Shown piece after piece: positions 1-64,000 of a stretch of 64,000 nucleotides of DNA (positions are counted from its first letter, which is position 1; the number at the start of each line of letters is the position of its first letter). Both the position numbers and the translations under genes were made by a program. Origin of the DNA: an uncultured Acidobacteriaceae bacterium. GTDB taxonomy: Bacteria > Acidobacteriota > Terriglobia > Terriglobales > Acidobacteriaceae. Under the pieces are notes generated by a model. That model had not been told where the DNA came from and ran no database searches. It saw only the letters and a program-made list of their open reading frames with translations. The stretch spans positions 61,564 through 125,563 of the forward strand of contig CAVWDK010000010.1 of the NCBI GenBank assembly GCA_963753715.1, in the 5' to 3' direction.

Positions 1-1
1 G

Positions 2-157
2 CGGACATCCAAGCTGTTCCTTTACTCCACGCACGAGGCGGCCGGGCGCTACTACGATGTGGCCGCGGAGCCCAAGCAGCGCTCGATTGTTGCCAACGGT
101 CGGGATTATCTGAACAGCCTGCGGGATTTTCTGGAGAAATATCTACCCGGCGCCTGA
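2..157 (+). CDS. 3' end of a CDS entering from the left edge (last 51 codons; product not recognised)
   Basis: The frame is open from the window edge to TGA at 155-157 (...KLFLYSTHEAAGRYYDV...LEKYLPGA*). The fragment is too short for a family call. Confidence 0.35.
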   Translation, partial: RTSKLFLYSTHEAAGRYYDVAAEPKQRSIVANGRDYLNSLRDFLEKYLPGA

Positions 158-209
158 ACAGTTCCCTGCTAAGCTTTGCTCACGATACTGACACCAAAGG
201 AGTTTTCGA

Positions 210-650
210 TTGTTCAGCTGGCTTGATCGCTTTCAGGGTTTAGGCGCTTTCGTGATGCGGATAGCTTTAGGCGTCATCATGGTGGCTCATGGATATACGA
301 AGATCATTCCCACGGGCGCGCTGTATACCTTCAGCCATATGGTCTTCACCCGCATGCACCTGCCGCTCTGGCTGGGCTATGTCTCCGCCTTTACGGAATT
401 CTTTGGCGGCATGCTTTTGATTGTTGGGTTATTGACGCGGGTGGCCGCGTTCATGACGGCCATTGATATGGCGGTGGCCATCATCAAGGTGCACCTCCAC
501 GGTGGCCTGCTGGGGCCCAATTCATTTGCTCTCCCGTGGGCGCTGCTCTCCATCGCCCTTATGCTGGTGTTCACCGGCTGTGGCTGGCTGGGGCTGGATG
601 ATTTTGTGGGAAGAAACAAAAGCGCCCGCACAAAGTTGGTCGGCCGCTGA
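210..650 (+). CDS. DoxX family membrane protein
   Basis: 146-aa ORF with a TTG start and AAGGAG about 7 nt upstream. It has four hydrophobic helices and the N-terminal 'FVMRIALGVIMVAHGYTKI' pattern typical of DoxX. Confidence 0.8.
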   Translation: MFSWLDRFQGLGAFVMRIALGVIMVAHGYTKIIPTGALYTFSHMVFTRMHLPLWLGYVSAFTEFFGGMLLIVGLLTRVAAFMTAIDMAVAIIKVHLHGGLLGPNSFALPWALLSIALMLVFTGCGWLGLDDFVGRNKSARTKLVGR

Positions 651-871
651 ATCGGCTGCCCAGGAAAGGTGGCCTTTCCTGGGCACCGCCCTTTTCGACA
701 CCTTCGCTGTGTCAGATAAGGGAATCCACGTTCCCAGAAACCCTCGGCATCGTCGCAAGCCCCCCGACTTCGATTCGGCCTACAAGGTTCAAAATCCGAG
801 AATCGCGGCTCCCCATCTGACACAGCGAACGTGCCGGATCTGGCGGATCTTTCCGTTGAATGTGGGCCCGG

Positions 872-2125
872 TTAACTCGACACCATATTGAGAAATTGGG
901 TCGTCTTCAATTCCGACCCGGGGAAAACCAACTCCATGTTGCGTGCTCCCAGAGTTTTGTAAGCTGCTTCACCCAGAACCTGGCGGAAATCTGTAGTGAT
1001 TGCCAGATCGCGGTTCTGATACAACTGCTCGGTCGCCATGCCTGGCCACTTTCCGTAGACTTTGCCACCTTTAACGGCGCCGCCGAGCACGAACATGACA
1101 TTCGCGTGCCCGTGATCGGTGCCACCGGTACCGTTCTGTTGCGCCGTACGCCCGAACTCGGACATGGTCACAAGGACCACATTCTCCGCGTCGCTGCCCA
1201 TATCGGTCCAGAAAGCCGAGATGCCCTGGCTGAAGTCACGCAGACAATTAGCCAGCTGTCCGTTCACGCTACCCTGATTCTGATGTGTATCCCAGCCGCC
1301 GATGTCAGTGAACGCGGCTTCCACGCCCAGGTTCGCCTTCAGCAACTGCGCAATCTGCTTCATGTTGTTGCCGAATGGCCCGTTGGGATAGTTTGCTCCC
1401 GGCCCGGGCTGGTAGTGTGCCGGGTCCGTTGCTTTCAACATTTTAACCGCCGCGAAGGTTTCCTGTCCGGTGCCGTGGAGCACGGAGTCGACAGAATCGG
1501 CATACATGGCTTCGAAGGCGGAGCTGATCGGTGCGGCGTTAGGATTCTTCCCTGCCACGGAGAAATCCTGCAACTGGTTGACCGCGACTGCGGAGATTTT
1601 CCCTTGCAAGGTGCGAGGCACCTGGGATCCCAGGGCGACTGCGCGAAAAGCGGTGTGCGCTGCCGGGCGGCGAAGATCTTCTGCTTGCAGAGCGCGATTC
1701 AACCAGCCGTCGGGCGTGGCTTTTACGCCCGGAGTGCCGCTTTCCATGAAATCCTGCGCGTCGAAGTGGGAGCGGGTGGTGTCGGGTGAGCCGGCTGCCT
1801 GGACCATCGCCAGGTGACCCTGATCAAAGAGGGGTTTGAAGGATTGCATGGCCGGGTGCAAACCGAAGAATCCATCCAGGTCGATGAGTTGGTTTTGCGG
1901 GATCGCGATCGTCGGGCGCAGCTGGTAGTAATTGGTCTCGGCGTGCGGCACCACGATGTTGAGCCCATCGGCAGCCCCACGTTGGAAGATCACCACCAGC
2001 TTTTTTCCCTGAGCCTGGGCAGTCGTGGTCTGAGCGAGCACCGACTGCCTGAGGAACGCCGGTACCACTGAGGTCCCTACCAGGGCCATCGCCCCACCCT
2101 TCATGAAGGCCCGACGCGTCGCCAT
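872..2125 (-). CDS. DUF1501 domain-containing protein (Tat-exported, sulfatase-like fold)
   Basis: 417-aa ORF with a twin-arginine signal (MATRRAFMKGGAMALVG). It carries the motifs 'GGWDTHQNQ' and 'MSEFGRTAQQNGTGGTDHG' characteristic of DUF1501, and AGGAG lies upstream of the ATG. Confidence 0.85.
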   Translation of the reverse strand: MATRRAFMKGGAMALVGTSVVPAFLRQSVLAQTTTAQAQGKKLVVIFQRGAADGLNIVVPHAETNYYQLRPTIAIPQNQLIDLDGFFGLHPAMQSFKPLFDQGHLAMVQAAGSPDTTRSHFDAQDFMESGTPGVKATPDGWLNRALQAEDLRRPAAHTAFRAVALGSQVPRTLQGKISAVAVNQLQDFSVAGKNPNAAPISSAFEAMYADSVDSVLHGTGQETFAAVKMLKATDPAHYQPGPGANYPNGPFGNNMKQIAQLLKANLGVEAAFTDIGGWDTHQNQGSVNGQLANCLRDFSQGISAFWTDMGSDAENVVLVTMSEFGRTAQQNGTGGTDHGHANVMFVLGGAVKGGKVYGKWPGMATEQLYQNRDLAITTDFRQVLGEAAYKTLGARNMELVFPGSELKTTQFLNMVSS

Positions 2126-2333
2126 GCTCGACTCCTACCTGGCCCGCCGTCGCGGGCACATCCATTCGAACGCGAGGATGGCAGGAAAGTTGTGGTTGAA
2201 AATGAGGCTTGTGGGTGTTTTTCCCTGTTCGTGGAATTGGGTTGAAAGGGGTTGCCGGGCAACGTTCTGACGGTCAGTAAACCTTGTAGAATGATTAGCT
2301 TCCCGCTGGAAGTTAATCTCTCTCCCAAACATT

Positions 2334-2659
2334 TCCACGAAAGGTCCGCTGAACTGCAGATCCCTCGGCTCCCCCGGATTTCCTGTCGAGAATTGCGGCT
2401 TCGATCAGCCGCGTGGTCGTTGGTGAGAGCGGCGAAGTAGGAAATAAGGGTACGACGGGATGACAAAAAGGAAAGGGCAACGGTTCTTTAGAGCGGGATT
2501 GCTGAACCAGGTTTTCTCATCCCATCAGACAAGGCCTGCGGCCAACCCAAGGTAGCGAAAAACGCATCGGTTCCGTATCCGCCCTCTATGAACCGTTGCT
2601 ACCTCCTTTTTGTCATCCCGAAGCCGAGGGATCTGCAGTTCCACGGACCTTTCGTGGAA
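2334..2659. repeat. Nested inverted REP-like repeats forming a ~325-bp composite palindrome
   Basis: The outer arms 2334-2370 and 2622-2659 are reverse complements with 2 mismatches in 38 nt (core ...GAACTGCAGATCCCTCGGCT). The inner arms 2457-2486 (GGGATGACAAAAAGGAAAGGGCAACGGTTC) and 2590-2619 are imperfect reverse complements. The same cores recur at about 18.0-18.3, 32.2-32.4 and 57.5-57.8 kb. Confidence 0.85.
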
Positions 2660-2676
2660 AACCTTCCTTCAGTTGC

Positions 2677-4845
2677 CTAGTATTTGTGCAGCTCGGCTAT
2701 GGCGCGGTACAGGTCTTCCGGTTGAGGCAAAATGACGTCTTCCAGGATGGGCTGGTATGCCACGAATGTATCCATGGCGGCTACACGCTTGACTGGGGCA
2801 TCGAGGTACTCGAAAAGCTCGTCCGCAATCCTGGCTGCGATTTCTGCTCCGTATCCCCAGCTCAACATATCTTCGTGGGCAATGATGACCCGCCCGGTCT
2901 TTTGCACCGAGGTTGCAATCGCGTCCCAGTCGTAAGGGTTGAGGGTACGCAGATCGATGAGTTCGACCTCCACTCCCAGTTCACTGCTCGCCTGTTGCGC
3001 AGCACGCAGGGCACGCGGGACCACGGCGCCATAGGTAACCAGCGTCATGTCATTTCCCTTCCGCAATACATTGGCCTTGCCGAAGGGGATAGCGAAATCG
3101 GGTCCGGGGTACGCGGCTCGCCCGAAGGTTTCACGGTAAAGGCGCTTATGCTCAAAAAAGAGCACCGGATCGTCGCAGCGGATCGCCGTGCGCAACAATC
3201 CATTGGCGTCGAGGGCGTTGGAGGGAAAAACCACGCGAATCCCCGGGGTGTGGGTAAAGATGCTCTCTCCGCACTGGGAATGGTAGACCGACCCACCGGT
3301 CAAATACCCACCAATGGCAACGCGGACAACCGCAGGCGCCGAATAACCACCGTTGGAGCGCCAACGCAGCAGGCTGAGTTCGTTACGCAATTGATGCATT
3401 GCGGGCCAGATGTAGTCGAAGAACTGGATCTCGACCACGGGTTTGAGTCCGCGGGTGGCCATGCCGAGGGCACGACCCACGATATCGGCCTCGGCCAGGC
3501 GCGCGTTGTAAACACGATCCGGACCGAACTCCCGCTGCAGCCCGGCGGTGAGCTTGAAGACGCCGCCCTTGCCTTTCACCAGGCCGTCCCGGAGTTCCTG
3601 ATCGTAGCTGGTATCGGCTACGTCCTGACCGAAGATCACCATGCGGGGATCACGCTGCATTTCGTCCTTCAGGCAGGCGTTGATCAGGTCGGCCATGGTC
3701 CGCTCCTGCGCATCCGGTGTCTGCACAGCCGGCCGGGCCAGGGTCTCGCTCGTCGGGTCAAGGTCTTCGGAATATACATGCCGCTTGATGGAACTGATCT
3801 CTGGTAGCGGCGCGCGGAGCACCCGGTCGGCAGCGCTCCTCACCTCTTCATCCACCTCCTGTTCCAGGCGGTTGATGGCCGTTGGGTCAAGAATTCCGTC
3901 ACGGAGGAGACGCATCTGCAGCTTGGGCAAAGGATCGAGAGCCGCTTCCCGCTTGCGCTCTGCATCCGAACGGTAGAGCCCCTCGTCGTCGGAAAAAGAG
4001 TGTGAGTACTGGCGGATCACATGGCCGTGGACAAACGCCGGACCGGCGCCCGAGCGGCAATGCTCCACTGCCTGGGTAAAGGCAGCATAGCTTTCCACGG
4101 GATCCGTGCCATCCACCTCGGCGAAGTAGAAGTTGGGGAAATTCGCCACCAGCCGGGAGATATTTCCTCCCGGCGTGTTCACCTCTACCGGCACGGAGAT
4201 GGCGTAGCCATTGTCTTCGACCACAAATAAGACAGGTAAACGCAGGGCGGAGGCCGAGCTCATCGCCTCCCAGAACTCCCCTTCGCTGGTGGCGCCTTCG
4301 CCTAGCGAGACGTAGACCACCTCATCGCCATGAAAATGGGTCGCCTTAAACGCACTGTAATCCCCCTGGCGCTGCCCAGCGGCAGCGGGATGACTAGCCA
4401 GATACCTGCCCGCCTCGGCACAACCTACGGCCTGGAGACATTGCGTGGTTACCGAGCTAGACGAGCTGACGATGTTCAGGCGAGTATTGCTCCAGTGGGA
4501 AGGCATCTGGCGGCCGCCGCTCGATGGGTCTGCCGCCGCTCCGACGGACTGCAGCAACTGCTCTTCGACCGTATGTCCCAAGGTCAGGCTGAGGGCACGA
4601 TCGCGATAATAGGGGTAGAACCAGTCGTAGCCGGGCTTCAGAGCCATTCCAGCTGCTACCAGCAGTGCTTCGTGGCCTGCTCCGGAAACCTGGAAAAATA
4701 TCTTCTGTTGCCGTTTAAGAAGAATTTCACGATCGTCGGTACGGCGGGACAGGTACATCAACCGATACATGCGGATCAGCTGCTCCGGCTCCAAACCAGC
4801 GTAAGCCGCGGCAGTGGCTTGCTCAGTAATGGCTGTCTTTGCCAT
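2677..4845 (-). CDS. Thiamine-diphosphate-dependent 2-oxoacid dehydrogenase E1 component, fused alpha/beta subunits
   Basis: One ORF carries an E1-alpha-like half ('[16 protein letters not shown]...[11 protein letters not shown]') and an E1-beta/transketolase-like half ('[17 protein letters not shown]'). I prefer ATG 4845, which has AAGAGG upstream; the ORF is also open to GTG 4851. Confidence 0.85.
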
Positions 4846-5108
4846 GCCCACCTCTTATCGAGTACAACCCCAGATTGTAATGGTTTGTTCCCGCTCTTGC
4901 TCGTGATGGTTAACGTTCTGTAACCAATTGCATCCTATCGTGGTCGTGGGGACGTTTCCTGCCGGTATGATGACGGAGCGGCGTTGACCTTCTTTTTCCC
5001 AGCGTGCTTTAATCAACCGTTTTGCAGGTGTTTGCGGTCGCGGTCGACGGAGCAGCTGCGGCGGCCCCCCGGTATCCCCAGTAGCAGGTAATTTCTGGAG
5101 GCGTTTGA

Positions 5109-7373
5109 ATGGTTTTCTTCTCACTATCGGCCACTGTCTTCTGGCAGGGCTCGACCGCTGCCATCGACACCAGTGGCAGCACGTTTCTCTGGATTGCTAT
5201 GGTCGCCGGCGTACTCGGGCTGGTTTTTGCCCTGTTTTTGGCCCGCTCAGTGCTGGCATACGATACCGGAACGCCGGAAATGCGGATGATTTCAAACGCC
5301 ATTCGCGAGGGTGCGGAGGCGTTCATGTCGCGCCAGTACACCACCATCGGCGCGCTGGCTGTCGTGCTCGCTGTGGCTTTATTTGTGGGCTACAAGTTTT
5401 CCGACTTTACCGCGCCGTTGGCGGGAAAAGTCGTCATCAGCTTCCTGATCGGCGCGATCTGCTCCGGGTTTGCCGGCTTTACCGGGATGTTCGTTTCTAT
5501 CCGCACCAATATCCGCGCCGCGAGTGCTGCCCGTTCGAGTCTGGGTCAGGCCTTGAAGATTGCTCTCCATGGCGGAGCGGTCACCGGTATGGTGGTCATC
5601 AGCCTATCCTTGCTCGGTGTAGGCGCCCTCTTCTTTCTTTTTGGCGGATTAAAGGATCCGCAGCACGTTCCCTATCAACTGGTGGGCTTCGGCTTCGGCG
5701 CGTCGCTGGTGGCACTGTTCGCCCAGCTCGGCGGCGGTATTTATACCAAGGCGGCGGACGTGGGGGCCGACTTGGTGGGCAAGGTGGAAGCAGGGATTCC
5801 GGAAGACGATCCGCGCAATCCTGCCGTGATTGCTGACCTGGTGGGCGACAACGTGGGCGATTGCGCCGGCCGCGGGGCTGACATTTTCGAGTCGACCGCT
5901 GCCGAAAACGTCGGCGCCATGATCCTGGGCACGGCTCTCTACCCGGTGTTCGGCATCAAGGGGATCCTATTTCCTCTGATGGTGCACGCCATCAACCTGG
6001 TGGCCAGCTTTATTGGTGTACTCGTGGTCCACAGCCGCGAAGATCAGGACCCGATGGATGCGCTGAACCGCGGCTACTATGTCACCACGCTACTGGCGCT
6101 GGCCGGTTTTGCCGGGGCGGTGTACTACATGCTGCAAGGCCGCTGGTGGCTGCTGGGCTGCGGCGTGGTCGGGATGGTGACTTCGTTTCTCTTTGTCCGC
6201 ATTACGGAGTACTACACCGAGACCCGCTACCGGCCGGTGCAGTCGATCGCCAATGCATCGCTCACCGGTCCGGCAACCAACATTATCAGCGGTCTCGCCG
6301 TGGGAATGGAGACGCCTGCCATGCCGGTGGTCGTGATCAGCGCCGCATTGCTGTTCAGTTACTACTTCGGGGTGCGCGGGCTGGCGGATGCGAACGTTCC
6401 AGACTACGCCAAGGGTATTTACGGTACGGCCATCGCGACCATGGGGATGTTGTCTTCCGCCGCTTATATTCTCGCCATGGACACCTTTGGCCCGATTACC
6501 GACAATGCCGGCGGAATTATTGAAATGTCGGATCAGCCAGATTCGGTGCGGGAAAAGACCGACAAGCTGGATGCTGCCGGCAACACCACCAAGGCGCTCA
6601 CCAAGGGGTATGCCATTGGCTCCGCGGCCCTGGCTGCGTTTCTACTTTTTTCTGCATACCTGGAAACGGTCCACGGGATCGTGGCGCAACGCTTCGCCGA
6701 TGCGCACCAGGCGCTCAACCCCAACTGGAGTTTTACCAACATCAACCTGGCAAGCCTGCCGGTTTTCGTCGGGGCGCTGCTGGGCGCGATGCTGATCTTC
6801 CTTTTCTCTTCGTTCGCAATCAAGGCCGTGGGCCGCACGGCGCAATACATTATTGAAGATGTACGGGCGCAGTTCCGCGAGAACCCCGGCATCATGGCAG
6901 GCACGTCAAAGCCGGATTATGGCCGTTGCGTGCGCATCGTTACCGGCGCGGCGCTCAAGCAAATGGTTCTGCCCGGGGCGCTTGCGGTACTTACTCCTTT
7001 AGCCGTGGGATTGGTCTTCAGGAATTTAAGTGGCAGCTTCCATATTCGTATACCGGGAGAGTACACGCCCATCCTCAACGGTCATTCGATCGACCTTGCC
7101 GGTGCGGAGGCGGTCGCTGCCCTGCTTATGGTGGGGACGATCGTTGGCATCCTGATGGCCATGCTGATGAACAACAGCGGTGGCGCGTGGGATAACGCCA
7201 AGAAATACATTGAGACCGGGGCTCATGGAGGCAAACGATCAGAGGCACACAAGGCGGCGGTAGTCGGCGATACCGTGGGGGATCCGTTTAAGGACACGGC
7301 CGGCCCTTCCCTCCACGTGCTGATCAAGCTGCTGGCTACCGTTACGCTGGTGCTCGCGCCGCTGTTCCTATAG
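5109..7373 (+). CDS. hppA: Membrane-bound proton-translocating pyrophosphatase, K+-independent type
   Basis: 754-aa polytopic ORF with the diagnostic motifs 'GDNVGDCAGRGADIFES', 'DNAGGIIEM', 'GGAWDNAKKYIE' and 'GDTVGDPFKDTAGPSL'. The Lys in 'GNTTKALTKGYAIGSAAL' marks the K+-independent clade. Confidence 0.95.
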   Translation: MVFFSLSATVFWQGSTAAIDTSGSTFLWIAMVAGVLGLVFALFLARSVLAYDTGTPEMRMISNAIREGAEAFMSRQYTTIGALAVVLAVALFVGYKFSDFTAPLAGKVVISFLIGAICSGFAGFTGMFVSIRTNIRAASAARSSLGQALKIALHGGAVTGMVVISLSLLGVGALFFLFGGLKDPQHVPYQLVGFGFGASLVALFAQLGGGIYTKAADVGADLVGKVEAGIPEDDPRNPAVIADLVGDNVGDCAGRGADIFESTAAENVGAMILGTALYPVFGIKGILFPLMVHAINLVASFIGVLVVHSREDQDPMDALNRGYYVTTLLALAGFAGAVYYMLQGRWWLLGCGVVGMVTSFLFVRITEYYTETRYRPVQSIANASLTGPATNIISGLAVGMETPAMPVVVISAALLFSYYFGVRGLADANVPDYAKGIYGTAIATMGMLSSAAYILAMDTFGPITDNAGGIIEMSDQPDSVREKTDKLDAAGNTTKALTKGYAIGSAALAAFLLFSAYLETVHGIVAQRFADAHQALNPNWSFTNINLASLPVFVGALLGAMLIFLFSSFAIKAVGRTAQYIIEDVRAQFRENPGIMAGTSKPDYGRCVRIVTGAALKQMVLPGALAVLTPLAVGLVFRNLSGSFHIRIPGEYTPILNGHSIDLAGAEAVAALLMVGTIVGILMAMLMNNSGGAWDNAKKYIETGAHGGKRSEAHKAAVVGDTVGDPFKDTAGPSLHVLIKLLATVTLVLAPLFL

Positions 7374-7583
7374 GAAGGCGATCAGCAATCCGGGTGGGCC
7401 TGAACTCGACAACGGGGTTCGAGGATCTCAGGAAAGGCAATCGTCGGACTTCGCCCATCTTTTTCGCCCCACGTACGCTGTGGCGAACGAGGGGCACCCG
7501 TCCGATTGGCTTTGCCTTTGTTATGGGCACACACCTTTGGGAGCGGGCCCGGGTTTCTGCCCGCCACGCTATCATCAAATGTT

Positions 7584-8396
7584 ATGGGGTTCCCCTTCAT
7601 TAGAGGTTGGCTGTCCGCAGTGGCCACGTTCACACTTTTACTGCCCCATCCCCAGGCGTTGGCGTGGGGAAACGAGGGTCATCGGATCATTGCCGATATC
7701 GCCTGGAAGCACCTGAACGAGACGACGGTGCAACAACTGCGGCCATATCTGGGCGATAACGATTTGGCATCCATCTCCACCTGGGCGGACGACATCCGCA
7801 ACACGCGCCCAGAAACCGGACCCTGGCATTACGTCGATATCTCTCCGGATTCGGCCGGGTACGAACCGAAGGATTGCCCGGATGACAACTGCGTGGTGGC
7901 GCAAATCAATAGGTTTGCCCGGATCCTGGGTGATCCGGACCAGCCGTTCGCGGCTCGGAGCGAGGCGCTCAGGTTTCTAGTCCATTTCGTCGGCGATCTT
8001 AGCCAGCCGTTCCACGCCATGGCAGACGCGCGCGGAGGCAATGACATTCCCGTTACGGTCTTTGGCTCGACTCAGTGTGGCGACTATGCGTGTAACCTGC
8101 ATAGCGTCTGGGATAGCGAACTGATCCGGCACACGGGCTTACGCGAACACCATTATGCGCGCGACCTGGAGCAGATGATTGCGGCCGATCATCTGCAACC
8201 GGGGTCTACTGACCCAGTGGCGTGGGCAAACGACTCCTTGCAACTCGCCAGGCACGCCTGGGTGCAACCGCATACTGAGATCGACGAGGCCTACTACCTG
8301 CGCGAGCGGCCGGTGGTTGACCGGCAAATGGCCCTCGCCGGCTTACGCCTGGCGCGGATACTTAATGAAGAACTGGGGGGCTCTGCGAAGTCGTGA
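7584..8396 (+). CDS. S1/P1 family nuclease (secreted)
   Basis: A signal peptide is followed by 'WGNEGHRIIADIAW', 'WHYVD', 'HFVGDLSQPFH' and 'NLHSVWD', the zinc-ligand pattern of S1/P1 nucleases. The ORF is open from 7506, but ATG 7584 gives a normal signal peptide. Confidence 0.8.
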   Translation: MGFPFIRGWLSAVATFTLLLPHPQALAWGNEGHRIIADIAWKHLNETTVQQLRPYLGDNDLASISTWADDIRNTRPETGPWHYVDISPDSAGYEPKDCPDDNCVVAQINRFARILGDPDQPFAARSEALRFLVHFVGDLSQPFHAMADARGGNDIPVTVFGSTQCGDYACNLHSVWDSELIRHTGLREHHYARDLEQMIAADHLQPGSTDPVAWANDSLQLARHAWVQPHTEIDEAYYLRERPVVDRQMALAGLRLARILNEELGGSAKS

Positions 8397-8398
8397 AT

Positions 8399-8980
8399 TT
8401 AGAGAAAGAAGCCGAACATATCGAGTACTTCGTCGCTTACCTCAACGTCGGTTAAGTTGGCTTCTTCAATGAGCCTTAGTTTTTGACGAAAGCGGTCTAG
8501 TAGACCGGAGTTGATATCCGTCTTCTGGTCCAGGGTCCACATCAATTGAGCAGCAGTGGTGCGATGTTCACAACGAGCGGCCAGGCCGTGTGCCGTTTCA
8601 ATGGTCAGCACAAGGGGCAGAGTGTGGAACTCCTGATACAAATGCATCGGGATACGGGCTTTGATGTTGACTCGCATCGTGAGCAAAGAATGCCATGCGC
8701 GTAGGGAGCTAGCCATACTACCTTGGTAGGTGGTAACCCTCTGGGGGTTGCAGAGCGCATTCTTGGTATCTAAACGGTTTGGAATGTGCAACCCGGCCTC
8801 AGACTGTTCATACGGGACAGAATAAAGTTCAGCCGTCCCCGTTCGACTCCTGGGTACATCATGAACATGATAAGTCCCGCAAGACGGCTGAGAGTTGTCC
8901 AGGATTGAATCGCGGCCTATTTCCAGCCGTCCCTGCGGGACATCGGCGTTGAGTTTTTCCGCAACCTCTAAAGTTCTCAT
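8399..8980 (-). CDS. Hypothetical protein (ORFan, visibly lower GC than its neighbours)
   Basis: The ORF is open over 8399-9091, and ATG at 8980 (MRTLEVAEKL...) avoids overlap with the divergent gene. I recognised no motif. It is visibly more AT-rich than its flanks. Confidence 0.4.
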   Translation of the reverse strand: MRTLEVAEKLNADVPQGRLEIGRDSILDNSQPSCGTYHVHDVPRSRTGTAELYSVPYEQSEAGLHIPNRLDTKNALCNPQRVTTYQGSMASSLRAWHSLLTMRVNIKARIPMHLYQEFHTLPLVLTIETAHGLAARCEHRTTAAQLMWTLDQKTDINSGLLDRFRQKLRLIEEANLTDVEVSDEVLDMFGFFL

Positions 8981-9010
8981 CCGCGCGAGTGTTATGGCAC
9001 GGCGGAAGCT

Positions 9011-9786
9011 GTGCTTTCGTTCATCAGCGCAACTCGAAAACTTGCGCAGGGAGTAGCAAATTTGCTCGTTGCCATCGTCACCGATATTCACGGAAACCTA
9101 ACCGCATTCGAGGCCGTGCTGGCGGATATTCGCCGGATGTCTCCAGATCTCGTGCTTCACGGAGGCGACCTGGCCGATCCAGGATCGAGCCCCATCGACG
9201 TGGTGGACCGCATTCGCGATCTAGGCTGGCCCGGGGTTATGGGCAACACGGATGAAATGCTTGTCCGGCCAAGCTCGCTGGAGGATTTCGCGAGCCAATC
9301 TTCGGCTCCGCCCAATCTGTGGTCCGCGATACGCCTTATCGCGTCGAGTACCCGCGGTAAACTTGGAGGCGAAAGATTGGCGTGGCTGAGCGAGCTGCCT
9401 CTGGTGAGGACTTTACCGGGTTTCGCACTCGTACATGCTGAACCCGGGAGTTGCTGGCGAGCGCCTGCGGCAGAAGCAACTGATGCAGAACTGGAAAACA
9501 TTTATGGCCCACTCGGCCAGCCTATTGTTGCTATGGGCATACCCATCGCCCCGCCATTCGTAGCCTCGCCCGGCATCCTGAACTGCTGATCAATACAGGG
9601 AGTGTTGGGCTGCCTTATGACGGCGATCCCCGCGCCTCTTATTTGCTGCTCGATGGAACTACACCGTCGATTCGTAGAGTCGCGTACAACGTTGAGAAGG
9701 AACTGAAGGCTCTTTCCAATTGTGGACTACCGGGTGCGGAATGGGCGGCAAATATGCTGCGGACAAGCTCTCTCCAGATGCCGTAG
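9011..9786 (+). pseudogene. Metallophosphoesterase (YfcE/calcineurin-like), interrupted by one frameshift
   Basis: The N-terminal ORF has 'VAIVTDIHGN...VLHGGDLADPG...GNTDE'. It stops at 9589 after nonsense sequence. The conserved C-terminal half 'YGHTHRPAIRSL..LINTGSVGLPYDGDPRASYLLLDG...' is in another frame (open 9484-9786, stop 9784-9786). The two frames join at about 9520-9530, where one missing base in 'cctattgttgctatggg' would restore ...PIVCYGHTH. Confidence 0.7.
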
Positions 9787-9801
9787 TGAAAGAAGGATCG
9801 G

Positions 9802-10467
9802 ATGGCTCGCATGAACAACGCCACGCACTCAATACAGGAAAGCTATGACCGGCTCGCCGATGCGTACACCCGCCATCTCTTTGATGAACTCCTGAATAAG
9901 CCGCTCGATCGGGAGCTTCTGACTCGATTCGCTGCTGAAGTAGGAAGTGGCCAGGTTTGCGATATGGGATGCGGCCCCGGTCACATAGCCCGCTATCTGC
10001 ACGACGCAGGCGTCACCGTCTTTGGATTGGACCTTTCCAGCGCGATGTTGGAACAGGCGCGAAAACTCAGCCCTGACATTCGCTTCACCGAAGGAAATAT
10101 GTTGGCGCTTGATCTGGCGGATAGAACCCTGGCCGGGATTACGGCCTTTTATGCCATCGTGAATCTCGCGCCAGAATTACTGCCTCAAGTCTTTCGGGAA
10201 ATGGAGCGCGTGTTGCAGCCAGGCGCGAGGCTGTTGCTTTCGTTTCATATGGGCAATGAGATCGTCCAGGTAAAAGAATTATGGGATCAACCCATCGCGT
10301 TGGATTTCTACTTCTTCGACCCAGCCATAATCCAGCACCAGATAGAAAGTGCCGGGTTATGGATCGAAGAAGTTATCGAGCGAGGACCCTACGCGCCAGA
10401 GGTAGAGCATCAGAGTCGAAGGGCGTATATCTTTGCGCGCAAGCCTGACTCACGCAGTGAGCGATGA
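9802..10467 (+). CDS. Class I SAM-dependent methyltransferase
   Basis: 221-aa ORF with the motif I 'VCDMGCGPGHIARYL' and 'VFGLDLSSAML', typical of the Methyltransf_11/25 family. Confidence 0.85.
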   Translation: MARMNNATHSIQESYDRLADAYTRHLFDELLNKPLDRELLTRFAAEVGSGQVCDMGCGPGHIARYLHDAGVTVFGLDLSSAMLEQARKLSPDIRFTEGNMLALDLADRTLAGITAFYAIVNLAPELLPQVFREMERVLQPGARLLLSFHMGNEIVQVKELWDQPIALDFYFFDPAIIQHQIESAGLWIEEVIERGPYAPEVEHQSRRAYIFARKPDSRSER

Positions 10468-10692
10468 GCCATTGGGTGATACGGCCGGAGTACTAAAGAG
10501 CAGATCCCTGTAAGGGTAAAGAGCCGCGGTCCGCATTCTTAGCATTTCTGCGGTCAGGTCCGCTTCTGGGATGGAAGTGAAGCGCCCGTTCCAAACGTGG
10601 AACCATCCGGTGCTTCCTAACGTAGTAGGCACTGACAGACCCAGGTGCTCATCCCTGTGTGACCGATGGCAGGTCTGCTCGGAGGCCTACGC

Positions 10693-13173
10693 ATGGCAAG
10701 GTTCGATGACCAACTCAAGCAGGTTCTACGCAGGCTGAGCCGGGCGCCGCTGTTTACCGCGATTACGCTGATTACGCTGGCCGTGGGTGTGGGTGCGAAC
10801 ACAGTGATTTTTAGCGTAGTGGAAGGCGTGCTATTGAAGCCGCTGCCCTACCCCCATGCTGAGCAGTTGATCGGCGTGTGGCATACAGCGCCGGGGATCG
10901 GCATCAAGGAACTGAACATGTCGCCCTCTATCTATTTTATCGATCGCGAGCAAAATAGGACGTTCGAGGATATAGGCGCGTACAGCGGCGACTCGCTGAA
11001 TGTGACCGGCGCTGGAAAACCGGAACATGTGCAAGGGCTCGATGTCACCGACGGCGTGCTGCCGATCCTGGGGGTGACCCCGGCGGTGGGACGATTGTTC
11101 AACCGCAGGGACGATTCGGCAGGTGCGCCGCAGACCGTTGTGTTGTCCTACGGGTATTGGCAACGGAAGTTTGGCGGTGCATCTTCCATCGTTGGGCGCT
11201 CCATCACCGTCGATGGAAAGCCAAGAGAAATCATTGGCGTGCTGCCCCAGGGGTTTCGCTTTCTCGATGGACCGGATGATGCCGCTTTGTTCCTGCCTTT
11301 CCAATGGGATCGCAATAAGACGAAACTCGGCAATTTCAGTGAGAACGCGCTTGCCCGATTAAAGCCTGGAGTCACGATGGAACAGGCCAGCGCCGACATG
11401 GCGCGGCTGCTTCCTGTGGTCATGCGGAGTTTCCCGGCCCCGGAAGGATTCAGCAGCAGCATTTTTGAAAAAGCCCGGATCTCACCCAGCCTCCGTCCGC
11501 TCAAGCAGGACGTTGTCGGGAACGTGGGCAATGTGTTGTGGGTTCTCATGGGCTCGATCGTCCTGGTTCTGCTGGTCGCCTGCGCAAACGTCGCCAACTT
11601 ATTGCTGGTGCGGGTCGAAGGGCGCCGGCAGGAGCTTGCGATTCGCTCTGCCCTGGGCGCCGGCTGGGGACGGATCGCAGGCGAGTTGCTGTTCGAGAGC
11701 TTGGTCCTCGGCTTTGCCGGCAGTCTGCTCGGTCTGGTGTTAGCCTACGGCGGGTTGCGCCTTCTGGTTGCGATGGCCCCTACCGGCTTACCGCGGGTCC
11801 ATGAAATTGGCATTGATATCCCGGTGCTGCTCTTTACCCTCGCGCTTAGCCTGTTTACCAGTCTTCTCATCGGTTTCATCCCCGTCCTCAAGTATGCGGG
11901 GGCGACTGCGACCAGTGGCCTGCGCGAGGGCGGACGCGCGCTGAGCCAAAGCCGCGAACGGCATCGCGCTCGCAAGACGCTGGTCGTTGTCCAGGTGGCG
12001 CTTGCCCTGGTCCTGCTGATCTGCTCCGGGCTGATGATCCGTACGTTCCGCGCCTTGATGCACGTGTCTCCTGGTTTCGTGGCACCCGATGCAGTACAAA
12101 TATTCCGCTTTTACATTCCGGAAACGCAGATACCGGACGCTCAACCGGAGCGCGTCGTACGGATGGATGAAGAGATTTTGCATAAGCTCGCAACGATTCC
12201 GGGAGTTTCTTCGGTCAGTTTCTCGACTGCGGTTCCTATGGAAGGACGAAGTTCGAACGATCTCGTGTTTGCGCAGGACCATGTGTATGGCGAGGGTGAG
12301 CTACCGCCGATACGCCGGTTCAAATTCGTCTCGCCTGGGTTCTTCGCGACACTGGGCACGCAGATCCTTGCCGGGCGGGATCTTACTTGGACAGACACCT
12401 ATCAGAAACGACCGGTCGCGATTATCTCGGAGGATTTTGCCCGCCAGTATTGGCATGACCCGCAGAACGCACTGGGCAAGAGGATTCGAGCGGGGAACAC
12501 CGACGACTGGCGGGAGATTGTTGGGGTGGTTCAGGACGTGCACGATGACGGTGTGGACCAGGCCGCGCCCAGCTCGGTGTACTGGCCAGTCATGATGGAC
12601 CGTTTCGAGGGGGAAAAACAGACACTGCGGCGTGATCTTGCATTCGCAGTGCGTAGCCCGCGCGCCGGCTCTCGCAGCTTCATGAACGAGGTACAGGAGC
12701 GAGTCTGGTCCGTCGATGCCGATGTACCCGTGGCCGATGTTTCCACACTCGGCACGCTCTACACGAAATCCATGGCGCGAACTTCCTTTACCCTGGTGAT
12801 GCTCTGCGTCGCGGGAAGCATGGCCCTGCTGCTCGGGATCGTGGGAATCTACGGAGTCATTTCGTATGCGGTGTCGCAGCGCACACGCGAGATCGGCATT
12901 CGCATGGCACTGGGTGCTCAGCGGGAGACGCTGACGGCGATGTTTGTGCGCCAGGGATTGCGGCTCACCCTCATGGGTGCGGCGTGCGGTCTGGTCACTG
13001 CCTTTGTCAGCATGCGCCTTATGTCGTCGATTCTGTTCAATGTGAGCCCTGTCGACCCGATCACCTACATCACCATCACCATTGGCGTAGTTGCGGTTGC
13101 GTATCTTGCCTGCTATTTGCCGTCCCGCCGCGCGGCGACGGTCGAACCTATGGAAGCACTCAGAACCGAGTAG
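10693..13173 (+). CDS. ADOP family duplicated permease (MacB-like ABC transporter permease, two FtsX domains), intact
   Basis: The N-terminus 'RRLSRAPLFTAITLITLAVGVGANTVIFSVVEGVLLKPLPYP' and the two repeated halves, each ending in an FtsX-type 4-TM block ('REIGIRMALGAQ...'), match this family. ATG 10693 matches family N-termini, and the ORF is open from 10666. No adjacent PadR gene is present. Confidence 0.85.
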   Translation: MARFDDQLKQVLRRLSRAPLFTAITLITLAVGVGANTVIFSVVEGVLLKPLPYPHAEQLIGVWHTAPGIGIKELNMSPSIYFIDREQNRTFEDIGAYSGDSLNVTGAGKPEHVQGLDVTDGVLPILGVTPAVGRLFNRRDDSAGAPQTVVLSYGYWQRKFGGASSIVGRSITVDGKPREIIGVLPQGFRFLDGPDDAALFLPFQWDRNKTKLGNFSENALARLKPGVTMEQASADMARLLPVVMRSFPAPEGFSSSIFEKARISPSLRPLKQDVVGNVGNVLWVLMGSIVLVLLVACANVANLLLVRVEGRRQELAIRSALGAGWGRIAGELLFESLVLGFAGSLLGLVLAYGGLRLLVAMAPTGLPRVHEIGIDIPVLLFTLALSLFTSLLIGFIPVLKYAGATATSGLREGGRALSQSRERHRARKTLVVVQVALALVLLICSGLMIRTFRALMHVSPGFVAPDAVQIFRFYIPETQIPDAQPERVVRMDEEILHKLATIPGVSSVSFSTAVPMEGRSSNDLVFAQDHVYGEGELPPIRRFKFVSPGFFATLGTQILAGRDLTWTDTYQKRPVAIISEDFARQYWHDPQNALGKRIRAGNTDDWREIVGVVQDVHDDGVDQAAPSSVYWPVMMDRFEGEKQTLRRDLAFAVRSPRAGSRSFMNEVQERVWSVDADVPVADVSTLGTLYTKSMARTSFTLVMLCVAGSMALLLGIVGIYGVISYAVSQRTREIGIRMALGAQRETLTAMFVRQGLRLTLMGAACGLVTAFVSMRLMSSILFNVSPVDPITYITITIGVVAVAYLACYLPSRRAATVEPMEALRTE

Positions 13174-13541
13174 CCATCAGACTTGTCCAAATTAGATTGG
13201 CCGCGGATGCCGGCGGATTTGATTTCGTAACCGCTCCCGGTGGTTCACCGCGGAGCGAAAGGTGTAACGACCAGCGTCAGCAGGTGTTCCAGGGCAACTG
13301 CGCTTAGGGAACGGAACCGAAGAGGGTCAAGCTTGCCCTGCCAGACGCCAAATCTGGCCTTTTTCCCTCTTTGGAAAGGCATAAAGCACCTTGCCCTATT
13401 CTTTCCCAATCTAGATGGACTATATTGTCCACACGCCAAACCGGGAGGAGAGATCTCCCCCCGGTTCGGTGCGCAGATTCTGCGGAATACCGCGGGTTTT
13501 GCCACGCAACCGGGACGCATTAAAGAGGTCAGGAGGCAGTC

Positions 13542-13994
13542 ATGAGAATCTCCGACACAATTGGACTGGTGCTGAAGAGCAAAGAGAAAAACAGGGTTCT
13601 TTCGATAGAACCCGACCAAACGGTCTACGAAGCACTCGAAAAAATGGCCGAGTACGATGTTGGCGCTTTATTGGTGCTTTCGAACCGCCACCTGGTCGGA
13701 ATTCTTTCGGAGCGTGACTATGCGCGCAAAGGAATTCTGATCGGCCAGTCTGCCCGGGAAACCCGGGTTCACCAGATCATGACCAGCCCGGTCTTTTTCG
13801 TCAGTCCCCAACACACCGTAGACGAGTGCATGACGATTATGACCCAACACCGTTTTCGCCATCTTCCCGTCCTGCTGGATGAAGCGGTGGTGGGACTGGT
13901 CTCGATCGGCGACCTGGTGAAATGGGTCATCTCGGGTCAGGCACAAACCATCCAGGCATTGGAGGGCTACATCACGGGTGCTTATCCGGGGTAG
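13542..13994 (+). CDS. CBS domain-containing protein
   Basis: 150-aa ORF with GGAGG upstream and two CBS repeats ('[20 protein letters not shown]', '[21 protein letters not shown]'). Confidence 0.85.
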
Positions 13995-14456
13995 CTCCGA
14001 CAGTTGGAACGCCTTAGCGATGGAGATTCTTGATCGCTACGTTGCTTGTGCGCCAAATCTTCCAGGACAACTGTCACTTTCATCTGCGACGGCACTCCGC
14101 CAGGCAATTGCCGTGTTGGACTGCCTTCGCCACATCGCAGTTACATATTACGAACGCGTCGACCCAACCCAGGGCGCGCGAGAATCTCGACTCGATGCAG
14201 CGTAGGCTGTCCCACTGAGATGACGCCCTGCCTCAGGCGTATGACCCGCCCTAGGACATTTGCCCTATCCACCAAAAGGAGAACCCAGCCTTCCATGCTT
14301 TTTAGTTGAATATTCGGCAGTCTGAAGATAAGTTTGAGGTCTGCAGGTCGTTGTTCCGCAAGTCGTTCACAGCTTATTTCCATTGGGCCCGTTCGCGATT
14401 GGAAAAGTAAATGGGGCGATAAGAACATACGAGATTTTCTTTGAGGAGGATGTGCC

Positions 14457-17400
14457 GTGAAAATCAGGGATCTTTTCATTTGTTTGATAGTTGGACTATT
14501 TGCCGCCGGAGCGCCGGCGCAAATTGCCAACAATACTTCGCTGGTGGGAACCGTGCTTGATTCGAGCGGTGCCGCCTTGGCCGGGGTCAATGTGGAAGCG
14601 GTCGAAGAGGGAACAAAGTTTAGCTACACCGCGACCACCAACTCCAGCGGCTACTATGCCATTACCTTTATCAAGGCGGGCACCTACGACATCACCGTTC
14701 GCCAAACGGGGTTTAAGACCGCGACGAAGACAGGCATACCCCTCCCCAATGACCAGGCTGTGCGTACTGATTTCGCGCTGGCAGTCGGTGCGACCACCGA
14801 CACGGTGAGCGTTTCGGCTTCCACACCACCGCTCGCGACGGACGACGCGACGCTGGGCGAGACCTTCAGCACAAAAATGGTCGAGAGCCTGCCGATCAAT
14901 GGACATAACGCTCTCGAAATTGCAGCTCTCTCCTCGAATGTAGTCATCGGGTCGAAGACGTCGTACACCGGCGTACCTCCAGGAGAAGATTTCCAGGGCG
15001 CGGGCCAGCGCGAGATCCAAAACAGCCTTACGCTCGATGGCGTTTCGATCATGAACAATCTGATCACCACCGCACCGGCGCGTCCCAGCAGCGATGTCAT
15101 CTCTGAAGTACAAATGCAAAGTGGTAACTACCCGGCTCAGTATGGAGCGTATCTGGGGATACACATCAACCTCGTCAGCAAGAGCGGCACCAACGAAATC
15201 CATGGCTCCCTGTACGACTACGTCGAGAACACTATCTTCAATGCCAAGCCGTTTCTGGCCACACCCACCAGCAAGAAACCTCCTCTTCACTACAACCAAT
15301 ACGGTTTCGCGCTGGGTGGTCCCGTCGTTATACCCAAGCTTTATAACGGGCGCGACAAGACCTTCGTTTTTGGCTCCTGGGAAAAACTGTCTCAGGTGGG
15401 TTCAAACACGAACGTCGGTTCTGTACTCACGCCGGCGATGGAGAAGGGAGATTTTTCTGCGCTCGGCGGATTTAACGTCACCAGCAACACCTGCGTTCCG
15501 AACAACGGAGTTGCCATTTGCCTGAAGGATCCAAGCACCGGGACCTACTATCCCGGGAATCAGATACCCGCCAGTGAATTGGGCAGTGCCAGTGCCCTGA
15601 TTGCGCAAAAGCTTGAGGCCTATTCCGTCGCCCCCAATGTAGCCGGCACGCAGAACGGAACCGTCAACAATCTCAATGCTTCCTATCCCGACCGACGTGT
15701 CGATCACCCAGTCTCTGGATCGTATCGATGAAAATATCGGCGAGCATATCCGGCTGTTTGGGCGCCTCCACTGGCAGAACCTGAAGATCGTCGGCGGAAC
15801 GCTGCTTCCCACCGGCTCCTCCTTCGGCCCAACCAACAGCCGCAACTACGCGTTCGGATACACCCACGTCCTCACGCCCGACCTTGGTCAACGATTTCCA
15901 CTTCGGAGTCAACAAACTCATCTCCAACAATCTGAACTATTGGGCGGAAAACAGTCTGAAGAATGCGGGAACCAGCCTTGGGATTCCCGGGTTCAACTTC
16001 GACACGCAATATGGCAATCCTGGAATTCCCGTCATCACCTTTGGCAGCTCGGGCGGCGGGGTTTCCGGTAACTACCAGACGCTGGGCAATGCCGGCAGCA
16101 ACTGGTACCAGGACGACCGGAACCTATGATTTCTACGATGAGCTCAGCTGGACCCACGGCAGGCACACCATCATGGGTGGAGTGGAATTCCGCAAGTCTG
16201 ACGCTCGGCCGCGAGGCCTCGAACAATCCGCTGGGACTGTTCAATTTCGCTGCCGGCACCGCCGGATCCAATTCCACCGGCTACGCGACCGCGGACTTTG
16301 TTCTCGGACTGGCAGCGAACGATCAGACGCCGATCGCCACCATCAAGGGTTCTGTTGGGCAGTGGCGCGATGGCTTCTTTGCCCTGGATAACTGGCAAGC
16401 GACGCAGAGACTTACCATCAATTACGGCCTTCGCTACGATCTACCCACCGTGCCCTACAGCCTGAACGGTTTCGCGCGCATTCTGAATGCCGACGAGACA
16501 GCTCTGATCCCTCCATCGAGCGCGACTTCAGGCGCGACCTTTGTCCCCACGCCGGGCTTCAAATTTCAAAATCCTCAGCACGATAACTGGGGACCGCGCA
16601 TCGGTCTCGCCTATCGTGCGACCGAGAAGCTGGTTCTCCGCGGCGGATTCGGCGCTTATTACAATGCGAACCAGTTGAACAGCTATACGTTGGCAACCGG
16701 CAACTATCCCTTTGCCGCTACCGTGAACTACACCACCTCGCCGACTAATTTGCTTACCTTCACCAACCCGACGCCAGGTGCCGGCTAGGCGGCTCCCGTG
16801 GCCGGGTATCCCGGGAACTTATGTGAGCACCTTCACCGACAACCCCAATAACAAGACAGCGCGCAGCTATCAATGGAATGTCGACGCAGGCTATGGCCTC
16901 TGGACCGGCGCCGGCTGGACGTGGAATACCTGGGCTCGCATTCGATTCACCTGGATCGTAGCTTCTACGACAATCAGCCTCTTACTCCGGGACCTCCGGG
17001 AACGCTCAACGCCCGGCGTCCGAATCAACTCTTCGGCGAAATTCGCAAAATTCAGAATGACATGTACTCCAACTACAACGCGCTGACAGTGGTCCTGCGC
17101 CAACGCACCTACCACCAGGTAGCCGGGCAGGTCAGCTACACCTGGCCCACGACCTGGATGTCACCGCCGACTCCAACAATGGCGGAACAACTTCGCAGCA
17201 ATTCAATCCCACCGCGGACTATGGCAATGCCAACTGGGACATTCGCAACCGCGTGGTTGGGGTCATCACCTATTCTCTTCCCACATTCAATGGGTCCAAT
17301 CTTCTGGTTCGTGAAACCCTCGGTGGATGGGCGGTCAACGGGATCGTCAATGTGCAATCCGGTCTTGCCGTTCAATGTTACGTTGAGCTATCAAAGTGCC

Positions 17401-17781
17401 GGGGCTAGCCAGGGGACCCAACGGCCAAACTTTGTCCATGCGACTCATGCCAATTGCGGCCTGAAAAACTACATTCATAACAACGCGACTCCCTGCATCG
17501 ACCCCACCGCGTACACGCTGCCGGCGAACATCAGTGGCAACCAATATGCCTTTGGCAACTCGCGAGAAATCGTTGGCTACGGTCCTGGATTCTCCTACCA
17601 GAACATTTCCCTTTTCAAGAACTTTGATATCTACGAGCGGATGAGGTTTCAATTCCGCGCCGAGGCGTTTAACGTCTTCAACCACCCCAGCGCCGGCACT
17701 CCAAATGCGGTGATCGGGACGAGCTCCGCCGCCGTCTCCCAACCTGTCTACTGCGACTTCGGCACGGTGACGAGTGTGTAG
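14457..17781 (+). pseudogene. TonB-dependent receptor (carboxypeptidase-regulatory-like N-domain type), broken by at least eight frameshifts
   Basis: Receptor-like sequence can be followed continuously only by hopping between frames. The switches fall near 15690, 15885, 16115, 16195, 16790, 16915, 17145 and 17365. It starts 'NTSLVGTVLDSSGAALAGVNVEAV...' after a signal peptide and ends with the family C-terminal barrel strand 'FQFRAEAFNVFNHP'. The ORF-track pieces are 14457-15731, 15676-16071, 15884-16129, 15963-16391, 16126-16788, 16778-17086 and 16873-17781. Confidence 0.8.
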
Positions 17782-17882
17782 CAGATTCCCGGCACTTTAA
17801 GCGGCGCCCGTGTTCTCTCGCTCTCCGGGAAGATTGATCTTCTAACCACGAGGACCCTCGGCCGGTTAGGGAAAAGTCTTCG

Positions 17883-17922
17883 GGCGAAGGGCACGGCTTC
17901 AGCTGAATCCGTGCCCTTCGCC
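17883..17922 (+). terminator. Perfect 14-bp stem hairpin downstream of the receptor pseudogene (REP-like or terminator-like)
   Basis: GGCGAAGGGCACGG (17883-17896) and CCGTGCCCTTCGCC (17909-17922) are exact reverse complements around a 12-nt loop. The downstream T-tract is weak (ggaatttatt). Confidence 0.45.
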
Positions 17923-18068
17923 GGAATTTATTCGCAACCTGTGCTCCCCGGGACTGTCCTTAAGCGCATCCACTCTTTCCCCGCCCTCTTCTTGAAGATC
18001 AGGAGGAACCGAGCTATTCTCCTTAAGGTCGCGGGATGACAAAAGGGCGTTAGAACGAACCGATGCAA

Positions 18069-18578
18069 ATCTGGTCCCGGAGGGACGGCTGAACTTCAGA
18101 CTTGTCCAAATTGAGATTTGAGAAACGGTCTCGGTCCAGCAACCATAGCCTATGGAACCGCCACCTTTTCCTTTGTCATCCCGAAGCGGAGCTGAGCGGA
18201 TCTGCAGTTCCACGGACCTTTTCTGGAAACACGGACACCATGCTCAAGCAGAATTGTCATCTCGCCCGCCCCGGGGGTGCCGTGGGATCTGCCGTTTTCC
18301 TTTAGTCCTCGCTCAATCGCTAAACCCCTTGTAGTGCGCGTACTCGCGGTGCCCTGCGTTTATCAGGCAACTCTAAAATTCGCGCCATCTATGCAGCGCC
18401 GATCAACAGGGCGACCTGATTTTGTTCCGCCGAATTCTCCTCAACGCAGTCAACAAGTTACATCGTCAAAAAGTCGATTCTTCCGCTAATTTGGACAGCT
18501 CTGGCTGAACTTAGCCCAGGACGCAGTCCTGGGTAACCAGCCACCATCGGAAAAGTCCCGGAGGGACGGCTGAAGCAT
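18069..18578 (+). mobile_element. Composite ~510-bp repeat, copy 1, containing a MITE-like TIR-bounded core
   Basis: It is ~98% identical by eye (about 7 differences over the central ~465 bp) to 32164-32668 in the same orientation. The core 18097-18503 is bounded by imperfect terminal inverted repeats CAGACTTGTCCAAATT / AATTTGGACAGCTCTG (14 of 16 positions). The core is flanked by a direct GGCTGAACTT duplication (18087-18096 and 18503-18512). There is no transposase ORF inside. Confidence 0.7.
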
Positions 18579-18925
18579 TTGTTGATACATGGTCATGGAT
18601 TCGCGAAGCGATATGGGATTGCCTGCGGGTAACTTCCAGCCGTGCGAACCTGCGCTTTCCCGTGGCCACGCCCGCCTCATCTCGATCAAACCAAAAGTAA
18701 CCCCCGAAAGGGTAGCCGCCAGCTCAAAAATAAGTCCCGGCACTTACCCGTTATCCCGAAGCGTTATAGCCTGTAAGTAGACGATATCGGCAGGCAGCGG
18801 GTTCTCGCATCTCCGCTCCCTGGCCGGCAGTTGCCGGTAGCTTCGGCCTACACGCGAGCGAAGGACAGTGTGATAACTGTCCGGTGTCTCACTTGGTCCC
18901 TGTCTCAAATCAAGCGTTCACAACC

Positions 18926-18949
18926 ATCCCGCCGCGGCGGGATTTTTTA
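18926..18949 (+). terminator. Strong intrinsic terminator with no annotated gene upstream
   Basis: ATCCCGCCGCGGCGGGAT is a perfect GC-rich 8-bp stem with a 2-nt centre, followed immediately by TTTTTTATT. The T-run is present only on the + strand. Confidence 0.65.
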
Positions 18950-19069
18950 TTGCTTCCCCCAGCAGGAAAACCGCACGACCTCGGCAGACCCCCGCCAGAC
19001 CACAGTTACTTATCAACCGCTCGAAAAACCTGTCCCTATCTTCTCTTTCTCAACGCCAAGGAGCCACCG

Positions 19070-19736
19070 ATGCCCAAAAATCAAGTCAGCGACCTCATCA
19101 CCGATCAGGAAATAGCCTTTGTCCACCTGACCCTCTCTGGAAGCATGACCGACCGTGCTGCCGCCCAAGCTGTCGGCCTCAACCCCGACGCTGCCGCCTA
19201 CACCAAAGCCAAACCCTGTGTCCGCGCCTACATGGACGTGCACCGCGCTGCCGTTCAGCCAACAGCTCGTCGAACAGGAAACCGAGGGACTCCCTCGGAA
19301 AAACCAGTGGCGCCAACAAGTCCTGGACCGCCTCTGGGAAATCGCCAACCTGCCCGCCGAAGTTACCCGCGGCAGCATTTCCGGCCAAGTCAAAGCCATC
19401 TCCATGATCGTGGCCATCGAAGGCCTGATCCCTGACCGGCGCTCCGGCTCCAAGAACAACCAACCCGCCCCTCCGCCGTCCGACCCCGATATCTATCCCG
19501 CCGCATGGCTGGCCGGGCAGCAGCGAAAAACTATCGACCCCCAGCCAGGTCCTGCACTTGTTGACGAAGAAGATAAGTCTAACCTCGTCGACCCCGAAAC
19601 CGCTCACGGCTCGGCTGAACCCAGCAGCTTCGCGAACCGCCCTAGCTCCTCGGAACCAACGCCATCGGCGCCTTCTGCTCCAGACACCAGGGTCCCCTTC
19701 TCTATAAAAAAGAACCCCTTTGCCCGGCGCCGCTGA
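19070..19736 (+). pseudogene. Phage terminase small subunit-like (HTH) gene with one frameshift
   Basis: ATG 19070 has AAGGAG upstream. The N-terminus 'LITDQEIAFVHLTLSGSMTDRAAAQAVGLNPDAAAYTKAKPCVRAYM' has the terS/Terminase_2-like HTH pattern. Sensible sequence continues in another frame from about 19255 ('QQLVEQETEG...VLDRLWEIANLPAE...AISMIVAIEGLIPD') to the stop at 19736. An extra C in 'cagccaacag' would explain the shift. Confidence 0.5.
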
Positions 19737-19740
19737 CCTC

Positions 19741-19820
19741 ACTCATCCCCAACGCGCCAAAACAGCAAAAAAACATCGAATTTTATCGAATTTTATGAAA
19801 TTTCAACTGAGAGGATACCC
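19741..19820 (+). repeat. ~80-bp direct repeat, copy A (contains tandem TCGAATTTTA x2)
   Basis: ACTCATCCCCAACGCGCCAAAACAGCAAAAAAACATCGAATTTTATCGAATTTTATGAAA...GAGAGGATACCC aligns with 19996-20067 at about 80% identity by eye. Confidence 0.7.
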
Positions 19821-19995
19821 CTATAACGAGCAAAGCTCCTTTGGAGGACGTATTTAGACTTTGTGTCAGGGCACGACTTTGAGTCGGGCCCGGCAATGAG
19901 CGAACCGATGAGGGCTTAGAGTCTGCCTAAGAAGCTGGACAGCTTCTCCCCCGCTTCGATCTCGCAGCGCATTCTGTTCATTGGGAAACCCACCC

Positions 19996-20067
19996 ACTCA
20001 ATCCAAACGCGCCAAAACAGCCAAAAAACATCGAATTTTACGAAAATCTCCAATCGAGGGGATACCC
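19996..20067 (+). repeat. ~80-bp direct repeat, copy B
   Basis: ACTCAATCCAAACGCGCCAAAACAGCCAAAAAACATCGAATTTTACGAAAA...GAGGGGATACCC. It has the same orientation as copy A and begins 255 bp downstream of copy A's start. Confidence 0.7.
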
Positions 20068-20192
20068 ATTGAACAAACAAAACTGCTCGCGGATGACGAT
20101 AGTCGGGCGTACACCCGGCCCTTCCTCCAGCCTCTCTCCTTGACAGCTTAGGAGTAACCGGCGTACTCTCCTTATCATCTTAGGAGGGCGCG

Positions 20193-20531
20193 ATGTATCA
20201 AGCCCAACTCCTCCCCGGGACCCTCGATCTGCTGATTCTGAAGGCGGTTTCGCTCGGTCCTCTTCATGGCTACGGCGTACTGCTGCGCATCGCGCAAATC
20301 ACGGACAGCGCGTTGCTGGTAGAGCAAGGGGCACTTTACCCGGCTTTGTTTCGCCTGGTGCGGCAGGGACTTCTGAAAGCCAGTTGGGGAGTCTCGGATA
20401 ATAATCGCCGGGCGAAGTTCTATGAGCTCACCGCCGCGGGCCGTAAGCGATTCCGTGAAGAGACCGAAGGCTGGAATCGGCTGTCCACAGCCATGACTGC
20501 TGCCCTTGCCGCACGGCCGGAGGAGATATGA
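20193..20531 (+). CDS. PadR family transcriptional regulator
   Basis: 112-aa ORF with GGAGG upstream and the winged-helix signature 'LDLLILKAVSLGPLHGYGVLLRI...GALYPALFRLVRQGLL'. Its stop overlaps the start of the downstream permease (ATGA). Confidence 0.9.
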   Translation: MYQAQLLPGTLDLLILKAVSLGPLHGYGVLLRIAQITDSALLVEQGALYPALFRLVRQGLLKASWGVSDNNRRAKFYELTAAGRKRFREETEGWNRLSTAMTAALAARPEEI

Positions 20532-23195
20532 ATTTCCCCTCCTACCTTCGCTCCCTTGCCGCCAGATTCCTTCATCGTTCCGAGGTTGCCGAAGATATGG
20601 AAGAGGAGCTTCGCTCTCACATCCAATATCGGGCAGACGATCTGGAACGCTCCGGCATTGACCGCGCTCAAGCAGAGCGACAGGCTCGCATCGAGTTTGG
20701 AGCCCGTGAGCGATTCAAAGAGGAATGCCACCAGGCCATGGGTGGTCATTTCTTTGAAACGCTGGTGCAGGATGTGCGGTTCGCTGTCCGCGTGCTGCGC
20801 AAATCCACGGGGTTTCACTTTCGCCGCCGTGGTGACGTTGGCGCTGGCCATCGGCGCCAACGCCGTGGTCTTTGGCATTATGGATGGACTGCTCCTGCGA
20901 CCGCTGAACGTGCCTCAGTGGGAGACCCTTTGGGGAACCGATGTACGGGACCAGTCCCGGTTGGCAGTCATACCCCAACTATGTCGATCTGCGCGATCGC
21001 AATCGCAGCTTCGAGGATCTGGCCGCCTTCAACTTCGCCTTTACAGCGATGGAAACAGGCAAGGATCTCGCCATCGCTAACGGCTTTGCGACCAGCGGAA
21101 ACTACTTCGACGTGCTGCGGATTCACCCGTATCTCGGCCAGGTCTTCCACGCCTCCGATGAGCACGGACCCAATAGCGCCCCCTATATCGTGCTTACCTA
21201 CGCCTATTGGCACACCCATTTCCAGGACGATCGAGGCGTGATCGGCCGGGTGGTCCAGTTGAACAAACATCCTTTCACTATCATTGGTGTAGCACCGCCG
21301 GACTTCCAGGGAACGTTGCTGTTCCTCTCTCCCGACTTCTTTATGCCCATCGTCAACCAGGCACAGGTGGATGGGGAGGATCTGCCTGAACGCCCGCGGC
21401 AGCGACCGCGGCGTTTTTGAGGTGATGGGACATCTAAAGCCGGGCGTCACTCCAGCCCAGGCCGACTGCCGACATGAACGCGGTCGGGGCGTATCTCGAA
21501 AAAACCTACCCGAAAGAATTCGCTCATCAAAATTCTTCCCTGGCTCACGAAGGCCTCACTTCTTTCACCGGTCCGCGGCGAGCGCATTCGTTGCGGGATT
21601 GATGCTGCTGTCCGGCTTGATTCTGCTGGCGGCGTGCGCCAACCTGGGCAGCCTGTTTGCGGCTCACGCTGCCGATCGCTCGCGCGAAGTGGCACTTCGG
21701 CTCGCGCTTGGATCAAGCCGCAATCGCATCCTGCGGCAATTGTTGACGGAAGCGGTGCTGATTTCGATCGCCGGGGGCGCTCTGGGACTGCTGGGCAGCG
21801 TCGTGCTGTTGCGCCGGCTGAGCACATGGCAACCCTTTGCCGGGGCTCCTAGTCCATATGCCGGTAAGCCCGGACGCAAGACTCTACGTGGTGGCACTGG
21901 TTCTGGCTTTGGTGAGCGGATTCCTCTTCGGCATTGTTCCGGTGCGCCAGGTGCTGCGGGCCAATCCGTACGAGATTGTCAAAGCGGGATCGAGCGGCAG
22001 CAGGCTTGGGCGCCGGATCACCGTCCGCGACATGCTGCTGGTCCTGCAGATTGCGATCTGTGCCGTGCTGGTTACCTCTTCTTTGGTCGCCGTGCGTGGG
22101 CTTGTGCGCTCGCTGCACAGCAATTTCGGTTTTGATCCGCGGAACACGATGCTGGTCAGTACAAACCTGACCATGGCGGGTTACAGCATTGACCAGGTGC
22201 CCGCCATGCAGAAGCGCATGATCGAAGCTATGGAGACGATCCCCGGCGTCGAGCATGCGGGATTGGTGAATGACTACCCTCCGTTGGTCTATACCGCCGG
22301 CAGTAAGGCAAACATCTTCAAGGATGAAACCGCGGATCTGCGATTGTCGAATGTCGCGGCCATGCCGTTCAGATACAACGTTTCTCCTGGATACTTCGCT
22401 GCCGCCGGCTACAACCTTATTGGCAGGCAGGAGTTTCTACCTGGCATGACGACAAAAGCGCGCCTCCGGTTGCGGTCGTGAATCGCGACTTTGCCGGCAA
22501 GATGTTCGGCTCGGTCAGCAACGCGATCGGCCGTTATTACAAGCTGCTGGACGGAACGCGGGTTCAGGTGGTGGGCGTGGTCGAAAACGGAAAATATTCG
22601 GTCATTACCGAAGATCAACAGCCGGCGATGTTTCTCCCATTTCTGCAATCGCCATCGAGTCAGGCGTATCTCATGGTGCGTTCCCACCGCGATCCGCAAC
22701 AACTCGCTGCGGCCATGAGAAGCAGACTACGCGAGCTTGATTCAGGACTACCCGTTGACACCAAGACGTGGAGCACTTTGCTGGCCGTGGTTCTATTTCC
22801 CTCGCGTGTGGCGACGATGTCGTTGGGAGTAATGGGCATGATGGGCGCGATGCTGTCGATCACCGGCATCTTTGGCATGGCGGCGTACTCGGTCAGCAAG
22901 CGGCTGCGGGAGTTTGGCATCCGCGTGGCGCTCGGCGCACAACGGACGGAGGTCCTGCAGGCGGCGCTTGGGACGCGCCATCAAATTGCTGGCGATTGGT
23001 TCGGCGACAGGGTTGGTCCTCGGACTTCTGGCGACGCGGGTGCTGGCTTCCATCGTGTATCAGGCAACTCCCCGCGACCCGCTCGTATTGGCTGGTGCTG
23101 TGCTCGCGATGGCGCTGTTGGGGCTGCTGGCCACATGGATTCCAGCGCAGCGCGCATTGTCGGTGGATCCGATGATGCTGCTGCGTGAAGAGTGA
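20528..23195 (+). pseudogene. ADOP family duplicated permease, broken by at least nine frameshifts
   Basis: ADOP-like sequence runs from the permease-prefix N-terminus through 'GFTFAAVVTLALAIGANAVVFGIMDGLLLRPL' and two FtsX blocks to 'IPAQRALSVDPMMLLREE*'. It is recoverable only by switching frames near 20815, 20940, 21385, 21465, 21575, 21845, 22405, 22430 and 22968. The ORF-track pieces are 20528-21241, 20556-21080, 20941-21420, 21371-22135, 21837-22481, 22478-23188 and 22872-23195. Confidence 0.8.
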
Positions 23196-23212
23196 AGTGT
23201 AGAGGCTGAACC

Positions 23213-23872
23213 TCACTCCCACTTTATCTGGTCGAAGATGGCGCGCAGGCGTCTTCCCTTCTCTTTATGGATACTTTCCATGAAGCCTATGCGGCCCACC
23301 AGATGTTCCCGGAAATGAGGATGGGCTTCGCGATTCTGAGACTCCGGACCGTGGCGGACACAATTGGTGAGTATCGCCTTGAGCAAATCGAAATCGGACC
23401 GTCGTACATTGAGCCGCTGGTTGGTCACCAGTCCTGCAAGATGCTGGCGCACGGATTGACGCATGATGCGCGTCTTGCGGTGGTGAACGGAAAAGCCTTC
23501 CTCCTGCAAGATCACCGCAACCTGGGTGGCGAAACGATCCACAACACGATCGAATTTCTCTCCGCCGGAGAACGCCAGGTCGTCCGCATAGCGGGTGTAA
23601 GCAGCCCCAGCGGATCGAGCGAGCCCGCTCAGGCGGCAGTCGAGACGATAGCTGCAGAGATTCGCGAGTGAGGGGGATGTCGGCGCGCCTTGCGGCAGGT
23701 GAGGGCGAGCGTACATGGCTCGTATGTGCCATAGCTCCTGCGGATCGAGCGCAAAGCCTGGTTGCTCGATCATCTCGCTCCAAGTAGCGCGAGGCACGCA
23801 ATTGGTCGCGATCCCGCCGAGCAGGTCGGCCACCGGCTCCGGATAGCCGAGGGTCCGGAAGAAGCTTTGCAC
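23213..23872 (-). pseudogene. Retron-type reverse transcriptase, 5'-truncated remnant
   Basis: The 219-aa ORF has 'HLPQGAPTSPSLANL' (motif B), 'YTRYADDLAFSG' (motif C, YADD) and 'HLAGLVTNQRLNV' (retron VTG-like region). Motifs 1-2 are missing. A possible motif A ('VTIIDRE') lies just upstream in a different frame, and an in-frame TAG sits 9 codons upstream of the ORF start. Only about 160 nt separate it from the stop of the upstream gene. Confidence 0.7.
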
Positions 23873-24031
23873 CCGCGCTCCAGGAAAGGCGGGGTTCTAG
23901 CTGGGACTTCGCGGTCGATGATGGTCACGGAGGATCCGGAGCATGCCTGGCTTCGATCAAGATGGAAACAGACGGACGAACGGCTCCCGCTGGTGCGTAT
24001 TGACGGCTCGCAACTAAGCGCTTAGTATTAC

Positions 24032-24835
24032 TCAACCCTGGTTGACTCGGATGACAGCTACCGTCGCGTCGTCGGTCTGGTTTGCGTGGGAAAACGTATC
24101 CATCGACCGGATGATGGCCTCGACCGTGTCGTCAGCGGACTTCGCATCGCTCCCGGTGGCTGCAATCCGGAGCCCCTCGGTACCCCATTCGCAATGAGAC
24201 GGGTTCAGGGACTCGATCACTCCATCTGTATAGGCAACGATCAGGTCGCCAGAACCAAGCTGAACCGAACCCTCCTCATAGACCGAATCAGGAAACAACC
24301 CGACAGGCGCACCCCCCGTCTTGAGCCAAACAATGGAACCATCTGGTCGAATCACCATGGGAGGATTGTGCCCGGCATTGACGTAGTGGAACGTGCGTGT
24401 TGCTTCGTCAACAACGCCATAAAAGAGGGTCGCATACCGGGATGCCAGTGAGGAGCCATAGACCTGACGATTCACCGCCTCGAGCGCCATAGCCAGGTTG
24501 CTGCCAGCAAACAAAGTTGCCGTGCGCAGGGACGATTGAACATTCGAGATCATCAACGCCGCAGCGAAGCCCTTGCCGGACGCATCCCCAATGGCCACCG
24601 CCAACCCATTCCCGGGGAGGGTAACGAAGTTATAAAAATCGCCGCCTACTTCGCCCATCTGCCTGCACTGTCCGCTGTAGTCCAGCGAATCGATGCATGG
24701 CCCCGCATGCTGCAGGAATCGCTGTTGCACCTCGAAGGCAGCTAACCAGTCACCGGCGGGCTCCAATACGACCGCATCTGTCGCCATCTCTCCACCTCTG
24801 TATTCTTGTCGATCCACAAGGTGGAATTTCGACAT
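24032..24835 (-). CDS. PP2C-type (SpoIIE family) protein phosphatase, stand-alone catalytic domain
   Basis: 267-aa ORF with 'GDFYNF', 'GDASGKGFAAALMISNV', 'YVNAGHNPP' and 'AYTDGVIES', the SpoIIE/PP2C motifs. Confidence 0.85.
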   Translation of the reverse strand: MSKFHLVDRQEYRGGEMATDAVVLEPAGDWLAAFEVQQRFLQHAGPCIDSLDYSGQCRQMGEVGGDFYNFVTLPGNGLAVAIGDASGKGFAAALMISNVQSSLRTATLFAGSNLAMALEAVNRQVYGSSLASRYATLFYGVVDEATRTFHYVNAGHNPPMVIRPDGSIVWLKTGGAPVGLFPDSVYEEGSVQLGSGDLIVAYTDGVIESLNPSHCEWGTEGLRIAATGSDAKSADDTVEAIIRSMDTFSHANQTDDATVAVIRVNQG

Positions 24836-24945
24836 CGCCGATTTTTTTTAAAATGCGTGATCTCCATGTCGAGAAACCGGCACTGGCTCCGACTCTCTTA
24901 CAAAAGCGCAATAAAATTGGCGCTAAAACGAGAGGAGCAAAATAA

Positions 24946-25341
24946 ATGAAGTACATCTTGCTGATGACCGGCACGACAGAGGGTGTCAACGCGTATAAGG
25001 CGTGGTCGGAGAAGGACATCCAGACACACTTTGCCCATTTGACCAAGTTTCGGAACGATTTGAGCAAATCCGGCGAGTTCGTGGCTACCGAAGGCCTGGG
25101 CATGCCGCAACAGGCCAAGGTGGTGCGGGCGGGAAAGGACTACGCGCCGATCACCGATGGGGTCTTTCCCGAGGCCAAGGAATTTGTTTTAGGCTACTGG
25201 ATTGTCGACGTCGAGACTGCGGAAAGAGCCTATGAGATTGCCGCGCTGCTTTCGGGGGGACCTGGCCCCGGAGGGACACGGTTGAACATGCCCATCGAAG
25301 TGCGGCAGATCATGAGTAGAGGTTCCGGAGAATTACCGTGA
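24946..25341 (+). CDS. YCII-related (YciI/DGPF family) protein
   Basis: 131-aa ORF with GAGGAG upstream and the 'MKYILLM...' N-terminus typical of the YCII fold. It overlaps the downstream sigma factor gene by 4 nt. Confidence 0.75.
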   Translation: MKYILLMTGTTEGVNAYKAWSEKDIQTHFAHLTKFRNDLSKSGEFVATEGLGMPQQAKVVRAGKDYAPITDGVFPEAKEFVLGYWIVDVETAERAYEIAALLSGGPGPGGTRLNMPIEVRQIMSRGSGELP

Positions 25342-26582
25342 GCGGTGAGTTGTTGGATTACAGCACCGAGCATCTGTTGCGTGAACTGGCGCCGCAGGTG
25401 CTCGGGGTGGTCGTTCGCCGTTTCCACGATTTCGCCAACGCCGAGGATGCCGTCCAGGAGGCGCTGATCGCGGCAGCGACTCAGTGGCCGAAGGAAGGCA
25501 TGCCTGACAATCCGCGTGCCTGGCTTATCCAGGTCGCTCTGCGCCGCATGACCGATCACCTGAGAAGCGAAATGGCTCGCCGACGCAGGGAAACTGCCCT
25601 GGCCGCTGAGGTTGACTACCTGGCGCCTGTAGCCGAAATCGACAGTCAGGTCGAGCAGGATGACACGCTCATTCTCCTCTTCATGTGCTGCCATCCAGCT
25701 CTTAGCCCGCCGTCGGCAATTGCTCTTACCCTGCGGGCCGTAGGTGGCTTAACCACGTCAGAAATCGCCAACGCGTTCCTGGTGCCCGAGGCAACCATGG
25801 CGCAGCGCATCAGCCGGGCGAAACAAAGCATCAAGTCTTCCGGAATACCCTTCCGCTTACCGACCGATCAAGAGCGGACACACCGGCTGGGCTCCGTTCT
25901 GCATGTGCTGTATCTGATTTTCAACGAGGGATATGTCGCCAGTGCCGGACCGCATGCGCAACGACTCGAGTTATCGGGCGAGGCGATACGGCTGACACGG
26001 GCCCTTCACCATTTGCTTCCCAACGACGGCGAGGTCGGCGGATTGCTGGCGCTCATGTTGTTGACAAACGCGCGCCGTAAGGCACGAACAGGAGCAAACG
26101 AGGAATTGATCCCGCTCGACAAGCAAGATCGAGCCTTGTGGGACCAAGGGGAAATCTCCCAAGGCCTTGCACTCATCACCGCGACGCTCTCCAAAGGGTC
26201 GATCAGCGCTTACCAGTTACAGGCTGCGATTGCCGCGGTTCATAGCGAAGCGGCGAAGGCTGAGGACACTGACTGGCCACAGATCCTGGCGCTGTATGAA
26301 CTGCTAAAGCACATGTCCAACAATCCCATGGTGATGCTGAATCATGCAATCGCAACGGCTATGGTCAGGGGCCCATCGGAGGGCCTGAGACTTTTGACCG
26401 TGCTGGATGAGGATGGCCGTCTAAAAGGCCATCATCGTCTCGATGCAGTTCGTGCTTACCTGCTGGAAACGGCTGGTGACCATTCGGGCGCAATTGCACA
26501 CTACCGATTGGCTGCTGAACGGACCACGAGTCTTCCGGAACGGAATTACCTTCTAACGCAGGTTGCGCGGTTATGCGAGTAG
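25338..26582 (+). CDS. Sigma-70 family (ECF-like) RNA polymerase sigma factor with a long C-terminal extension
   Basis: Region 2 ('AEDAVQEALIAAATQWPKEGMPDNPRAWLIQVALRRMTDHLR') and region 4 ('LRAVGGLTTSEIANAFLVPEATMAQRISRAKQSI') are followed by a helical domain of about 230 aa. The pairing with an upstream YCII gene is the usual arrangement for this family. Confidence 0.85.
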   Translation: MSGELLDYSTEHLLRELAPQVLGVVVRRFHDFANAEDAVQEALIAAATQWPKEGMPDNPRAWLIQVALRRMTDHLRSEMARRRRETALAAEVDYLAPVAEIDSQVEQDDTLILLFMCCHPALSPPSAIALTLRAVGGLTTSEIANAFLVPEATMAQRISRAKQSIKSSGIPFRLPTDQERTHRLGSVLHVLYLIFNEGYVASAGPHAQRLELSGEAIRLTRALHHLLPNDGEVGGLLALMLLTNARRKARTGANEELIPLDKQDRALWDQGEISQGLALITATLSKGSISAYQLQAAIAAVHSEAAKAEDTDWPQILALYELLKHMSNNPMVMLNHAIATAMVRGPSEGLRLLTVLDEDGRLKGHHRLDAVRAYLLETAGDHSGAIAHYRLAAERTTSLPERNYLLTQVARLCE

Positions 26583-26704
26583 GCATAGGGCGAAGTATCC
26601 CTGGTTCTCCCATCGAGCCGAAACATGGTGGTGATTGCCGCAAAGGGTGGCGTCGCAATTGCCCGCTCCCACCCATCGACGGGATGCCGGGCAGAAGCCG
26701 TTCC

Positions 26705-27127
26705 CTATCCTGTGTTGCTCCGTGGCGCCGGAGTTCCGTCGTCCAGCTCGAGCAGAATGCGCTTGAGACGAGTCTCTTCAAAGGAGTACTGACGGGCGTT
26801 GAGGAAGTCGTGCTTTGCTATCGAAGCGGCCATCTTCTTGATTGCGGTTTGGCGTTGGCTATTTAGCTCTGCGACAGTCACGGGAGTATAAGTCTCGCCC
26901 TCTGCTTCCGGTGTCGAGGGATTACGGTTGCGGGTCATGATCTTCGCTAGCCACATCATGCACGCTCCTTTTGCGATGCTGAAGAACTCCCCCAGGAAGA
27001 ATTTCAAAGGTTCGGGGCGTTCGCCCGCTCTTTGCTGAAAGACGGAAATCATTTCCTCCGAAAACTGGTTGCGAAAGTCCCCGGGATAGAGGAACAGTAA
27101 GCCGCGATATAAATCGACCACTCTCAT
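26705..27127 (-). CDS. Hypothetical protein co-transcribed with PadR
   Basis: 140-aa ORF starting immediately after the PadR stop. It has an N-terminal 'LYPGDFRNQFSEEMISVF' motif and one hydrophobic segment (GACMMWLAKIM). No permease domain follows. Confidence 0.55.
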   Translation of the reverse strand: MRVVDLYRGLLFLYPGDFRNQFSEEMISVFQQRAGERPEPLKFFLGEFFSIAKGACMMWLAKIMTRNRNPSTPEAEGETYTPVTVAELNSQRQTAIKKMAASIAKHDFLNARQYSFEETRLKRILLELDDGTPAPRSNTG

Positions 27128-27481
27128 TCAGGCCCCCTTGAGGCCCAGCCGCGTAGTTGCTGAGTGGAGCAGAAGGCGGAGCCGGACGATCTCAGCGTTA
27201 AGCTGCGCGCGGCCCCTGGCTGTCAGACGATAGGCCTGCTTCTCCCGCGATGTATCCTCCTGCTCGAAACGCTCGATCCATCGATCGTCGAGAAGCCGGC
27301 GAATTGCCCCGTAAAGGGTGCCGGTGCTGAGTTGAACGCGTCCATCGCTAAGTTCCTCTACGTCTTTGAGGAGAGCATAGCCGTGCTTGGGTGCGGATGC
27401 GAGACTGGTCAACATCAGCACGACAGGCTCACTGAGCGGCTTGGCATCCGTTACGACATGTCGCATAGTGACATGTTGCAT
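27128..27481 (-). CDS. PadR family transcriptional regulator
   Basis: 117-aa ORF with 'VVLMLTSLASAPKHGYALLKDVEELSDGRVQLSTGTLYGAIRRLLDDRWI'. Confidence 0.9.
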   Translation of the reverse strand: MQHVTMRHVVTDAKPLSEPVVLMLTSLASAPKHGYALLKDVEELSDGRVQLSTGTLYGAIRRLLDDRWIERFEQEDTSREKQAYRLTARGRAQLNAEIVRLRLLLHSATTRLGLKGA

Positions 27482-27529
27482 CGTGCAATATTGATTGTCA
27501 AGTGCCCTTGTGTTGCCGGACCGGTCTGG

Positions 27530-28471
27530 CTAGCAGCTGACACGTGGGCCAAGTTCGGCCGCGATCAGCTTGCGAAGCCACACCTGGGATGGATCGTCGT
27601 TTCTTTGGCGATGCCACACCATTCTCAAGGCGAAAGGCGGCAATCTGAGCGGTTCCGCGGTGGAGAGCAAATCGAGTCCTGCGCCAAAACTTTGAACCAC
27701 CGATTCCTGTATACACGCCACCAGATCACTCGACGCCACAGCGTGCAATACCGAAAGACAATGTGGAAGCGCCAGCCTGAGGCGTCGCCGAAGCCCTCTC
27801 GCCGCCAGTTCGTTGTCGATGAGTCCCCAGGGCTGATTGCGATAGATCACCGCCGCATGGTCCAGCCGTGTAAACCTTTCGAGCGTTAGCCTGCGCTTCC
27901 ACACTGGGTGTCCGCGTCGTGCGATCACCACGTTGTTCTCTTCAGAGAGCGTCTCCACGATGAAGCTCGACGAAAGATACCGCGCATCCGGGAAGTAGCC
28001 GATCGCAAGATCAATTGTCCCGTTACGGAGTTCACCTTCGGGAACAGTAAAAAGCCAATCGAGGCGACGGGTCTGCATTTGCAGGTCTCCCGAAGTCATG
28101 GCACGGGCAAATAGCGGAACCAGTCGCAGTTCCACATCGTCACTGAGCCCGATGCGGAATTGTTGCGCGGCGGTCGACGGATCAAAGCTTTGGGGAGCTT
28201 CAAAGGTCCGCCGAAGCTGAGCCAGGGCCGATCGTATCGGACCCGCAAGCCTCTCCGCCTGCGGGGTCGGTACCATGCCCTGCGCGGTGCGTACAAACAG
28301 AGGATCTTCCAGGCGAGCGCGCAGCCGCGCGATCGCGTTACTGAAGGCCGGTTGACTCAACCCAACTCTTTTGGCCGCCCGGCCAACATGCCGCTCGTCC
28401 ACCAGCGCCTCGAAGGCGAGCAGGAGATTCAGATCAATCCCGCTGATATTCACACAGCAAATAATACACAT
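27530..28471 (-). CDS. LysR family transcriptional regulator
   Basis: The N-terminal HTH is 'IDLNLLLAFEALVDERHVGRAAKRVGLSQPAFSNAIARLR', followed by a LysR substrate-binding domain. It is divergent from the hydrolase gene. An alternative GTG start lies at about 28453. Confidence 0.9.
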   Translation of the reverse strand: MCIICCVNISGIDLNLLLAFEALVDERHVGRAAKRVGLSQPAFSNAIARLRARLEDPLFVRTAQGMVPTPQAERLAGPIRSALAQLRRTFEAPQSFDPSTAAQQFRIGLSDDVELRLVPLFARAMTSGDLQMQTRRLDWLFTVPEGELRNGTIDLAIGYFPDARYLSSSFIVETLSEENNVVIARRGHPVWKRRLTLERFTRLDHAAVIYRNQPWGLIDNELAARGLRRRLRLALPHCLSVLHAVASSDLVACIQESVVQSFGAGLDLLSTAEPLRLPPFALRMVWHRQRNDDPSQVWLRKLIAAELGPRVSC

Positions 28472-28473
28472 TA

Positions 28474-28502
28474 CCTATATCCATTTCTCAAATGTATATA
28501 GG
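28474..28502. promoter_or_regulatory. Candidate LysR operator (inverted repeat CCTATAT-N15-ATATAGG) in the divergent intergenic region
   Basis: CCTATAT (28474-28480) and ATATAGG (28496-28502) are exact reverse complements. They lie in the 49-bp AT-rich spacer between the LysR gene and the serine hydrolase gene. Confidence 0.4.
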
Positions 28503-28520
28503 GTGGGCTATACCAGGATC

Positions 28521-29924
28521 ATGCTCAAGTGCGTCGCCATCACGCTCCTGTTCCTCTCCGCGGTTGCTTTCCCTGGCGCAGCCGCTCCCGACAGTGCCGC
28601 CCTTCAGGTCTTCAGGCAATGGCTGGAGGCGTTCAACTCCGGAGACGCCGCCAGGACTTCTGCTTTCTGGCGTAAGTATGGCCATGCCGGGGAAGACCGT
28701 TCCGCGGATGACCTGCGCCTGCGGGAGATGACGGGAGGGATGACGATCTCCAAGGTCGAAGAGGACACTGCGATGCACGTCGTGGTGCTTATGAAGGAAG
28801 GCCGCGGCAGTTATTCCGAATCGACCCTGGAATTGGAAACTGCAAATCCTCCGGTAGTGGCACGCATCGGTGGTCATCCAGTCCCAGCGCCGCAAAGCAC
28901 AGGTCATCCAGCTTCGAGCGATGAGGACCTGGCAACGAGAGTGCAGGAGCATATCGCAGAAACGGGCGGAACGTTCTCGGGAGCGGTCCTCATCGCGCAT
29001 TACGGCAAGGTTGTTCTCGATCAAGCCTGGGGTATGGCCGATCGCGAGCGGCAGATCGGTAACACTACTGACACCCAGTTCTGCCTGGGCTCCATGAATA
29101 AGATGTTCACCTCGATTGCGATTTTGCAACTTGTAGGCCAGGGGAAGCTCGCGCTCGATAAGCCGATTGCAACCTACTGGCCCGATTACCCCAACCGGGA
29201 CCTTGCTTCCCGGGTGACCATTCGCGAGTTGCTAAGTCATAGCGGAGGCACGGGAGACATCTTCACCCCGGAATATGACGCGCATCGCCTGGAGACTCGA
29301 ACGCTCGCGGACTACGTCAAGCTGTTCGGAACTCGCCCAGTTCGCTTCGAACCTGGCACGCGCATGGAGTATTCCAATTACGGTTTCATCCTGCTGGGGC
29401 GCCTGATCGAGCTGGTGAGCGGCGAGTCATATGAGAGCTATGTGCGAGAGCACGTTTTTATGCCAGCCGGCATGCTGCACACGGACTCCCGCCCGGAGAT
29501 CGATCGAGTAGCAGGGCGGGCCATTGGCTACACCCACGGGCGGAACGGACTCGTGCCGAACACAGCTACGATGCCCTGGAGCGGAACCTCAGCCGGTGGA
29601 GGGTACTCCACGGTTCATGATCTGCTGCGGTTCGCGGACGCGCTGCAAACAGGTAAGCTGCTAAATCGTGACCTTCTGCGGATGGCCACCACGGGAGATA
29701 CAATGCACCCGCGGTACGGCCTTGGTTTTTATGTACTGAGCGGCGGGGGCTTTGGACATGGCGGAGGAGCGCCGGGGATTAACGGCGAACTGCACATCCT
29801 GCCCCAGAACGGCTACGTGCTTGTGGCTCTGGTTAACCGCGATCCGCAGATGGCTTCCGACATGGTGGACTGGATCACCTCCATCCTGCCCCGCAATGAT
29901 CGCCATGCGATCGGTAACACATAG
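28521..29924 (+). CDS. Serine hydrolase (beta-lactamase/transpeptidase-like) with an N-terminal NTF2-like domain, secreted
   Basis: It has a signal peptide (MLKCVAITLLFLSAVAFPGAAA), an SxxK motif 'SMNKMFT' and 'YSNYGF'. The ORF is open from 28371, but that region overlaps the LysR gene. Confidence 0.8.
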   Translation: MLKCVAITLLFLSAVAFPGAAAPDSAALQVFRQWLEAFNSGDAARTSAFWRKYGHAGEDRSADDLRLREMTGGMTISKVEEDTAMHVVVLMKEGRGSYSESTLELETANPPVVARIGGHPVPAPQSTGHPASSDEDLATRVQEHIAETGGTFSGAVLIAHYGKVVLDQAWGMADRERQIGNTTDTQFCLGSMNKMFTSIAILQLVGQGKLALDKPIATYWPDYPNRDLASRVTIRELLSHSGGTGDIFTPEYDAHRLETRTLADYVKLFGTRPVRFEPGTRMEYSNYGFILLGRLIELVSGESYESYVREHVFMPAGMLHTDSRPEIDRVAGRAIGYTHGRNGLVPNTATMPWSGTSAGGGYSTVHDLLRFADALQTGKLLNRDLLRMATTGDTMHPRYGLGFYVLSGGGFGHGGGAPGINGELHILPQNGYVLVALVNRDPQMASDMVDWITSILPRNDRHAIGNT

Positions 29925-29956
29925 GCGGCGTAGTCTTGGTTTGATAGACTTTCGCG

Positions 29957-31123
29957 GTGAAACAACTACCCTTCTACGCTGGCCTCAAAGTATCGCTTCT
30001 CGCTGTCTGCCTGCCGCTTTTCGCGGCGGCACAGGTTCCGGCCGCTCCCGCAACGCCGAGCCCGGCGGCCACCCCTGCGCCGCCACCCTACCTCTCCCCT
30101 GAGATCCACCCCGACCATACGGTGACCCTGCGGCTCCGCGCGCCGAACGCGCAGAAGGTTGACCTGGTGCTCGAAGGCGCGGTGACACCTATGCAGCAGG
30201 ATACCGATGGTCTGTGGGCAACTACGACATCTGTACTCGCGCCCGAAATATACGGGTACCGCTTCGTTGTCGACGGCACCCCGATACTAGATCCCAGGAA
30301 CACCGATGTGCGCGATAACCTCCTGAGCCTGTGGAGCAACCTCACTATCCCCGGCACGCCGCCGGAGCCATGGGAACTGCAGTCCATCCCGCACGGCATC
30401 GTCGAGCATCATTTCTACACCTCGCAGGTGGTGCTGGGTCTGCCCAATAACCAAAGCGACTACTATGTCTACACGCCGCCCGGTTATAACGCAAAAGACC
30501 GGCGCAGTTATCCCGTGCTCTACCTGCTGCACGGTTTCAGCGACGCGGCTGACGGTTGGTCTTCCGTCGGCAAGGCTAATTTCATCCTCGACAGCCTCAT
30601 CGCCTCGGGTAAAGCAAAGCCGATGATTGTGGTTATGACGCTTGGCTATGGAAACATGGCGGTGCTTAAGCCCGGACGCACCCCCGCTTTGAGTACGCAG
30701 AGTGTCGATCTTTTCGAAAAGGCGCTGCTCACCGAGGTGATTCCGCAGATTGAGGCGAACTATCGCGTATCCAGGAAGCGCGAGGACCGCGCGATCGCCG
30801 GGCTTTCCATGGGCGGCCATGAGAGCCTGTTCATCGGTCTTACGCACCCTGAGCTTTTCGCCTGGATTGGCACATTTTCCGCCGGCCTGAATCCCACCAG
30901 CATTGCACAACTGCCGTCCACCACCCCACAAAAGGCTAATCTCCGTCTGCTCTGGATGGCCTGCGGGTTAGACGACGCGCTGCTCAAGCCCAACCGGGCC
31001 GTAATCGTCACGCTCAAAGGCGAAGGCCTGCCGGTGACGGCTATCGAAACCCCAGGTCATCACCAATGGCCGGTCTGGCGCGACAACCTCATACACTTTG
31101 CTCCGCTACTATTTCAGAAGTAG
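29957..31123 (+). CDS. Esterase family alpha/beta hydrolase with an N-terminal Ig-like (E-set/CBM48-like) domain, secreted
   Basis: GTG start, signal peptide, 'YPVLYLLHGFSDAADGW' and the nucleophile elbow 'AIAGLSMGGHESL', typical of the putative-esterase (esterase D-like) family. Confidence 0.75.
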   Translation: MKQLPFYAGLKVSLLAVCLPLFAAAQVPAAPATPSPAATPAPPPYLSPEIHPDHTVTLRLRAPNAQKVDLVLEGAVTPMQQDTDGLWATTTSVLAPEIYGYRFVVDGTPILDPRNTDVRDNLLSLWSNLTIPGTPPEPWELQSIPHGIVEHHFYTSQVVLGLPNNQSDYYVYTPPGYNAKDRRSYPVLYLLHGFSDAADGWSSVGKANFILDSLIASGKAKPMIVVMTLGYGNMAVLKPGRTPALSTQSVDLFEKALLTEVIPQIEANYRVSRKREDRAIAGLSMGGHESLFIGLTHPELFAWIGTFSAGLNPTSIAQLPSTTPQKANLRLLWMACGLDDALLKPNRAVIVTLKGEGLPVTAIETPGHHQWPVWRDNLIHFAPLLFQK

Positions 31124-31186
31124 CAGCGTGGAACCGTTCCCGTTCCGCTGCTCCGGTGTGCGTTTATAGGTTCGTAAAGGGGACGG

Positions 31187-31396
31187 CTAGATGTTACCGA
31201 GGGTCTTGCGGGCCATAGACAACAGTTGTGCGGCAAACGTTTGACGGATCGCATGCCTATGGCTGGCAACCAAGCGAGCGCTGTGCGGTCTGCAAATGAT
31301 CGGCATCACTTGATCTCGGCCGTATACGAGAAATTTCGATCGACACTCTTCCCCTGGTAACGCAAAGCAGATCGAGCAGAAAACATCATTGACCAT
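31187..31396 (-). CDS. Small hypothetical protein (Cys-containing, possible zinc-binding)
   Basis: 69-aa ORF in an AT-rich segment with 'CSICFALPGEEC...ICRPH'. I recognised no family, and coding status is uncertain. Confidence 0.25.
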   Translation of the reverse strand: MVNDVFCSICFALPGEECRSKFLVYGRDQVMPIICRPHSARLVASHRHAIRQTFAAQLLSMARKTLGNI

Positions 31397-31473
31397 CGGG
31401 CAGCTCTCTCACGGTAAGGGTTACATTTACCGGCTTTGTCTTGGTGTATCTAATTCAGGAAAAGCTGATTTAC

Positions 31474-31637
31474 GGCGATTCCCGTTATTTCCTGCTATCG
31501 AGTCCCTCCCCCGAAAGAATCGATCATAGGGTTTGGGAATCACCGCTTGTTGGAGAGCATACCGATTGAACCGGCCGATGCTACAACTCATGGGTAATAT
31601 CGGGAGGGATTGTAGTAATGCGGGGTAGTAATGTCGG
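31474..31637. repeat. ~165-bp diverged direct repeat, copy 1
   Basis: It aligns with 31951-32110 at about 75% identity by eye. The shared core CGAGTCCCTCCCCCGAAAGAATCGATCA is identical over 28 nt (31499-31526 and 31974-32001). Confidence 0.7.
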
Positions 31638-31646
31638 TAAAGGAAG

Positions 31647-31898
31647 TTACAAAGCTCGCGCGTTTCTGGCCTCCCTGAGAGTAATTTCGACTGCCAGCAG
31701 GACAGCCTGATTGGCTTCGGTGGGGGGCCTCTCACCTAAGAGTTGTCTATAGGAATCGCGTAAACGTTCCAAGGCAAAGACCAGATCGTGGTTGCTCTTC
31801 ATGACACCACGGAACCATGTCTCGAGCTCTCCCTCGACGGAAGTCTGGGGCGTGGCAAACTGCAATACTTTACAAGAGGTTTTTGTCGGCATAGCCAT
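31647..31898 (-). CDS. Small hypothetical helical protein
   Basis: 83 codons from ATG 31898 (MAMPTKTSCKVLQF...ERLRDSYRQLL...REARNARAL*). The longer 219-aa ORF in the track extends upstream only by reading through repeat DNA. The RBS is weak. Confidence 0.3.
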   Translation of the reverse strand: MAMPTKTSCKVLQFATPQTSVEGELETWFRGVMKSNHDLVFALERLRDSYRQLLGERPPTEANQAVLLAVEITLREARNARAL

Positions 31899-31950
31899 CT
31901 TTTCTATTGAGTGGGTATCAAGGCCGGGGAGGACAGAGGATGTAAATAGC

Positions 31951-32110
31951 GGCGACTCCCTTCTTTCCACTACCGAGTCCCTCCCCCGAAAGAATCGATC
32001 ACAGAGTTGGGGAATCGCCGCTTGAAAATGAGCATACCGTTTCGGCCAGAATTTACTACAGTCCTTGCGTAATACGGCGGAGGTCAATAGTAACACCGGC
32101 TGGTAATGGG
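31951..32110. repeat. ~165-bp diverged direct repeat, copy 2
   Basis: See copy 1. The two copies bracket the 83-codon ORF. Confidence 0.7.
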
Positions 32111-32163
32111 GGGGAATTCGAAACAGCGGGGGAAAGTCTGCGTGAGAACGACCGTGACGAAAT

Positions 32164-32668
32164 CGAGTCCCGCAGGGACGGCTGAACTTCAGACTTGTCC
32201 AAATTGAGATTTGAGAAACGGTCTCGGTCCAGCAACCATAGCCTATGGAACCGCCACCCTTTCCTTTGTCATCCCGAAGCGGAGCTGAGCGGATCTGCAG
32301 TTCCACGGACCTTTTCTGGAAACACGGACACCATGCTCAAGCAGAATTGTCATCTCGCCCGCCCCGGGGTGCCGTGGGATCTGCCGTTTTCCTTTAGTCC
32401 TCACTCAATCGCTAAACCCCTTGTAGTGCGCGTACTCGCGGTGCCCTGCGTTTATCAGGCAACTCTAAAACTCGCGCCATCTATGCAGCGCCGATCAAAC
32501 AGGGCGACCTGATTTTGTTCCGCCGAATTCTCCTCAACGCAGTCAACAAGTTACATCGTCAAAAAGTCGATTCTTCCGCTAATTTGGACAGCTCAGGCTG
32601 AACTTAGCCCAGGACGCAGTCCTGGGTTTGGAGGCACCATTTGAAAAGTCCCGCAGGGACGACTGAAA
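32164..32668 (+). mobile_element. Composite ~510-bp repeat, copy 2, containing a MITE-like TIR-bounded core
   Basis: It has the same orientation as, and near-identity to, 18069-18578. The core 32190-32596 carries the TIRs CAGACTTGTCCAAATT / AATTTGGACAGCTCAG. It is flanked by GGCTGAACTT at 32180-32189 and 32596-32605. Confidence 0.7.
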
Positions 32669-32730
32669 ATGAGTAGCCGGAATTCAGGACCATCTATCGA
32701 TTGACTCTTTTCAGCCGTCCCTGCGGGACT
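32647..32730. repeat. Long REP hairpin downstream of the SulP gene (possible bidirectional terminator)
   Basis: AGTCCCGCAGGGACGACTGAAAA (32647-32669) and TTTTCAGCCGTCCCTGCGGGACT (32708-32730) are reverse complements with 1 mismatch around a ~38-nt loop. The same AGTCCCGCAGGGACGGCTGAA unit also occurs at about 18072, 18551 and 32166. Confidence 0.6.
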
Positions 32731-32794
32731 CATTCCGTCGTCCGGAGATTCTCGCGCGACCCCACTCTGCGACTTGTCTTAGCATGCTTGCCCT

Positions 32795-34435
32795 TTAAAG
32801 GTTCGGGCGTTTCTCGAAAGCGGCTAACGCCTCGTGCAGCCGATTGAAGATGAGCGTTGGGTCGATGACCTCGGTCAAGCGATGGCGGGCAAAGTCCGCT
32901 CTTAGCCCAAAGGGCATCCGGGCAAAGCCCAGTTGCGTTCCTAAACTCTTGAGCTTTTGCTGCAATTGCTCGATGACGCGCGCAGCCGAGTAATCCAGGT
33001 GAGTGATGGACTCCGCGTCCACAATCAGCCAGCGGATGGGCGTCGGCGGTCGTCCCACGAGTAGGCGCACTTCCTCTGAAAAACGGTTGGCGTTGGCGTA
33101 GAAAAGCTCGGCTTCAAAGCGGTACATCACCAATCCGGGTTCTGTCATCGCGCCCGGCGTCGCCGGATTCAGCTGCCAGATTCCGTCCTGGTTGAGAGCC
33201 ATCACCCCCGTGTGTGGATCGTAGCTATGCTGAACGATGCGCAATAGCGATAGGATCATGGCCAGCACAATCCCTTGTTCGACCCCCGCGGCAACGACCA
33301 CGCCTGCCGCGATGAGAGCCAGGCCAAACTCCCCCGGGCTTTCGCGGCGGAGCGCCAGGATGGTGCGCAGCTTGATCAGCCGGATGGCGATGACGAAGAC
33401 CAGGGCGCCGAGCACACAACGCGGGAGGTATTGGAGCGGCCGGGTGAGAAACAGTAGTACTACGGCTACGATGGCCGCGGTTGCGAGCTGCGCCACCTGG
33501 CTTTGGGCGCCAGCACCTTCCACCATTGCCGTCTGCGTCGGGCTTCCGTTGACGACGAAGGTCCCGCTCAATCCCGCCGCAGCGTTAGCTGCCGCAAGAC
33601 CGGCCAGGTCGGCGTTTTCGTCCAATTCCTGCTCATGGCGCGCCGCGTAGACCCGGGCCGTTGCCGCACTCTGGGTGATGATCATCACTGAACACGATGC
33701 GGCTACGGAAAGCAGAGGGGGAAGATCTCCCCAACTGACTGAGGGAAGCTTGAACTGAGGCAGACCGCCTGCAACCGGCCCAATGATCGCAATCCCATGG
33801 CCGCTAAAGTCCCACATGGCGCTCGCCGTCATGGCTCCGGCAACCGCGATCAGCGCACCCGGGACGTTGGGCGCAAAGCGGTGAAGGAGAAGCATAGTCA
33901 CCACAACCACGACGGAAACGGCTACGGTCGCCGGATGCACTTGCGGCAGTCTTTTCAGAACTTGAGCAAATTGCAGGAGCGTTCTTCGAGCTGAGACCGG
34001 AACTCCCAGCATCTCTCCCAGCACCGCAATGCCGACCTGAAATCCGACCCCGGTGAGAAAGCCGCTAAGCACGGTCTGGGAGAGAAAGTCGGCGATGAAG
34101 CCGAGCTTAAGCAGGCGCGCCAACAGCAGGAACCCAGCCGTAAGCAAGGCGACTGCCCCCGCGAGAGCGACGTATCGTGCGCTGGCTGCAGGCGCCAGAG
34201 GAGAGGCTCCGCTGGCGAAGATGGCTGCGGTTGCGGAATCAGCGGATACCACCAGGTAGCGAGAGGACCCGAAGGCGCCAAATGCTACCGCCGGCAGCAA
34301 CAACGAATAGAGACCGGTCACCACGGGCATGCCGGCGATCTTGGTATATCCCAGGGCTTGGGGGATATTCATAGCCGCGAGCGTCAAGCCGGCAACCGTA
34401 TCGCGCGCGGTGGTTGCAAGCCGGAACGGCCGCAT
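32795..34435 (-). CDS. SulP family inorganic anion transporter with a C-terminal STAS domain
   Basis: It has 'DTVAGLTLAAMNIPQALGYTKIAGMPVVTGLYS', many TM segments and a C-terminal STAS-like 'WLIVDAESITHLDYSAARVIEQL'. ATG 34435 matches family N-termini, and the ORF is open to GTG 34558. Confidence 0.85.
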   Translation of the reverse strand: MRPFRLATTARDTVAGLTLAAMNIPQALGYTKIAGMPVVTGLYSLLLPAVAFGAFGSSRYLVVSADSATAAIFASGASPLAPAASARYVALAGAVALLTAGFLLLARLLKLGFIADFLSQTVLSGFLTGVGFQVGIAVLGEMLGVPVSARRTLLQFAQVLKRLPQVHPATVAVSVVVVVTMLLLHRFAPNVPGALIAVAGAMTASAMWDFSGHGIAIIGPVAGGLPQFKLPSVSWGDLPPLLSVAASCSVMIITQSAATARVYAARHEQELDENADLAGLAAANAAAGLSGTFVVNGSPTQTAMVEGAGAQSQVAQLATAAIVAVVLLFLTRPLQYLPRCVLGALVFVIAIRLIKLRTILALRRESPGEFGLALIAAGVVVAAGVEQGIVLAMILSLLRIVQHSYDPHTGVMALNQDGIWQLNPATPGAMTEPGLVMYRFEAELFYANANRFSEEVRLLVGRPPTPIRWLIVDAESITHLDYSAARVIEQLQQKLKSLGTQLGFARMPFGLRADFARHRLTEVIDPTLIFNRLHEALAAFEKRPNL

Positions 34436-34630
34436 GCTCTGAAAGAGCTTCAGCAAGATCGAGTCTCCACAAAAGCAGGGAATCGCAAATCCGGAGTGTA
34501 CCTCCCGCCGGGCCCACGATTGGTAGATATTTGCGATTTCCAGGAATTTGGGGCTCACCCCCGGGGGGCAAAATGGCCGCCGGCAAGCTGCTCGTTTATG
34601 ATTGTCATGCGAGTTGCCGCAAGCACGTAC

Positions 34631-34720
34631 GGAGAGGTGGCAGAGCGGTTGAATGCACCTGACTCGAAATCAGGCATACCTTCACGGGTATCGGGGGTTC
34701 AAATCCCTCCCTCTCCGCCA
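34631..34720 (+). tRNA. tRNA-Ser (anticodon CGA), class II with a long variable arm and encoded CCA
   Basis: Hand-folded cloverleaf. The acceptor is GGAGAGG/CCTCTCC and the D stem is GCA/TGC. The anticodon stem CCTGA/TCAGG carries the loop CT-CGA-AA. The variable arm is ATACC/GGTAT, the T arm is GGGGG-TTCAAAT-CCCTC, and the discriminator G is followed by CCA. Confidence 0.9.
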
Positions 34721-34806
34721 TACTCAAGAGACCAATGTAAGGGTGGCCAACGCGCCAACTTCCAGCCAGGCAATCAGAAGATTTGATAGGCGGATTTGTT
34801 TGATCC

Positions 34807-35616
34807 CTAACAGTGCATCACCTGGCCGCCATCAACGTTGATGGTTTGGCCCGTGATTTGACGGCTCCTCGCCGAGGATAGGAACACCACCATGTCGGCC
34901 ACATCCTCGGGCTCCTGCCACCGCGCGAGAGGCGCGACTGCCCTCACTTTATCGTCTGCCCAGTCATCGTATGATCGTCGCTGGGCCGGCAGCTGCTGAT
35001 CGTTCCACGCTTTCCAGATACGTTCGTTTAACAGCGTGCGCACCATACCCGGACAAACAACGTTGACGCGAACTCCATGGGGGGCAAGGTCCTTCGCCAG
35101 GCATTGCGCAAAGTTGATGTTTGCCGCTTTGCTTGCGCTGTAAGGCGGGTCTGTCTGGGAACCGATTTGCCCAGCGACGGAGGCGAGAAAAACGAGAGTG
35201 CCCACCTTACGCGAGACCATTCCGGGCGTAATCGCATGCGCCGCGTGCACCATTCCCATCACGTTGACCTCCAGCACGCGGGGCCAATCGCTGGGCGTGA
35301 GATTGGTAAATGGATAGCCAAATTTTCCCGAACCTAGGGCTGCGGCATGGACGACGTGGGCAATCGGTCCTAGTACGGCTTCGGTCTGGCGGACTGCGTC
35401 CTGCATCGCAGCGAAGTCGGAAACGTCCACGGACAAGCCCAACGATGACCCCCCAAATTCTTCAGTAAGCTCGGTTGCCGCATCCTTGACCCGTGCGGAC
35501 TGGTCCCACAACGCGACGCGGCACCCCTCACGCAACAAGCCGCGGGCACACGCCCATCCGATGCCGCCAGCTCCGCCGGTGACGATCGCGACTCCTCCAC
35601 CCAGCTCCAAATCCAT
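34807..35616 (-). CDS. SDR family oxidoreductase
   Basis: It has 'VAIVTGGAGGIGWA' (Rossmann TGxxxGxG) and the catalytic 'YSASKAA'. ATG 35616 has AAGGA upstream, and the ORF is open to 35658. Confidence 0.85.
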   Translation of the reverse strand: MDLELGGGVAIVTGGAGGIGWACARGLLREGCRVALWDQSARVKDAATELTEEFGGSSLGLSVDVSDFAAMQDAVRQTEAVLGPIAHVVHAAALGSGKFGYPFTNLTPSDWPRVLEVNVMGMVHAAHAITPGMVSRKVGTLVFLASVAGQIGSQTDPPYSASKAANINFAQCLAKDLAPHGVRVNVVCPGMVRTLLNERIWKAWNDQQLPAQRRSYDDWADDKVRAVAPLARWQEPEDVADMVVFLSSARSRQITGQTINVDGGQVMHC

Positions 35617-35922
35617 CCAAAAATTCCTTTCACCGAAGGACCAACACCGGCGACCCAAGACCCGCCAATGAGGATCGGCCAGTCAGCACGTTACTTTATT
35701 CAGATAGCGAGACTTTTTTGCCCACATTCGCGTCTCTTCAGAATTGCGGTGCGGCAGCTAACCTTATTTATTACAGGGACTTCGGCCTTTCATCTGAACC
35801 AATAGGCGAGCAGCCGCCCCGACAGCCCGGCTAAGCGACCCCATTTTAGCCTAACCTCATACTGTATGCTGGGCCTCGATCATGGTGGCAACCCGGCAAA
35901 ACCCGTTCTGGCGAGGGAGCCT

Positions 35923-36780
35923 ATGCAACAACCTGATGTCCGAGTCGCTGAGGCCAACAATTTCCCTGAAGAACAACCGGTGAAGGCAGATGCAATCAAA
36001 GCCCGGAATGCGAATGAATCTTCTGCGCCGGCTGCGGAGGATGGTCAAGCGAAGCCGCGCATACAGTCCGCGGTCCGGACGATCTCGATTTTGCTTGCGG
36101 TCGCCGACAGTCCCAATGGCCTGAAGGCCAAGGAGATCATGGAAAAGCTGGGGCTGTCACGCCAGGTGACCTACCACCTGATCCATACCATGCATGGTAC
36201 CGGCATTATCAGGAAGAATGACAGCAACCGGTACGTGCTGGGCCTGGCCACAGTTTCTATCGCCGAAGGTTTTAGCCGGCAGTTGGCTCCCCCTGAACAT
36301 CTTGCTCGCCGGGTGCGATCCATTGTCGCCGCGACGGGAGAAACCGCCTACGCAGGTGGCTGGCTGGATGGCGAAATTGTTGCCCTCGCCACCGCGCGCG
36401 GAGAATCTCCAGTAGGAGCGGCCCAGGTGCCCCAGGGTTACAGCGGATACGCCCATGCGCGAGCGGCGGGAAAGGTGCTTCTGGCCATGGTCGACCCTGC
36501 GACGCGCGAAGCGTATCTGGCAAAGCATCCTCTGGACGCCAGGACCAGCAAGACGATCACGGACCTCGACGAGCTCAAGAGGGAGTTCGAACAAATTCGA
36601 TCGCAAGGGTATTCGATCGACCATGAGGAGTTTCATGAGGGTCTGCAGTGTCTCGCCGTGCCGGTGGAAGGGCTGGGGGGCAGGTTTGTGCTGGGAATTT
36701 CCGTCCCAAAGCAACGCTTTGAGGCAAATTTTGAGCGATATTTAGCGGCCTTGCTCAATGTCGCAAAGATCAATGGTTGA
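35923..36780 (+). CDS. IclR family transcriptional regulator
   Basis: It has the HTH 'IQSAVRTISILLAVADSPNGLKAKEIMEKLGLSRQVTYHLIHTM' and an IclR effector domain ('GYSIDHEEFHEGLQCLAVPV'). The start is uncertain: ATG 35923 has GGGAG upstream, and the ORF is open from 35866. Confidence 0.8.
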   Translation: MQQPDVRVAEANNFPEEQPVKADAIKARNANESSAPAAEDGQAKPRIQSAVRTISILLAVADSPNGLKAKEIMEKLGLSRQVTYHLIHTMHGTGIIRKNDSNRYVLGLATVSIAEGFSRQLAPPEHLARRVRSIVAATGETAYAGGWLDGEIVALATARGESPVGAAQVPQGYSGYAHARAAGKVLLAMVDPATREAYLAKHPLDARTSKTITDLDELKREFEQIRSQGYSIDHEEFHEGLQCLAVPVEGLGGRFVLGISVPKQRFEANFERYLAALLNVAKING

Positions 36781-36853
36781 TTGGGCCCCACCGATTGCCC
36801 TAAAACCGATTGCAAAATGGGTCCCTCGGGGACTCATTTTCGCCAGCATCTAT

Positions 36854-38062
36854 TCACGCCAACGGCAAACAGCTCGGACCGGCTGGCTCGAAATATTTGT
36901 AGGTCAAAACGAACTCCTCGTGCCCTAAAGCTTCCGAGGCGGTTTGCCTGCCTTGAGCCGTCGCCAACAACGAACAATAGATCTCATGGCCCAATTCATC
37001 GAGCGTGGCTAAACCCTCAAGAATGCGGCCGGCATTGATGTCCATGTCGTCCGCCATGCGTCGATAAGTCTGTGGGTTGGCGCAGATTTTGATCACCGGT
37101 GAGATGGCCGAGCCTACGACACTTCCCCTCCCCGTGGAAAACAAAATCAGGTGCGAGCCACACGCGATCAGTTCCGCGATCTCCGCATTGTCGTTGATAT
37201 TGGGAAAGCCGAAACGAACCGGCCCGTCCGGGACGATGTCGAGTAGATAGAGGCCGCCACTGGGAGGAATATCACCCGGCTTGAGGATGCCGGAAATTTT
37301 CGAGCTGCCGCTCTTGCTGTAAGCACCCATGGATTTTTCTTCCTGCGTAGTGAGGCCACCCTCGGCATTCCCCAATGCAAAACTGCCGTGTTCCAGGACC
37401 GCATAGTACCTCGCCGCCTTGGCCACCACCCCAATCAGCTCATCAGCCAACGCACCCGTTACCGCGCGTTGCGCCATAATGTGCTCACAGCCAATCAGCT
37501 CCCCCGTCTCTTCAAAGATGGCGGCTGCGTTTTGCGTAGTCAGCAAGTCAAACGCACGGCCAATTGCCGGGTTCGCGGTAATGCCACTGGTAGAATCCGA
37601 GCCTCCACAGACTGTGCCGATCACCAGCTCGCCCACATCCATCGCAGTGATGGGAGCCGGCTCCATGACTGCCAGGGTGGACTCGATCCACGCGCGCCCT
37701 TCTTCAATGGTCTTGCGCGTTCCGCCCACCTGCTGTATCACCAGCGTATCAACGGGTCTCCCACTTTGCCGGATAGCTTCTTCGAGGTTCGCCCGATCAA
37801 AGCTTTCGCAGCCCAAAGACACCAGCAACACCGCCCCCACATTCGGATGTGTACAGAGACTTGCCAGCATGCGCGAGGCATAGGCATTGGGGTAACAGCC
37901 TCCAAAACCAATCAGCTGTACTCCGCGGCCGGGAAACTGGTTCACCATTGACCGGGCGACGTGATGAGCACATTCCACCAGATAACATACAACAAGATAA
38001 TTGCGGATACCCTTGCGGCCGTCTTGGCGAAGATACCCATAGAGCTTATGGTCGCCGGGCAT
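36854..38062 (-). CDS. UxaA family hydrolase/dehydratase, large (C-terminal) subunit
   Basis: 402-aa ORF with 'GYLRQDGRKGIRNYLVV' and 'HGSFALGNAEGGLTTQEEKSMGA', typical of altronate/galactarate dehydratase-like enzymes. It overlaps the upstream SAF-domain gene by 17 nt. Confidence 0.85.
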   Translation of the reverse strand: MPGDHKLYGYLRQDGRKGIRNYLVVCYLVECAHHVARSMVNQFPGRGVQLIGFGGCYPNAYASRMLASLCTHPNVGAVLLVSLGCESFDRANLEEAIRQSGRPVDTLVIQQVGGTRKTIEEGRAWIESTLAVMEPAPITAMDVGELVIGTVCGGSDSTSGITANPAIGRAFDLLTTQNAAAIFEETGELIGCEHIMAQRAVTGALADELIGVVAKAARYYAVLEHGSFALGNAEGGLTTQEEKSMGAYSKSGSSKISGILKPGDIPPSGGLYLLDIVPDGPVRFGFPNINDNAEIAELIACGSHLILFSTGRGSVVGSAISPVIKICANPQTYRRMADDMDINAGRILEGLATLDELGHEIYCSLLATAQGRQTASEALGHEEFVLTYKYFEPAGPSCLPLA

Positions 38063-38372
38063 GGCTATCTTCCTTTCGGAGAGAATAAGTCGCCAGGTAA
38101 TTGCTCTTCATGTTATGGAGATGCACAAGCTCGCCTAACACTATATCTCGCGTGGCCGAACCTATCGAAACCCCATATTTTATTATGGATTCGTTAGTAG
38201 GTATGCTGCATCCAGCTATCTTGAAACCGAGCGGAATGTTATGCTCGATTACCACCGTATTCCCACAAATCTGCAGCGCTGTGCCGCGCGCGATGGAAGT
38301 TACCGCAGTGCAGACATTGTCCTTCGGGTTGAGAAACAGAAGACGCCGGTCGGTGATTGGCACGTCTAACAT
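38046..38372 (-). CDS. UxaA family hydrolase/dehydratase, small N-terminal (SAF domain) subunit
   Basis: 108-aa ORF with 'LNPKDNVCTAVTSIARGT...IPLGFKIA...GELVHLHNM', the SAF-domain pattern that precedes the UxaA C-terminal domain. Confidence 0.8.
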   Translation of the reverse strand: MLDVPITDRRLLFLNPKDNVCTAVTSIARGTALQICGNTVVIEHNIPLGFKIAGCSIPTNESIIKYGVSIGSATRDIVLGELVHLHNMKSNYLATYSLRKEDSHARRP

Positions 38373-38375
38373 ATG

Positions 38376-39173
38376 TCAAAGAATCCCATATTTGCGAAAA
38401 GCATCGGTGCTCGAAGAACCAGCCTCGATTGCTTTCCGTACAACCTTCTCTCCACGGGCCTTTTCGAGCGCGCGTGCGACGGCTTCTTCTTCGATGGCGC
38501 GAGGCACAGTAACGACGCCGTCCATGTCTCCAAAAATCAGGTCTCCCGGTTCGATGTGCACTCCCCCAATCTCAACCGGACACCGGTATGCCATGATCTT
38601 CGAACGGACGCCTGCGTCCTGCGCATAGCGGCCGCGGCTGAATACCGGCCAGTTCTGCTCCAGTATGCGCACGGTGTCGCGATGGTACCCATCAATGACT
38701 GCGCCGGCAGCGCCACGAACACGCGCCGTTGCGGTAAGGATCTCACCCCAGGCGGCGCAGTTCTGCGAGCCCCCCGTCGCAACGTAGACCTCGCCCGGAA
38801 GCAGTTGGTCGAGGGCTTCCGTCATGAGACCGAATGGATCTTTTTGCTGGCTCCATGTGTCGGCAATCTGGACCGGCATCGCCCGGCCGACCACACGCAT
38901 GCTCTCCTTCATCGGTTGTATTGGTTGAGGCAGGAATTGGTGAGTATGGCCCAGGACGTCTAATACATCACCGAGGACCGCGGTGTAGAGATTCTCGGTA
39001 ATGATGCGAAACAACTCGACTTCCGTCTGCACTCTCGAATCCCTCTCGGCAAGAGCCTCACTATAGGAGCCTCGCACCACCCTGTCAACGCAAGGATTGG
39101 ACACTAAATCATCATATAGTTTGCATCGTGTCAGATGTAGATGTTTTCCTTGACAAGCCCAGATATCACACAT
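38376..39173 (-). CDS. RraA family protein (HMG/CHA aldolase-like)
   Basis: It has '[12 protein letters not shown]...', '[38 protein letters not shown]' and '[10 protein letters not shown]'. It lies directly upstream of the UxaA pair on the same strand. The N-terminal start is uncertain. Confidence 0.75.
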
Positions 39174-39239
39174 ATATAAGGATGCGGCTCAAATCCGAGA
39201 GTTATTTCGTCGGTTAGTTGGTTGAGGGCTCCGCTTCGT

Positions 39240-41441
39240 ATGAGATCGAAGACTCGAAATATCTACGTCTGCTCTTTCATGTCGCTGTGCATCGTCGCCA
39301 TCTTTCAAGGGCAGACTGCGAAGGATCCTGCATATGTGAATTGGAGCGATTATGGCGGAGGCCTGGATTCGATGTCCTACTCTCCTCTGCAACAGATCAA
39401 CAAAAGCAACGTGGACCAACTGACCCAGGCCTGGTTTTTTCCTGTGCCGGGAACAAGCGCCAGATTCAGCTTTAGCCCGTTGATCGTGGACGGCAAGATG
39501 TACGTGCTCGGAAAAGGCGACGAGATTGTTTCGCTCGATGCGGTCACCGGTAAAGAGATTTGGTCTCACCCTACCCAAGGCACACCCACCGACCGAGGCA
39601 TCAACTACTGGGAAAGCAAAGATCGCTCGGATCGCCGCCTCATCTTCTCGGCCGACAGTTATCTGCAGGAAATCGACGCCCGGACTGGCGAGAGCATCAC
39701 TACTTTTGGCACGGACGGGCGGGTTAATTTGCGCGAGGGTCTGGGCCGGGATCCCAAAACCATTCCACAAATTCAAACCGGCACACCCGGGCATGTTTTC
39801 AAGAAGATGATCATCCTCGGCTCGGCGACCAGCGAGGCCTATGGTTCTCCTCCCGGCGACATTCGTGCTTTTGACGTGCTCACGGGCAAGTTGATTTGGA
39901 GCTTCCACACGATTCCGCATCCAGGCGAGTTCGGTTACGACACCTGGCCCAAGGACGCGTGGAAGTACGTGGGCGGAGTGAACACGTGGGGCGAATTCGC
40001 GATCGACGCAAAACGACGGATCGGATATTTTCCTCTGGGATCGCCTACCTATGACTACTGGGGCGGTGACCGCATCGGCAAGGGCTTGTTTGGAGATTGC
40101 CTCCTGGCGCTGGATTTGCGCACGGGCAAGCGGCTGTGGCATTTCCAGACCGTGCATCATGATTTGTGGGACTACGATCCGACGACCGCACCAAAGCTTT
40201 TGACCGTGCAGCACAATGGCAAGAAGGTCGATGTGGTTGCCCAGGCGACGAAATCAGGCTTTCTGTTTGTGTTTGACCGGGTGTCGGGAAAGCCTCTTTG
40301 GCCGATTGAAGAACGGCCTGTTCCCAAGAGCGATGCGCCGGGAGAAGAGTCGTGGCCGACGCAACCCGTTCCCACCAAGCCGCCGCCGTTCGCGCGCCAA
40401 AGCTTTTCCGCAGTGGACATCAATCCCTACGTCAGCGACGAAGATAAGGCACGCTTCCTGGAGATACTACGGAACACCAATAACCACGGCATCTTTACTC
40501 CCGGAAGCGCCAACAGCGATTCCATTCAGATCCCAGCCGACGACGGCGGCGCCAACTGGGGCAACAGCGCAGCGGATCCGAAGACGGGCGTGGTGTATTT
40601 GCGCACCGCGGATTCACCCGAGCGGAAATATAAACTGACGCAGAAACTTCCGCTGATGGTTCCCCCAGGGGCGACTCCCGAGACCCAAGGCCATGTGATC
40701 TTTTCTCAGCTATGCCAGGGATGTCATGGCCCAAACCGCTCTGGTGTGATGTCTCCCAAAGACATTGGGATCGACAAGTTCAAGAAGATTGTCACCGGCG
40801 GCGAAGGCGAGATGCCCGGCTTCTCCGACCTGCCCGCGCACTATCTGGATGCGCTGGCCGCATACATATCGAATCCATCTGCGGCTGCCCCGACGACGCC
40901 GCGAAGAGCCGGCGCCGGCGGCGGTATGGAACGGCTGCCACCGCCGCCAGGCATTACACGCTACTTTGGCAATTACGAAAACCGAATTCTCTCCAAGGAC
41001 GGTCTTCCCGCCATCAGCCCGCCATGGACCTCGCTGGTGGCCATCGATCTGAACGACGGAGAGATTCGATGGAGGGTTCCACTGGGTGTTGTGCCCGGAC
41101 TCGCAGCCAGAGGCATCAAAGACACTGGCTCGGCGAAGGTGACGCTGGCGTCAAACAGAACCGCGCCCCTGGTGACAGCCGGCGGCTTGGTTTTCGTGGC
41201 CAGCTGGGCCGACCGCACGATTCATGCCTTCGACAAAGACACTGGCAAACTGCTTTGGGAGAAGGAGCTTGCAGCAAATCCCGAAGGGCTGCCGTCAGTC
41301 TATGAAGTCGACGGCCGCCAATACATCGTCTTCTGTGCATCGGGGCATCCGCCGGAAACCGCGCTCGCCGAGGGATTCGCATGGAAAGCAGGCAAAGCCG
41401 AGGCGCAAGGCTACTACGTCTTTGCGTTACCTAAGCAGTAA
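39240..41441 (+). CDS. PQQ-dependent dehydrogenase (beta-propeller) with an embedded mono-haem cytochrome c module, exported
   Basis: After a signal peptide it has the quinoprotein motifs 'NWSDYGGGLDSMSYSPLQQIN', 'DAVTGKEIWS' and 'LLALDLRTGKRLWHFQTVHHDLWDYD'. CQGCH (40713-40727) with a downstream 'GEMPGF' lies before the last propeller blades ('AIDLNDGEIRWRVP...HAFDKDTGKLLWE'). Confidence 0.85.
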   Translation: MRSKTRNIYVCSFMSLCIVAIFQGQTAKDPAYVNWSDYGGGLDSMSYSPLQQINKSNVDQLTQAWFFPVPGTSARFSFSPLIVDGKMYVLGKGDEIVSLDAVTGKEIWSHPTQGTPTDRGINYWESKDRSDRRLIFSADSYLQEIDARTGESITTFGTDGRVNLREGLGRDPKTIPQIQTGTPGHVFKKMIILGSATSEAYGSPPGDIRAFDVLTGKLIWSFHTIPHPGEFGYDTWPKDAWKYVGGVNTWGEFAIDAKRRIGYFPLGSPTYDYWGGDRIGKGLFGDCLLALDLRTGKRLWHFQTVHHDLWDYDPTTAPKLLTVQHNGKKVDVVAQATKSGFLFVFDRVSGKPLWPIEERPVPKSDAPGEESWPTQPVPTKPPPFARQSFSAVDINPYVSDEDKARFLEILRNTNNHGIFTPGSANSDSIQIPADDGGANWGNSAADPKTGVVYLRTADSPERKYKLTQKLPLMVPPGATPETQGHVIFSQLCQGCHGPNRSGVMSPKDIGIDKFKKIVTGGEGEMPGFSDLPAHYLDALAAYISNPSAAAPTTPRRAGAGGGMERLPPPPGITRYFGNYENRILSKDGLPAISPPWTSLVAIDLNDGEIRWRVPLGVVPGLAARGIKDTGSAKVTLASNRTAPLVTAGGLVFVASWADRTIHAFDKDTGKLLWEKELAANPEGLPSVYEVDGRQYIVFCASGHPPETALAEGFAWKAGKAEAQGYYVFALPKQ

Positions 41442-41461
41442 GAAACATCGAGAGGATTGCA

Positions 41462-43261
41462 ATGCGCTGCAGAATGCAGGAATTGGCTCGTAGTCACCCA
41501 TCAACGGTGCGAGTGGGGACAAGCCTCCTCGTTCTGTTCGTCATTGTCCTCATTGGCCCCGGAATATTCGCGCAAACACAATCAAGCGATCCGAACAAGA
41601 ACCCCAGCGGAGGCGAGAAGGCAGGCCCTGGCAGCTTCACGCAGCCGTCTATGTCCGTGCGGCCCGCGGATCGAGGCAGGCTGCGCACCAGTGCGGCCAC
41701 GATATTAGGCTGGCGCCTCGGAGTACGAACGGATGCTTCCCTCACCTTCTGGGATGGCGTGCAGAAAGCCGACGCTGCCGGCCTTTCCGCAGTCGAAGGT
41801 GTGAACACGCAGAATGTCAGCGCGGACATTCCCAAACCCCTTGACTACCACCTGACTGACGACGAAGTCGCGAAGGTGAAAAACAGGCTCGATGAATTGC
41901 GCCTGCGCATGCCGGCGTACTTCCTCGCTGCGCTCCCGGGCGACGACAGCTCTCAACGCAAGGCATTCGAGTTTGCCAAGGAGCTCGGCGCGGACATGAT
42001 CATTGTTCCGGCCGATCCACCATCGTTCGCTGCACTCGACAAGCTGGCGAACGACACGGGCATGAACGTGGCCGTCGTTAGCCAAAACACAGCCGCCGCC
42101 ATGAACGCACTCGAACATCTCAGCAGCCACATTGGATTGCGTGTGCCTGTCGAGGAAGTACCGCAGGCAAAGGACCGGGTGCTTGCCGTTACCCTGCACA
42201 ACGTCGCGGATGCGTCACCCTTCCTTCTGCAATTGAGCCGTCTCCAACCGCCCGCCATTCAAGCGGATTGGCCGCCGGCACACGACGGCGGCGCCAAACG
42301 GTCGGAAGGCAAGCCTTTATTTTTCTCGCTTGATCGTAAGCAGCCCGGCCTTGCGCAAGCAGCAGCAGCTTATGATCAAGCCGTTCTTCCCGCAATTGCC
42401 TGGCGCATCGATACGCTCTCCCGCATGCAGACCATCTCCACGCCTGACAAGCTCCCTGCCGATGTCAGGAAGAAAATCGATGCGGCTATTCCCAGGGAAG
42501 CCCTGGTAAAGCCAGAGCGGCCACGCAAACTTCTGGTTCTGGATTTATGTGTCGATGGCGGTTACTATCACGCTTCCATTCCAGACGGAAACCTCGCTCT
42601 CGAACTCATCGGCAAGTACACCGGCGCCTATGTACCTACCTTCAGCAACGACCTCGACAATCTGAAATACCCGAAGATCAAAGAATACGATGCGGTCTTC
42701 CTGAACAGCGTGGAGGGCGAGCTGTTCATTGACCCGGAGGTGATCGGCGGCCTGACGCGATTCGTCTCGGAAGGAGGTGGCGTGGCCGCACTGCATGCCG
42801 CAACATTTGCCAGCGTCGATGTACCGGCATACGGAGAGCTCATCGGCGCGCAGACAGGGGCGCACAAATACAACGGAGAGATGGGCACACTGCGGATTGA
42901 CGATCCGGACAGCCCTCTCACCAAACAGTTTGAAGGCAAAGATTTCGACTACTTCGACGAGTTCTACCATTTTCTGCCCACCGGGCCATACTCGCGAGAA
43001 AAGCAACATATCCTGTTGAGCCTCGATCCGGCAAAAACTGAGCAGTCCGCCAACCGTTACACGACGCGGCCTGACAACGACTATGGGATGGTATGGATCA
43101 AAAGCTATGGCAAAGGGCGAGTCTTCACTTGCGCTTTAGGACACCGGCCGGAATTCTATGAGAATGCCAACATGATGCAGTTGCTTCTGGCGGCAACCCA
43201 GTTTGTCCTGGGCGACCTGAAAGCCGATACCACACCGAGCGCGCAGCTCACCAAGAAATGA
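41462..43261 (+). CDS. Exported fusion protein: xylose-isomerase-like TIM-barrel N-domain plus ThuA domain
   Basis: The C-terminal half has the ThuA pattern ('LLVLDLCVDGGYYHASI...YDAVFLNSVEGE...GGGVAALHAA...GKGRVFTCALGH'). The N-terminal half resembles sugar-phosphate isomerase/epimerase TIM barrels. It has a signal/anchor N-terminus and a 20-nt gap from the PQQ gene. Confidence 0.7.
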   Translation: MRCRMQELARSHPSTVRVGTSLLVLFVIVLIGPGIFAQTQSSDPNKNPSGGEKAGPGSFTQPSMSVRPADRGRLRTSAATILGWRLGVRTDASLTFWDGVQKADAAGLSAVEGVNTQNVSADIPKPLDYHLTDDEVAKVKNRLDELRLRMPAYFLAALPGDDSSQRKAFEFAKELGADMIIVPADPPSFAALDKLANDTGMNVAVVSQNTAAAMNALEHLSSHIGLRVPVEEVPQAKDRVLAVTLHNVADASPFLLQLSRLQPPAIQADWPPAHDGGAKRSEGKPLFFSLDRKQPGLAQAAAAYDQAVLPAIAWRIDTLSRMQTISTPDKLPADVRKKIDAAIPREALVKPERPRKLLVLDLCVDGGYYHASIPDGNLALELIGKYTGAYVPTFSNDLDNLKYPKIKEYDAVFLNSVEGELFIDPEVIGGLTRFVSEGGGVAALHAATFASVDVPAYGELIGAQTGAHKYNGEMGTLRIDDPDSPLTKQFEGKDFDYFDEFYHFLPTGPYSREKQHILLSLDPAKTEQSANRYTTRPDNDYGMVWIKSYGKGRVFTCALGHRPEFYENANMMQLLLAATQFVLGDLKADTTPSAQLTKK

Positions 43262-43270
43262 TGTTCAACC

Positions 43271-45469
43271 GTGATGCGTTTCCTGCTGCTACCTGCTTTT
43301 ACCGGGATGCTTCTCGCCGCTAACGTTCGGTTGGCAGCGCAGGATATCGACTCCATCGTCACCTCGGCAAGCCGCAGCTCCGCGACCATCGCCGACGGGA
43401 TCAAAGATCCTGCCGAGCGCGCCGCGTTTATCAACATCGCGAAGACCACTGACCCGCAAAAGCTGCTCGCCCTCACGCGGTCGTTTCTCGATAGCTATCC
43501 GCGGTCTGCATTCCTCGCGCCGGTGGCCGAGGGAGCAGCCCGTGCAAGCTTCGACCTTGGGCATTTGCAATCAGGCTTGGACTATGCCCGGTTCTCGCTC
43601 TCGTTGCTGCCTGAGAATCCACTGCTGTTGGTTGCGGTTGCCGATGTCCAGGCTGTTCTCCATGAGAACGAAGCAGCGATAGCCAGCGCTCGCGGTGCGC
43701 TCGATTACCTGGAACGCTTTGATCGCCCACTCAAGATTTCGGCGAAGGATTGGCCGGATACAAAGAAGCAGCAGCAGGCGACGGCGTGGTTCGTGATCGG
43801 GCGCGCACTGGTCAACGAAGCCCTTCAGGAAGCACCGAGTCTGAATCGAAAATCACTCCTGAACCAGGCAATCTCCGCGCTCAACCACGGCCGCGCTCTG
43901 GAGCCTGGCGATATGGAGATCGTCTACCTGCTCGGCGTCGCCCACGCATCAGCAAATGAATCTTCGCAGGCAGCGCTGGCGTTTGCTACGGTGTACCGGC
44001 AAAATACAGAACTCGCCGCGAAAGCGCGGGAACAATTGACGGCCATCTATCAGGCAGCCAAACCCGCAGGACAAAGCTTTGACGACTTTGCCGGCAACCT
44101 GGAGAAACAAGCAAGCCTTTCGCCGTCACCGCCAGCCGAGACTGAGGCCTCCACGACCAAACAACCCGGTTACGCGGGCTCTCAAGCTTGCAGCCGATGC
44201 CATGTCGATATTTACCGCCAATGGTCGCAGAGCGGCATGGCGAAGATGCTGCGGCCCTATTTGCCACAAAACGTGATCGGTGATTTCGAGAAGAAGAACG
44301 AGTTCTTCACCGGCGACGATATCCGCTACCGCGACGGCAAGCTGGAGATCACTCCCCATGACAATCGCGCTCTGTTTGCGCGCATGGTCATCCGCGGTGG
44401 CCGTCACTACTTCGACATCAAGGAATCAGACGGCCGGTGGCACTCCTATCCCGTCGACTACACCATCGGGTCCAAGTGGCAGCAGGCTTATGCCACCACA
44501 CTGCCCAATGGACAGATCCACGTCTTTCCCATCCAGTACAGTGCGGTGGCGAAGCAATGGCTCAACTACTGGAAGATTATCGACGCCCCAGGCAGTGAGC
44601 GTGCCAACCCGCTTAACTGGGAGAAGCTCGATGGCGCCACCAGCTACCAATTGAATTGTGCCGGGTGCCATACCAGCCAACTGCGTAATACATTGGGCGG
44701 CGGCATGGCTATGGACGATGTTGTCTTTCGCGAACCGGGAATCAACTGCGAGATGTGCCACGGGCCGGCCGGCGCCCACGTGGAGGCAATGACCACCGGC
44801 AAGTTCTATGCCAAACAGCCTTTCGATCCACCGGTCGATTTCCGCCGCCTCACCAATCGCCAATTTGTCGCCATCTGCGCGCAGTGCCACATGCAGTCCA
44901 ATGTGCACCTGGGCAACGCCCAGGGAGAGTTGAACTATTCCAGCAACGGCACGTTTTTTCTCAAGAATGCCGCGTTGCCGTTGGGCGAATTTACCCGCGG
45001 CGCCTTCTTCCGCGATGGCCGTTTTACGCAGGCTACGTTCATGGTCGAAGCACTGGAGCGTTCTCAATGCTTTCGCAAGGGCCAGGCCAGTTGCGGAACC
45101 TGCCACGATCCGCACGGACACGACGAGTCCTCCAACCTTACTTCGCTCAAATTCAAAGACCAACCCGACCGGATGTGTACCGGCTGCCACACTCAGTTTG
45201 AAGATAAAACGCAGGCTGCTGCACACTCCCATCATTTGATCGAGAGCGAGGCCAGCCGCTGTGTCTCCTGCCACATGCCCCGCATTGTGGATGGCATGCT
45301 GTTGCGCGTGCGTTCGCACCAGATCGACGATATCCCGAACGCAGAAATGACGATGCGCTTCGGCCAGCAAGACAGCCCGAACGCATGTTTGCTCTGCCAC
45401 TCGGAGAAGACTCCGGAGTGGGTTCAGGGCCAATTGCGGGCCTGGAAACACAACCCAGGGAAAGGATAG
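43271..45469 (+). CDS. Exported TPR-repeat protein fused to an octahaem c-type cytochrome domain
   Basis: It has a signal peptide, a TPR-like helical N-terminal region of about 270 aa and then eight CxxCH motifs (CSRCH, CAGCH, CEMCH, CAQCH, CGTCH, CTGCH, CVSCH, CLLCH). The gap from the ThuA gene is 9 nt. Confidence 0.8.
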   Translation: MMRFLLLPAFTGMLLAANVRLAAQDIDSIVTSASRSSATIADGIKDPAERAAFINIAKTTDPQKLLALTRSFLDSYPRSAFLAPVAEGAARASFDLGHLQSGLDYARFSLSLLPENPLLLVAVADVQAVLHENEAAIASARGALDYLERFDRPLKISAKDWPDTKKQQQATAWFVIGRALVNEALQEAPSLNRKSLLNQAISALNHGRALEPGDMEIVYLLGVAHASANESSQAALAFATVYRQNTELAAKAREQLTAIYQAAKPAGQSFDDFAGNLEKQASLSPSPPAETEASTTKQPGYAGSQACSRCHVDIYRQWSQSGMAKMLRPYLPQNVIGDFEKKNEFFTGDDIRYRDGKLEITPHDNRALFARMVIRGGRHYFDIKESDGRWHSYPVDYTIGSKWQQAYATTLPNGQIHVFPIQYSAVAKQWLNYWKIIDAPGSERANPLNWEKLDGATSYQLNCAGCHTSQLRNTLGGGMAMDDVVFREPGINCEMCHGPAGAHVEAMTTGKFYAKQPFDPPVDFRRLTNRQFVAICAQCHMQSNVHLGNAQGELNYSSNGTFFLKNAALPLGEFTRGAFFRDGRFTQATFMVEALERSQCFRKGQASCGTCHDPHGHDESSNLTSLKFKDQPDRMCTGCHTQFEDKTQAAAHSHHLIESEASRCVSCHMPRIVDGMLLRVRSHQIDDIPNAEMTMRFGQQDSPNACLLCHSEKTPEWVQGQLRAWKHNPGKG

Positions 45470-45521
45470 AAGGAGAGTCAAACGACCTGCTTCCTTGATC
45501 AGGCAACAATCGACCGGGTGC

Positions 45522-45554
45522 CCCACATCTCGCTCGTTTTTCGCGAGATGTGGG
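45522..45554 (+). terminator. Perfect 12-bp hairpin after the octahaem gene (REP-like, possible terminator)
   Basis: CCCACATCTCGC (45522-45533) and GCGAGATGTGGG (45543-45554) are exact reverse complements around the loop TCGTTTTTC. A related unit (...GAGGGGCACCC) occurs at about 7452-7500. Confidence 0.45.
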
Positions 45555-45739
45555 ATACCACAGCACTTCACGTGCAACTCTGTCGGTTGTCATTGGAAAG
45601 CGAGAGTGAGGCATCTGCTGTCCGCGCGGACTCCTGAGAGCCTGTCGAAGCGGCCACCCCAACCTGATCCACCCCGGACACCTCTCAATTGACATCACCA
45701 ATTTCGAACGCCGATAATCCATTGTTTATCAACTTAGAA

Positions 45740-47692
45740 ATGCAGGACCGGGGATTCATGTATCTACTTGCGCATGGCTCGCGAAGGAACTCGTTGCTGG
45801 TTGGTCTGCTGACCGTGTCTTCCCTCACCGCGAGCTCAGGCGCCCATGCGCAGCAGACACAGCCCACTCCTCCCATCTACGGCGGTAACCCACAGTCCCA
45901 GGAGTCGGGTTCGGCGACGGGCGGCGTGTTCGCGCCCGTACTCGACTCGGAGAAGAGGCCGATCACTGCGGGTGGCTTCGTCAAGACCGGGCCCATCGTC
46001 TTCCAGGATGTCTCAAAAAAAGGGGGCTTGACCGTCTGGCGCCACAGGATGGGAAACCCGGAGAAGAATTACATCCTGGAAACAACCGGTTCCGGCGTGG
46101 CCTTGCTGGACTACGACCACGATGGCTGGATCGATATCTACCTGGTGAACGGCTCGACCTACGAAGCAATGGATGGCAAGGCTGAGCCTCCACATGCTGC
46201 CCTCTTCCATAACAATCACGACGGCACTTTTACCAATGTTGCCGAGAAGGCTGGGGTAACCAACGGCCGCTGGGGCTACGGCGTGGCTGTGGGAGACTAT
46301 GACAACGACGGCTGGCCGGATCTGTATGTGAGCAATTTCGGCAAGAACCGTCTCTTTCACAATAACCATGATGGGACGTTCACCGACGTTGCGGAACAAG
46401 CCGGAGTGACCCTCGGCAACTGGTCGAATGGAGCCACCTTTGGTGACTATGACGGTGACGGTAAGCTGGACCTGTTTGTCCCCGGCTACGTCCATTACGA
46501 CTTGAAGAACCCTCCTCCTTCCGGAGCCGGCGACGCAGCCCATTCGTTCTGCCAATACCGCGGAGCCACCGTCATGTGCGGCCCTCGCGGCCTGCCCGGC
46601 GAGCCCGATCACCTGTTCCACAACAACGGCGATGGCACCTTCACCGACGTAAGCGAAAAAGCCGGCGTGAGTGACAAACGCCACTATTTCGGTTTCTCCT
46701 CGACTTTCGTCGACATCAATAACGACGGCAAACTTGACCTGATTGTGGCCAATGACTCGACGCCCAATTATCTCTACATCAACAAAGGCGATGGCACATT
46801 CCAGGATGCGAGCTTCTTCTCCGGCTTCGCTCTGAACCAGGAAGCTCGCGAGACTGCCTCGATGGGATTGGCCGTGGGGGATTACCTGAACAATGGCCTG
46901 GTCGATCTCTACACGACCACCTTTTCCGACGATTACAAAACCCTCTTCCGTAACGAAGGAGGAGGCAACTTCTCCGAGATCACCGAGCAGATGGGCATCG
47001 CCCAGGTGACCTATCCCTTCCTGAGCTGGGGCACCGAATTCATCGACTACGACAATGACGGATGGAAGGACATCATGTCGGTCAGCGGTCACGTCTACCC
47101 CCAGGTGGACAAGCATCACCTCGATTGGGGCATGACGTTTGCGGAGCGTCCTTTGCTGTTTCACAACCTCGACAAAGGCAAACGCTTCGAGCTGGTACCC
47201 GCGGTGGAAGGTACCGGGCTCGCCGATGTCATTCCGGGCCGTGGAGCAGCCTTCGGTGATCTGTTCAACGACGGAAAGGTCGACGTGGTCGTCAACTGCA
47301 TCGACCACACCCCGGTCCTGCTTCGTAACGTGAATGGGGATACCAACCACTGGGTAGGCCTTTCCCTGATTGGCGGACCCAAGGGACCTCGCGATGCCAT
47401 CGGAGCTGTCGTGTATCTCACTGCCGGCGGCATCCGTCAACGTGCGGATGTGATGAGCGGCGGCAGTTACGAATCCTCGAACGACCAGCGCCTTCACTTT
47501 GGGTTGGGGCAAGCGGCCAAGGTCGAGGCTGTCGAGATTCACTGGCCCAGCGGCTCCGTCGAAAAGGTTAGTTTGCCGGCGGTCGATCGATTCTTCATGA
47601 TTGAAGAAGGCAAAGGAGTTGTGCCCAGCGTCTACGATGCCATGGCGAAGAATTCGTCCCCGGCGCGGGGGGCCAGTACGAGCCCCAAATGA
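45740..47692 (+). CDS. CRTAC family protein (FG-GAP/VCBS repeats plus ASPIC/UnbV C-terminal domain), exported
   Basis: It has repeated 'D(Y/F)D(N/H)DGW.D(I/L)' calcium-binding FG-GAP motifs with 'LFHNNHDGTFT(D/N)VAE.AGV'. The C-terminal 'HWVGLSLIGGP...AIGAVVYLTAGG..Q...GGSYESSNDQRLHFGLG....VEIHWPSG' is the UnbV_ASPIC domain. The ORF is open from 45689. Confidence 0.85.
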   Translation: MQDRGFMYLLAHGSRRNSLLVGLLTVSSLTASSGAHAQQTQPTPPIYGGNPQSQESGSATGGVFAPVLDSEKRPITAGGFVKTGPIVFQDVSKKGGLTVWRHRMGNPEKNYILETTGSGVALLDYDHDGWIDIYLVNGSTYEAMDGKAEPPHAALFHNNHDGTFTNVAEKAGVTNGRWGYGVAVGDYDNDGWPDLYVSNFGKNRLFHNNHDGTFTDVAEQAGVTLGNWSNGATFGDYDGDGKLDLFVPGYVHYDLKNPPPSGAGDAAHSFCQYRGATVMCGPRGLPGEPDHLFHNNGDGTFTDVSEKAGVSDKRHYFGFSSTFVDINNDGKLDLIVANDSTPNYLYINKGDGTFQDASFFSGFALNQEARETASMGLAVGDYLNNGLVDLYTTTFSDDYKTLFRNEGGGNFSEITEQMGIAQVTYPFLSWGTEFIDYDNDGWKDIMSVSGHVYPQVDKHHLDWGMTFAERPLLFHNLDKGKRFELVPAVEGTGLADVIPGRGAAFGDLFNDGKVDVVVNCIDHTPVLLRNVNGDTNHWVGLSLIGGPKGPRDAIGAVVYLTAGGIRQRADVMSGGSYESSNDQRLHFGLGQAAKVEAVEIHWPSGSVEKVSLPAVDRFFMIEEGKGVVPSVYDAMAKNSSPARGASTSPK

Positions 47693-47777
47693 CCGCTTTG
47701 CATTCACAAACGGGCTGGATGGGTGTATACCAGTTCCCAGGCCTCCCCGCGCCTGTCATCCTCTGGAGGAATAGAGA

Positions 47778-49982
47778 GTGAAGACCTTATTCCTGCGCGG
47801 GCTTCTGATGGTATCCGTCGTCGCCGCGGCCCTTTGTTTTGCAAAGGCCACCATCAAGGCCGCCTCCAACGAGGACCCTGCCCGCAAGGAATACGCCGAT
47901 AAGATTCGTGCTACCTACAATTACCGGTTTGGCAAAGACCACCCTTCCACGCCTGGCAATGCGACGATGGAAGACGACGACTTTGTTCAACCGGGCGCCT
48001 TCCCGGACGCAAAGTACTGCGGGCATTGTCATCAGGAAGCGCTCCACCAATGGCGGCAGGCCCTGCATTCGAATTCCTTCCGCACGCCGTTTTACCGCAC
48101 CAGTGTAAATATCCTGATTCGAACGAAAGGCATTGAGTTCTCCCGCCACTGCGATAGCTGCCACAACCCGATTGCCGTATTGTCCGGCGCCCTGACCCAG
48201 GACTCGCAAGTGGACCGCAGCTTCGATAAAGACGGTCTCACCTGCACCACGTGTCACTCCATTGAGAGCTTGAAGTCGACCAATGGTAATGGCGGCTTTG
48301 TCATGGCGATTCCCGCAGTGATGGTGGACGAAAACGGCCATCGCATTCCGGGCGAAGTTCCGTATGACGAGATCATGAAGTACCCCAAGCGCCACGATAT
48401 GGCCATCATGAAGCCCTTCTACCGGACACCCGAATTCTGCGCCGCTTGCCACAAGGCCAATTTGCCCGACACGCTGAACGACTACAAATTTATCCGCGCC
48501 TTTACCACCTACGACGAATGGCAGCAATCCAAGTTCTCGCAGCAAAATCCGCTGACCTTTTACACCGCCGACTTCACTACCTGCCAGGGCTGCCACATGA
48601 AACGAGCGGCCAATACCCTTCCTGAGCCGGGTGCAAAAAACGGCACCTTTGCTTCGCATAGCTGGCCGGCGGGAAACACGGCTGTTCCCTTCTATTACGG
48701 GTTTGATGAACAACTAAAAAAGACAACCGATTTCCTGAAAGCTGGAAACTATCTGAACGTGGACATTTTTGCGCTCCAGAAGGCCAACGATGACAAGATC
48801 ATTGGACCGCTCGGTTCCGTCCCTTTTAACCTCGACCCGAATGAAGTGGTGCAAGCCCTGGTGGTGATCCAGAACAAAAACATCGGCCACTCACTGATTC
48901 CGGAAGTGCGCGATCTCTACGAGGCCTGGGTCGAGTTCACCGCCAGGGACGCTACAGGTAAGGAGATCTATCACAGTGGCTTTATCAAGCCCGATGGCGC
49001 GCTGGACGAACGGGCACACAGTTTCACCAACCGGCCTGTCAACGTCGACGGCGGATTCGTCGATAATCACAAAGTCTGGACTATCCACTCGGTAGCCTAC
49101 GACAACTCTGTCCAGGCAGGCAGATCGGTGTTAGTGCGCTACCAGTTCCGGCTGCCGTCTGACTTGAAGGGCCCCATCACCATTACCGCGAAAGTGAACT
49201 ACCGGCATCTTCGCCAGAGCTATCTGAACAACATTTTTGGCCCCGATCATCCGGCCTATCCAATCGTGGAGATTGCATCGCGGAGCCGTGTTTTGCATTC
49301 CGGCGAGAATCGTCCTTGCCCGCCTGAAGCCGGCGACAACCCCGACTGGATGCGCTGGAACAATCTGGGCATTGCGTATCTCGACCAGGCGCAATACTAC
49401 GACGCGGTGCGCGCGTTTACTGAAGTAGCCAAACTAAGACCGGACTACGCCGATGCCTATACCAACGTCGCTTTGGCAGAAATTCAGTGGGAGAAATACG
49501 ATTCTGCCCGCGCCAGCATTACACGCGCCCTGGCTGTGAGCCCGGATAACCCGCGCGCCCTCTACTACCTTGCCCAGTTACAAAGACGGGCCGGTGAGTA
49601 CGACGCCGAGATCGCCAACTTGAAAAAAGTGGCCGAGCAATTCCCTGCTTCGCGCGATGCCCGGCGCGATCTTGGCCTCGCCTATTACCGGCGGCGCGAC
49701 TATCCGGCGGCCAGAATACAGTTTGAAGCGGTGCAGCAGATCGACCCGGACGATCTGAGTGCCCACTACAACCTGTCGATCATCTACCGGCGTATGGACA
49801 TGGAACAGAAGGCCGCGGAGCAACAAGCCGAGTTCATTACCAAGAAGTTCGACCCTGGAGCCCCCACGTACTCCTTCGACTTCCTGCGCCAGCACCCGGA
49901 GATATCGATCGAGAGTATTCCCCAGCATGTGCATACCGATCTTCCTTACGAAGCTAAGCCATCCCACGCGGGAGCTCAGTAG
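47778..49982 (+). CDS. Exported pentahaem c-type cytochrome fused to a C-terminal TPR domain
   Basis: GTG start with GGAGG upstream, a signal peptide and five CxxCH motifs (CGHCH, CDSCH, CTTCH, CAACH, CQGCH). A middle domain of about 200 aa is followed by C-terminal TPRs ('YYDAVRAFTEVAKLRPDYADAYTNVALAE...'). Confidence 0.8.
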   Translation: MKTLFLRGLLMVSVVAAALCFAKATIKAASNEDPARKEYADKIRATYNYRFGKDHPSTPGNATMEDDDFVQPGAFPDAKYCGHCHQEALHQWRQALHSNSFRTPFYRTSVNILIRTKGIEFSRHCDSCHNPIAVLSGALTQDSQVDRSFDKDGLTCTTCHSIESLKSTNGNGGFVMAIPAVMVDENGHRIPGEVPYDEIMKYPKRHDMAIMKPFYRTPEFCAACHKANLPDTLNDYKFIRAFTTYDEWQQSKFSQQNPLTFYTADFTTCQGCHMKRAANTLPEPGAKNGTFASHSWPAGNTAVPFYYGFDEQLKKTTDFLKAGNYLNVDIFALQKANDDKIIGPLGSVPFNLDPNEVVQALVVIQNKNIGHSLIPEVRDLYEAWVEFTARDATGKEIYHSGFIKPDGALDERAHSFTNRPVNVDGGFVDNHKVWTIHSVAYDNSVQAGRSVLVRYQFRLPSDLKGPITITAKVNYRHLRQSYLNNIFGPDHPAYPIVEIASRSRVLHSGENRPCPPEAGDNPDWMRWNNLGIAYLDQAQYYDAVRAFTEVAKLRPDYADAYTNVALAEIQWEKYDSARASITRALAVSPDNPRALYYLAQLQRRAGEYDAEIANLKKVAEQFPASRDARRDLGLAYYRRRDYPAARIQFEAVQQIDPDDLSAHYNLSIIYRRMDMEQKAAEQQAEFITKKFDPGAPTYSFDFLRQHPEISIESIPQHVHTDLPYEAKPSHAGAQ

Positions 49983-49999
49983 CGCGATTCACTGCCCGA

Positions 50000-50494
50000 A
50001 TGAGATATCTCACGCTAGCTCTCTTTGCGCTTCTGGCTCCAAGGCCCGCACTCTGCCAGGCGAGCCCTGGCTGTCCCTGGCTCAACCTCGCCACCGCCTC
50101 CGGAGTTCTCAGGAGCAGCGAGAACGGAAGTATGGCGACCTTGTCCCAGGGCAGCAAGGAGGTCTGCACGTTCCTCTACCACGACGCAACCACATCGCGT
50201 GAGCTGCGCATCACCACGGAAGAGGTGCAGGACCCAAAGCAGGCCATGACGCGCTACAAGGCCCGTTGCAGCGGCAAAGTGTTGCCTTTAAGGGCGATTG
50301 GCAATGAGGCGGTGATGTGTGCAGCGGCCATCCAAGGCCAAGCCGAGACAGAGCAAGTGATTGGCCGCGTGCGCGACCAGATCTTTACCGTCGCCATCAC
50401 CACCAGCGTTCGGAACGATCCCTCCATGTCTGGTGACGCGCTCAAGGAGAAAACCAGAAACGTAGCGGAGCAAGTAGCTGGCGCGCTCTTCTGA
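50000..50494 (+). CDS. Small exported hypothetical protein (Cys-containing)
   Basis: 164-aa ORF 17 nt after the pentahaem gene with a signal peptide (MRYLTLALFALLAPRPALCQA). I recognised no family. Confidence 0.55.
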   Translation: MRYLTLALFALLAPRPALCQASPGCPWLNLATASGVLRSSENGSMATLSQGSKEVCTFLYHDATTSRELRITTEEVQDPKQAMTRYKARCSGKVLPLRAIGNEAVMCAAAIQGQAETEQVIGRVRDQIFTVAITTSVRNDPSMSGDALKEKTRNVAEQVAGALF

Positions 50495-50592
50495 TCGCCC
50501 GCGAAATCGACCTTGTCAACCAAGGTCTTTGGATCTGGGAGAGGGTCTCGTGCTTTGTTCCCACCACAACGTGAGGATCGGCAGCGCGCTCG

Positions 50593-51150
50593 TCAGAGCG
50601 CGGGCTTTGCTGGATGCCACAAGCGTGAGGTGGTGTCTTTTTCGTATCCTTTGCCGTTGGGAAAGCTGACCAGTTCAAACTGCATGCCCCACGGCGAAAG
50701 GAAATAAATCCACGTCTGCCCCGCATTGGGCCCGGCGGTTCTGACGGTTGGCTTGCCCAGAAGCTGAACACCTTTGGCGGAAAGATAAGCCACTGCAGCG
50801 TCGAAATCATCCACGTAGAAAGCCAGATGATGGCCACCGACATCGCTGTTTTTGGGCGGAGTTAGATTTTGATCGGGTGCCTCGTACTGAAAAATCTCAA
50901 AGTTCGGACCGAACTTGCAGCGGAAGAAACGCAGCCTGCGCATCACCGTTCTGGGGTGAACGTTGAGATGTTTTTCCATCCAGTCATCTTCCGCAACAAA
51001 GGGGCCCAGCTCAAACATGTATTCGCACCCGATGACGTCGACAAAAAATCTGGTCGCTGCTTCCAGGTCGGGCACGGTGAAGCCTACATGCTCTGTTCCT
51101 CGCAGGCCAGGAATGCCTGAAGCAGGCTGGATACTGGGTTTGGATGACAA
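50593..51150 (-). CDS. VOC family protein (glyoxalase/bleomycin resistance/dioxygenase fold)
   Basis: 185-aa ORF with 'TEHVGFTVPDLEAATRFFVDVIG' and 'GGHHLAFYVDDFDAAVAYLSAKG', the paired beta-alpha-beta-beta-beta modules. Confidence 0.8.
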   Translation of the reverse strand: MSSKPSIQPASGIPGLRGTEHVGFTVPDLEAATRFFVDVIGCEYMFELGPFVAEDDWMEKHLNVHPRTVMRRLRFFRCKFGPNFEIFQYEAPDQNLTPPKNSDVGGHHLAFYVDDFDAAVAYLSAKGVQLLGKPTVRTAGPNAGQTWIYFLSPWGMQFELVSFPNGKGYEKDTTSRLWHPAKPAL

Positions 51151-51270
51151 AGTGACCTCCGGTGTGTGTCCTGTTCCGCGAAGATGTTTGGCGCAAGCCT
51201 TGATGGAAGGTCGTTTATATCATAATGTTCTTTCAGACAACAATGCATCGGTCATCGAGGTAGCAAGAGC

Positions 51271-52371
51271 TTGCAGATCACAAAAGTGCAAATCGCGGAG
51301 TGCGGTATACCCCTTCCCTACATTCTGCGTTTAGGTCCGGTTGAGATTCGCACACGGGACTATGTGCTTCTTCGCTTGGAAACCGACGCAGGTGTATGCG
51401 GCGAAGCAGTGGGCTATCCGCGAGGGACCCCTCTGTTCGATACCTTGAGCAGCATGGCGCGCCGCATCCTGGGCAAAGACGTTCGCATGCGGCGGCAGAT
51501 GATGTTTAACCTCGAGTACTCCAATGTTCCCGCGCGCGCAGGACTGACGCGCGGCCTTAGCCTGATCGATATTGCGTTGTGGGATATCGCCACGAAGCGG
51601 GCAGGACAGCCACTGTTCCAGTTTCTCGGCGGTCTGCGTACAGCGGCTGACGTGACCACCGTGGCCGGCTACTACGTTGATCAACGCGGGATTGGGGACG
51701 TCGTGAAAGAGGTGGGTCTGCTTGAGGATGCCGGCTGCAAACGGGTAAAGATCATGCTGAAGGGCGACGACCGCGACTTCGATAAGAAATATGCTTCGGC
51801 GGTAGCAGAGAAAATGCCGGGAAGAGTGGCAGCGGACGCTCATTGGACCTGGAGCACATTGACCGAGGCCAAGAGAGCCTGCCTTGACATCGATGAATTG
51901 GGTCTGAACTTCCTCGAAGATCCTTTTGCCGCTTCCGACATACGGCTGACGCACCAGATACGCAATGAACTGACCACTCCCATCGCGGCCGGCGAGGATG
52001 TGTTTGGAGCAGGAGTCGTCGCCGACCTGGTGAGCGGTATCGACCTGCTGCGTGTGGATGCCACGACGGTGGGGGGAATTACCGGCGCCATCGAAGCCAT
52101 CCATCTCGCCGCGGCGGCCGGCAGGACTGTATTCCCCCACGTCTTTGCGCCGCTGCATGTTCATCTTGCCTGCGCATTCCCCAATGTCGAAGCAGTCGAA
52201 TGGATCACGCAGGAGAGCGGCGCCGACCCCTTGGATCAGTTCCTACAAAACATCCCATCTATCGAGCGCGGACAGATGAGCCCAAGCGAAGAGCCGGGCA
52301 TCGGTATCTCCATCGATTGGAGTAGAGTCGAGAAACTGTCACGAAGGAACGCTGTGATTAGCGAAAGTTGA
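51271..52371 (+). CDS. Mandelate racemase/muconate lactonizing enzyme family protein (enolase superfamily)
   Basis: 366-aa ORF with a TTG start. It has the capping domain 'ITKVQIAECGIPLP...LLRLETDAGVCGEA' and the barrel motifs 'KIMLKG', 'LNFLEDPF' and 'PIAAGED'. Confidence 0.8.
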   Translation: MQITKVQIAECGIPLPYILRLGPVEIRTRDYVLLRLETDAGVCGEAVGYPRGTPLFDTLSSMARRILGKDVRMRRQMMFNLEYSNVPARAGLTRGLSLIDIALWDIATKRAGQPLFQFLGGLRTAADVTTVAGYYVDQRGIGDVVKEVGLLEDAGCKRVKIMLKGDDRDFDKKYASAVAEKMPGRVAADAHWTWSTLTEAKRACLDIDELGLNFLEDPFAASDIRLTHQIRNELTTPIAAGEDVFGAGVVADLVSGIDLLRVDATTVGGITGAIEAIHLAAAAGRTVFPHVFAPLHVHLACAFPNVEAVEWITQESGADPLDQFLQNIPSIERGQMSPSEEPGIGISIDWSRVEKLSRRNAVISES

Positions 52372-52389
52372 GCAAGTTATGCCCGGGCT

Positions 52390-53676
52390 TCAGTGGGAAG
52401 TCTGTGCCGCGGGCAGAGTTCTCTTCACACCCGCGTTGCCCGCGGCTAACTCATTCGCTACCGCGAGAATTTGTAGTGTCTCCGCATCATCCGCGTCGAG
52501 CGAAAGAATATCGCGCAGGCGGCGAATAGCCTCTTCTGCCTTTCCCGTCTTGCAGAGAATAAGAGCCGCGTTACGCTGGAACACCAGATTGGAAACATCT
52601 GTCTTCGCGGCCTGGTCGAAATGGTCCAGCGCGCCGGCAAGGTCGCCTTTCTTTTCCAACTCAACGCCGGTGTTGTTTAAGACCATTGCTTTCGTCTCGC
52701 TGTCCGCTTCGGCGTGGGTGCTGGCGAGCAAATCCTCCAAATCTTTTTGCAGACGCGGTGCGTTGACCGCGTCGCCCTTGAGGCTGTAAATCCGGTACAG
52801 CCGGTAGGTAACTTCCCGATCGCTCGGCATCAGGCGATGGGCCGTTTCAAACTCGCTGATGGCCTTATCCTGGTTGCCGGAATCCTGATACAGCTTTCCG
52901 AGAAGCGCATGCGAAATTTCATTTTCCGAATCTAAACTCACCGCTTTCTCGAGCGTCGTCCTGCTTTCCTCGGAGCGGTTAAGCGAGAACAGAGCCTCTC
53001 CAATGGCCGCGTATGCCTCGGCCCAATCTGGCTCGAGCTCCAGCGTTTTACGGTAGGAATCGATGGTGTCCTGCCACTTTTTCTGGTAGTAGGCGTCACG
53101 GGCTTTCAGCCGCCAAAGGTCGAGAGGAGAGGCGCTCTGTGGACCCTTGCTCTCCAGTTCCAGATTTACCTGCTTTTCCGATTCGCCGTACCTCTTCGCT
53201 CGCGCCAGCACGAGCGCGTAGTTATATCGAGCTCCCGGCAGGTTGGGATCAAGCTTGAGCGCGGCAGAAAGGCGCTCCAACGCCCGATCCAAATTGTCAA
53301 AACTGGCGTATGCCAAGCCCGAAGATAAGTAATACGGGGCATACTTTGGGCGCAACGCAATGGCCTGTTCAAACTCGACCGCGGATTCGATTGGCTTGGA
53401 CAACAGCGCCAGACAAATTCCTTTCAATGCGTGAATGTCACTCGCGTTGGCTCCGTGAGGATCGGCCTGCTGAAGAACAGTGAGGGCGCTTTGTGGATCG
53501 CCACCCTGAACAAGTTTCTTCGCTTGATCCAGAAGCGCCGATTGACTCGAGGAAGCGCCGCTTACAAACCGCGCCTTCGGCGGATTTTGCGCAGAGCCAG
53601 TCGCGGGCAAAAGGATTTGGCCCGCTGCGAGGGCAGCAAGCAACAGAGCAGTGCAGTGGTGGGCCCCGTTTTGCAT
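52390..53676 (-). CDS. Tetratricopeptide repeat protein, exported
   Basis: 428-aa ORF with a signal peptide (ALLLAALAAGQILLPATGSAQ) and about 10 recognisable TPR units (e.g. 'AEAYAAIGEALFSLNRSEESRTTLEKAVSLDSEN'). Confidence 0.8.
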   Translation of the reverse strand: MQNGAHHCTALLLAALAAGQILLPATGSAQNPPKARFVSGASSSQSALLDQAKKLVQGGDPQSALTVLQQADPHGANASDIHALKGICLALLSKPIESAVEFEQAIALRPKYAPYYLSSGLAYASFDNLDRALERLSAALKLDPNLPGARYNYALVLARAKRYGESEKQVNLELESKGPQSASPLDLWRLKARDAYYQKKWQDTIDSYRKTLELEPDWAEAYAAIGEALFSLNRSEESRTTLEKAVSLDSENEISHALLGKLYQDSGNQDKAISEFETAHRLMPSDREVTYRLYRIYSLKGDAVNAPRLQKDLEDLLASTHAEADSETKAMVLNNTGVELEKKGDLAGALDHFDQAAKTDVSNLVFQRNAALILCKTGKAEEAIRRLRDILSLDADDAETLQILAVANELAAGNAGVKRTLPAAQTSH

Positions 53677-53811
53677 GCAGATGACTTGACCATTTTAGCG
53701 ACCAAACGCCCTCAAAGGGCCCTCGCCCTGTTGCGCTCCAACGCTACCTCGCTAACCCAACTTGATGGCAAATCCCGCCTAGCGGGACGATAAGTATCAT
53801 ATAGTTATATA

Positions 53812-53866
53812 TTGCTCAGAGTAAGATATTTTTGTGTTGACAAACTCTTTTCCAGGCACCTATACA
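53812..53866 (+). promoter_or_regulatory. Conserved promoter/operator block upstream of TonB-dependent receptor 1
   Basis: TTGCTCAGAGTAAGATATTTTT (53812-53833) is followed by TTGACA (53837-53842), 18 nt and TATACA (53861-53866). The same block with the same spacing lies upstream of receptor 2 (59091-59144). Confidence 0.55.
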
Positions 53867-53919
53867 GGACGGCGTCACAATCCCGGAGTTTAAGTCGTAG
53901 CCGTTGCCCAGGAGGCGTT

Positions 53920-56900
53920 GTGGGAAATCTATTCAGGGCCACTGAGGTTGAGAGTTTGCTTTCGCCGCGCTATTCACCCAAAGCCGGCCACTATCGTCGA
54001 ATCACGATGCGGGTCTCCGCCTGCATCGTGATGCTCATTGCCTTCTGCGCTGCCGGTCACTCGCAGACGGCAACGGGGCAGTTCAACGGCCACGTATTCG
54101 ACCAGAACGGGGCCGTGGTTCCGGGCGCCAAGGTAACCTTGGTCGACGTCCAAACAAACCTGAGCCGAAGCACGCAGACGAATGGCGAAGGTTTATACGA
54201 ATTCCCGCTTCTGCCGCCAGGAAATTACAAAATCACCGCGGCGGAGACCGGCTTTCAAGAGGCTGTTAGCCCTGATCTGAAACTCGACGTCAACCAGACT
54301 TCCACCCAGGACTTTCACCTCCAAGTGGGAGCCGCGTCGCAGACGGTCAATGTCACGGCGTCGGCTGAATTGCTGCAAGCGTCCTCGAGCGAACTGGGCG
54401 CTGTGATCGAACAGCGTTCGGTGAATGAGCTTCCGCTGAACGGGAGAAACTTCACCGCGCTGCTCACCCTGGCACCTGGTGTCAACACGGTGAACTACTC
54501 GCAAAACAATACTCTCAACGCCGCGGCGGCCCCGCCCGGTATTCCCGGGTCCACTTTTGTTTTCCCTTCGATACAGGGCCAGTGGAATCGTGAGAGCCTT
54601 TATTTTCAGGATGGCCTCAGCAACACGGCCGTCAACCGCAGCTCGTACGACGTTCCGCCGATTGTCGACGCGGTGCAGGAATTCAAGATTCAATCGCATA
54701 ACGATGTGGCCGAGTTTGGGGGCGTCCTTGGTGGGGTGGTCAATATCGTCACCAAGTCAGGCACGAATTCCTACCATGGGGCAGCGTGGGAATATTTGCG
54801 CAACAATGCTTTCGATTCCCGTAATCCCTTTACAGACTTCCACGGCAACACGCCCGCGGCGCCCGCCGCATTTCGCCAGAACGAATTCGGAGCGGATCTT
54901 GGCGGTCCCGTCCGGATCCCGAAACTCTACAACGGAATGAACAAGACGTTCTTTTATTTCGCGTGGGAAAGCTGGAGATATTCGAAAGCGGCCGGACTCA
55001 GCTACGTCTCGCCCACGACGGCGGAGTTAGCCGGCGATTTCAGCGATGCCTCCATCGTGAACAACTTGAATGTGCCGGCGCTTCTTTACAATCCGTTTGA
55101 GACCAGCGGAACCCCGGGAAACTATACGCGGCCGCTGCTAGGCGGCGATGGCCACCACATCCCTGCAAATATGATCGATCAAGGGAATCAGACCTTTCTA
55201 AAAACCTATAGCGATACCCCTAACTTCACTCCTAGCACACCAGGCGGCCCCAATACGATTCTGAATTCAGTGGGTGTGAACAACGCCGACCAGTACAACG
55301 GGCGAATCGATCAGAACTTCGGCGCAAAGAACACGATTTTCTTTCGCTATAGCCTGATCAGCGTGAGCATTTCAAGCCCTCAATCGTTCCATCTGACTTC
55401 CCTTACAACCACGACGAATCGAAATTTTGGTGGTGGTTACACCCATGTGTTCTCCCCGACTGTCATCCTCGACGGCCGAGTGGGACGTTCAGGGAGATTC
55501 GGCGCAACATCTGGCGGAGTTCCTCTCGGTGGCGTACCACGCCAGGGCTTTCCCGCAATCGAGCCGAACTATGGAAACGTGACCTTTGCCTACACCTCGT
55601 CATCGGCTGTCGGCCAATCGGGTTTGGCGTCAGCGTACAACAACGTCGCCGATGCGGGTCCCACGTCTGTTGGAGGGTCCCAGGCGGATACGAACTACGC
55701 CGCGAATATCACGTGGCTCCATGGGAATCACCAGATACGCTTCGGATTTGAACAGATCATTTTCGGCCAGCAAACCGGGCCGCTGTCAAAGAACTACGGG
55801 ACCGGAACTTTTAACTACGCTACTCCGGAAACAGCGGACCCGCAAAATGCCGGTAGCACAGGAAATCCGCTGGCCGGCGCTCTTTTAGGCGTTCCGGACA
55901 ATGGCCGCTTTAACCGGCCTTCCTTCTCCGCCACTCGATTTGAAGCGAGCGGAGCATATATCCAGGATTCCTGGAAGGTGACACCGCGCCTGACGATCAA
56001 TGGGGGGTTGCGTTGGGATGGGCAGTCCTCGCCCCATTTGTTGAACGGAACGACCGCAGGAATGCTTGACCCGAACACCGGTAACTGGATTATCTCGGGG
56101 GGAAAGCTGCCTCCTCCCTGCGATCCAACCGCGGGAGTCTATGCGCCTTGCATCCCATCGGCGGACCCTGCCACCAACGCGATCCTTGCTGCGCATGTGG
56201 TTCCTGCTGCGAATCCGAACCTGGGCCCGGACCCGGTGTACACCAACTTCGGGCCCCGCCTCGGTGTCGCTTTCAAGCTGGATAACTCGACGGTGATCAG
56301 GGGTGGTTACGGTTTGATCTTTGACACGACACAAGGTTCGGTGCAGACGGTGAATGACCGCCTCAATGCGTGGCCTTCCAACTTTTCTCTCCCGTTGGTC
56401 TTTAACGTGATCGGACAGCCGGTCGACACCATGGCGCAGATTACTCCTACGCTGGCGAACGCCAAGGCATTGCCTGCTGTTACGACGCCCTTCCAGCAGT
56501 TTGGATGGTATTACGATCCGCATATGAAGACTGCCTATTCTCATCAGTTCAATGTGGACATACAGCGACAGATCAGCAACAGCCTGGTGGCCTCGATTTC
56601 GTATGTGGGCAGCATCAACCGGCGGTTGCAGCTAACGGGCCTGGACAACAATTCGCCAGTTCCGGGCGAGGCCGGTGCTAACCGTCCATTTCCCTGGTCG
56701 GGCACGGCGCTCGAAGCAACGGCTCGGGGCACCTCCAACTACAACGCAATGCAAGTGAGGGTGGACAAGCGCATGTCCTCGGGGCTGGCCTTTGGGACTG
56801 GTTATACATGGTCGAAGTCGATGGACAATGGCGGGAGCGGCTTCTATGGCGTCGAGAACGGTCCACAAAGTTATTCGACGATGCAGAACTACAACGATCT

Positions 56901-57480
56901 GAAAGCCGACTATGGGATATCAGGAAACAGCATCACCAATATCGTCTATGGCTGGGGTCTGTATGAGCTGCCCTTTGGCAAAGACAAGCCGTATTTGAAC
57001 CAGGGTTTTGCTTCTTATATCGTCGGTGGTTGGCAGGCGAACATCAACTTATCGGCTCACTCCGGACCTCCCCTGGGCTTTCCTGACGCAGGGCGCGATC
57101 CAGCCAACATTGGCAATACGGGTACTTATAACTATGACCGCGCCAATCTGATCGGAAACCCCAAGGTCAGCCACCCCACCAAGAAGATGGCATTTAACAC
57201 AGCGGCATTTGCGCATCCGGTGAACCAATATGGCAATTCCGGCAGAGGCATCGTACATGGCATGCCGTATGACAATTTCGACTTTTCACTGATGAAGCAA
57301 TTGCCGATTACGGAAAGAGCGGCGCTGCAATTTCGGGCGGAGTTTTTCAATGTGTTCAACATCCAAAACTATGGCTTACCGAACACTACATTTGGGGGGA
57401 GCGGGTTTGGGGTTATTACGAATCTCACTGCGGGTGCAACTCCGCGGCAGATTCAGTTCAGCCTTCGGGCTAGTTTTTAA
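53920..57480 (+). CDS. TonB-dependent receptor with a carboxypeptidase-regulatory-like N-domain (paralog 1)
   Basis: It has 'GQFNGHVFDQNGAVVPGAKVTLVDVQTN...GEGLYEFPLLPPGNYKI' (CarboxypepD_reg), the plug 'ELPLNGRNFTALLTL' and the C-terminal 'LQFRAEFFNVFNIQNYG...RQIQFSLRASF*'. GTG 53920 has AGGAGG 4-5 nt upstream. An alternative ATG at 54007 begins the hydrophobic signal core. Confidence 0.85.
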   Translation: MGNLFRATEVESLLSPRYSPKAGHYRRITMRVSACIVMLIAFCAAGHSQTATGQFNGHVFDQNGAVVPGAKVTLVDVQTNLSRSTQTNGEGLYEFPLLPPGNYKITAAETGFQEAVSPDLKLDVNQTSTQDFHLQVGAASQTVNVTASAELLQASSSELGAVIEQRSVNELPLNGRNFTALLTLAPGVNTVNYSQNNTLNAAAAPPGIPGSTFVFPSIQGQWNRESLYFQDGLSNTAVNRSSYDVPPIVDAVQEFKIQSHNDVAEFGGVLGGVVNIVTKSGTNSYHGAAWEYLRNNAFDSRNPFTDFHGNTPAAPAAFRQNEFGADLGGPVRIPKLYNGMNKTFFYFAWESWRYSKAAGLSYVSPTTAELAGDFSDASIVNNLNVPALLYNPFETSGTPGNYTRPLLGGDGHHIPANMIDQGNQTFLKTYSDTPNFTPSTPGGPNTILNSVGVNNADQYNGRIDQNFGAKNTIFFRYSLISVSISSPQSFHLTSLTTTTNRNFGGGYTHVFSPTVILDGRVGRSGRFGATSGGVPLGGVPRQGFPAIEPNYGNVTFAYTSSSAVGQSGLASAYNNVADAGPTSVGGSQADTNYAANITWLHGNHQIRFGFEQIIFGQQTGPLSKNYGTGTFNYATPETADPQNAGSTGNPLAGALLGVPDNGRFNRPSFSATRFEASGAYIQDSWKVTPRLTINGGLRWDGQSSPHLLNGTTAGMLDPNTGNWIISGGKLPPPCDPTAGVYAPCIPSADPATNAILAAHVVPAANPNLGPDPVYTNFGPRLGVAFKLDNSTVIRGGYGLIFDTTQGSVQTVNDRLNAWPSNFSLPLVFNVIGQPVDTMAQITPTLANAKALPAVTTPFQQFGWYYDPHMKTAYSHQFNVDIQRQISNSLVASISYVGSINRRLQLTGLDNNSPVPGEAGANRPFPWSGTALEATARGTSNYNAMQVRVDKRMSSGLAFGTGYTWSKSMDNGGSGFYGVENGPQSYSTMQNYNDLKADYGISGNSITNIVYGWGLYELPFGKDKPYLNQGFASYIVGGWQANINLSAHSGPPLGFPDAGRDPANIGNTGTYNYDRANLIGNPKVSHPTKKMAFNTAAFAHPVNQYGNSGRGIVHGMPYDNFDFSLMKQLPITERAALQFRAEFFNVFNIQNYGLPNTTFGGSGFGVITNLTAGATPRQIQFSLRASF

Positions 57481-57535
57481 AGTGTTCCAGGCTTGTGGGT
57501 CGTTGAGAGTTGTGCAGTGGGGTTTACGGTCTAGA

Positions 57536-57808
57536 AACATGTTTCCAGGAAAGGCCTGTAGAACCGCAGATCCCTCGGCTTCGCTTGATGACAAGGAGAG
57601 GGGTGGCGTTTCCATCCCACAGTGGCTGCTGGTGGAGTGAACTGCAGATCCCTCCCCTCCGCTTCGCTTCGGTCCCACGGCACGCCGGGGCAGGCGGGAT
57701 GACAAGGAGAGGGCGATGGGTTCCAAAAAGTGTGGTTGCCGGACCGATAATTTTTTTCATCAACTACGGCCCACCAACACTCGGGATGACAAAGGAAAGG
57801 TGAATGGC
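57536..57808. repeat. Cluster of REP-like units
   Basis: The units are ...CCGCAGATCCCTCGGCTTCGCTTGATGACAAGGAGAGG (about 57543-57600), GAACTGCAGATCCCTCCCCTCCGCTTCGCTTCGG (about 57637-57672), CCCACGGCACGCCGGGGCAGGCGGGATGACAAGGAGAGG (about 57674-57712) and CGGGATGACAAAGGAAAGG (about 57781-57800). These are the same families as at 2.3-2.7, 18.0-18.3 and 32.2-32.4 kb. Confidence 0.75.
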
Positions 57809-57897
57809 TTTATAGAGAATGGTTGCGCACCCACGGGCTGATGCTGGCCGCAAGTTATACGTTTTCGCTGAAAAGCTGAGAGGAAAAGACTGTTCCC

Positions 57898-58986
57898 ATG
57901 AACCTTAGGAAAGTATCGCGCCGGGATTTGATGTTTGGGGCCGCCTCTACGGTGGCGGCAAGCGCTCTGCCTCTGAAGGCATTTCAAACTCCGGCTCCTG
58001 CCGATGGCGCGCCGCCCACACAGCAGCCTTATCCCGGCTCAACCCGGGCTAGCTGGATGCAGGATCCGCGTTACCGCTGGGGCGTCATGACGCACTATCT
58101 CGCGGATTGGCAAGCGCGCTCTCACCAGCTCGAGATGAACCCAGGTCTCTGGAACAAACTCGTGGACGGTTTCGATGTTGAGGGTATGGCCAAACGCCTG
58201 GAATCCGTCGGCGCCGGCCATTATCAGATCAGCATCGGCCAGAACTCCGGCTACTACCTTTCTCCGAACGCCGCGTACGACAAAATCACGGGCATCCAAC
58301 CGACCAAGTGTTCCCATCGGGACCTGGTGGCGGATTTCTACGAGCCCCTACGGCAGCGCGATATCAAGCTCATGGTTTATCTGCCGTCCGGTGCACCGGG
58401 TCAGGACAAAACCGCCATCGCGGCGCTCGAGTGGATAAACGGCCCTTACCCCAACAAAAATTTTCAACGCAAATGGGAACGCGTGATCGCGGAGTGGTCC
58501 GGCCGGTGGGGGCAAAAAGTAGTTGGCTGGTGGTTCGACGGTTGCTACTTCCCTAACTCGATGTATCGCTCGGCCGATGCGCCCAATTTCGCCAGCTTCG
58601 CTGCCGCCGCCCGTGCCGGCAACCCGGAATCCAGTGTCGCGTTCAACCCCGGGGTAGTCCTGCGCATCATCTCCATGAGCCCAGACGAAGACTTTACCGC
58701 TGGAGAAATTAACAACCCGGCATTGCTCACGGTGCGCCGTGAGCTTACGGGCCGCATGGACGGTACGCAAATTCACATGCTTAGTTTTCTCGGGGAAACC
58801 TGGGGCATGGGCAAGCCGCGCTTCACCACGGAGCAAATTATCGCCTTCACGAAGGAAATGACAGACCTCGGCGGATCTGTGACGTGGGACGTTCCGGTCG
58901 AACTTGACGGAACCATCACACAACCCTTCCTCGATCAACTGGCTGCTTTGGGCAAGGCGCTTCCGAAGAAGACCGCGACAGGATAG
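57898..58986 (+). CDS. Tat-exported putative glycoside hydrolase (distant alpha-L-fucosidase/GH29-like TIM barrel)
   Basis: It has a twin-arginine signal (MNLRKVSRRDLMFGAASTVAASA). The pattern 'RWGVMTHYLADW...GAGHYQISIGQNSGYY...HRDLVADFYEPLRQRDIKLMVYLP...VVGWWFDGCY' resembles the GH29 core arrangement, but this family call is tentative. Confidence 0.45.
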   Translation: MNLRKVSRRDLMFGAASTVAASALPLKAFQTPAPADGAPPTQQPYPGSTRASWMQDPRYRWGVMTHYLADWQARSHQLEMNPGLWNKLVDGFDVEGMAKRLESVGAGHYQISIGQNSGYYLSPNAAYDKITGIQPTKCSHRDLVADFYEPLRQRDIKLMVYLPSGAPGQDKTAIAALEWINGPYPNKNFQRKWERVIAEWSGRWGQKVVGWWFDGCYFPNSMYRSADAPNFASFAAAARAGNPESSVAFNPGVVLRIISMSPDEDFTAGEINNPALLTVRRELTGRMDGTQIHMLSFLGETWGMGKPRFTTEQIIAFTKEMTDLGGSVTWDVPVELDGTITQPFLDQLAALGKALPKKTATG

Positions 58987-59090
58987 AGCGGCCCACTGGC
59001 TAAACCATTGTGGGGATAGAGATAAGGCGAAGTCCCGGCCTAACCCTACCTCACTGGTGGGGAAGTGCCATTTCATCATATAGTTGTCGT

Positions 59091-59144
59091 TTGCTCAGAG
59101 TAAGATATTTTTTCTTGACAATCCTCTCCTGGGACACCTATACA
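59091..59144 (+). promoter_or_regulatory. Conserved promoter/operator block upstream of TonB-dependent receptor 2
   Basis: TTGCTCAGAGTAAGATATTTTT is followed by TTGACA (59115-59120), 18 nt and TATACA (59139-59144). This is a paralogous copy of 53812-53866. Confidence 0.55.
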
Positions 59145-59327
59145 GGACAGCGTCGCAAACCACAGGTTTTCTCCGTTCAGACCGCCTGTTCCCGGCTGGC
59201 AGGAGAGGCAGGTGGCGAATGCAACATGAGAGCAATGATGATCCCGCTGCCACGCTCTCCAAAGAATGTAGTGTGCACAAAGATTTTCAGGGTCACCTGT
59301 TTTGGGCTTAAAGCCTAGGAGGCAGTT

Positions 59328-62300
59328 GTGGGAAATTTTCTATCGAAAGCCATTACAGTCGGGAACACGCATTCCCGGTGCTATCCATTCAAAGCCAGTT
59401 ACACACGAATCAGCATGCCCATTCTGGTGTGCCTCGTGATGTTCATTACGTTCTGCGCCCTCGCGCACGCGCAGACTGTCGACGGCCAATTCAACGGCCA
59501 TGTCTACGATCAGAATGGCGCGATCGTGGCCGATGCCAATGTCTCCCTGGAAGATACGGCGACGCACCAGACCCGCACGACCAAGACGAATGGCGAAGGC
59601 CTGTACCAGTTTCCCCTGGTCCCGCCCGGAACGTATAACCTCACGGTCACTCAAACGGGTTTCGATACAGCCACGAGCGCCGGTCTCAAACTAGATGTGA
59701 ACCAGATCCTCACGCAGGATTTCAAGCTCGCAGTGGGCGCCACATCCCAGACGGTCAACGTGACGGCGACCGCCGAGATGCTCCAGGCTTCCACGGCTAA
59801 CCTTGGCGCCGTGGTCGAGCAGAAGACAGTGAACGAATTGCCGCTCAATGGCAGAAGTTTCTCTGCCCTGCTGACCCTGACTCCGGGATCGAATCCGGTC
59901 AACCAATCGCAAAACAGCACGGTCGGCTACGGTACCGGCTTTGGACCTCCAGGCATTCCGGGCTCGACCTTCGTTTTTCCCTCAACCCAGGGTCAATGGA
60001 ATCGCGAAAATCTCTATTATCTGGACGGGATCATCAACACGGCGGCGTTTGCCAGCACTTATGACCTGCCGCCAATCGCGGACACGATCCAGGAATTCAA
60101 GGTTCAATCGCATAACGACCAAGCCGAATATGGCAGCGTTCTCGGCGGAGTGGTTAACGTTGTCAGCAAATCCGGAACCAATAACTTTCACGGCGCGCTT
60201 TGGGAGTACCTGCGGAATAACGCGTTTGACTCGCGGAATCCCTTCACTGATTTCAAGTCGAACAAGCCGGCCCCACCGGCGTCGTTCCGGCAAAACGAGT
60301 ATGGCGGCGACTTCGGTGGTCCAGTCTGGATCCCCAAGCTCTACAACGGGAAGAATAAGACGTTCTTCTTCGTGGCCTATGAAGGCTGGCGATACCAGAA
60401 AGCAGTCGCATCTACCTACATCTCGCCGACGCCCGCGGAGTTATCCGGCGATTTCACGAATTCGTCCGTTGTCACCAGCACCGGCGCTCCTGCCCTTCTC
60501 TACGACCCTTTCACCACCACCGGTACGCCCGGAAATTACCATCGTAATTTGCTTGGCAACGGGCATGTTATTCCCCAGAGCATGATCAACCAGGGTGTGC
60601 TGACATTTTTGAAGGGTTACAGCGACGCGCCGAACTTTACGCCAGCCACGCCGGGCGGACCGAACACGATTTTGAACGCTGTCGGTACAAACAATGCCAA
60701 TGAGTTCACGGGACGAGTCGATCACAATTTCAGAGGCACCAACACGGTTTTCTTCCGCTACAGCTTTCTCGATGGAACCGCCGTCAACCCGAACTCGAGT
60801 CATGCAGCGAGTTCCTCAACCGCGGATAACAGAAACTTTGGCGGGGGGTATACCCATACTTTCCGACCGAATCTCCTTCTTGACGCGGCGCTTGGGTATT
60901 CGGGAAGATTCAGCGCGGTGACGTCTACGGTTTTTAACAGTGTTCCCAGCGGCGCCAACGACATCTTCACGGATGTGCAAAAGGTCTACGGTTTTCAGAA
61001 CTTCGGTTACTCTGCACCGACAGCTGCAACCGGGTACGGCGGGATCGGCGGCAGCGGACCAGCGGGGTCGGAAAGCCACGAATTGAACTTCGCGGTAAAT
61101 ATGACCTGGATTCACGGGAACCACCAAGTGCGCTTTGGATTCCAGGAACAGATACCTGAGATGACCCAGGGGCTTTCCGGCGGGCACTTTGGGGGCGCAA
61201 CGTTCACTTTCAACCCTGCGGAAACAGCCGACCCGCTAAATGCTTCGGCAACAGGGAATTCCATGGCGAGCGCCCTGATTGGCGTGCCGGACAATGGGCG
61301 CTTTCAAGCAGAAGTGAATGCCGTCCGGGTAGTTGCTCCCTCGGCTTACATCCAGGATGCCTGGAAAGTCACACCGCGGTTAACCCTCAATCTCGGATTG
61401 CGCTGGGACGGCGAGTCTTCCCCGCACCTGCTGAACGGAACGACCGCAGCCATGCTTGATCCGAACACCGGAAACTGGGTTGTTTCGGGCGGCAAATTGC
61501 CGCCACCCTGCGACGTCACCAAGGGCGTCTACGCTCCCTGCATCCCGTCGACTACCCCAGCAAATAACGCAATCATTGCCGCCCACGTCACCGTAGCCGC
61601 CAATCCGAATCTTGGGCCTGACGCCAGCTACACAGACGTGGGACCGCACATCGGCGTTGCGTACAAGGTCGATAACAACACCGTCGTTCGAGGTGGCTAT
61701 GCCCTGGTGTTCGATAATTCGATCAGCACCATCCAGACGGTGAGAGACCGGCTGTTAGCGTGGCCTTCCAATGCTTCGCTTCCCCTGGTGTTCAACGTCA
61801 TCGGGCAGCCGATCCAGACGATTGACCAGATCACCCCAACCATTTCGCAAACCAAGGCTTTGCCCACAGTGGCGACGCCATTTAATCAATTTGGCTGGTA
61901 TTACGATCCGCATTTGAAAAATCCTTATTCCCACACGTTCAACGTCGAAGTCCAACGGCAGGTGAATGCCAGCCTGGTGGCGACGGTCGGATACGTGGGG
62001 GCCATCGACAGAGACCAGCCGATCACGGGCTTGGCCAACAACTCTCCTGAGCCCGGCGGTCAGGGACTGGATCGTCCGTTCCCCTGGTCGGGAACGGCAT
62101 TGGAAGGTACCTCGCGCGGCTATGCTAATTACAACTCTCTGCAGGTAAAGGTCGACAAGCGCGCCAGCAATGGACTTAACTTCGGAACCGGCTTTACCTG
62201 GTCCAAGGCAATGGATGCCGGTGGAAGCGGTTTCTACGGCGTGGAGAACGGCCCGCAGGGCTACTCGGCCTATCAAAACTACAACGATCTGCAGGCTGAC

Positions 62301-62870
62301 TACGGTATCTCCGGGAATAGCATCAAGTTGCTCTGGTACGGCTATGGCCTTTACGAATTGCCCTTTGGACCCGGAAAGCCCTACCTCAACCACGGTATCG
62401 GCGGAGCAATTCTAGGCGGCTGGCAGACCAACCTCATCGCCTCCGCGCGCTCCGGAGTTCCGCTCGGCTTCCCTGACTCTGGAAAAGACCCAGCGGGCAT
62501 CGGTAACACGGGCACGTACAATTATGGCCGTGCCAATTTAACCGGTAATCCCAAACTTGGCCATCCGACAAAGAGTAAGTATTTCAACACCGCGGTGTTC
62601 GCTCACCCGGTCAATCAATACGGCACCTCCGGACGCGGTGTCATCACAGGCCCGAATTACGACAACTTCGACTTTTCACTGATTAAAAACATACCCATCC
62701 GTGAAGAAATTAGCTTCCAGTTCCGGGCGGAATTCTTCAATGTCTTCAATATCCAGAACTACAACACACCGGGGGTGACTTACGGAGGAACTGGCTTCGG
62801 CGTCATCAGCTCGCTGGCTTCTGGAGCTACGCCGCGGCAAATACAGTTCGCTGGAAGGATTCACTTCTAA
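59328..62870 (+). CDS. TonB-dependent receptor with a carboxypeptidase-regulatory-like N-domain (paralog 2)
   Basis: 1180-aa ORF, collinear with paralog 1 and roughly two-thirds identical to it by eye. GTG start with AGGAGG upstream, and the C-terminal 'FQFRAEFFNVFNIQNYN...RQIQFAGRIHF*'. Confidence 0.85.
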   Translation: MGNFLSKAITVGNTHSRCYPFKASYTRISMPILVCLVMFITFCALAHAQTVDGQFNGHVYDQNGAIVADANVSLEDTATHQTRTTKTNGEGLYQFPLVPPGTYNLTVTQTGFDTATSAGLKLDVNQILTQDFKLAVGATSQTVNVTATAEMLQASTANLGAVVEQKTVNELPLNGRSFSALLTLTPGSNPVNQSQNSTVGYGTGFGPPGIPGSTFVFPSTQGQWNRENLYYLDGIINTAAFASTYDLPPIADTIQEFKVQSHNDQAEYGSVLGGVVNVVSKSGTNNFHGALWEYLRNNAFDSRNPFTDFKSNKPAPPASFRQNEYGGDFGGPVWIPKLYNGKNKTFFFVAYEGWRYQKAVASTYISPTPAELSGDFTNSSVVTSTGAPALLYDPFTTTGTPGNYHRNLLGNGHVIPQSMINQGVLTFLKGYSDAPNFTPATPGGPNTILNAVGTNNANEFTGRVDHNFRGTNTVFFRYSFLDGTAVNPNSSHAASSSTADNRNFGGGYTHTFRPNLLLDAALGYSGRFSAVTSTVFNSVPSGANDIFTDVQKVYGFQNFGYSAPTAATGYGGIGGSGPAGSESHELNFAVNMTWIHGNHQVRFGFQEQIPEMTQGLSGGHFGGATFTFNPAETADPLNASATGNSMASALIGVPDNGRFQAEVNAVRVVAPSAYIQDAWKVTPRLTLNLGLRWDGESSPHLLNGTTAAMLDPNTGNWVVSGGKLPPPCDVTKGVYAPCIPSTTPANNAIIAAHVTVAANPNLGPDASYTDVGPHIGVAYKVDNNTVVRGGYALVFDNSISTIQTVRDRLLAWPSNASLPLVFNVIGQPIQTIDQITPTISQTKALPTVATPFNQFGWYYDPHLKNPYSHTFNVEVQRQVNASLVATVGYVGAIDRDQPITGLANNSPEPGGQGLDRPFPWSGTALEGTSRGYANYNSLQVKVDKRASNGLNFGTGFTWSKAMDAGGSGFYGVENGPQGYSAYQNYNDLQADYGISGNSIKLLWYGYGLYELPFGPGKPYLNHGIGGAILGGWQTNLIASARSGVPLGFPDSGKDPAGIGNTGTYNYGRANLTGNPKLGHPTKSKYFNTAVFAHPVNQYGTSGRGVITGPNYDNFDFSLIKNIPIREEISFQFRAEFFNVFNIQNYNTPGVTYGGTGFGVISSLASGATPRQIQFAGRIHF

Positions 62871-62904
62871 CCGACTTCAATGAATTTGCTGTCTATTGCC
62901 TCCA

Positions 62905-62956
62905 GGTCGCATCCGGAGTTTTCCAAGTCTCCAGATGCGACCTTCTTCTTAACTTC
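62905..62956 (+). terminator. Intrinsic terminator after receptor 2
   Basis: GGTCGCATCCGGAG ... CTCCAGATGCGACC forms a 14-bp stem with one mismatch and a 10-nt loop. It is followed by the T-rich TTCTTCTTAACTTCTT. Confidence 0.6.
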
Positions 62957-63123
62957 TTAACAAGAAAGGAAGGTAACGTTCGACTATTGCCTAGCATCGT
63001 CTTAACAACAATAATTGAGGCAGATAACAAAACGCGAACCAGGACCCTCCCTATGGTCGTTGGTCGGCGTAACAAACCATTCAGTGCCTATGAGAGCTGG
63101 AATGAATGGCTGAGGACTGACTA

Positions 63124-64000
63124 ATGACTGCTTCCGTCTCAGGTGTTGCGACCCATGTGGCCAAAGATGATCACGCTATCTCCGTTGCGCTCCTCAGGGA
63201 AATGCTGCGTATCCGAGAGCTTGAGCAACGCTCGCTTGAGTTGAGCACAACCACGCCTCCTGAAGTAGTTGGCTCCGCTCATTTCTGCGCCGGCCAGGAA
63301 GCAGTTCCCGTCGGCGCCGTTGCCGGTCTCGCCAAGGACGATCAGCTCGTTGCGACGTATCGCGGGCACGGATGGGCCTTAGCCTCCGGCCTCTCCCTGA
63401 CCGAAGTGTTTGGAGAGATTTGCCAACGCAGTATTGGCGTCAATGGTGGGCGCGGTGGCTCCGCCTACATGATGGCGCCCGACCGCCGCTTCATTGGCGA
63501 AAACTCCATCGTTGGGGCCGGCGTTCCCATCGCGTGCGGCGTTGCCATGGCCAACGTGGCTGCCCAAAACGGAAAAGTTGTCACCGTCTCCATCGGCGAC
63601 GGAGCCTTCAACCAGGGCTCGACCCACGAGGGGTTGGCCTTCGCGGCCGCTCGCAGCCTGCCTGTTCTTATCATCTGCGAGAACAATGGCTGGTCGGAAC
63701 TTACTCCCACTTCCCTGACCTTCAAAGTAGAACGCATTGCGCAAAGGGCGAGCGGTTACGGCATTCCTGGAGTGACCATTGACGGAGCCGACCCGCTCAT
63801 CGTGCGCGACACGGTAAAAGAAGCCGCGAAACGCGCCCGAGAGGGCCGAGGACCGGTGCTGATCGAGTGCCGCGTGCCCCGCTTGTGGGGCCACTACAAC
63901 CGCGACATCGAGCACTACCGTCCCAAGGAAGATCGAGACCAGGCGCGCGCGCGCGATCCGATCGCCACTTTTTCCAGCAAACTGATCGCTGCCGGGGTGC
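63124..64000 (+). CDS. Thiamine-diphosphate-dependent dehydrogenase E1 component, alpha subunit (5' part; runs off the right edge)
   Basis: ATG 63124, with the frame open to the window end. It has 'HFCAGQEAVPVG', 'YRGHGWALA' and the TPP motif 'IGDGAFNQGSTHEGLAFAAARSLPVLIICENNGW'. Confidence 0.85.
   Translation, partial: MTASVSGVATHVAKDDHAISVALLREMLRIRELEQRSLELSTTTPPEVVGSAHFCAGQEAVPVGAVAGLAKDDQLVATYRGHGWALASGLSLTEVFGEICQRSIGVNGGRGGSAYMMAPDRRFIGENSIVGAGVPIACGVAMANVAAQNGKVVTVSIGDGAFNQGSTHEGLAFAAARSLPVLIICENNGWSELTPTSLTFKVERIAQRASGYGIPGVTIDGADPLIVRDTVKEAAKRAREGRGPVLIECRVPRLWGHYNRDIEHYRPKEDRDQARARDPIATFSSKLIAAGV

Follow-up and report, generated by a model that had tools for sequence, protein, structure and literature searches.

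An 11-kb run of six co-directional genes (g1 to g6) in the window, by which we mean the whole 64,000-nucleotide stretch of DNA that was analysed, sets two units side by side: unit A, made up of a PQQ dehydrogenase (g1), an optional ThuA-domain protein (g2) and an octahaem cytochrome (g3), and unit B, made up of a CRTAC1-family protein (g4), a pentahaem cytochrome (g5) and a small cysteine-containing protein (g6). The best explanation, to which we give a probability of about 0.6, is that these are two juxtaposed units and that unit B encodes a periplasmic electron-transfer complex.

The six ORFs lie on the + strand at 39240-41441 (g1, with an alternative start at 39222), 41462-43261 (g2), 43271-45469 (g3), 45758-47692 (g4, with further candidate starts at 45689 and 45740), 47778-49982 (g5) and 50000-50494 (g6), and are separated by 20, 9, 219-288, 85 and 17 nt; the g3-g4 gap is taken as 288 nt because ATG 45758 is the start that is kept in relatives. 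Read from the sequence by eye, a hydrophobic segment follows a basic one at every N-terminus, and the CxxCH motifs number 1, 0, 8, 0, 5 and 0 from g1 to g6. An earlier reading made from the letters alone (the sequence-only reading) had described six co-directional + strand ORFs with short gaps, signal-like N-termini and 14 haem sites (1 + 8 + 5); the ORF listing bears out the layout, and a recount of the motifs gives exactly the same sum. Its domain assignments hold in Pfam and NCBIfam searches, with two weaker exceptions in the TIM barrel of g2 and the TPR part of g3, and the CxxCH regions of g1, g3 and g5 all match cytochrome models. A literature search turned up no paper that describes the combination, as that reading had supposed.

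The same reading had also taken the six genes as one system, a claim that is not supported. Conservation of the arrangement outside very close relatives had been set beforehand as the deciding point, and the full arrangement is limited to close relatives, in which g5 is at least 75% identical. Among these relatives the content varies: g2 and g3 are missing from L001, g2 from L006, L007 and L019, and g1-g3 from L005, L014 and L018, and in L020 g1-g3 are inverted relative to g4-g6. Unit B, for its part, is found among unrelated neighbours in at least 60 further loci.

In addition, a conserved promoter-like site splits g3 from g4. This sigma-70-like promoter candidate for g4-g6 (TTGACA, 18 nt, GATAAT; 45689-45718, + strand), found by motif scan, is an 11/12 match and joint-best in a 12.4-kb scan in which the total number of matches is at chance level; both hexamers and their spacing are kept in 11 of 11 aligned relatives, the remaining spacer not being conserved. 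The unusual length of the g3-g4 gap is due to the insertion of a dispersed small repeat of about 190 nt (45479-45672), which contains a perfect 12-bp-stem hairpin (45522-45533 paired with 45543-45554). The insertion is missing from the g3-g4 spacers of 10 relatives, which are 96-185 nt long, and copies with 81-100% identity are present in L006 (three), L019 (four), L087, L144 and L007.

Unit A and the sugar-acid locus

The first gene of unit A, g1, encodes an exported PQQ beta-propeller dehydrogenase (Pfam PQQ, E 1.5e-170, 569 bits) with a mono-haem cytochrome c domain (Cytochrome_CBB3, E 1.3e-8). Its best PDB relatives are the type II quinohaemoprotein alcohol dehydrogenases (1yiq, E 5e-41). 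Like these enzymes and the membrane glucose/quinate PQQ dehydrogenases, g1 combines an eight-bladed PQQ propeller and one c haem in a single chain; unlike them, it carries the cytochrome domain inside the propeller sequence (aa 488-549) rather than appended at the C-terminus, it has no membrane anchor, and it falls below the NCBIfam cut-offs of both subfamilies (374 against 832.65 bits for glucose/quinate TIGR03074, and 208.7 against 480.05 bits for methanol/ethanol TIGR03075). The gene is present in just 17 of 81 loci, all of them close relatives.

For g2, also exported, the sequence-only reading had proposed a fusion of a TIM barrel and a ThuA domain. The C-terminal ThuA domain is secure (aa 366-581, E 2e-30, 107 bits against a Pfam cut-off of 33.4), whereas the N-terminal domain is only possibly a xylose-isomerase-like TIM barrel, with a marginal match to AP_endonuc_2 (13.5 bits against a cut-off of 31.1, E 0.06) and to PDB 4kw2 (E 8e-6 over aa 83-210). 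Homologues of g2 occur in 11 of 81 loci, again all close relatives, and are missing from L006, L007, L019, L083 and L086. A separate AP_endonuc_2 gene with a TAT signal lies beside g2 in L009, L010, L012, L013, L015 and L020.

The product of the third gene, g3, is an octahaem c cytochrome that is exported and whose N-terminal third is helical and TPR-like. All eight haem sites are CxxCH in a motif scan, with no CxxCK, and the protein matches Paired_CXXCH_1, C554 and C7 in Pfam; the TPR part that had also been proposed is weaker and visible by profile only (LapB, BBS4 and MamA at E 1e-3 to 1e-4). Profile comparison relates the haem region to OcwA of Thermincola (6I5B, E 4.5e-11; PMC6703420), to 6qvm (E 1.1e-6) and to c554 (1bvb, E 5.3e-5), that is, to OcwA and the related NrfA, c554 and OTR-type multihaem cytochromes. 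Unlike OcwA, which has nine haems, g3 has eight, together with the TPR-like third and an extra invariant cysteine (Cys600, giving C-x7-CxxCH), and it comes from a Gram-negative source and a sugar-acid catabolic locus, not from an extracellular electron-transfer context. Its homologues, about 730 aa long, number more than 1200, and among the 81 loci g3 is present in 16, all close relatives.

Genes assigned by Pfam frame the run on both sides. Upstream are an SDR gene (34807-35658, - strand), an IclR regulator (35866-36780, +), a GD_AH dehydratase (36854-38062, -), a SAF-domain small subunit (38046-38372, -) and an RraA-like protein (38376-39173, -); the RraA-like, dehydratase, IclR and SDR genes are as previously described, with the small SAF-domain ORF in addition. 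Downstream are a glyoxalase-fold protein (50593-51150, -), an MR/MLE enolase-superfamily dehydratase (51271-52371, +) and a stand-alone TPR protein of 428 aa with matches to many TPR models (52390-53676, -). The upstream genes also flank g3 homologues in L082 and L086, and the glyoxalase and MR_MLE genes directly follow g3 in L082, L083, L084 and L086, all of which are without unit B. This backbone is found with g3 alone (L082) or with g1 directly before g3 (L083 and L086), without g2 or g4-g6; in these three loci g3 lies between RraA/GD_AH and glyoxalase/MR_MLE genes. It is g3 that stays constant in this sugar-acid backbone locus. Elsewhere g3 homologues recur beside MR_MLE, GD_AH, RraA, IclR, RhaT, FAA-hydrolase, LutABC and TonB-type receptor genes, and these catabolic neighbours bear out the sugar-acid context that had been read from the flanking genes. 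The TonB-type receptor within the window belongs to the backbone and not to unit B. The stand-alone TPR gene also accompanies g3 where unit B is absent. Its product clusters with TPR genes beside g5/g4/g6 in 52 loci at only 25-28% identity, and a stand-alone TPR gene, not necessarily orthologous, flanks unit B in most other lineages too.

Unit B and the pairing of its genes

The core of unit B is g5, an exported cytochrome whose five CxxCH motifs (at C81, C125, C156, C221 and C269) are invariant in 45 diverse relatives; H97, H206, H294 and H371 are invariant as well. Pfam models C554 and MtrC_II-IV match the haem part, and many TPR models match at aa 522-690. A profile of aa 40-515 matched the T. 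tepidum pentahaem cytochrome c552 (5ze8_A, E 7.6e-14), with an alignment that is strong over haems 1-3 and weaker over haem 5 and the beta domain, and there is a weak NCBIfam match to ExtKL. By these profile similarities g5 is assigned to the PHC pentahaem family (T. tepidum c552 / ExtKL type), which includes the low-potential c552 of T. tepidum (5ZE8), Geobacter ExtKL and GSU2801, and sPHC and lPHC of cable bacteria (PMC11976967). Like these proteins, g5 has five CxxCH motifs in the same order, and a GHxxPxG motif after them aligns with 5ze8; unlike them, it has a C-terminal TPR domain of about 170 aa and an obligate CRTAC gene partner, and it is without selenocysteine, extra cysteines or a truncated-haemoglobin domain. 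It also differs from extKL in having no porin-cytochrome context, and no conserved barrel gene of an MtrCAB- or ExtHIJKL-type conduit adjoins unit B in 80 + 80 loci. The family gives a fold and not a role, because c552 itself is without known function. AlphaFold2 models the haem part of g5 poorly (mean pLDDT 48) and predicts beta strands at aa 326-511 (pLDDT 50-84), which may form an Ig-like domain; a fold search gave TPR matches only. Across Terriglobia g5 is 67-97% identical, and its relatives at E up to 1e-30 form 471 clusters at 50% identity.

The partner gene, g4, encodes an exported protein with a Ca-type FG-GAP beta-propeller (five FG-GAP_3 repeats, E 1e-51, 173.6 bits) and a UnbV_ASPIC domain (E 3e-20, 72.3 bits), both above the Pfam cut-offs. 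It thereby resembles vertebrate CRTAC1/ASPIC (human CRTAC1, PDB 9ETN, E 4.7e-17) and the bacterial 'CRTAC1 family'; unlike vertebrate CRTAC1, it has no detected EGF-like module, and its gene is tied to a multihaem cytochrome. Conserved residues include DxDxDG-type motifs, two cysteines, H288, H445, M369 and R495. In an alignment of 91 CRTAC sequences, the columns of the Ca-type D-x-D/N-x-D-G-x-x-D motifs are at least 90% conserved, and no redox-metal site is obvious. We know of no bacterial CRTAC1-family member with an established function. In hydrazine-synthase-like clusters of non-anammox bacteria, CRTAC1-family genes sit between genes for periplasmic haem c proteins (PMC12758564), an arrangement like that of unit B; unlike unit B, those clusters encode HZS alpha and beta-gamma homologues and not PHC cytochromes, and no TPR is reported in them (PMC12758564).

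The third member, g6, encodes an exported protein of 164 aa that is accessory to unit B. It has four invariant cysteines (C25, C56, C90 and C107), a CPWLN.ATA motif and a C-terminal ..AGALF, and 728 homologues but no Pfam or NCBIfam family match. AlphaFold2 predicts an alpha/beta sandwich (pLDDT 86), for which the PDB holds weak matches only, to Tsi3 and PsbP (TM 0.40-0.45).

The neighbourhood survey bears out the proposed co-occurrence of CRTAC and TPR-multihaem genes. In 78 of 80 genome loci from Acidobacteriaceae, Bryobacterales and Solibacteraceae, a CRTAC gene adjoins g5 on the same strand, in two gene orders, and g6 follows the pair in 76 of the 80; the flanking genes are otherwise not conserved, and the neighbourhoods of these loci hold no linked substrate gene, terminal enzyme or outer-membrane conduit. 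Between the two orders g5 is 67-72% identical, as against about 45% for g4 and about 40% for g6. Many carriers belong to genera that we take to be aerobic heterotrophs. The pairing also extends to distant g5 relatives (27-32% identity): of 64 informative metagenome loci, 62 have a CRTAC gene immediately downstream of the cytochrome gene. In these distant clades 30 of 49 cytochrome-CRTAC pairs share 1-4 nt between their ORFs, the third gene can be a TPR::FG-GAP::UnbV fusion, and the same arrangement is present in L090 and L171. Two distant relatives, P0395 and P0379, have no adjacent CRTAC gene. We found no paper that describes a pairing of PHC-TPR cytochromes with CRTAC proteins, although it recurs in hundreds of soil bacteria, and this pairing is the first functional context for bacterial members of the CRTAC family.

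The distant cytochromes carry an N-terminal polytopic membrane domain of 4-5 TM segments, which has no Pfam match and resembles no known family, and in which the intramembrane residues H95 and H162 are invariant in 66-67 of 68 sequences. CbcL and ImcH are Geobacter inner-membrane quinol oxidoreductases in which a membrane domain is fused to a multihaem c domain. The distant g5 relatives resemble them in joining a polytopic membrane domain with conserved histidines to a periplasmic multihaem domain; the analogy is architectural, no sequence relationship being detected, and the g5 of the window is without a membrane domain.

Proposed mechanism and its alternatives

We propose that unit A is a periplasmic oxidation unit inside a conserved deoxy-sugar / sugar-acid catabolic locus. 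The adjacency of its genes suggests that the g1 dehydrogenase could send electrons via its own haem to g3, the octahaem cytochrome of OcwA type, and the occurrence of g3 without g1 counts against this step. Unit B, which is deeply conserved, would be transcribed separately. In the complex that we infer, g5 would use its TPR tail to dock g4, the Ca-binding propeller of CRTAC type, and in Terriglobia the small and presumably disulfide-bonded g6 as well. The five haems would relay electrons, in one direction or the other, between the electron-transport chain of the cell and a site that the CRTAC partner either helps to form or organises; the model leaves the substrate general, and this site may not be catalytic, because the conservation of CRTAC consists of Ca-type motifs with no obvious redox-metal site. 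Since g5 is soluble here, it must exchange electrons with another periplasmic carrier. In the distant relatives the conserved histidines suggest that the membrane domain is a haem-b or quinol-contact module that would wire the complex to the quinone pool.

Unit B could instead be a redox-sensing or structural module of the envelope. Its haems would then report on the redox state of the periplasm, and its TPR and CRTAC parts would serve to build or anchor an envelope or exopolymer structure. The Ca-binding and purely structural conservation of CRTAC would suit such a role, as would the resemblance of the TPR parts to the assembly scaffolds PilW, PrsT, GltE and LapB in NCBIfam, the possible PsbP/Tsi3-like binding fold of g6 and the lack of any substrate-related gene linked to unit B. 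We consider it unlikely, since five haems in a conserved PHC wire of very high conservation exceed the usual need of a sensor, the existence of forms fused to a membrane domain whose histidines are invariant suggests that electrons pass to or from the membrane, and no conserved signalling output domain or exopolysaccharide gene lies nearby.

That all six genes serve one extracytoplasmic pathway, with sugar or polyol oxidation by g1 and g2 feeding a 14-haem chain (g3 and g5) on TPR and FG-GAP (g4) scaffolds, we regard as quite improbable. The sugar-acid setting of this proposal stands, and in its favour are also the co-directional genes with short gaps, the presence of g3 homologues close to further CRTAC paralogues (L081, L085 and L087), a distant PHC-TPR gene that adjoins Gfo/Idh/MocA and AP_endonuc_2 genes, and a remote relationship that hhalign detects between the g3 and g5 haem cores (probability 96%, E 1.9e-9). 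Its six-gene unity does not stand, given the variable order even in close relatives, the inversion in L020, the backbone loci without unit B, the many loci with unit B among unrelated neighbours and the conserved promoter-like site upstream of g4. Because of this composite structure, variable content and separating site, electron flow from a sugar dehydrogenase to the CRTAC/TPR proteins may be possible in this lineage but is not what conservation selects for.

A role in biogenesis, with the TPR and/or CRTAC parts acting as dedicated chaperones (NrfG/CcmI-like) or anchors that mature or localise the cytochrome, is very unlikely. The stand-alone TPR gene does accompany g3 or g5 in most loci, and TPR_CcmH_CycH scores 49.5 bits in its product (cut-off 42) and 50.8 bits in the TPR::CRTAC fusion, but 24.6 bits, below the cut-off, in g5; these matches are outscored by many other TPR models, no ccm or nrf genes lie near the stand-alone gene, and the matches reflect generic TPR similarity. 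Moreover, every one of the five g5 haem sites has the canonical CxxCH form, for which no special lyase is required, and a Ca-binding propeller of 600 aa, translationally coupled across clades of 30% identity, would be an atypical chaperone. An adjacency without functional link, arising from chance or from the high copy number of CRTAC paralogues (extra copies in L014, L022-24, L051, L061, L068, L073, L075 and L099-L168, and an expanded ASPIC/UnbV family in Ca. Solibacter; PMC3174227), is strongly disfavoured, as same-strand adjacency in 78/80 and 62/64 loci, overlaps of 1-4 nt and fusion genes are far above copy-number expectation.

Returning to unit B as a periplasmic electron-transfer complex, we tentatively suggest, as a possibility and not as the expected outcome, that the PHC-TPR cytochrome and its CRTAC partner are a widespread, hitherto unrecognised extracytoplasmic redox machine, in some lineages wired to quinone through a new haem-b-like membrane domain and in others, the present one included, soluble, with CRTAC as its substrate-binding or catalytic subunit. 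If true, a biochemical function would be known for the first time for the CRTAC1/ASPIC family, and soil Acidobacteriota and other phyla would be seen to have a new branch of bacterial respiration or of oxidation in the periplasm.

Gene content of the run and the g3-g4 spacer

The six consecutive genes of the run (g1 to g6, all on the + strand) are separated by gaps of 20, 9, 219-288, 85 and 17 nt and encode 1, 0, 8, 0, 5 and 0 CxxCH motifs, respectively; ORF and motif counts thus agree with the co-directional order, spacing and 1 + 8 + 5 haem sites of the sequence-only reading. The signal-like N-termini described there are likewise present in all six proteins, each of which can be read as a basic and then a hydrophobic stretch. 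The domain profile searches that it had suggested were run on g1 to g6 and recovered PQQ, ThuA, multihaem, FG-GAP_3/UnbV_ASPIC and TPR domains. In the product of g1 (39222/39240-41441) a PQQ propeller (E 1.5e-170) is interrupted at aa 488-549 by a cytochrome c domain. In g2 (41462-43261), which had been described as a TIM barrel fused to ThuA, the ThuA domain was found at aa 366-581 and the TIM barrel is no more than marginal. In g3 (43271-45469), described as a TPR::octahaem protein, the eight CxxCH motifs are joined by matches to multihaem models, and the N-terminal TPR is detectable at the profile level alone. The g3 protein is OcwA-like (profile match to 6i5b, E 4.5e-11), and its Cys600, which resembles a ninth motif, is invariant in 20 of 20 aligned homologues and is located 7 residues before the fifth CxxCH (C-x7-CxxCH), could be an active-site or cross-link residue. 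The CRTAC gene g4 (45689-47692, with a conserved start at 45758) encodes FG-GAP_3 and UnbV_ASPIC domains, g5 (47778-49982) matches cytochrome c554 and MtrC-domain models as well as TPR, and g6 (50000-50494) matches no family.

The spacer between g3 and g4 contains a conserved promoter-like footprint. The region's best sigma-70-like match, TTGACA-18-GATAAT (45689-45718), is located here. When the spacers of 11 relatives were aligned, the two hexamers, the distance between them and the ATG at 45758 proved to be conserved and the remaining spacer did not. In the window the spacer is long because of an insertion of ~190 nt (45479-45672) that contains a hairpin with a perfect 12-bp stem (45522-45554). 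Copies of this insertion with 81-100% identity are intergenic in other Acidobacteria loci (three in L006, four in L019, and also in L087, L144 and L007), and since they sit at several other places in related loci the insertion is a dispersed small repeat that looks like a REP/MITE-like element. An Rfam scan found no riboswitch or leader in the cluster, a tRNA being its sole match, and a terminator scan gave nothing beyond chance level.

Two units within the six-gene run

Genomes were scanned with a g5 alignment, which picked up relatives in 523 species representatives; 80 loci with 10-kb flanks were retained, and every protein of the window was compared against these loci. The window stems from an acidobacteriaceal bacterium: its closest genome loci belong to Acidobacteriaceae MAGs, and it holds Acidobacteria-type CarboxypepD_reg/OMP-barrel receptors. 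The genes g1, g2 and g3 are found upstream only in loci where g5 identity is at least ~75%, and the arrangement varies even there: g1 is followed by g4 in L001, g2 is missing from L006, L007 and L019, g1-g3 are missing from L005, L014 and L018, and L020 has g1-g2-x-g3 in inverse orientation relative to g4-g6. When ORFs were clustered over 81 loci, g5 was present in 81, g4 in 71, g6 in 57, g1 in 17, g3 in 16 and g2 in 11.

The g3 family is large (> 1200 homologues of ~730 aa), and homologues with 57-68% identity occupy the same backbone of sugar-acid catabolic genes as in the window, in the order RraA-like, SAF small subunit and GD_AH dehydratase, then glyoxalase, MR_MLE, TPR protein, TonB-type receptor and E1 dehydrogenase. 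This backbone occurs with g3 alone in L082 and with g1 and g3 in L083 and L086, in each case without g2, g4, g5 and g6. From the comparison of backbone and loci, therefore, the window cluster consists of a backbone with unit A (g1, g3 and an optional g2), into which g4-g6 (unit B) have been inserted. The sequence-only reading had taken all six genes as one 14-haem sugar-oxidation system and had made conservation beyond very close relatives its own test; the six-gene order is not conserved in this way and is instead a lineage-specific juxtaposition, so that the earlier interpretation is supported in part only.

A second recurrent setting of g3 (L081, L085) comprises LutABC, FAA hydrolase, a CRTAC paralogue, RhaT, MR_MLE, g3, a g3 paralogue that bears a C-terminal TPR, IclR and a receptor, a gene set that corresponds to the non-phosphorylative L-rhamnose/L-fucose route. 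In six close relatives (L009, L010, L012, L013, L015 and L020) two extra TAT-signal genes lie inside the cluster, one for an AP_endonuc_2 TIM-barrel protein (309 aa; 3000-3929 in L009) between g2 and g3 and the other for a protein of 525 aa whose C-terminus weakly resembles CE2_N (6207-7784 in L009) between g3 and g4, which makes the region a gain/loss hot spot for periplasmic carbohydrate-related genes. The stand-alone TPR protein at 52390-53676 was considered as a fourth member of unit B in the window and rejected, since g3 is accompanied by this gene also in loci that lack unit B, and since its similarity to the TPR genes that adjoin unit B in other loci is only 25-28%.

Several features were observed in the surrounding sequence. 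The sugar-acid locus is bounded on the left by a single tRNA-Ser gene (anticodon CGA; 34631-34720, +) between SulP/STAS transporter and SDR genes. To the right, a TAT-signal protein (57898-58986, +) with a weak alpha-L-fucosidase match (E 7e-5) is flanked by TonB-type receptor genes (53812-57480 and 59328-62870), an arrangement consistent with a fucose/rhamnose-glycan utilisation locus. A CarboxypepD_reg/OMP-barrel receptor gene (14457-17781) is split into three consecutive ORFs, 14457-15731, 16126-16788 and 16873-17781 and is probably a pseudogene or the product of assembly frameshifts; GC skew is strongly negative from 14 to 20 kb. A 219-aa ORF on the - strand (23213-23872) with a partial reverse-transcriptase (RVT_1) match, whose surroundings consist of small ORFs without assignment and a fragment of FtsX (21371-22135), may be a retroelement remnant.

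Pairing of a pentahaem cytochrome with CRTAC

Unit B is held together far more widely. A CRTAC gene adjoins g5 on the same strand in 78 of the 80 loci, one of the exceptions being a contig end, and g6 follows in 76. The order g4-g5-g6 is found mainly in Acidobacteriaceae (Tunturiibacter, Granulicella, Silvibacterium, Edaphobacter, Paracidobacterium), and g5-g4-g6 mainly in Bryobacterales, Solibacteraceae, other Terriglobia and some Acidobacteriaceae-labelled MAGs. Between the two orders g5 is unusually conserved (67-72% identity; g4 ~45%, g6 ~40%). Other neighbours in the 80 loci are unconserved, save for some kind of stand-alone TPR gene; a porin-cytochrome conduit was rejected because there is no conserved barrel partner. 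One Terracidiphilus contig (L075) has two convergent g4-g5 pairs (2378-6590 and 10301-14309), the second with a g5 66% identical to that of the window, and so the module has paralogues within one genome.

The non-TPR part of g5 (aa 40-515), used as a profile built from diverse relatives, matches the pentahaem c552 of Thermochromatium tepidum (5ze8, E 7.6e-14), including the GHxxPxG motif of the beta domain. Full-length relatives compared with the PDB gave a profile swamped by TPR matches, and it was the trimmed sequences that gave 5ze8. T. tepidum c552 has been grouped with Geobacter ExtKL, GSU2801 and cable-bacteria proteins as pentahaem cytochromes (PHCs) with no clear role assigned (PMC11976967). 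Across 45 relatives the five CxxCH motifs of g5 and H97, H206, H294 and H371 do not vary; the family is broad, with E up to 1e-30 over 471 clusters at 50% identity, and 8 of 10 sampled clusters have a C-terminal TPR. An AlphaFold2 model from 18 sequences had a poor haem domain (mean pLDDT 48), and the fold search was uninformative on this part because only TPR proteins were returned. No entry for g5 turned up when public assemblies were queried for an exact match.

The g4 protein is of the CRTAC1 family and matches human CRTAC1 (9etn, E 4.7e-17). Conservation in it falls on Ca-type DxDxDG loops, two Cys and some isolated residues, among which no His/Cys/Met cluster for a redox metal in the style of NosZ or thiocyanate dehydrogenase is evident. 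The g6 protein has 728 homologues with four invariant Cys and is modelled as a confident alpha/beta sandwich; the fold search returned weak matches alone (Tsi3, PsbP, TiME, PknH sensor; TM 0.29-0.45, E > 2e-3), from which no function can be drawn. Many public records of this family are 120-aa proteins that start at an internal Met (ATG 50132 in the window), such as P0157, which covers 73% of g6 at 100% identity. Proteins annotated in this way are missing the conserved signal peptide as well as the invariant, Cys25-containing CPWLN.ATA motif, and it is the 162-164-aa form that is conserved across the family.

Metagenome contigs were scanned with an alignment of distant g5 relatives (27-32% identical, 840-1030 aa). 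Of the 64 loci that were informative, 62 have a CRTAC gene immediately downstream and co-directional with the cytochrome gene. In 30 of the 49 pairs measured the two ORFs share 1-4 nt, and the arrangement recurs in L090 and in a 3.2-Mb contig (L171). Judged from these comparisons, the cytochrome-CRTAC pairing is ancient. Two other distant relatives have no CRTAC neighbour, one of them being located beside Gfo/Idh/MocA and AP_endonuc_2 genes. The only taxon given in the cluster names of the distant clade is that of one Pyrinomonadaceae record. The third gene is often a TPR::FG-GAP::UnbV fusion, which links TPR and CRTAC modules in the manner of a Rosetta stone; these proteins (9396-12697 in L161 and similar third genes in L123-L170) have ~1100 aa, with an N-terminal TPR, an FG-GAP propeller, UnbV_ASPIC and a C-terminal region of ~350 aa without an assigned family.

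At the N-terminus, the distant cytochromes (L091-L171; 4753-5400 in L161, for example) have a domain with 4-5 predicted membrane helices that matched no Pfam family. Two histidines are invariant in 66-67 of 68 sequences and two further ones are found in most representatives; of the invariant positions, one is within an HxxxG motif and another is in a second helix. The sequence pattern suggests that this may be a haem-b or quinol-contact domain, possibly a new module.

A possible path for electrons and its significance

The analysis shows two units, a conserved pairing, domain fusions, recognisable families and a promoter footprint. On the mechanism, we propose that the TPR tail of g5 docks g4 (and g6) and so would form a periplasmic complex, in which the PHC haem wire would connect the respiratory chain with a site that the CRTAC propeller organises and would move electrons between the two. 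For the g5 of the window, soluble carriers would make the contact with the chain, and for its membrane-anchored relatives the quinone pool would do so. In unit A, g1 would oxidise a sugar in the periplasm and pass electrons to g3. The haem cores of g3 and g5 are remotely related, and cross-talk between them is possible in this lineage but is not required by the conservation pattern.

The kind of module is already known, namely the periplasmic multihaem electron-transfer modules of the PHC family, of which this is a variant. The cytochrome-CRTAC module is strongly conserved and apparently undescribed: a literature search for UnbV/ASPIC/CRTAC1 or FG-GAP proteins with multihaem cytochromes found no account of it, and one for ThuA, PQQ and cytochrome c in combination found none. 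The sole related note concerns a CRTAC1-family gene between hydrazine-synthase-like haem-protein genes (PMC12758564), and an expansion of ASPIC/UnbV has been described in Ca. Solibacter (PMC3174227).

Several cultured strains (Tunturiibacter species, Granulicella sp. S190, Silvibacterium bohemicum and Paracidobacterium acidisoli) carry g4, g5 and g6, and genetics and biochemistry are therefore feasible. Soil and aquatic bacteria contain CRTAC1/ASPIC proteins in very large numbers, and to our knowledge no function has been established for the bacterial members. Near-obligate and often translationally coupled pairing with a pentahaem cytochrome gives them a concrete, testable context, and for the PHC family the conserved partner and the membrane-anchored version with invariant histidines suggest a link to the respiratory chain.

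Follow-up and report, generated by a model that had tools for sequence, protein, structure and literature searches.

Two multihaem cytochromes with TPR-type repeats, one on either side of a CRTAC1-family gene, raise the question of whether the three proteins form one assembly or lie together for separate reasons. A sequence-only reading of the window, that is, the whole 64,000-nucleotide stretch analysed, had taken them for a designed tripartite assembly in which related cytochrome modules are fused to TPRs at opposite ends, in mirror image. The three genes, here called A (43271-45469), B (listed as 45689-47692) and C (47778-49982), are intact and lie on the plus strand. We find that A goes with a PQQ dehydrogenase and is separable from the genes that follow it, that the conserved unit is a cassette of C, CRTAC1 and a small secreted protein, D164, kept across Acidobacteriota, and that the ‘mirror-image trio’ is two modules side by side.

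Both modules run on the plus strand. The first (39222-45469) begins with a PQQ-dependent dehydrogenase that carries a monohaem cytochrome c domain internally and is hence a quinohaemoprotein (39222-41441; Pfam PQQ, E 1.5e-170; Cytochrome_CBB3, residues 488-549; PQQ_2, residues 605-693), followed after 20 nt by a ThuA-domain protein of 599 aa (41462-43261; Pfam ThuA, E 2e-30, residues 366-581) and, after another 9 nt, by A as its last gene. The second (about 45740-50494) opens with B, continues after 85 nt with C, and closes 17 nt further on with D164 (50000-50494), which has four conserved Cys. The widest gap, about 270-290 nt, lies between A and B. This spacer contains a perfect 12-bp hairpin (45522-45554), which belongs to a palindromic repeat dispersed through intergenic regions, with at least 53 intact hairpin copies in this genome, and the RNA of 45470-45600 folds at -51 kcal/mol (z -4.25). 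Ahead of B lies a sigma-70-like match, TTGACA-18-GATAAT (11/12; 45689-45718), the best-scoring plus-strand site in a region that totals 5 sites against 4.5 expected; without statistical excess, it is a candidate promoter by consensus match only. The listed TTG start of B (45689) falls on this site, and the ATG at 45740 or 45758 is more likely the true start. The spacing, with its repeat hairpin and promoter match, agrees with A being separable.

The domain orders proposed earlier for the two cytochromes were confirmed from ORFs, CxxCH counts, Pfam matches and structure models, the TPR of A on weaker lines. Protein A (732 aa) comprises a signal peptide, a TPR-like helical repeat (residues ~40-283), a first haem motif, a beta insert (~327-431) and haems 2-8, with exactly eight CxxCH motifs at residues 307, 463, 493, 536, 608, 636, 664 and 706 and matches to Pfam Paired_CXXCH_1, Cytochrome_C554 and Cytochrome_C7. 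No Pfam TPR model detects its N-terminal region; the TPR nature of this part is supported by a weak MamA match, by an hhalign alignment pairing A 90-238 with C 565-683 (probability 53%), and by an AlphaFold helical repeat at residues 40-283 (pLDDT 85-97) whose Foldseek matches are all TPR proteins. Protein C (734 aa) carries a signal peptide, a pentahaem cap (~60-300) with exactly five CxxCH motifs at residues 81, 125, 156, 221 and 269, a confidently modelled Ig-like beta-sandwich (about 320-515; pLDDT about 85-93), five TPRs (about 520-700), to which many Pfam TPR models match, and a conserved tail in which His717 and His719 are invariant. Its AlphaFold model has an overall pLDDT of 73.6 and a pTM of 0.69, with low confidence in the haem part. 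Between them, B matches FG-GAP_3 (E 1e-51, five stretches) and, C-terminally, UnbV_ASPIC (E 3e-20), the CRTAC1 architecture, in keeping with its earlier description as a beta-propeller-like CRTAC protein; it has zero CxxCH motifs.

Kinship between the two haem domains had been suggested from a shared context of their first haem motifs, and both quoted contexts, CSRCHVDIYRQWSQS and CGHCHQEALHQWRQA, are present in A and C. The kinship itself was not borne out. In a full-length profile comparison the TPR parts alone align, and when just the haem domains are aligned the score is 46.3, compared with 39.0 +/- 7.7 for a shuffled control with all columns except CxxCH scrambled, which leaves no excess over the CxxCH-only control. 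Moreover, c552, OcwA and cytochrome c554 have the C..CH......W motif as well, which is thus a superfamily mark that signals no special A-C kinship. By these alignments the haem domains of A and C are assigned to different families, that of C being c552/PHC-like and that of A having OcwA (6i5b; phmmer E 7e-8) as its best solved relative. For C, the top Foldseek match is the pentahaem c552 5ze8 (E 2.9e-9, TM 0.58), while sequence matches to 5ze8 and MccSep are weak and the score against the ExtKL NCBIfam model, 15.6, falls far under the cut-off of 250; the C core shares its fold class with the pentahaem cytochrome family (T. tepidum c552, 5ZE8; MccSep/ExtKL). Haem-domain relatives of A mostly have their TPR at the C-terminal end, so the apparent mirror symmetry reflects domain shuffling in the lineage of A.

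Gene neighbourhoods separate A from the rest of the row. Among Acidobacteriota loci, only 6 of 79 close ones, and none of the 19 intermediate or 20 distant ones, have an A-type cytochrome within 5 kb of C. A PQQ dehydrogenase sits just upstream of A, on the same strand, in 8 of 9 A-bearing loci (6 of the 80 species loci plus 2 of 3 contig look-ups), in some with ThuA and/or one more gene between. Furthermore, A and the B-C-D164 block can each occupy the same syntenic slot when the other is missing: locus L053 has the PQQ dehydrogenase, A and a glyoxalase with B-C-D164 absent, and the closest relative, L055 (C 90% identical), has the PQQ dehydrogenase, B, C and D164 with A absent. The block is flipped as a unit relative to A in L051 and L063, and an extra gene is inserted between A and B in L052 and L059.

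These arrangements bear directly on the proposal of a single assembly in which TPRs at opposite ends grip one CRTAC1 propeller and electrons run through A, B and C or the reverse. In its favour, A, B and C follow one another without interruption on a single strand not only here but also in L056, L057, L060 and L062, and both cytochromes contain TPR-type repeats. In addition, this genome has 8 A-type cytochrome ORFs, 4 of which have a CRTAC1 ORF within 1 kb, compared with a background, taken over the wider distance of 5 kb, of 3.1% of ORFs of at least 300 aa, and a split version at C1:706966-711270 has a TPR gene, then a 7-haem gene, then CRTAC1. In other genomes, 5 of 20 A-type loci have a CRTAC1 gene within about 10 kb. 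Given this enrichment, the position of A beside B may not be functionally neutral. However, the trio is restricted to a single narrow clade, in which C is at least 75% identical, and even there A or the block may be absent or inverted or have another gene in between; the sample of 300 genomes yielded two A orthologues of greater distance (G299, 69%; G279, 47%), neither of which has a C homologue nearby; and the repeat element and promoter-like site lie in the A-B spacer. We therefore regard a single three-protein assembly as distinctly unlikely.

What does persist is the partnership of C with CRTAC1. With adjacency defined as a gap of at most 500 nt on the same strand, the two genes adjoin in 76 of 79 close, 7 of 19 intermediate and 18 of 20 distant loci, making them neighbours in about 100 of the 118 loci examined across Acidobacteriota, and a record labelled Dokdonella sp. 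shows the same adjacency with a 14-nt gap. The background for these figures is the 3.1% given above for ORFs of at least 300 aa with a CRTAC1 ORF no more than 5 kb away in this genome. Thus the idea that a TPR-multihaem cytochrome belongs with CRTAC1 stood for C and, as enrichment near paralogs, for A-type cytochromes, but failed for the trio as a conserved unit. Within the intermediate group, 10 of 19 loci have CRTAC1 no more than 5 kb from C; 12 of the 19 lack adjacency, so that C can evidently do without an adjoining partner gene. D164 follows C within 3 kb in 61 of 79 close loci; it has no Pfam or NCBIfam match and carries the conserved motifs CPW.N.ATA.G.L, IGNEA..C, GRVR..F and AEQVAG.LF. 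A literature search found no published description of the C-CRTAC1 pairing.

C has no second copy in this genome. The CRTAC1 family, by comparison, counts about 17 full-length paralogs here, B among them, and an expansion of the ASPIC/UnbV family has been reported in Solibacter (PMC3174227). B falls in the CRTAC1 clade found upstream of C, and CRTAC1 genes adjoining C homologues belong to three separate clades; either the partner was exchanged or the arrays were rearranged, and both weaken a strict one-to-one complex.

We favour, as the moderately probable reading, two independent periplasmic redox modules lying head to tail. In the first, A would most likely be the electron carrier of the PQQ dehydrogenase system, alongside the ThuA-like protein. 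The second is an old, widespread cassette of the CRTAC1-type calcium beta-propeller B, cytochrome C and D164. TPR-CRTAC1 fusion ORFs of 1160-1224 aa occur, and the TPR tail of C would accordingly dock the propeller, while its five haems would connect, by electron transfer, a donor or acceptor with what the propeller binds or converts. Distant C homologues have four TM helices with four invariant His, and there the donor or acceptor would be this fused membrane module, which resembles a dihaem cytochrome b with a link to the quinone pool. In intermediate loci, monohaem cytochrome c genes lie downstream of C, and a small protein of that kind would take this role. Our best guess is thus that B and C are a putative periplasmic redox pair joined by TPR docking of the propeller.

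Alternatively, C could itself be an enzyme, a reductase or oxidase acting at one of its haems as in MccSep or NrfA, with CRTAC1 and D164 as accessories for substrate capture, polymer or mineral anchoring, or maturation. The cap-plus-stem fold class is that of the polysulfide reductase MccSep, the core is strongly conserved (75-97% identity among the best 120 database matches listed), and it has only four invariant non-motif His for five haems beside the two in the tail, so one haem could be open or unusually ligated. We nevertheless judge this rather unlikely: the catalytic pair of MccSep, a Cys haem ligand and a Sec/Cys, lacks a counterpart in C, which has no conserved Cys beyond its CxxCH motifs; the haem region of the model is too low in confidence for haem ligation to be read; and the consistent TPR tail and CRTAC1 gene are left unexplained.

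An extracellular electron transfer or cytochrome-filament system, in which A and C pass electrons to minerals or humics and CRTAC1 is an integrin-like adhesin, would fit the cell-surface terminal reductase OcwA as best solved match of A, the proposed kinship of the c552 family with an archaeal cytochrome nanowire (PMC11976967), and the peat or bog metagenomes from which, by record title, many homologue-bearing genomes come. Yet the cassette lacks outer-membrane porin-cytochrome or filament-assembly genes, distant homologues of C and of CRTAC1 alike are anchored in the inner membrane, which points to the periplasm, and the A-OcwA similarity is weak and motif-centred; we hold this to be very improbable.

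The favoured reading of two periplasmic modules can be set against known systems. Like the PHC family (c552 5ZE8, MccSep/ExtKL), C has a helical five-haem cap at its N-terminus and an Ig-like beta-sandwich after it, the cap and stem described for MccSep (bioRxiv 10.1101/2025.11.18.688581); unlike that family, it adds a C-terminal TPR array of ~200 aa, a His-bearing tail and a genomic tie to CRTAC1. OcwA (6I5B) is a nonahaem surface reductase of Thermincola potens (PMC6703420), which A matches at its haems 1, 2-3 and 7-8. A differs in having eight haems rather than nine, a beta insert of ~105 aa that separates haem 1 from haem 2, and a TPR-like domain at its N-terminus; the matching stretches are short, and the haem region of A, of low confidence in the AlphaFold model, is too poorly modelled for a fold comparison.

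In a parallel that speaks for our reading, a CRTAC1-family FG-GAP gene between hydrazine-synthase-like haem-protein genes has been described in Planctomycetota, Syntrophobacter and Paludibaculum (PMC12758564), the sole mention of a bacterial ‘CRTAC1 family protein’ that our literature search found. As here, two c-type haem-protein genes flank the CRTAC1-family gene, but those flanks are HZS-alpha-like and HZS-beta-gamma-like (propeller plus mono- or dihaem) rather than PHC-TPR and octahaem-TPR, and no HZS Pfam domain matched A or C.

B shares with animal CRTAC1/ASPIC and bacterial ASPIC/UnbV proteins the defining FG-GAP repeats plus UnbV_ASPIC. Animal CRTAC1 is an extracellular matrix component, and the literature search found no redox context for animal or bacterial CRTAC1; to our knowledge, the bacterial CRTAC1/ASPIC proteins have no established biochemical function, and we know of no cofactor site in CRTAC1. 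In quinohaemoprotein alcohol dehydrogenases, cytochrome cd1 and hydrazine synthase, a substrate-handling beta-propeller is wired to c-type haems. B and C resemble these enzymes in general design, by analogy and not homology, and differ from them in that propeller and cytochrome are here separate proteins, joined at most through TPRs.

Six consecutive genes on the + strand of an Acidobacteriaceae genome make up the locus, all with exported products according to the ORF calls and to the export signals read directly from each protein sequence. They encode a PQQ dehydrogenase with an internal cytochrome c domain (39222-41441, from ORF and Pfam calls), a ThuA-domain protein (41462-43261), the multihaem protein A with a TPR-like repeat and eight CxxCH motifs (43271-45469), the CRTAC1-type propeller B with FG-GAP_3 and UnbV_ASPIC domains (45689-47692), the multihaem protein C with five CxxCH motifs and a TPR (47778-49982) and D164, a small secreted protein of 164 aa (50000-50494). 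The monohaem cytochrome c domain of the PQQ dehydrogenase (residues 488-549) sits between the propeller segments (PQQ at 41-467 and PQQ_2 at 605-693 in Pfam) and not C-terminally. The first three genes, hereafter module 1, lie 20 and 9 nt apart and the last three, module 2 or B-C-D, 85 and 17 nt apart. Between A and B, a spacer of 270-290 nt contains TTGACA-18-GATAAT, the best + strand promoter-like match of the region, together with a 12-bp perfect hairpin 3' of gene A (CCCACATCTCGC-9 nt-GCGAGATGTGGG, 45522-45554). Gaps, hairpin and promoter-like match agree with two units. Moreover, the hairpin belongs to a dispersed intergenic repeat, with at least 53 intact hairpin copies genome-wide and an arm sequence present at ~100 sites (150 matches to either arm); examples in the window's own genome, G000, are C1:94046, C8:402444 and C10:38307. 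Several copies form inverted pairs ~100 bp apart, the consensus common to the copies reaches ~75 nt past the hairpin, and the repeat resembles elements of the REP or MITE type.

The sequence-only reading had taken A, B and C for a designed mirror-image tripartite assembly, with related haem modules in the outer two proteins. Its domain orders and haem counts are borne out, with eight CxxCH motifs in A and five in C in the order described, and both of the first-haem contexts it quoted are present. A specific kinship of the haem modules did not hold up. Both proteins pass the Pfam Cytochrome_C554 model (PF13435; A 27.9 bits, C 32.4 bits, cut-off 20.8), a common match that we read as a superfamily-level motif and not as close kinship. 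BLASTP of A against C gave one 47-residue match around haem 1 (E 0.007), full-length hhalign aligned the TPR parts alone, and a permissive haem-only hhalign paired haems 1, 2, 3, 4 and 7 of A with haems 1-5 of C at a probability of 81%. However, when the CxxCH columns were held fixed and all other columns shuffled in 40 control runs, the haem-only score of 46.3 lay within one SD of the shuffled scores (39.0 +/- 7.7, maximum 56.9). The alignment was therefore discarded as support for specific homology of the A and C haem domains, their profile-profile similarity showing no excess over shuffles that keep the CxxCH motifs only. The context 'CxxCH......W..S/Q' common to both proteins is also present in c552, OcwA and cytochrome c554 and is a signature of the superfamily's first haem; the two haem domains are related at superfamily level only.

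The two TPR regions were recognized with different ease. That of C is readily matched by Pfam models, whereas the N-terminal domain of A matched no Pfam TPR family at E <= 0.01, matched the MamA model weakly (19.6 bits, cut-off 200) and aligned weakly with the TPR of C in hhalign (probability 53%). AlphaFold gives this domain 12 helices (residues 47-283, pLDDT 85-97), and the top Foldseek matches of the A model are all TPR proteins (E down to 3e-5; MamA TM 0.75), so that by predicted fold the repeat is a TPR-like solenoid. Foldseek gave TPR matches alone because the haem region of A is poorly modelled (pLDDT mostly <55). The best solved relative of that region is 6i5b, OcwA of Thermincola (PMC6703420), matched by phmmer at E 7e-8 over short stretches around the haem motifs. 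The polarity of the supposed mirror image stands for C, whose homologues all keep the order haem, beta-sandwich, TPR in every case examined, but not for A. Relatives of the A haem domain at 25-30% identity mostly have the haem domain N-terminal, with a C-terminal extension that includes a TPR in several; paralog C3:466189-468126 of the same genome has an N-terminal haem domain and a C-terminal extension, and at C1:706966-711270 a TPR and a 7-haem part are separate genes ahead of CRTAC1. Because these relatives mostly carry the haem domain N-terminally, the N-terminal TPR of A is the unusual arrangement within its own family, and the 'mirror' symmetry reflects domain shuffling.

The neighbour that C keeps is a CRTAC1 gene. 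Homologues of C were assembled in three bands (80 species-representative loci at 64-90% identity, 20 at about 29-76% and 20 at 26-33%), all counted with one script on 79, 19 and 20 loci, respectively. A CRTAC1 gene lies within 500 nt of C on the same strand in 76/79, 7/19 and 18/20 loci, whereas the A-B-C trio of the sequence-only reading fares poorly, with only 6/79, 0/19 and 0/20 loci having an A-type cytochrome at most 5 kb from C; all these counts come from genomes related to one another and are hence not independent. A simple longest-ORF script supplied the ORFs of the fetched loci, and these were named from their BLASTP matches to the window proteins, a procedure that can miss distant domains and leaves starts approximate. 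As background, only 3.1% of the large ORFs of the window's genome lie within 5 kb of any of its 22 CRTAC1-like ORFs. Same-strand adjacency of C and CRTAC1 was thus found across distant lineages, including a record labelled Dokdonella sp. in which the gap is 14 nt. Close relatives, in records labelled for example Tunturiibacter, Granulicella, Edaphobacter, Acidicapsa and Terracidiphilus, show two fixed orders, CRTAC1-C-D164 as in the window and TPR protein-C-CRTAC1-D164, at 38 loci each; distant relatives invariably have C ahead of CRTAC1. Cultured carriers of the cassette include Tunturiibacter lichenicola MP8S11, T. gelidiferens X5P2, Granulicella sp. S190 and Acidicapsa dinghuensis 4GSKX (L066, L067, L069, L096). 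At seven loci of intermediate-distance relatives (L035, L036, L039, L041-L044), C is followed not by D164 but by a gene for a small class-I monohaem cytochrome c (CxxCH ... MPAFG). Five loci with C homologues 67-71% identical to that of the window come from bins named for other phyla (L077 and L117, Verrucomicrobiia; L093, Betaproteobacteria; L109, Nevskia soli; L094, Candidatus Aquilonibacter); given this level of identity, the contigs are probably mis-binned acidobacterial sequence and not transfers.

Protein A, on the other hand, comes and goes. The syntenic frame reads RraA-PQQ-[ThuA]-[A]-[B-C-D]-glyoxalase-MR/MLE-TPR, and within it one locus (L053) has PQQ, A and glyoxalase with B-C-D absent, while the closest relative (L055, C 90% identical) has PQQ, B, C and D with A absent. 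Furthermore, B-C-D is inverted as a unit relative to A in L051 and L063, and an extra gene of 524-527 aa lies between A and B in L052 and L059. A sample of 300 genomes from the phylum yielded clear A orthologues in G299 (69%) and G279 (47%) only, neither near a C homologue. A conserved A-B-C trio was rejected since A and B-C-D each occur without the other, and A is a separable neighbour. Regarding gene content, the inserted gene of L052 (12228-13811) has a faint CE2_N match, and in some relatives (L052:9041-9970, L057, L059) module 1 includes a xylose-isomerase-like TIM-barrel gene (AP_endonuc_2) before A; these extra genes hint at a carbohydrate-oxidation context for A.

What remains of the proposed assembly is a looser association: TPR-bearing multihaem cytochromes and CRTAC1 do go together, C most strongly, but not as an A-B-C trio. 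In this genome, half of the A-type cytochrome ORFs (4/8) lie within 1 kb of a CRTAC1 ORF, and elsewhere 5/20 A-type loci have CRTAC1 within about 10 kb; 9/22 TPR ORFs have a CRTAC1 within 5 kb, and fused TPR-CRTAC1 proteins of about 1160-1224 aa exist. The striking mirror image arises from two adjacent modules combined with TPR domain shuffling and is therefore unfit as an experimental unit, the appropriate unit being B-C-D; this negative result is the useful outcome on the mirror-image finding.

Few secreted families of soil Acidobacteriota and Planctomycetota are as expanded as the CRTAC1/ASPIC-UnbV proteins, which have a human homologue; to our knowledge, the bacterial proteins have no established biochemical function. 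B belongs to this family, as the sequence-only reading held, with FG-GAP_3 (E 1e-51, 173.6 bits, cut-off 26.9) followed by UnbV_ASPIC (E 3e-20, 72.3 bits, cut-off 23.4) in Pfam. The C-adjacent CRTAC1 genes form three distinct clades with non-adjacent paralogs interspersed, so a single dedicated, co-inherited partner lineage for C was rejected, and the partnership holds at the level of the family and not of one co-inherited pair. Export routes vary as well. The Tat-like 'SRRNSLL' of the window's B is not conserved among B orthologues; 'upstream-type' partners, B among them, have Sec-like signals, 'downstream-type' CRTAC1 proteins of close relatives (L071-L134, for example L105:12168-14048) have canonical twin-arginine signals (RRKFLRSLSRTALVLPF), and partners in distant loci are anchored in the membrane by their N-terminus. 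With no export route consistent across the CRTAC1 partners, no cofactor was deduced from the possible Tat signal of B. Additionally, some of the ~17-22 CRTAC1 paralogs of G000 are stop-interrupted or fragmented (C1:709660-711270, C3:412034-413635, C4:425434-427026, C4:985014-986528), and the family is therefore turning over.

Turning to C itself, its five CxxCH motifs (residues 81-273) occupy an N-terminal helical domain, as expected of the pentahaem cytochrome (PHC) family, and are invariant in 54 homologues with identity down to 28%. An AlphaFold model built from 54 homologues (at least 28% identity) reached pLDDT 73.6 and pTM 0.69, its haem part, like that of the A model, being of low confidence; an Ig-like beta-sandwich stem at residues 320-515 is modelled at pLDDT about 85-93. 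In sequence searches, the core matched MccSep and the pentahaem c552 of T. tepidum (5ze8) only weakly. As 5ze8 is also the top Foldseek match of the model (E 2.9e-9, TM (target) 0.58 over the whole c552 chain), the predicted core is placed in the 'pentahaem cap plus Ig-like stem' fold family, which takes in ExtKL/MccSep (PMC11976967; bioRxiv 10.1101/2025.11.18.688581). Past the TPR, the tail of C (residues 712-719; window 49911-49934) keeps E712, S713, H717 and H719 invariant down to 28% identity, and the two conserved histidines, which lie away from the cytochrome core, could serve to ligate a haem, bind a metal or contact a partner. C may itself be the enzyme: its core has only four invariant non-motif His for five haems, and the two other invariant His, 717 and 719, lie in this tail.

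The reading we propose instead makes C a conduit for electrons. Distant C homologues (P0241-P0360; L049:8477-11395; L155-L174), from Thermoanaerobaculia, other Acidobacteriota and the one Dokdonella-labelled record, are 900-1200 aa long and bear an N-terminal module of about 200 aa. This extension has four hydrophobic helices, of which helices 2 and 4 each carry two of the four invariant His, and matched no Pfam family; going solely by the pattern of four TM helices and four His, the module is possibly a so far undescribed membrane anchor of the dihaem cytochrome b type. Because of this membrane-His module, the anchored CRTAC1 partners and the monohaem cytochrome c in relatives, we propose that electrons would pass from the quinone pool or a soluble cytochrome to the pentahaem cap and on to something located at, or retained by, the propeller; the TPR of C would serve for docking. 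Module 1, comprising the PQQ quinohaemoprotein, ThuA, the TIM protein in relatives and A, resembles a system for sugar or alcohol oxidation in the periplasm, with A as its presumed electron carrier. A far broader conjecture, which we consider improbable, is that a widespread and so far undescribed class of periplasmic redox systems uses bacterial CRTAC1 propellers as the subunits that bind the substrate or perform catalysis, with TPR-tethered multihaem cytochromes of at least two families, PHC-type (C) and OcwA-like (A-type), wiring them to the respiratory chain. The PQQ dehydrogenase, A, B and C would then constitute a single electron route here, leading from the oxidation of sugar or alcohol to the propeller reaction. 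For the CRTAC1 family, the pairing with a five-haem cytochrome, retained all the way from Acidobacteriaceae to distant membrane-anchored forms, supplies a redox context that can be tested.

Compared with its described fold relatives, C stands apart: MccSep has a catalytic Sec/Cys and a Cys ligand to haem 2, whereas C has no conserved Cys beyond its CxxCH motifs, and C falls outside the MccSep/ExtKL selenoprotein subfamily in NCBIfam (NF040886, 15.6 bits against a cut-off of 250). In the literature on CRTAC1/ASPIC/UnbV with cytochromes, no published description of the pentahaem-TPR/CRTAC1 pairing was found, and the only relevant report (PMC12758564) describes a CRTAC1-family gene flanked by two hydrazine-synthase-like haem-protein genes.
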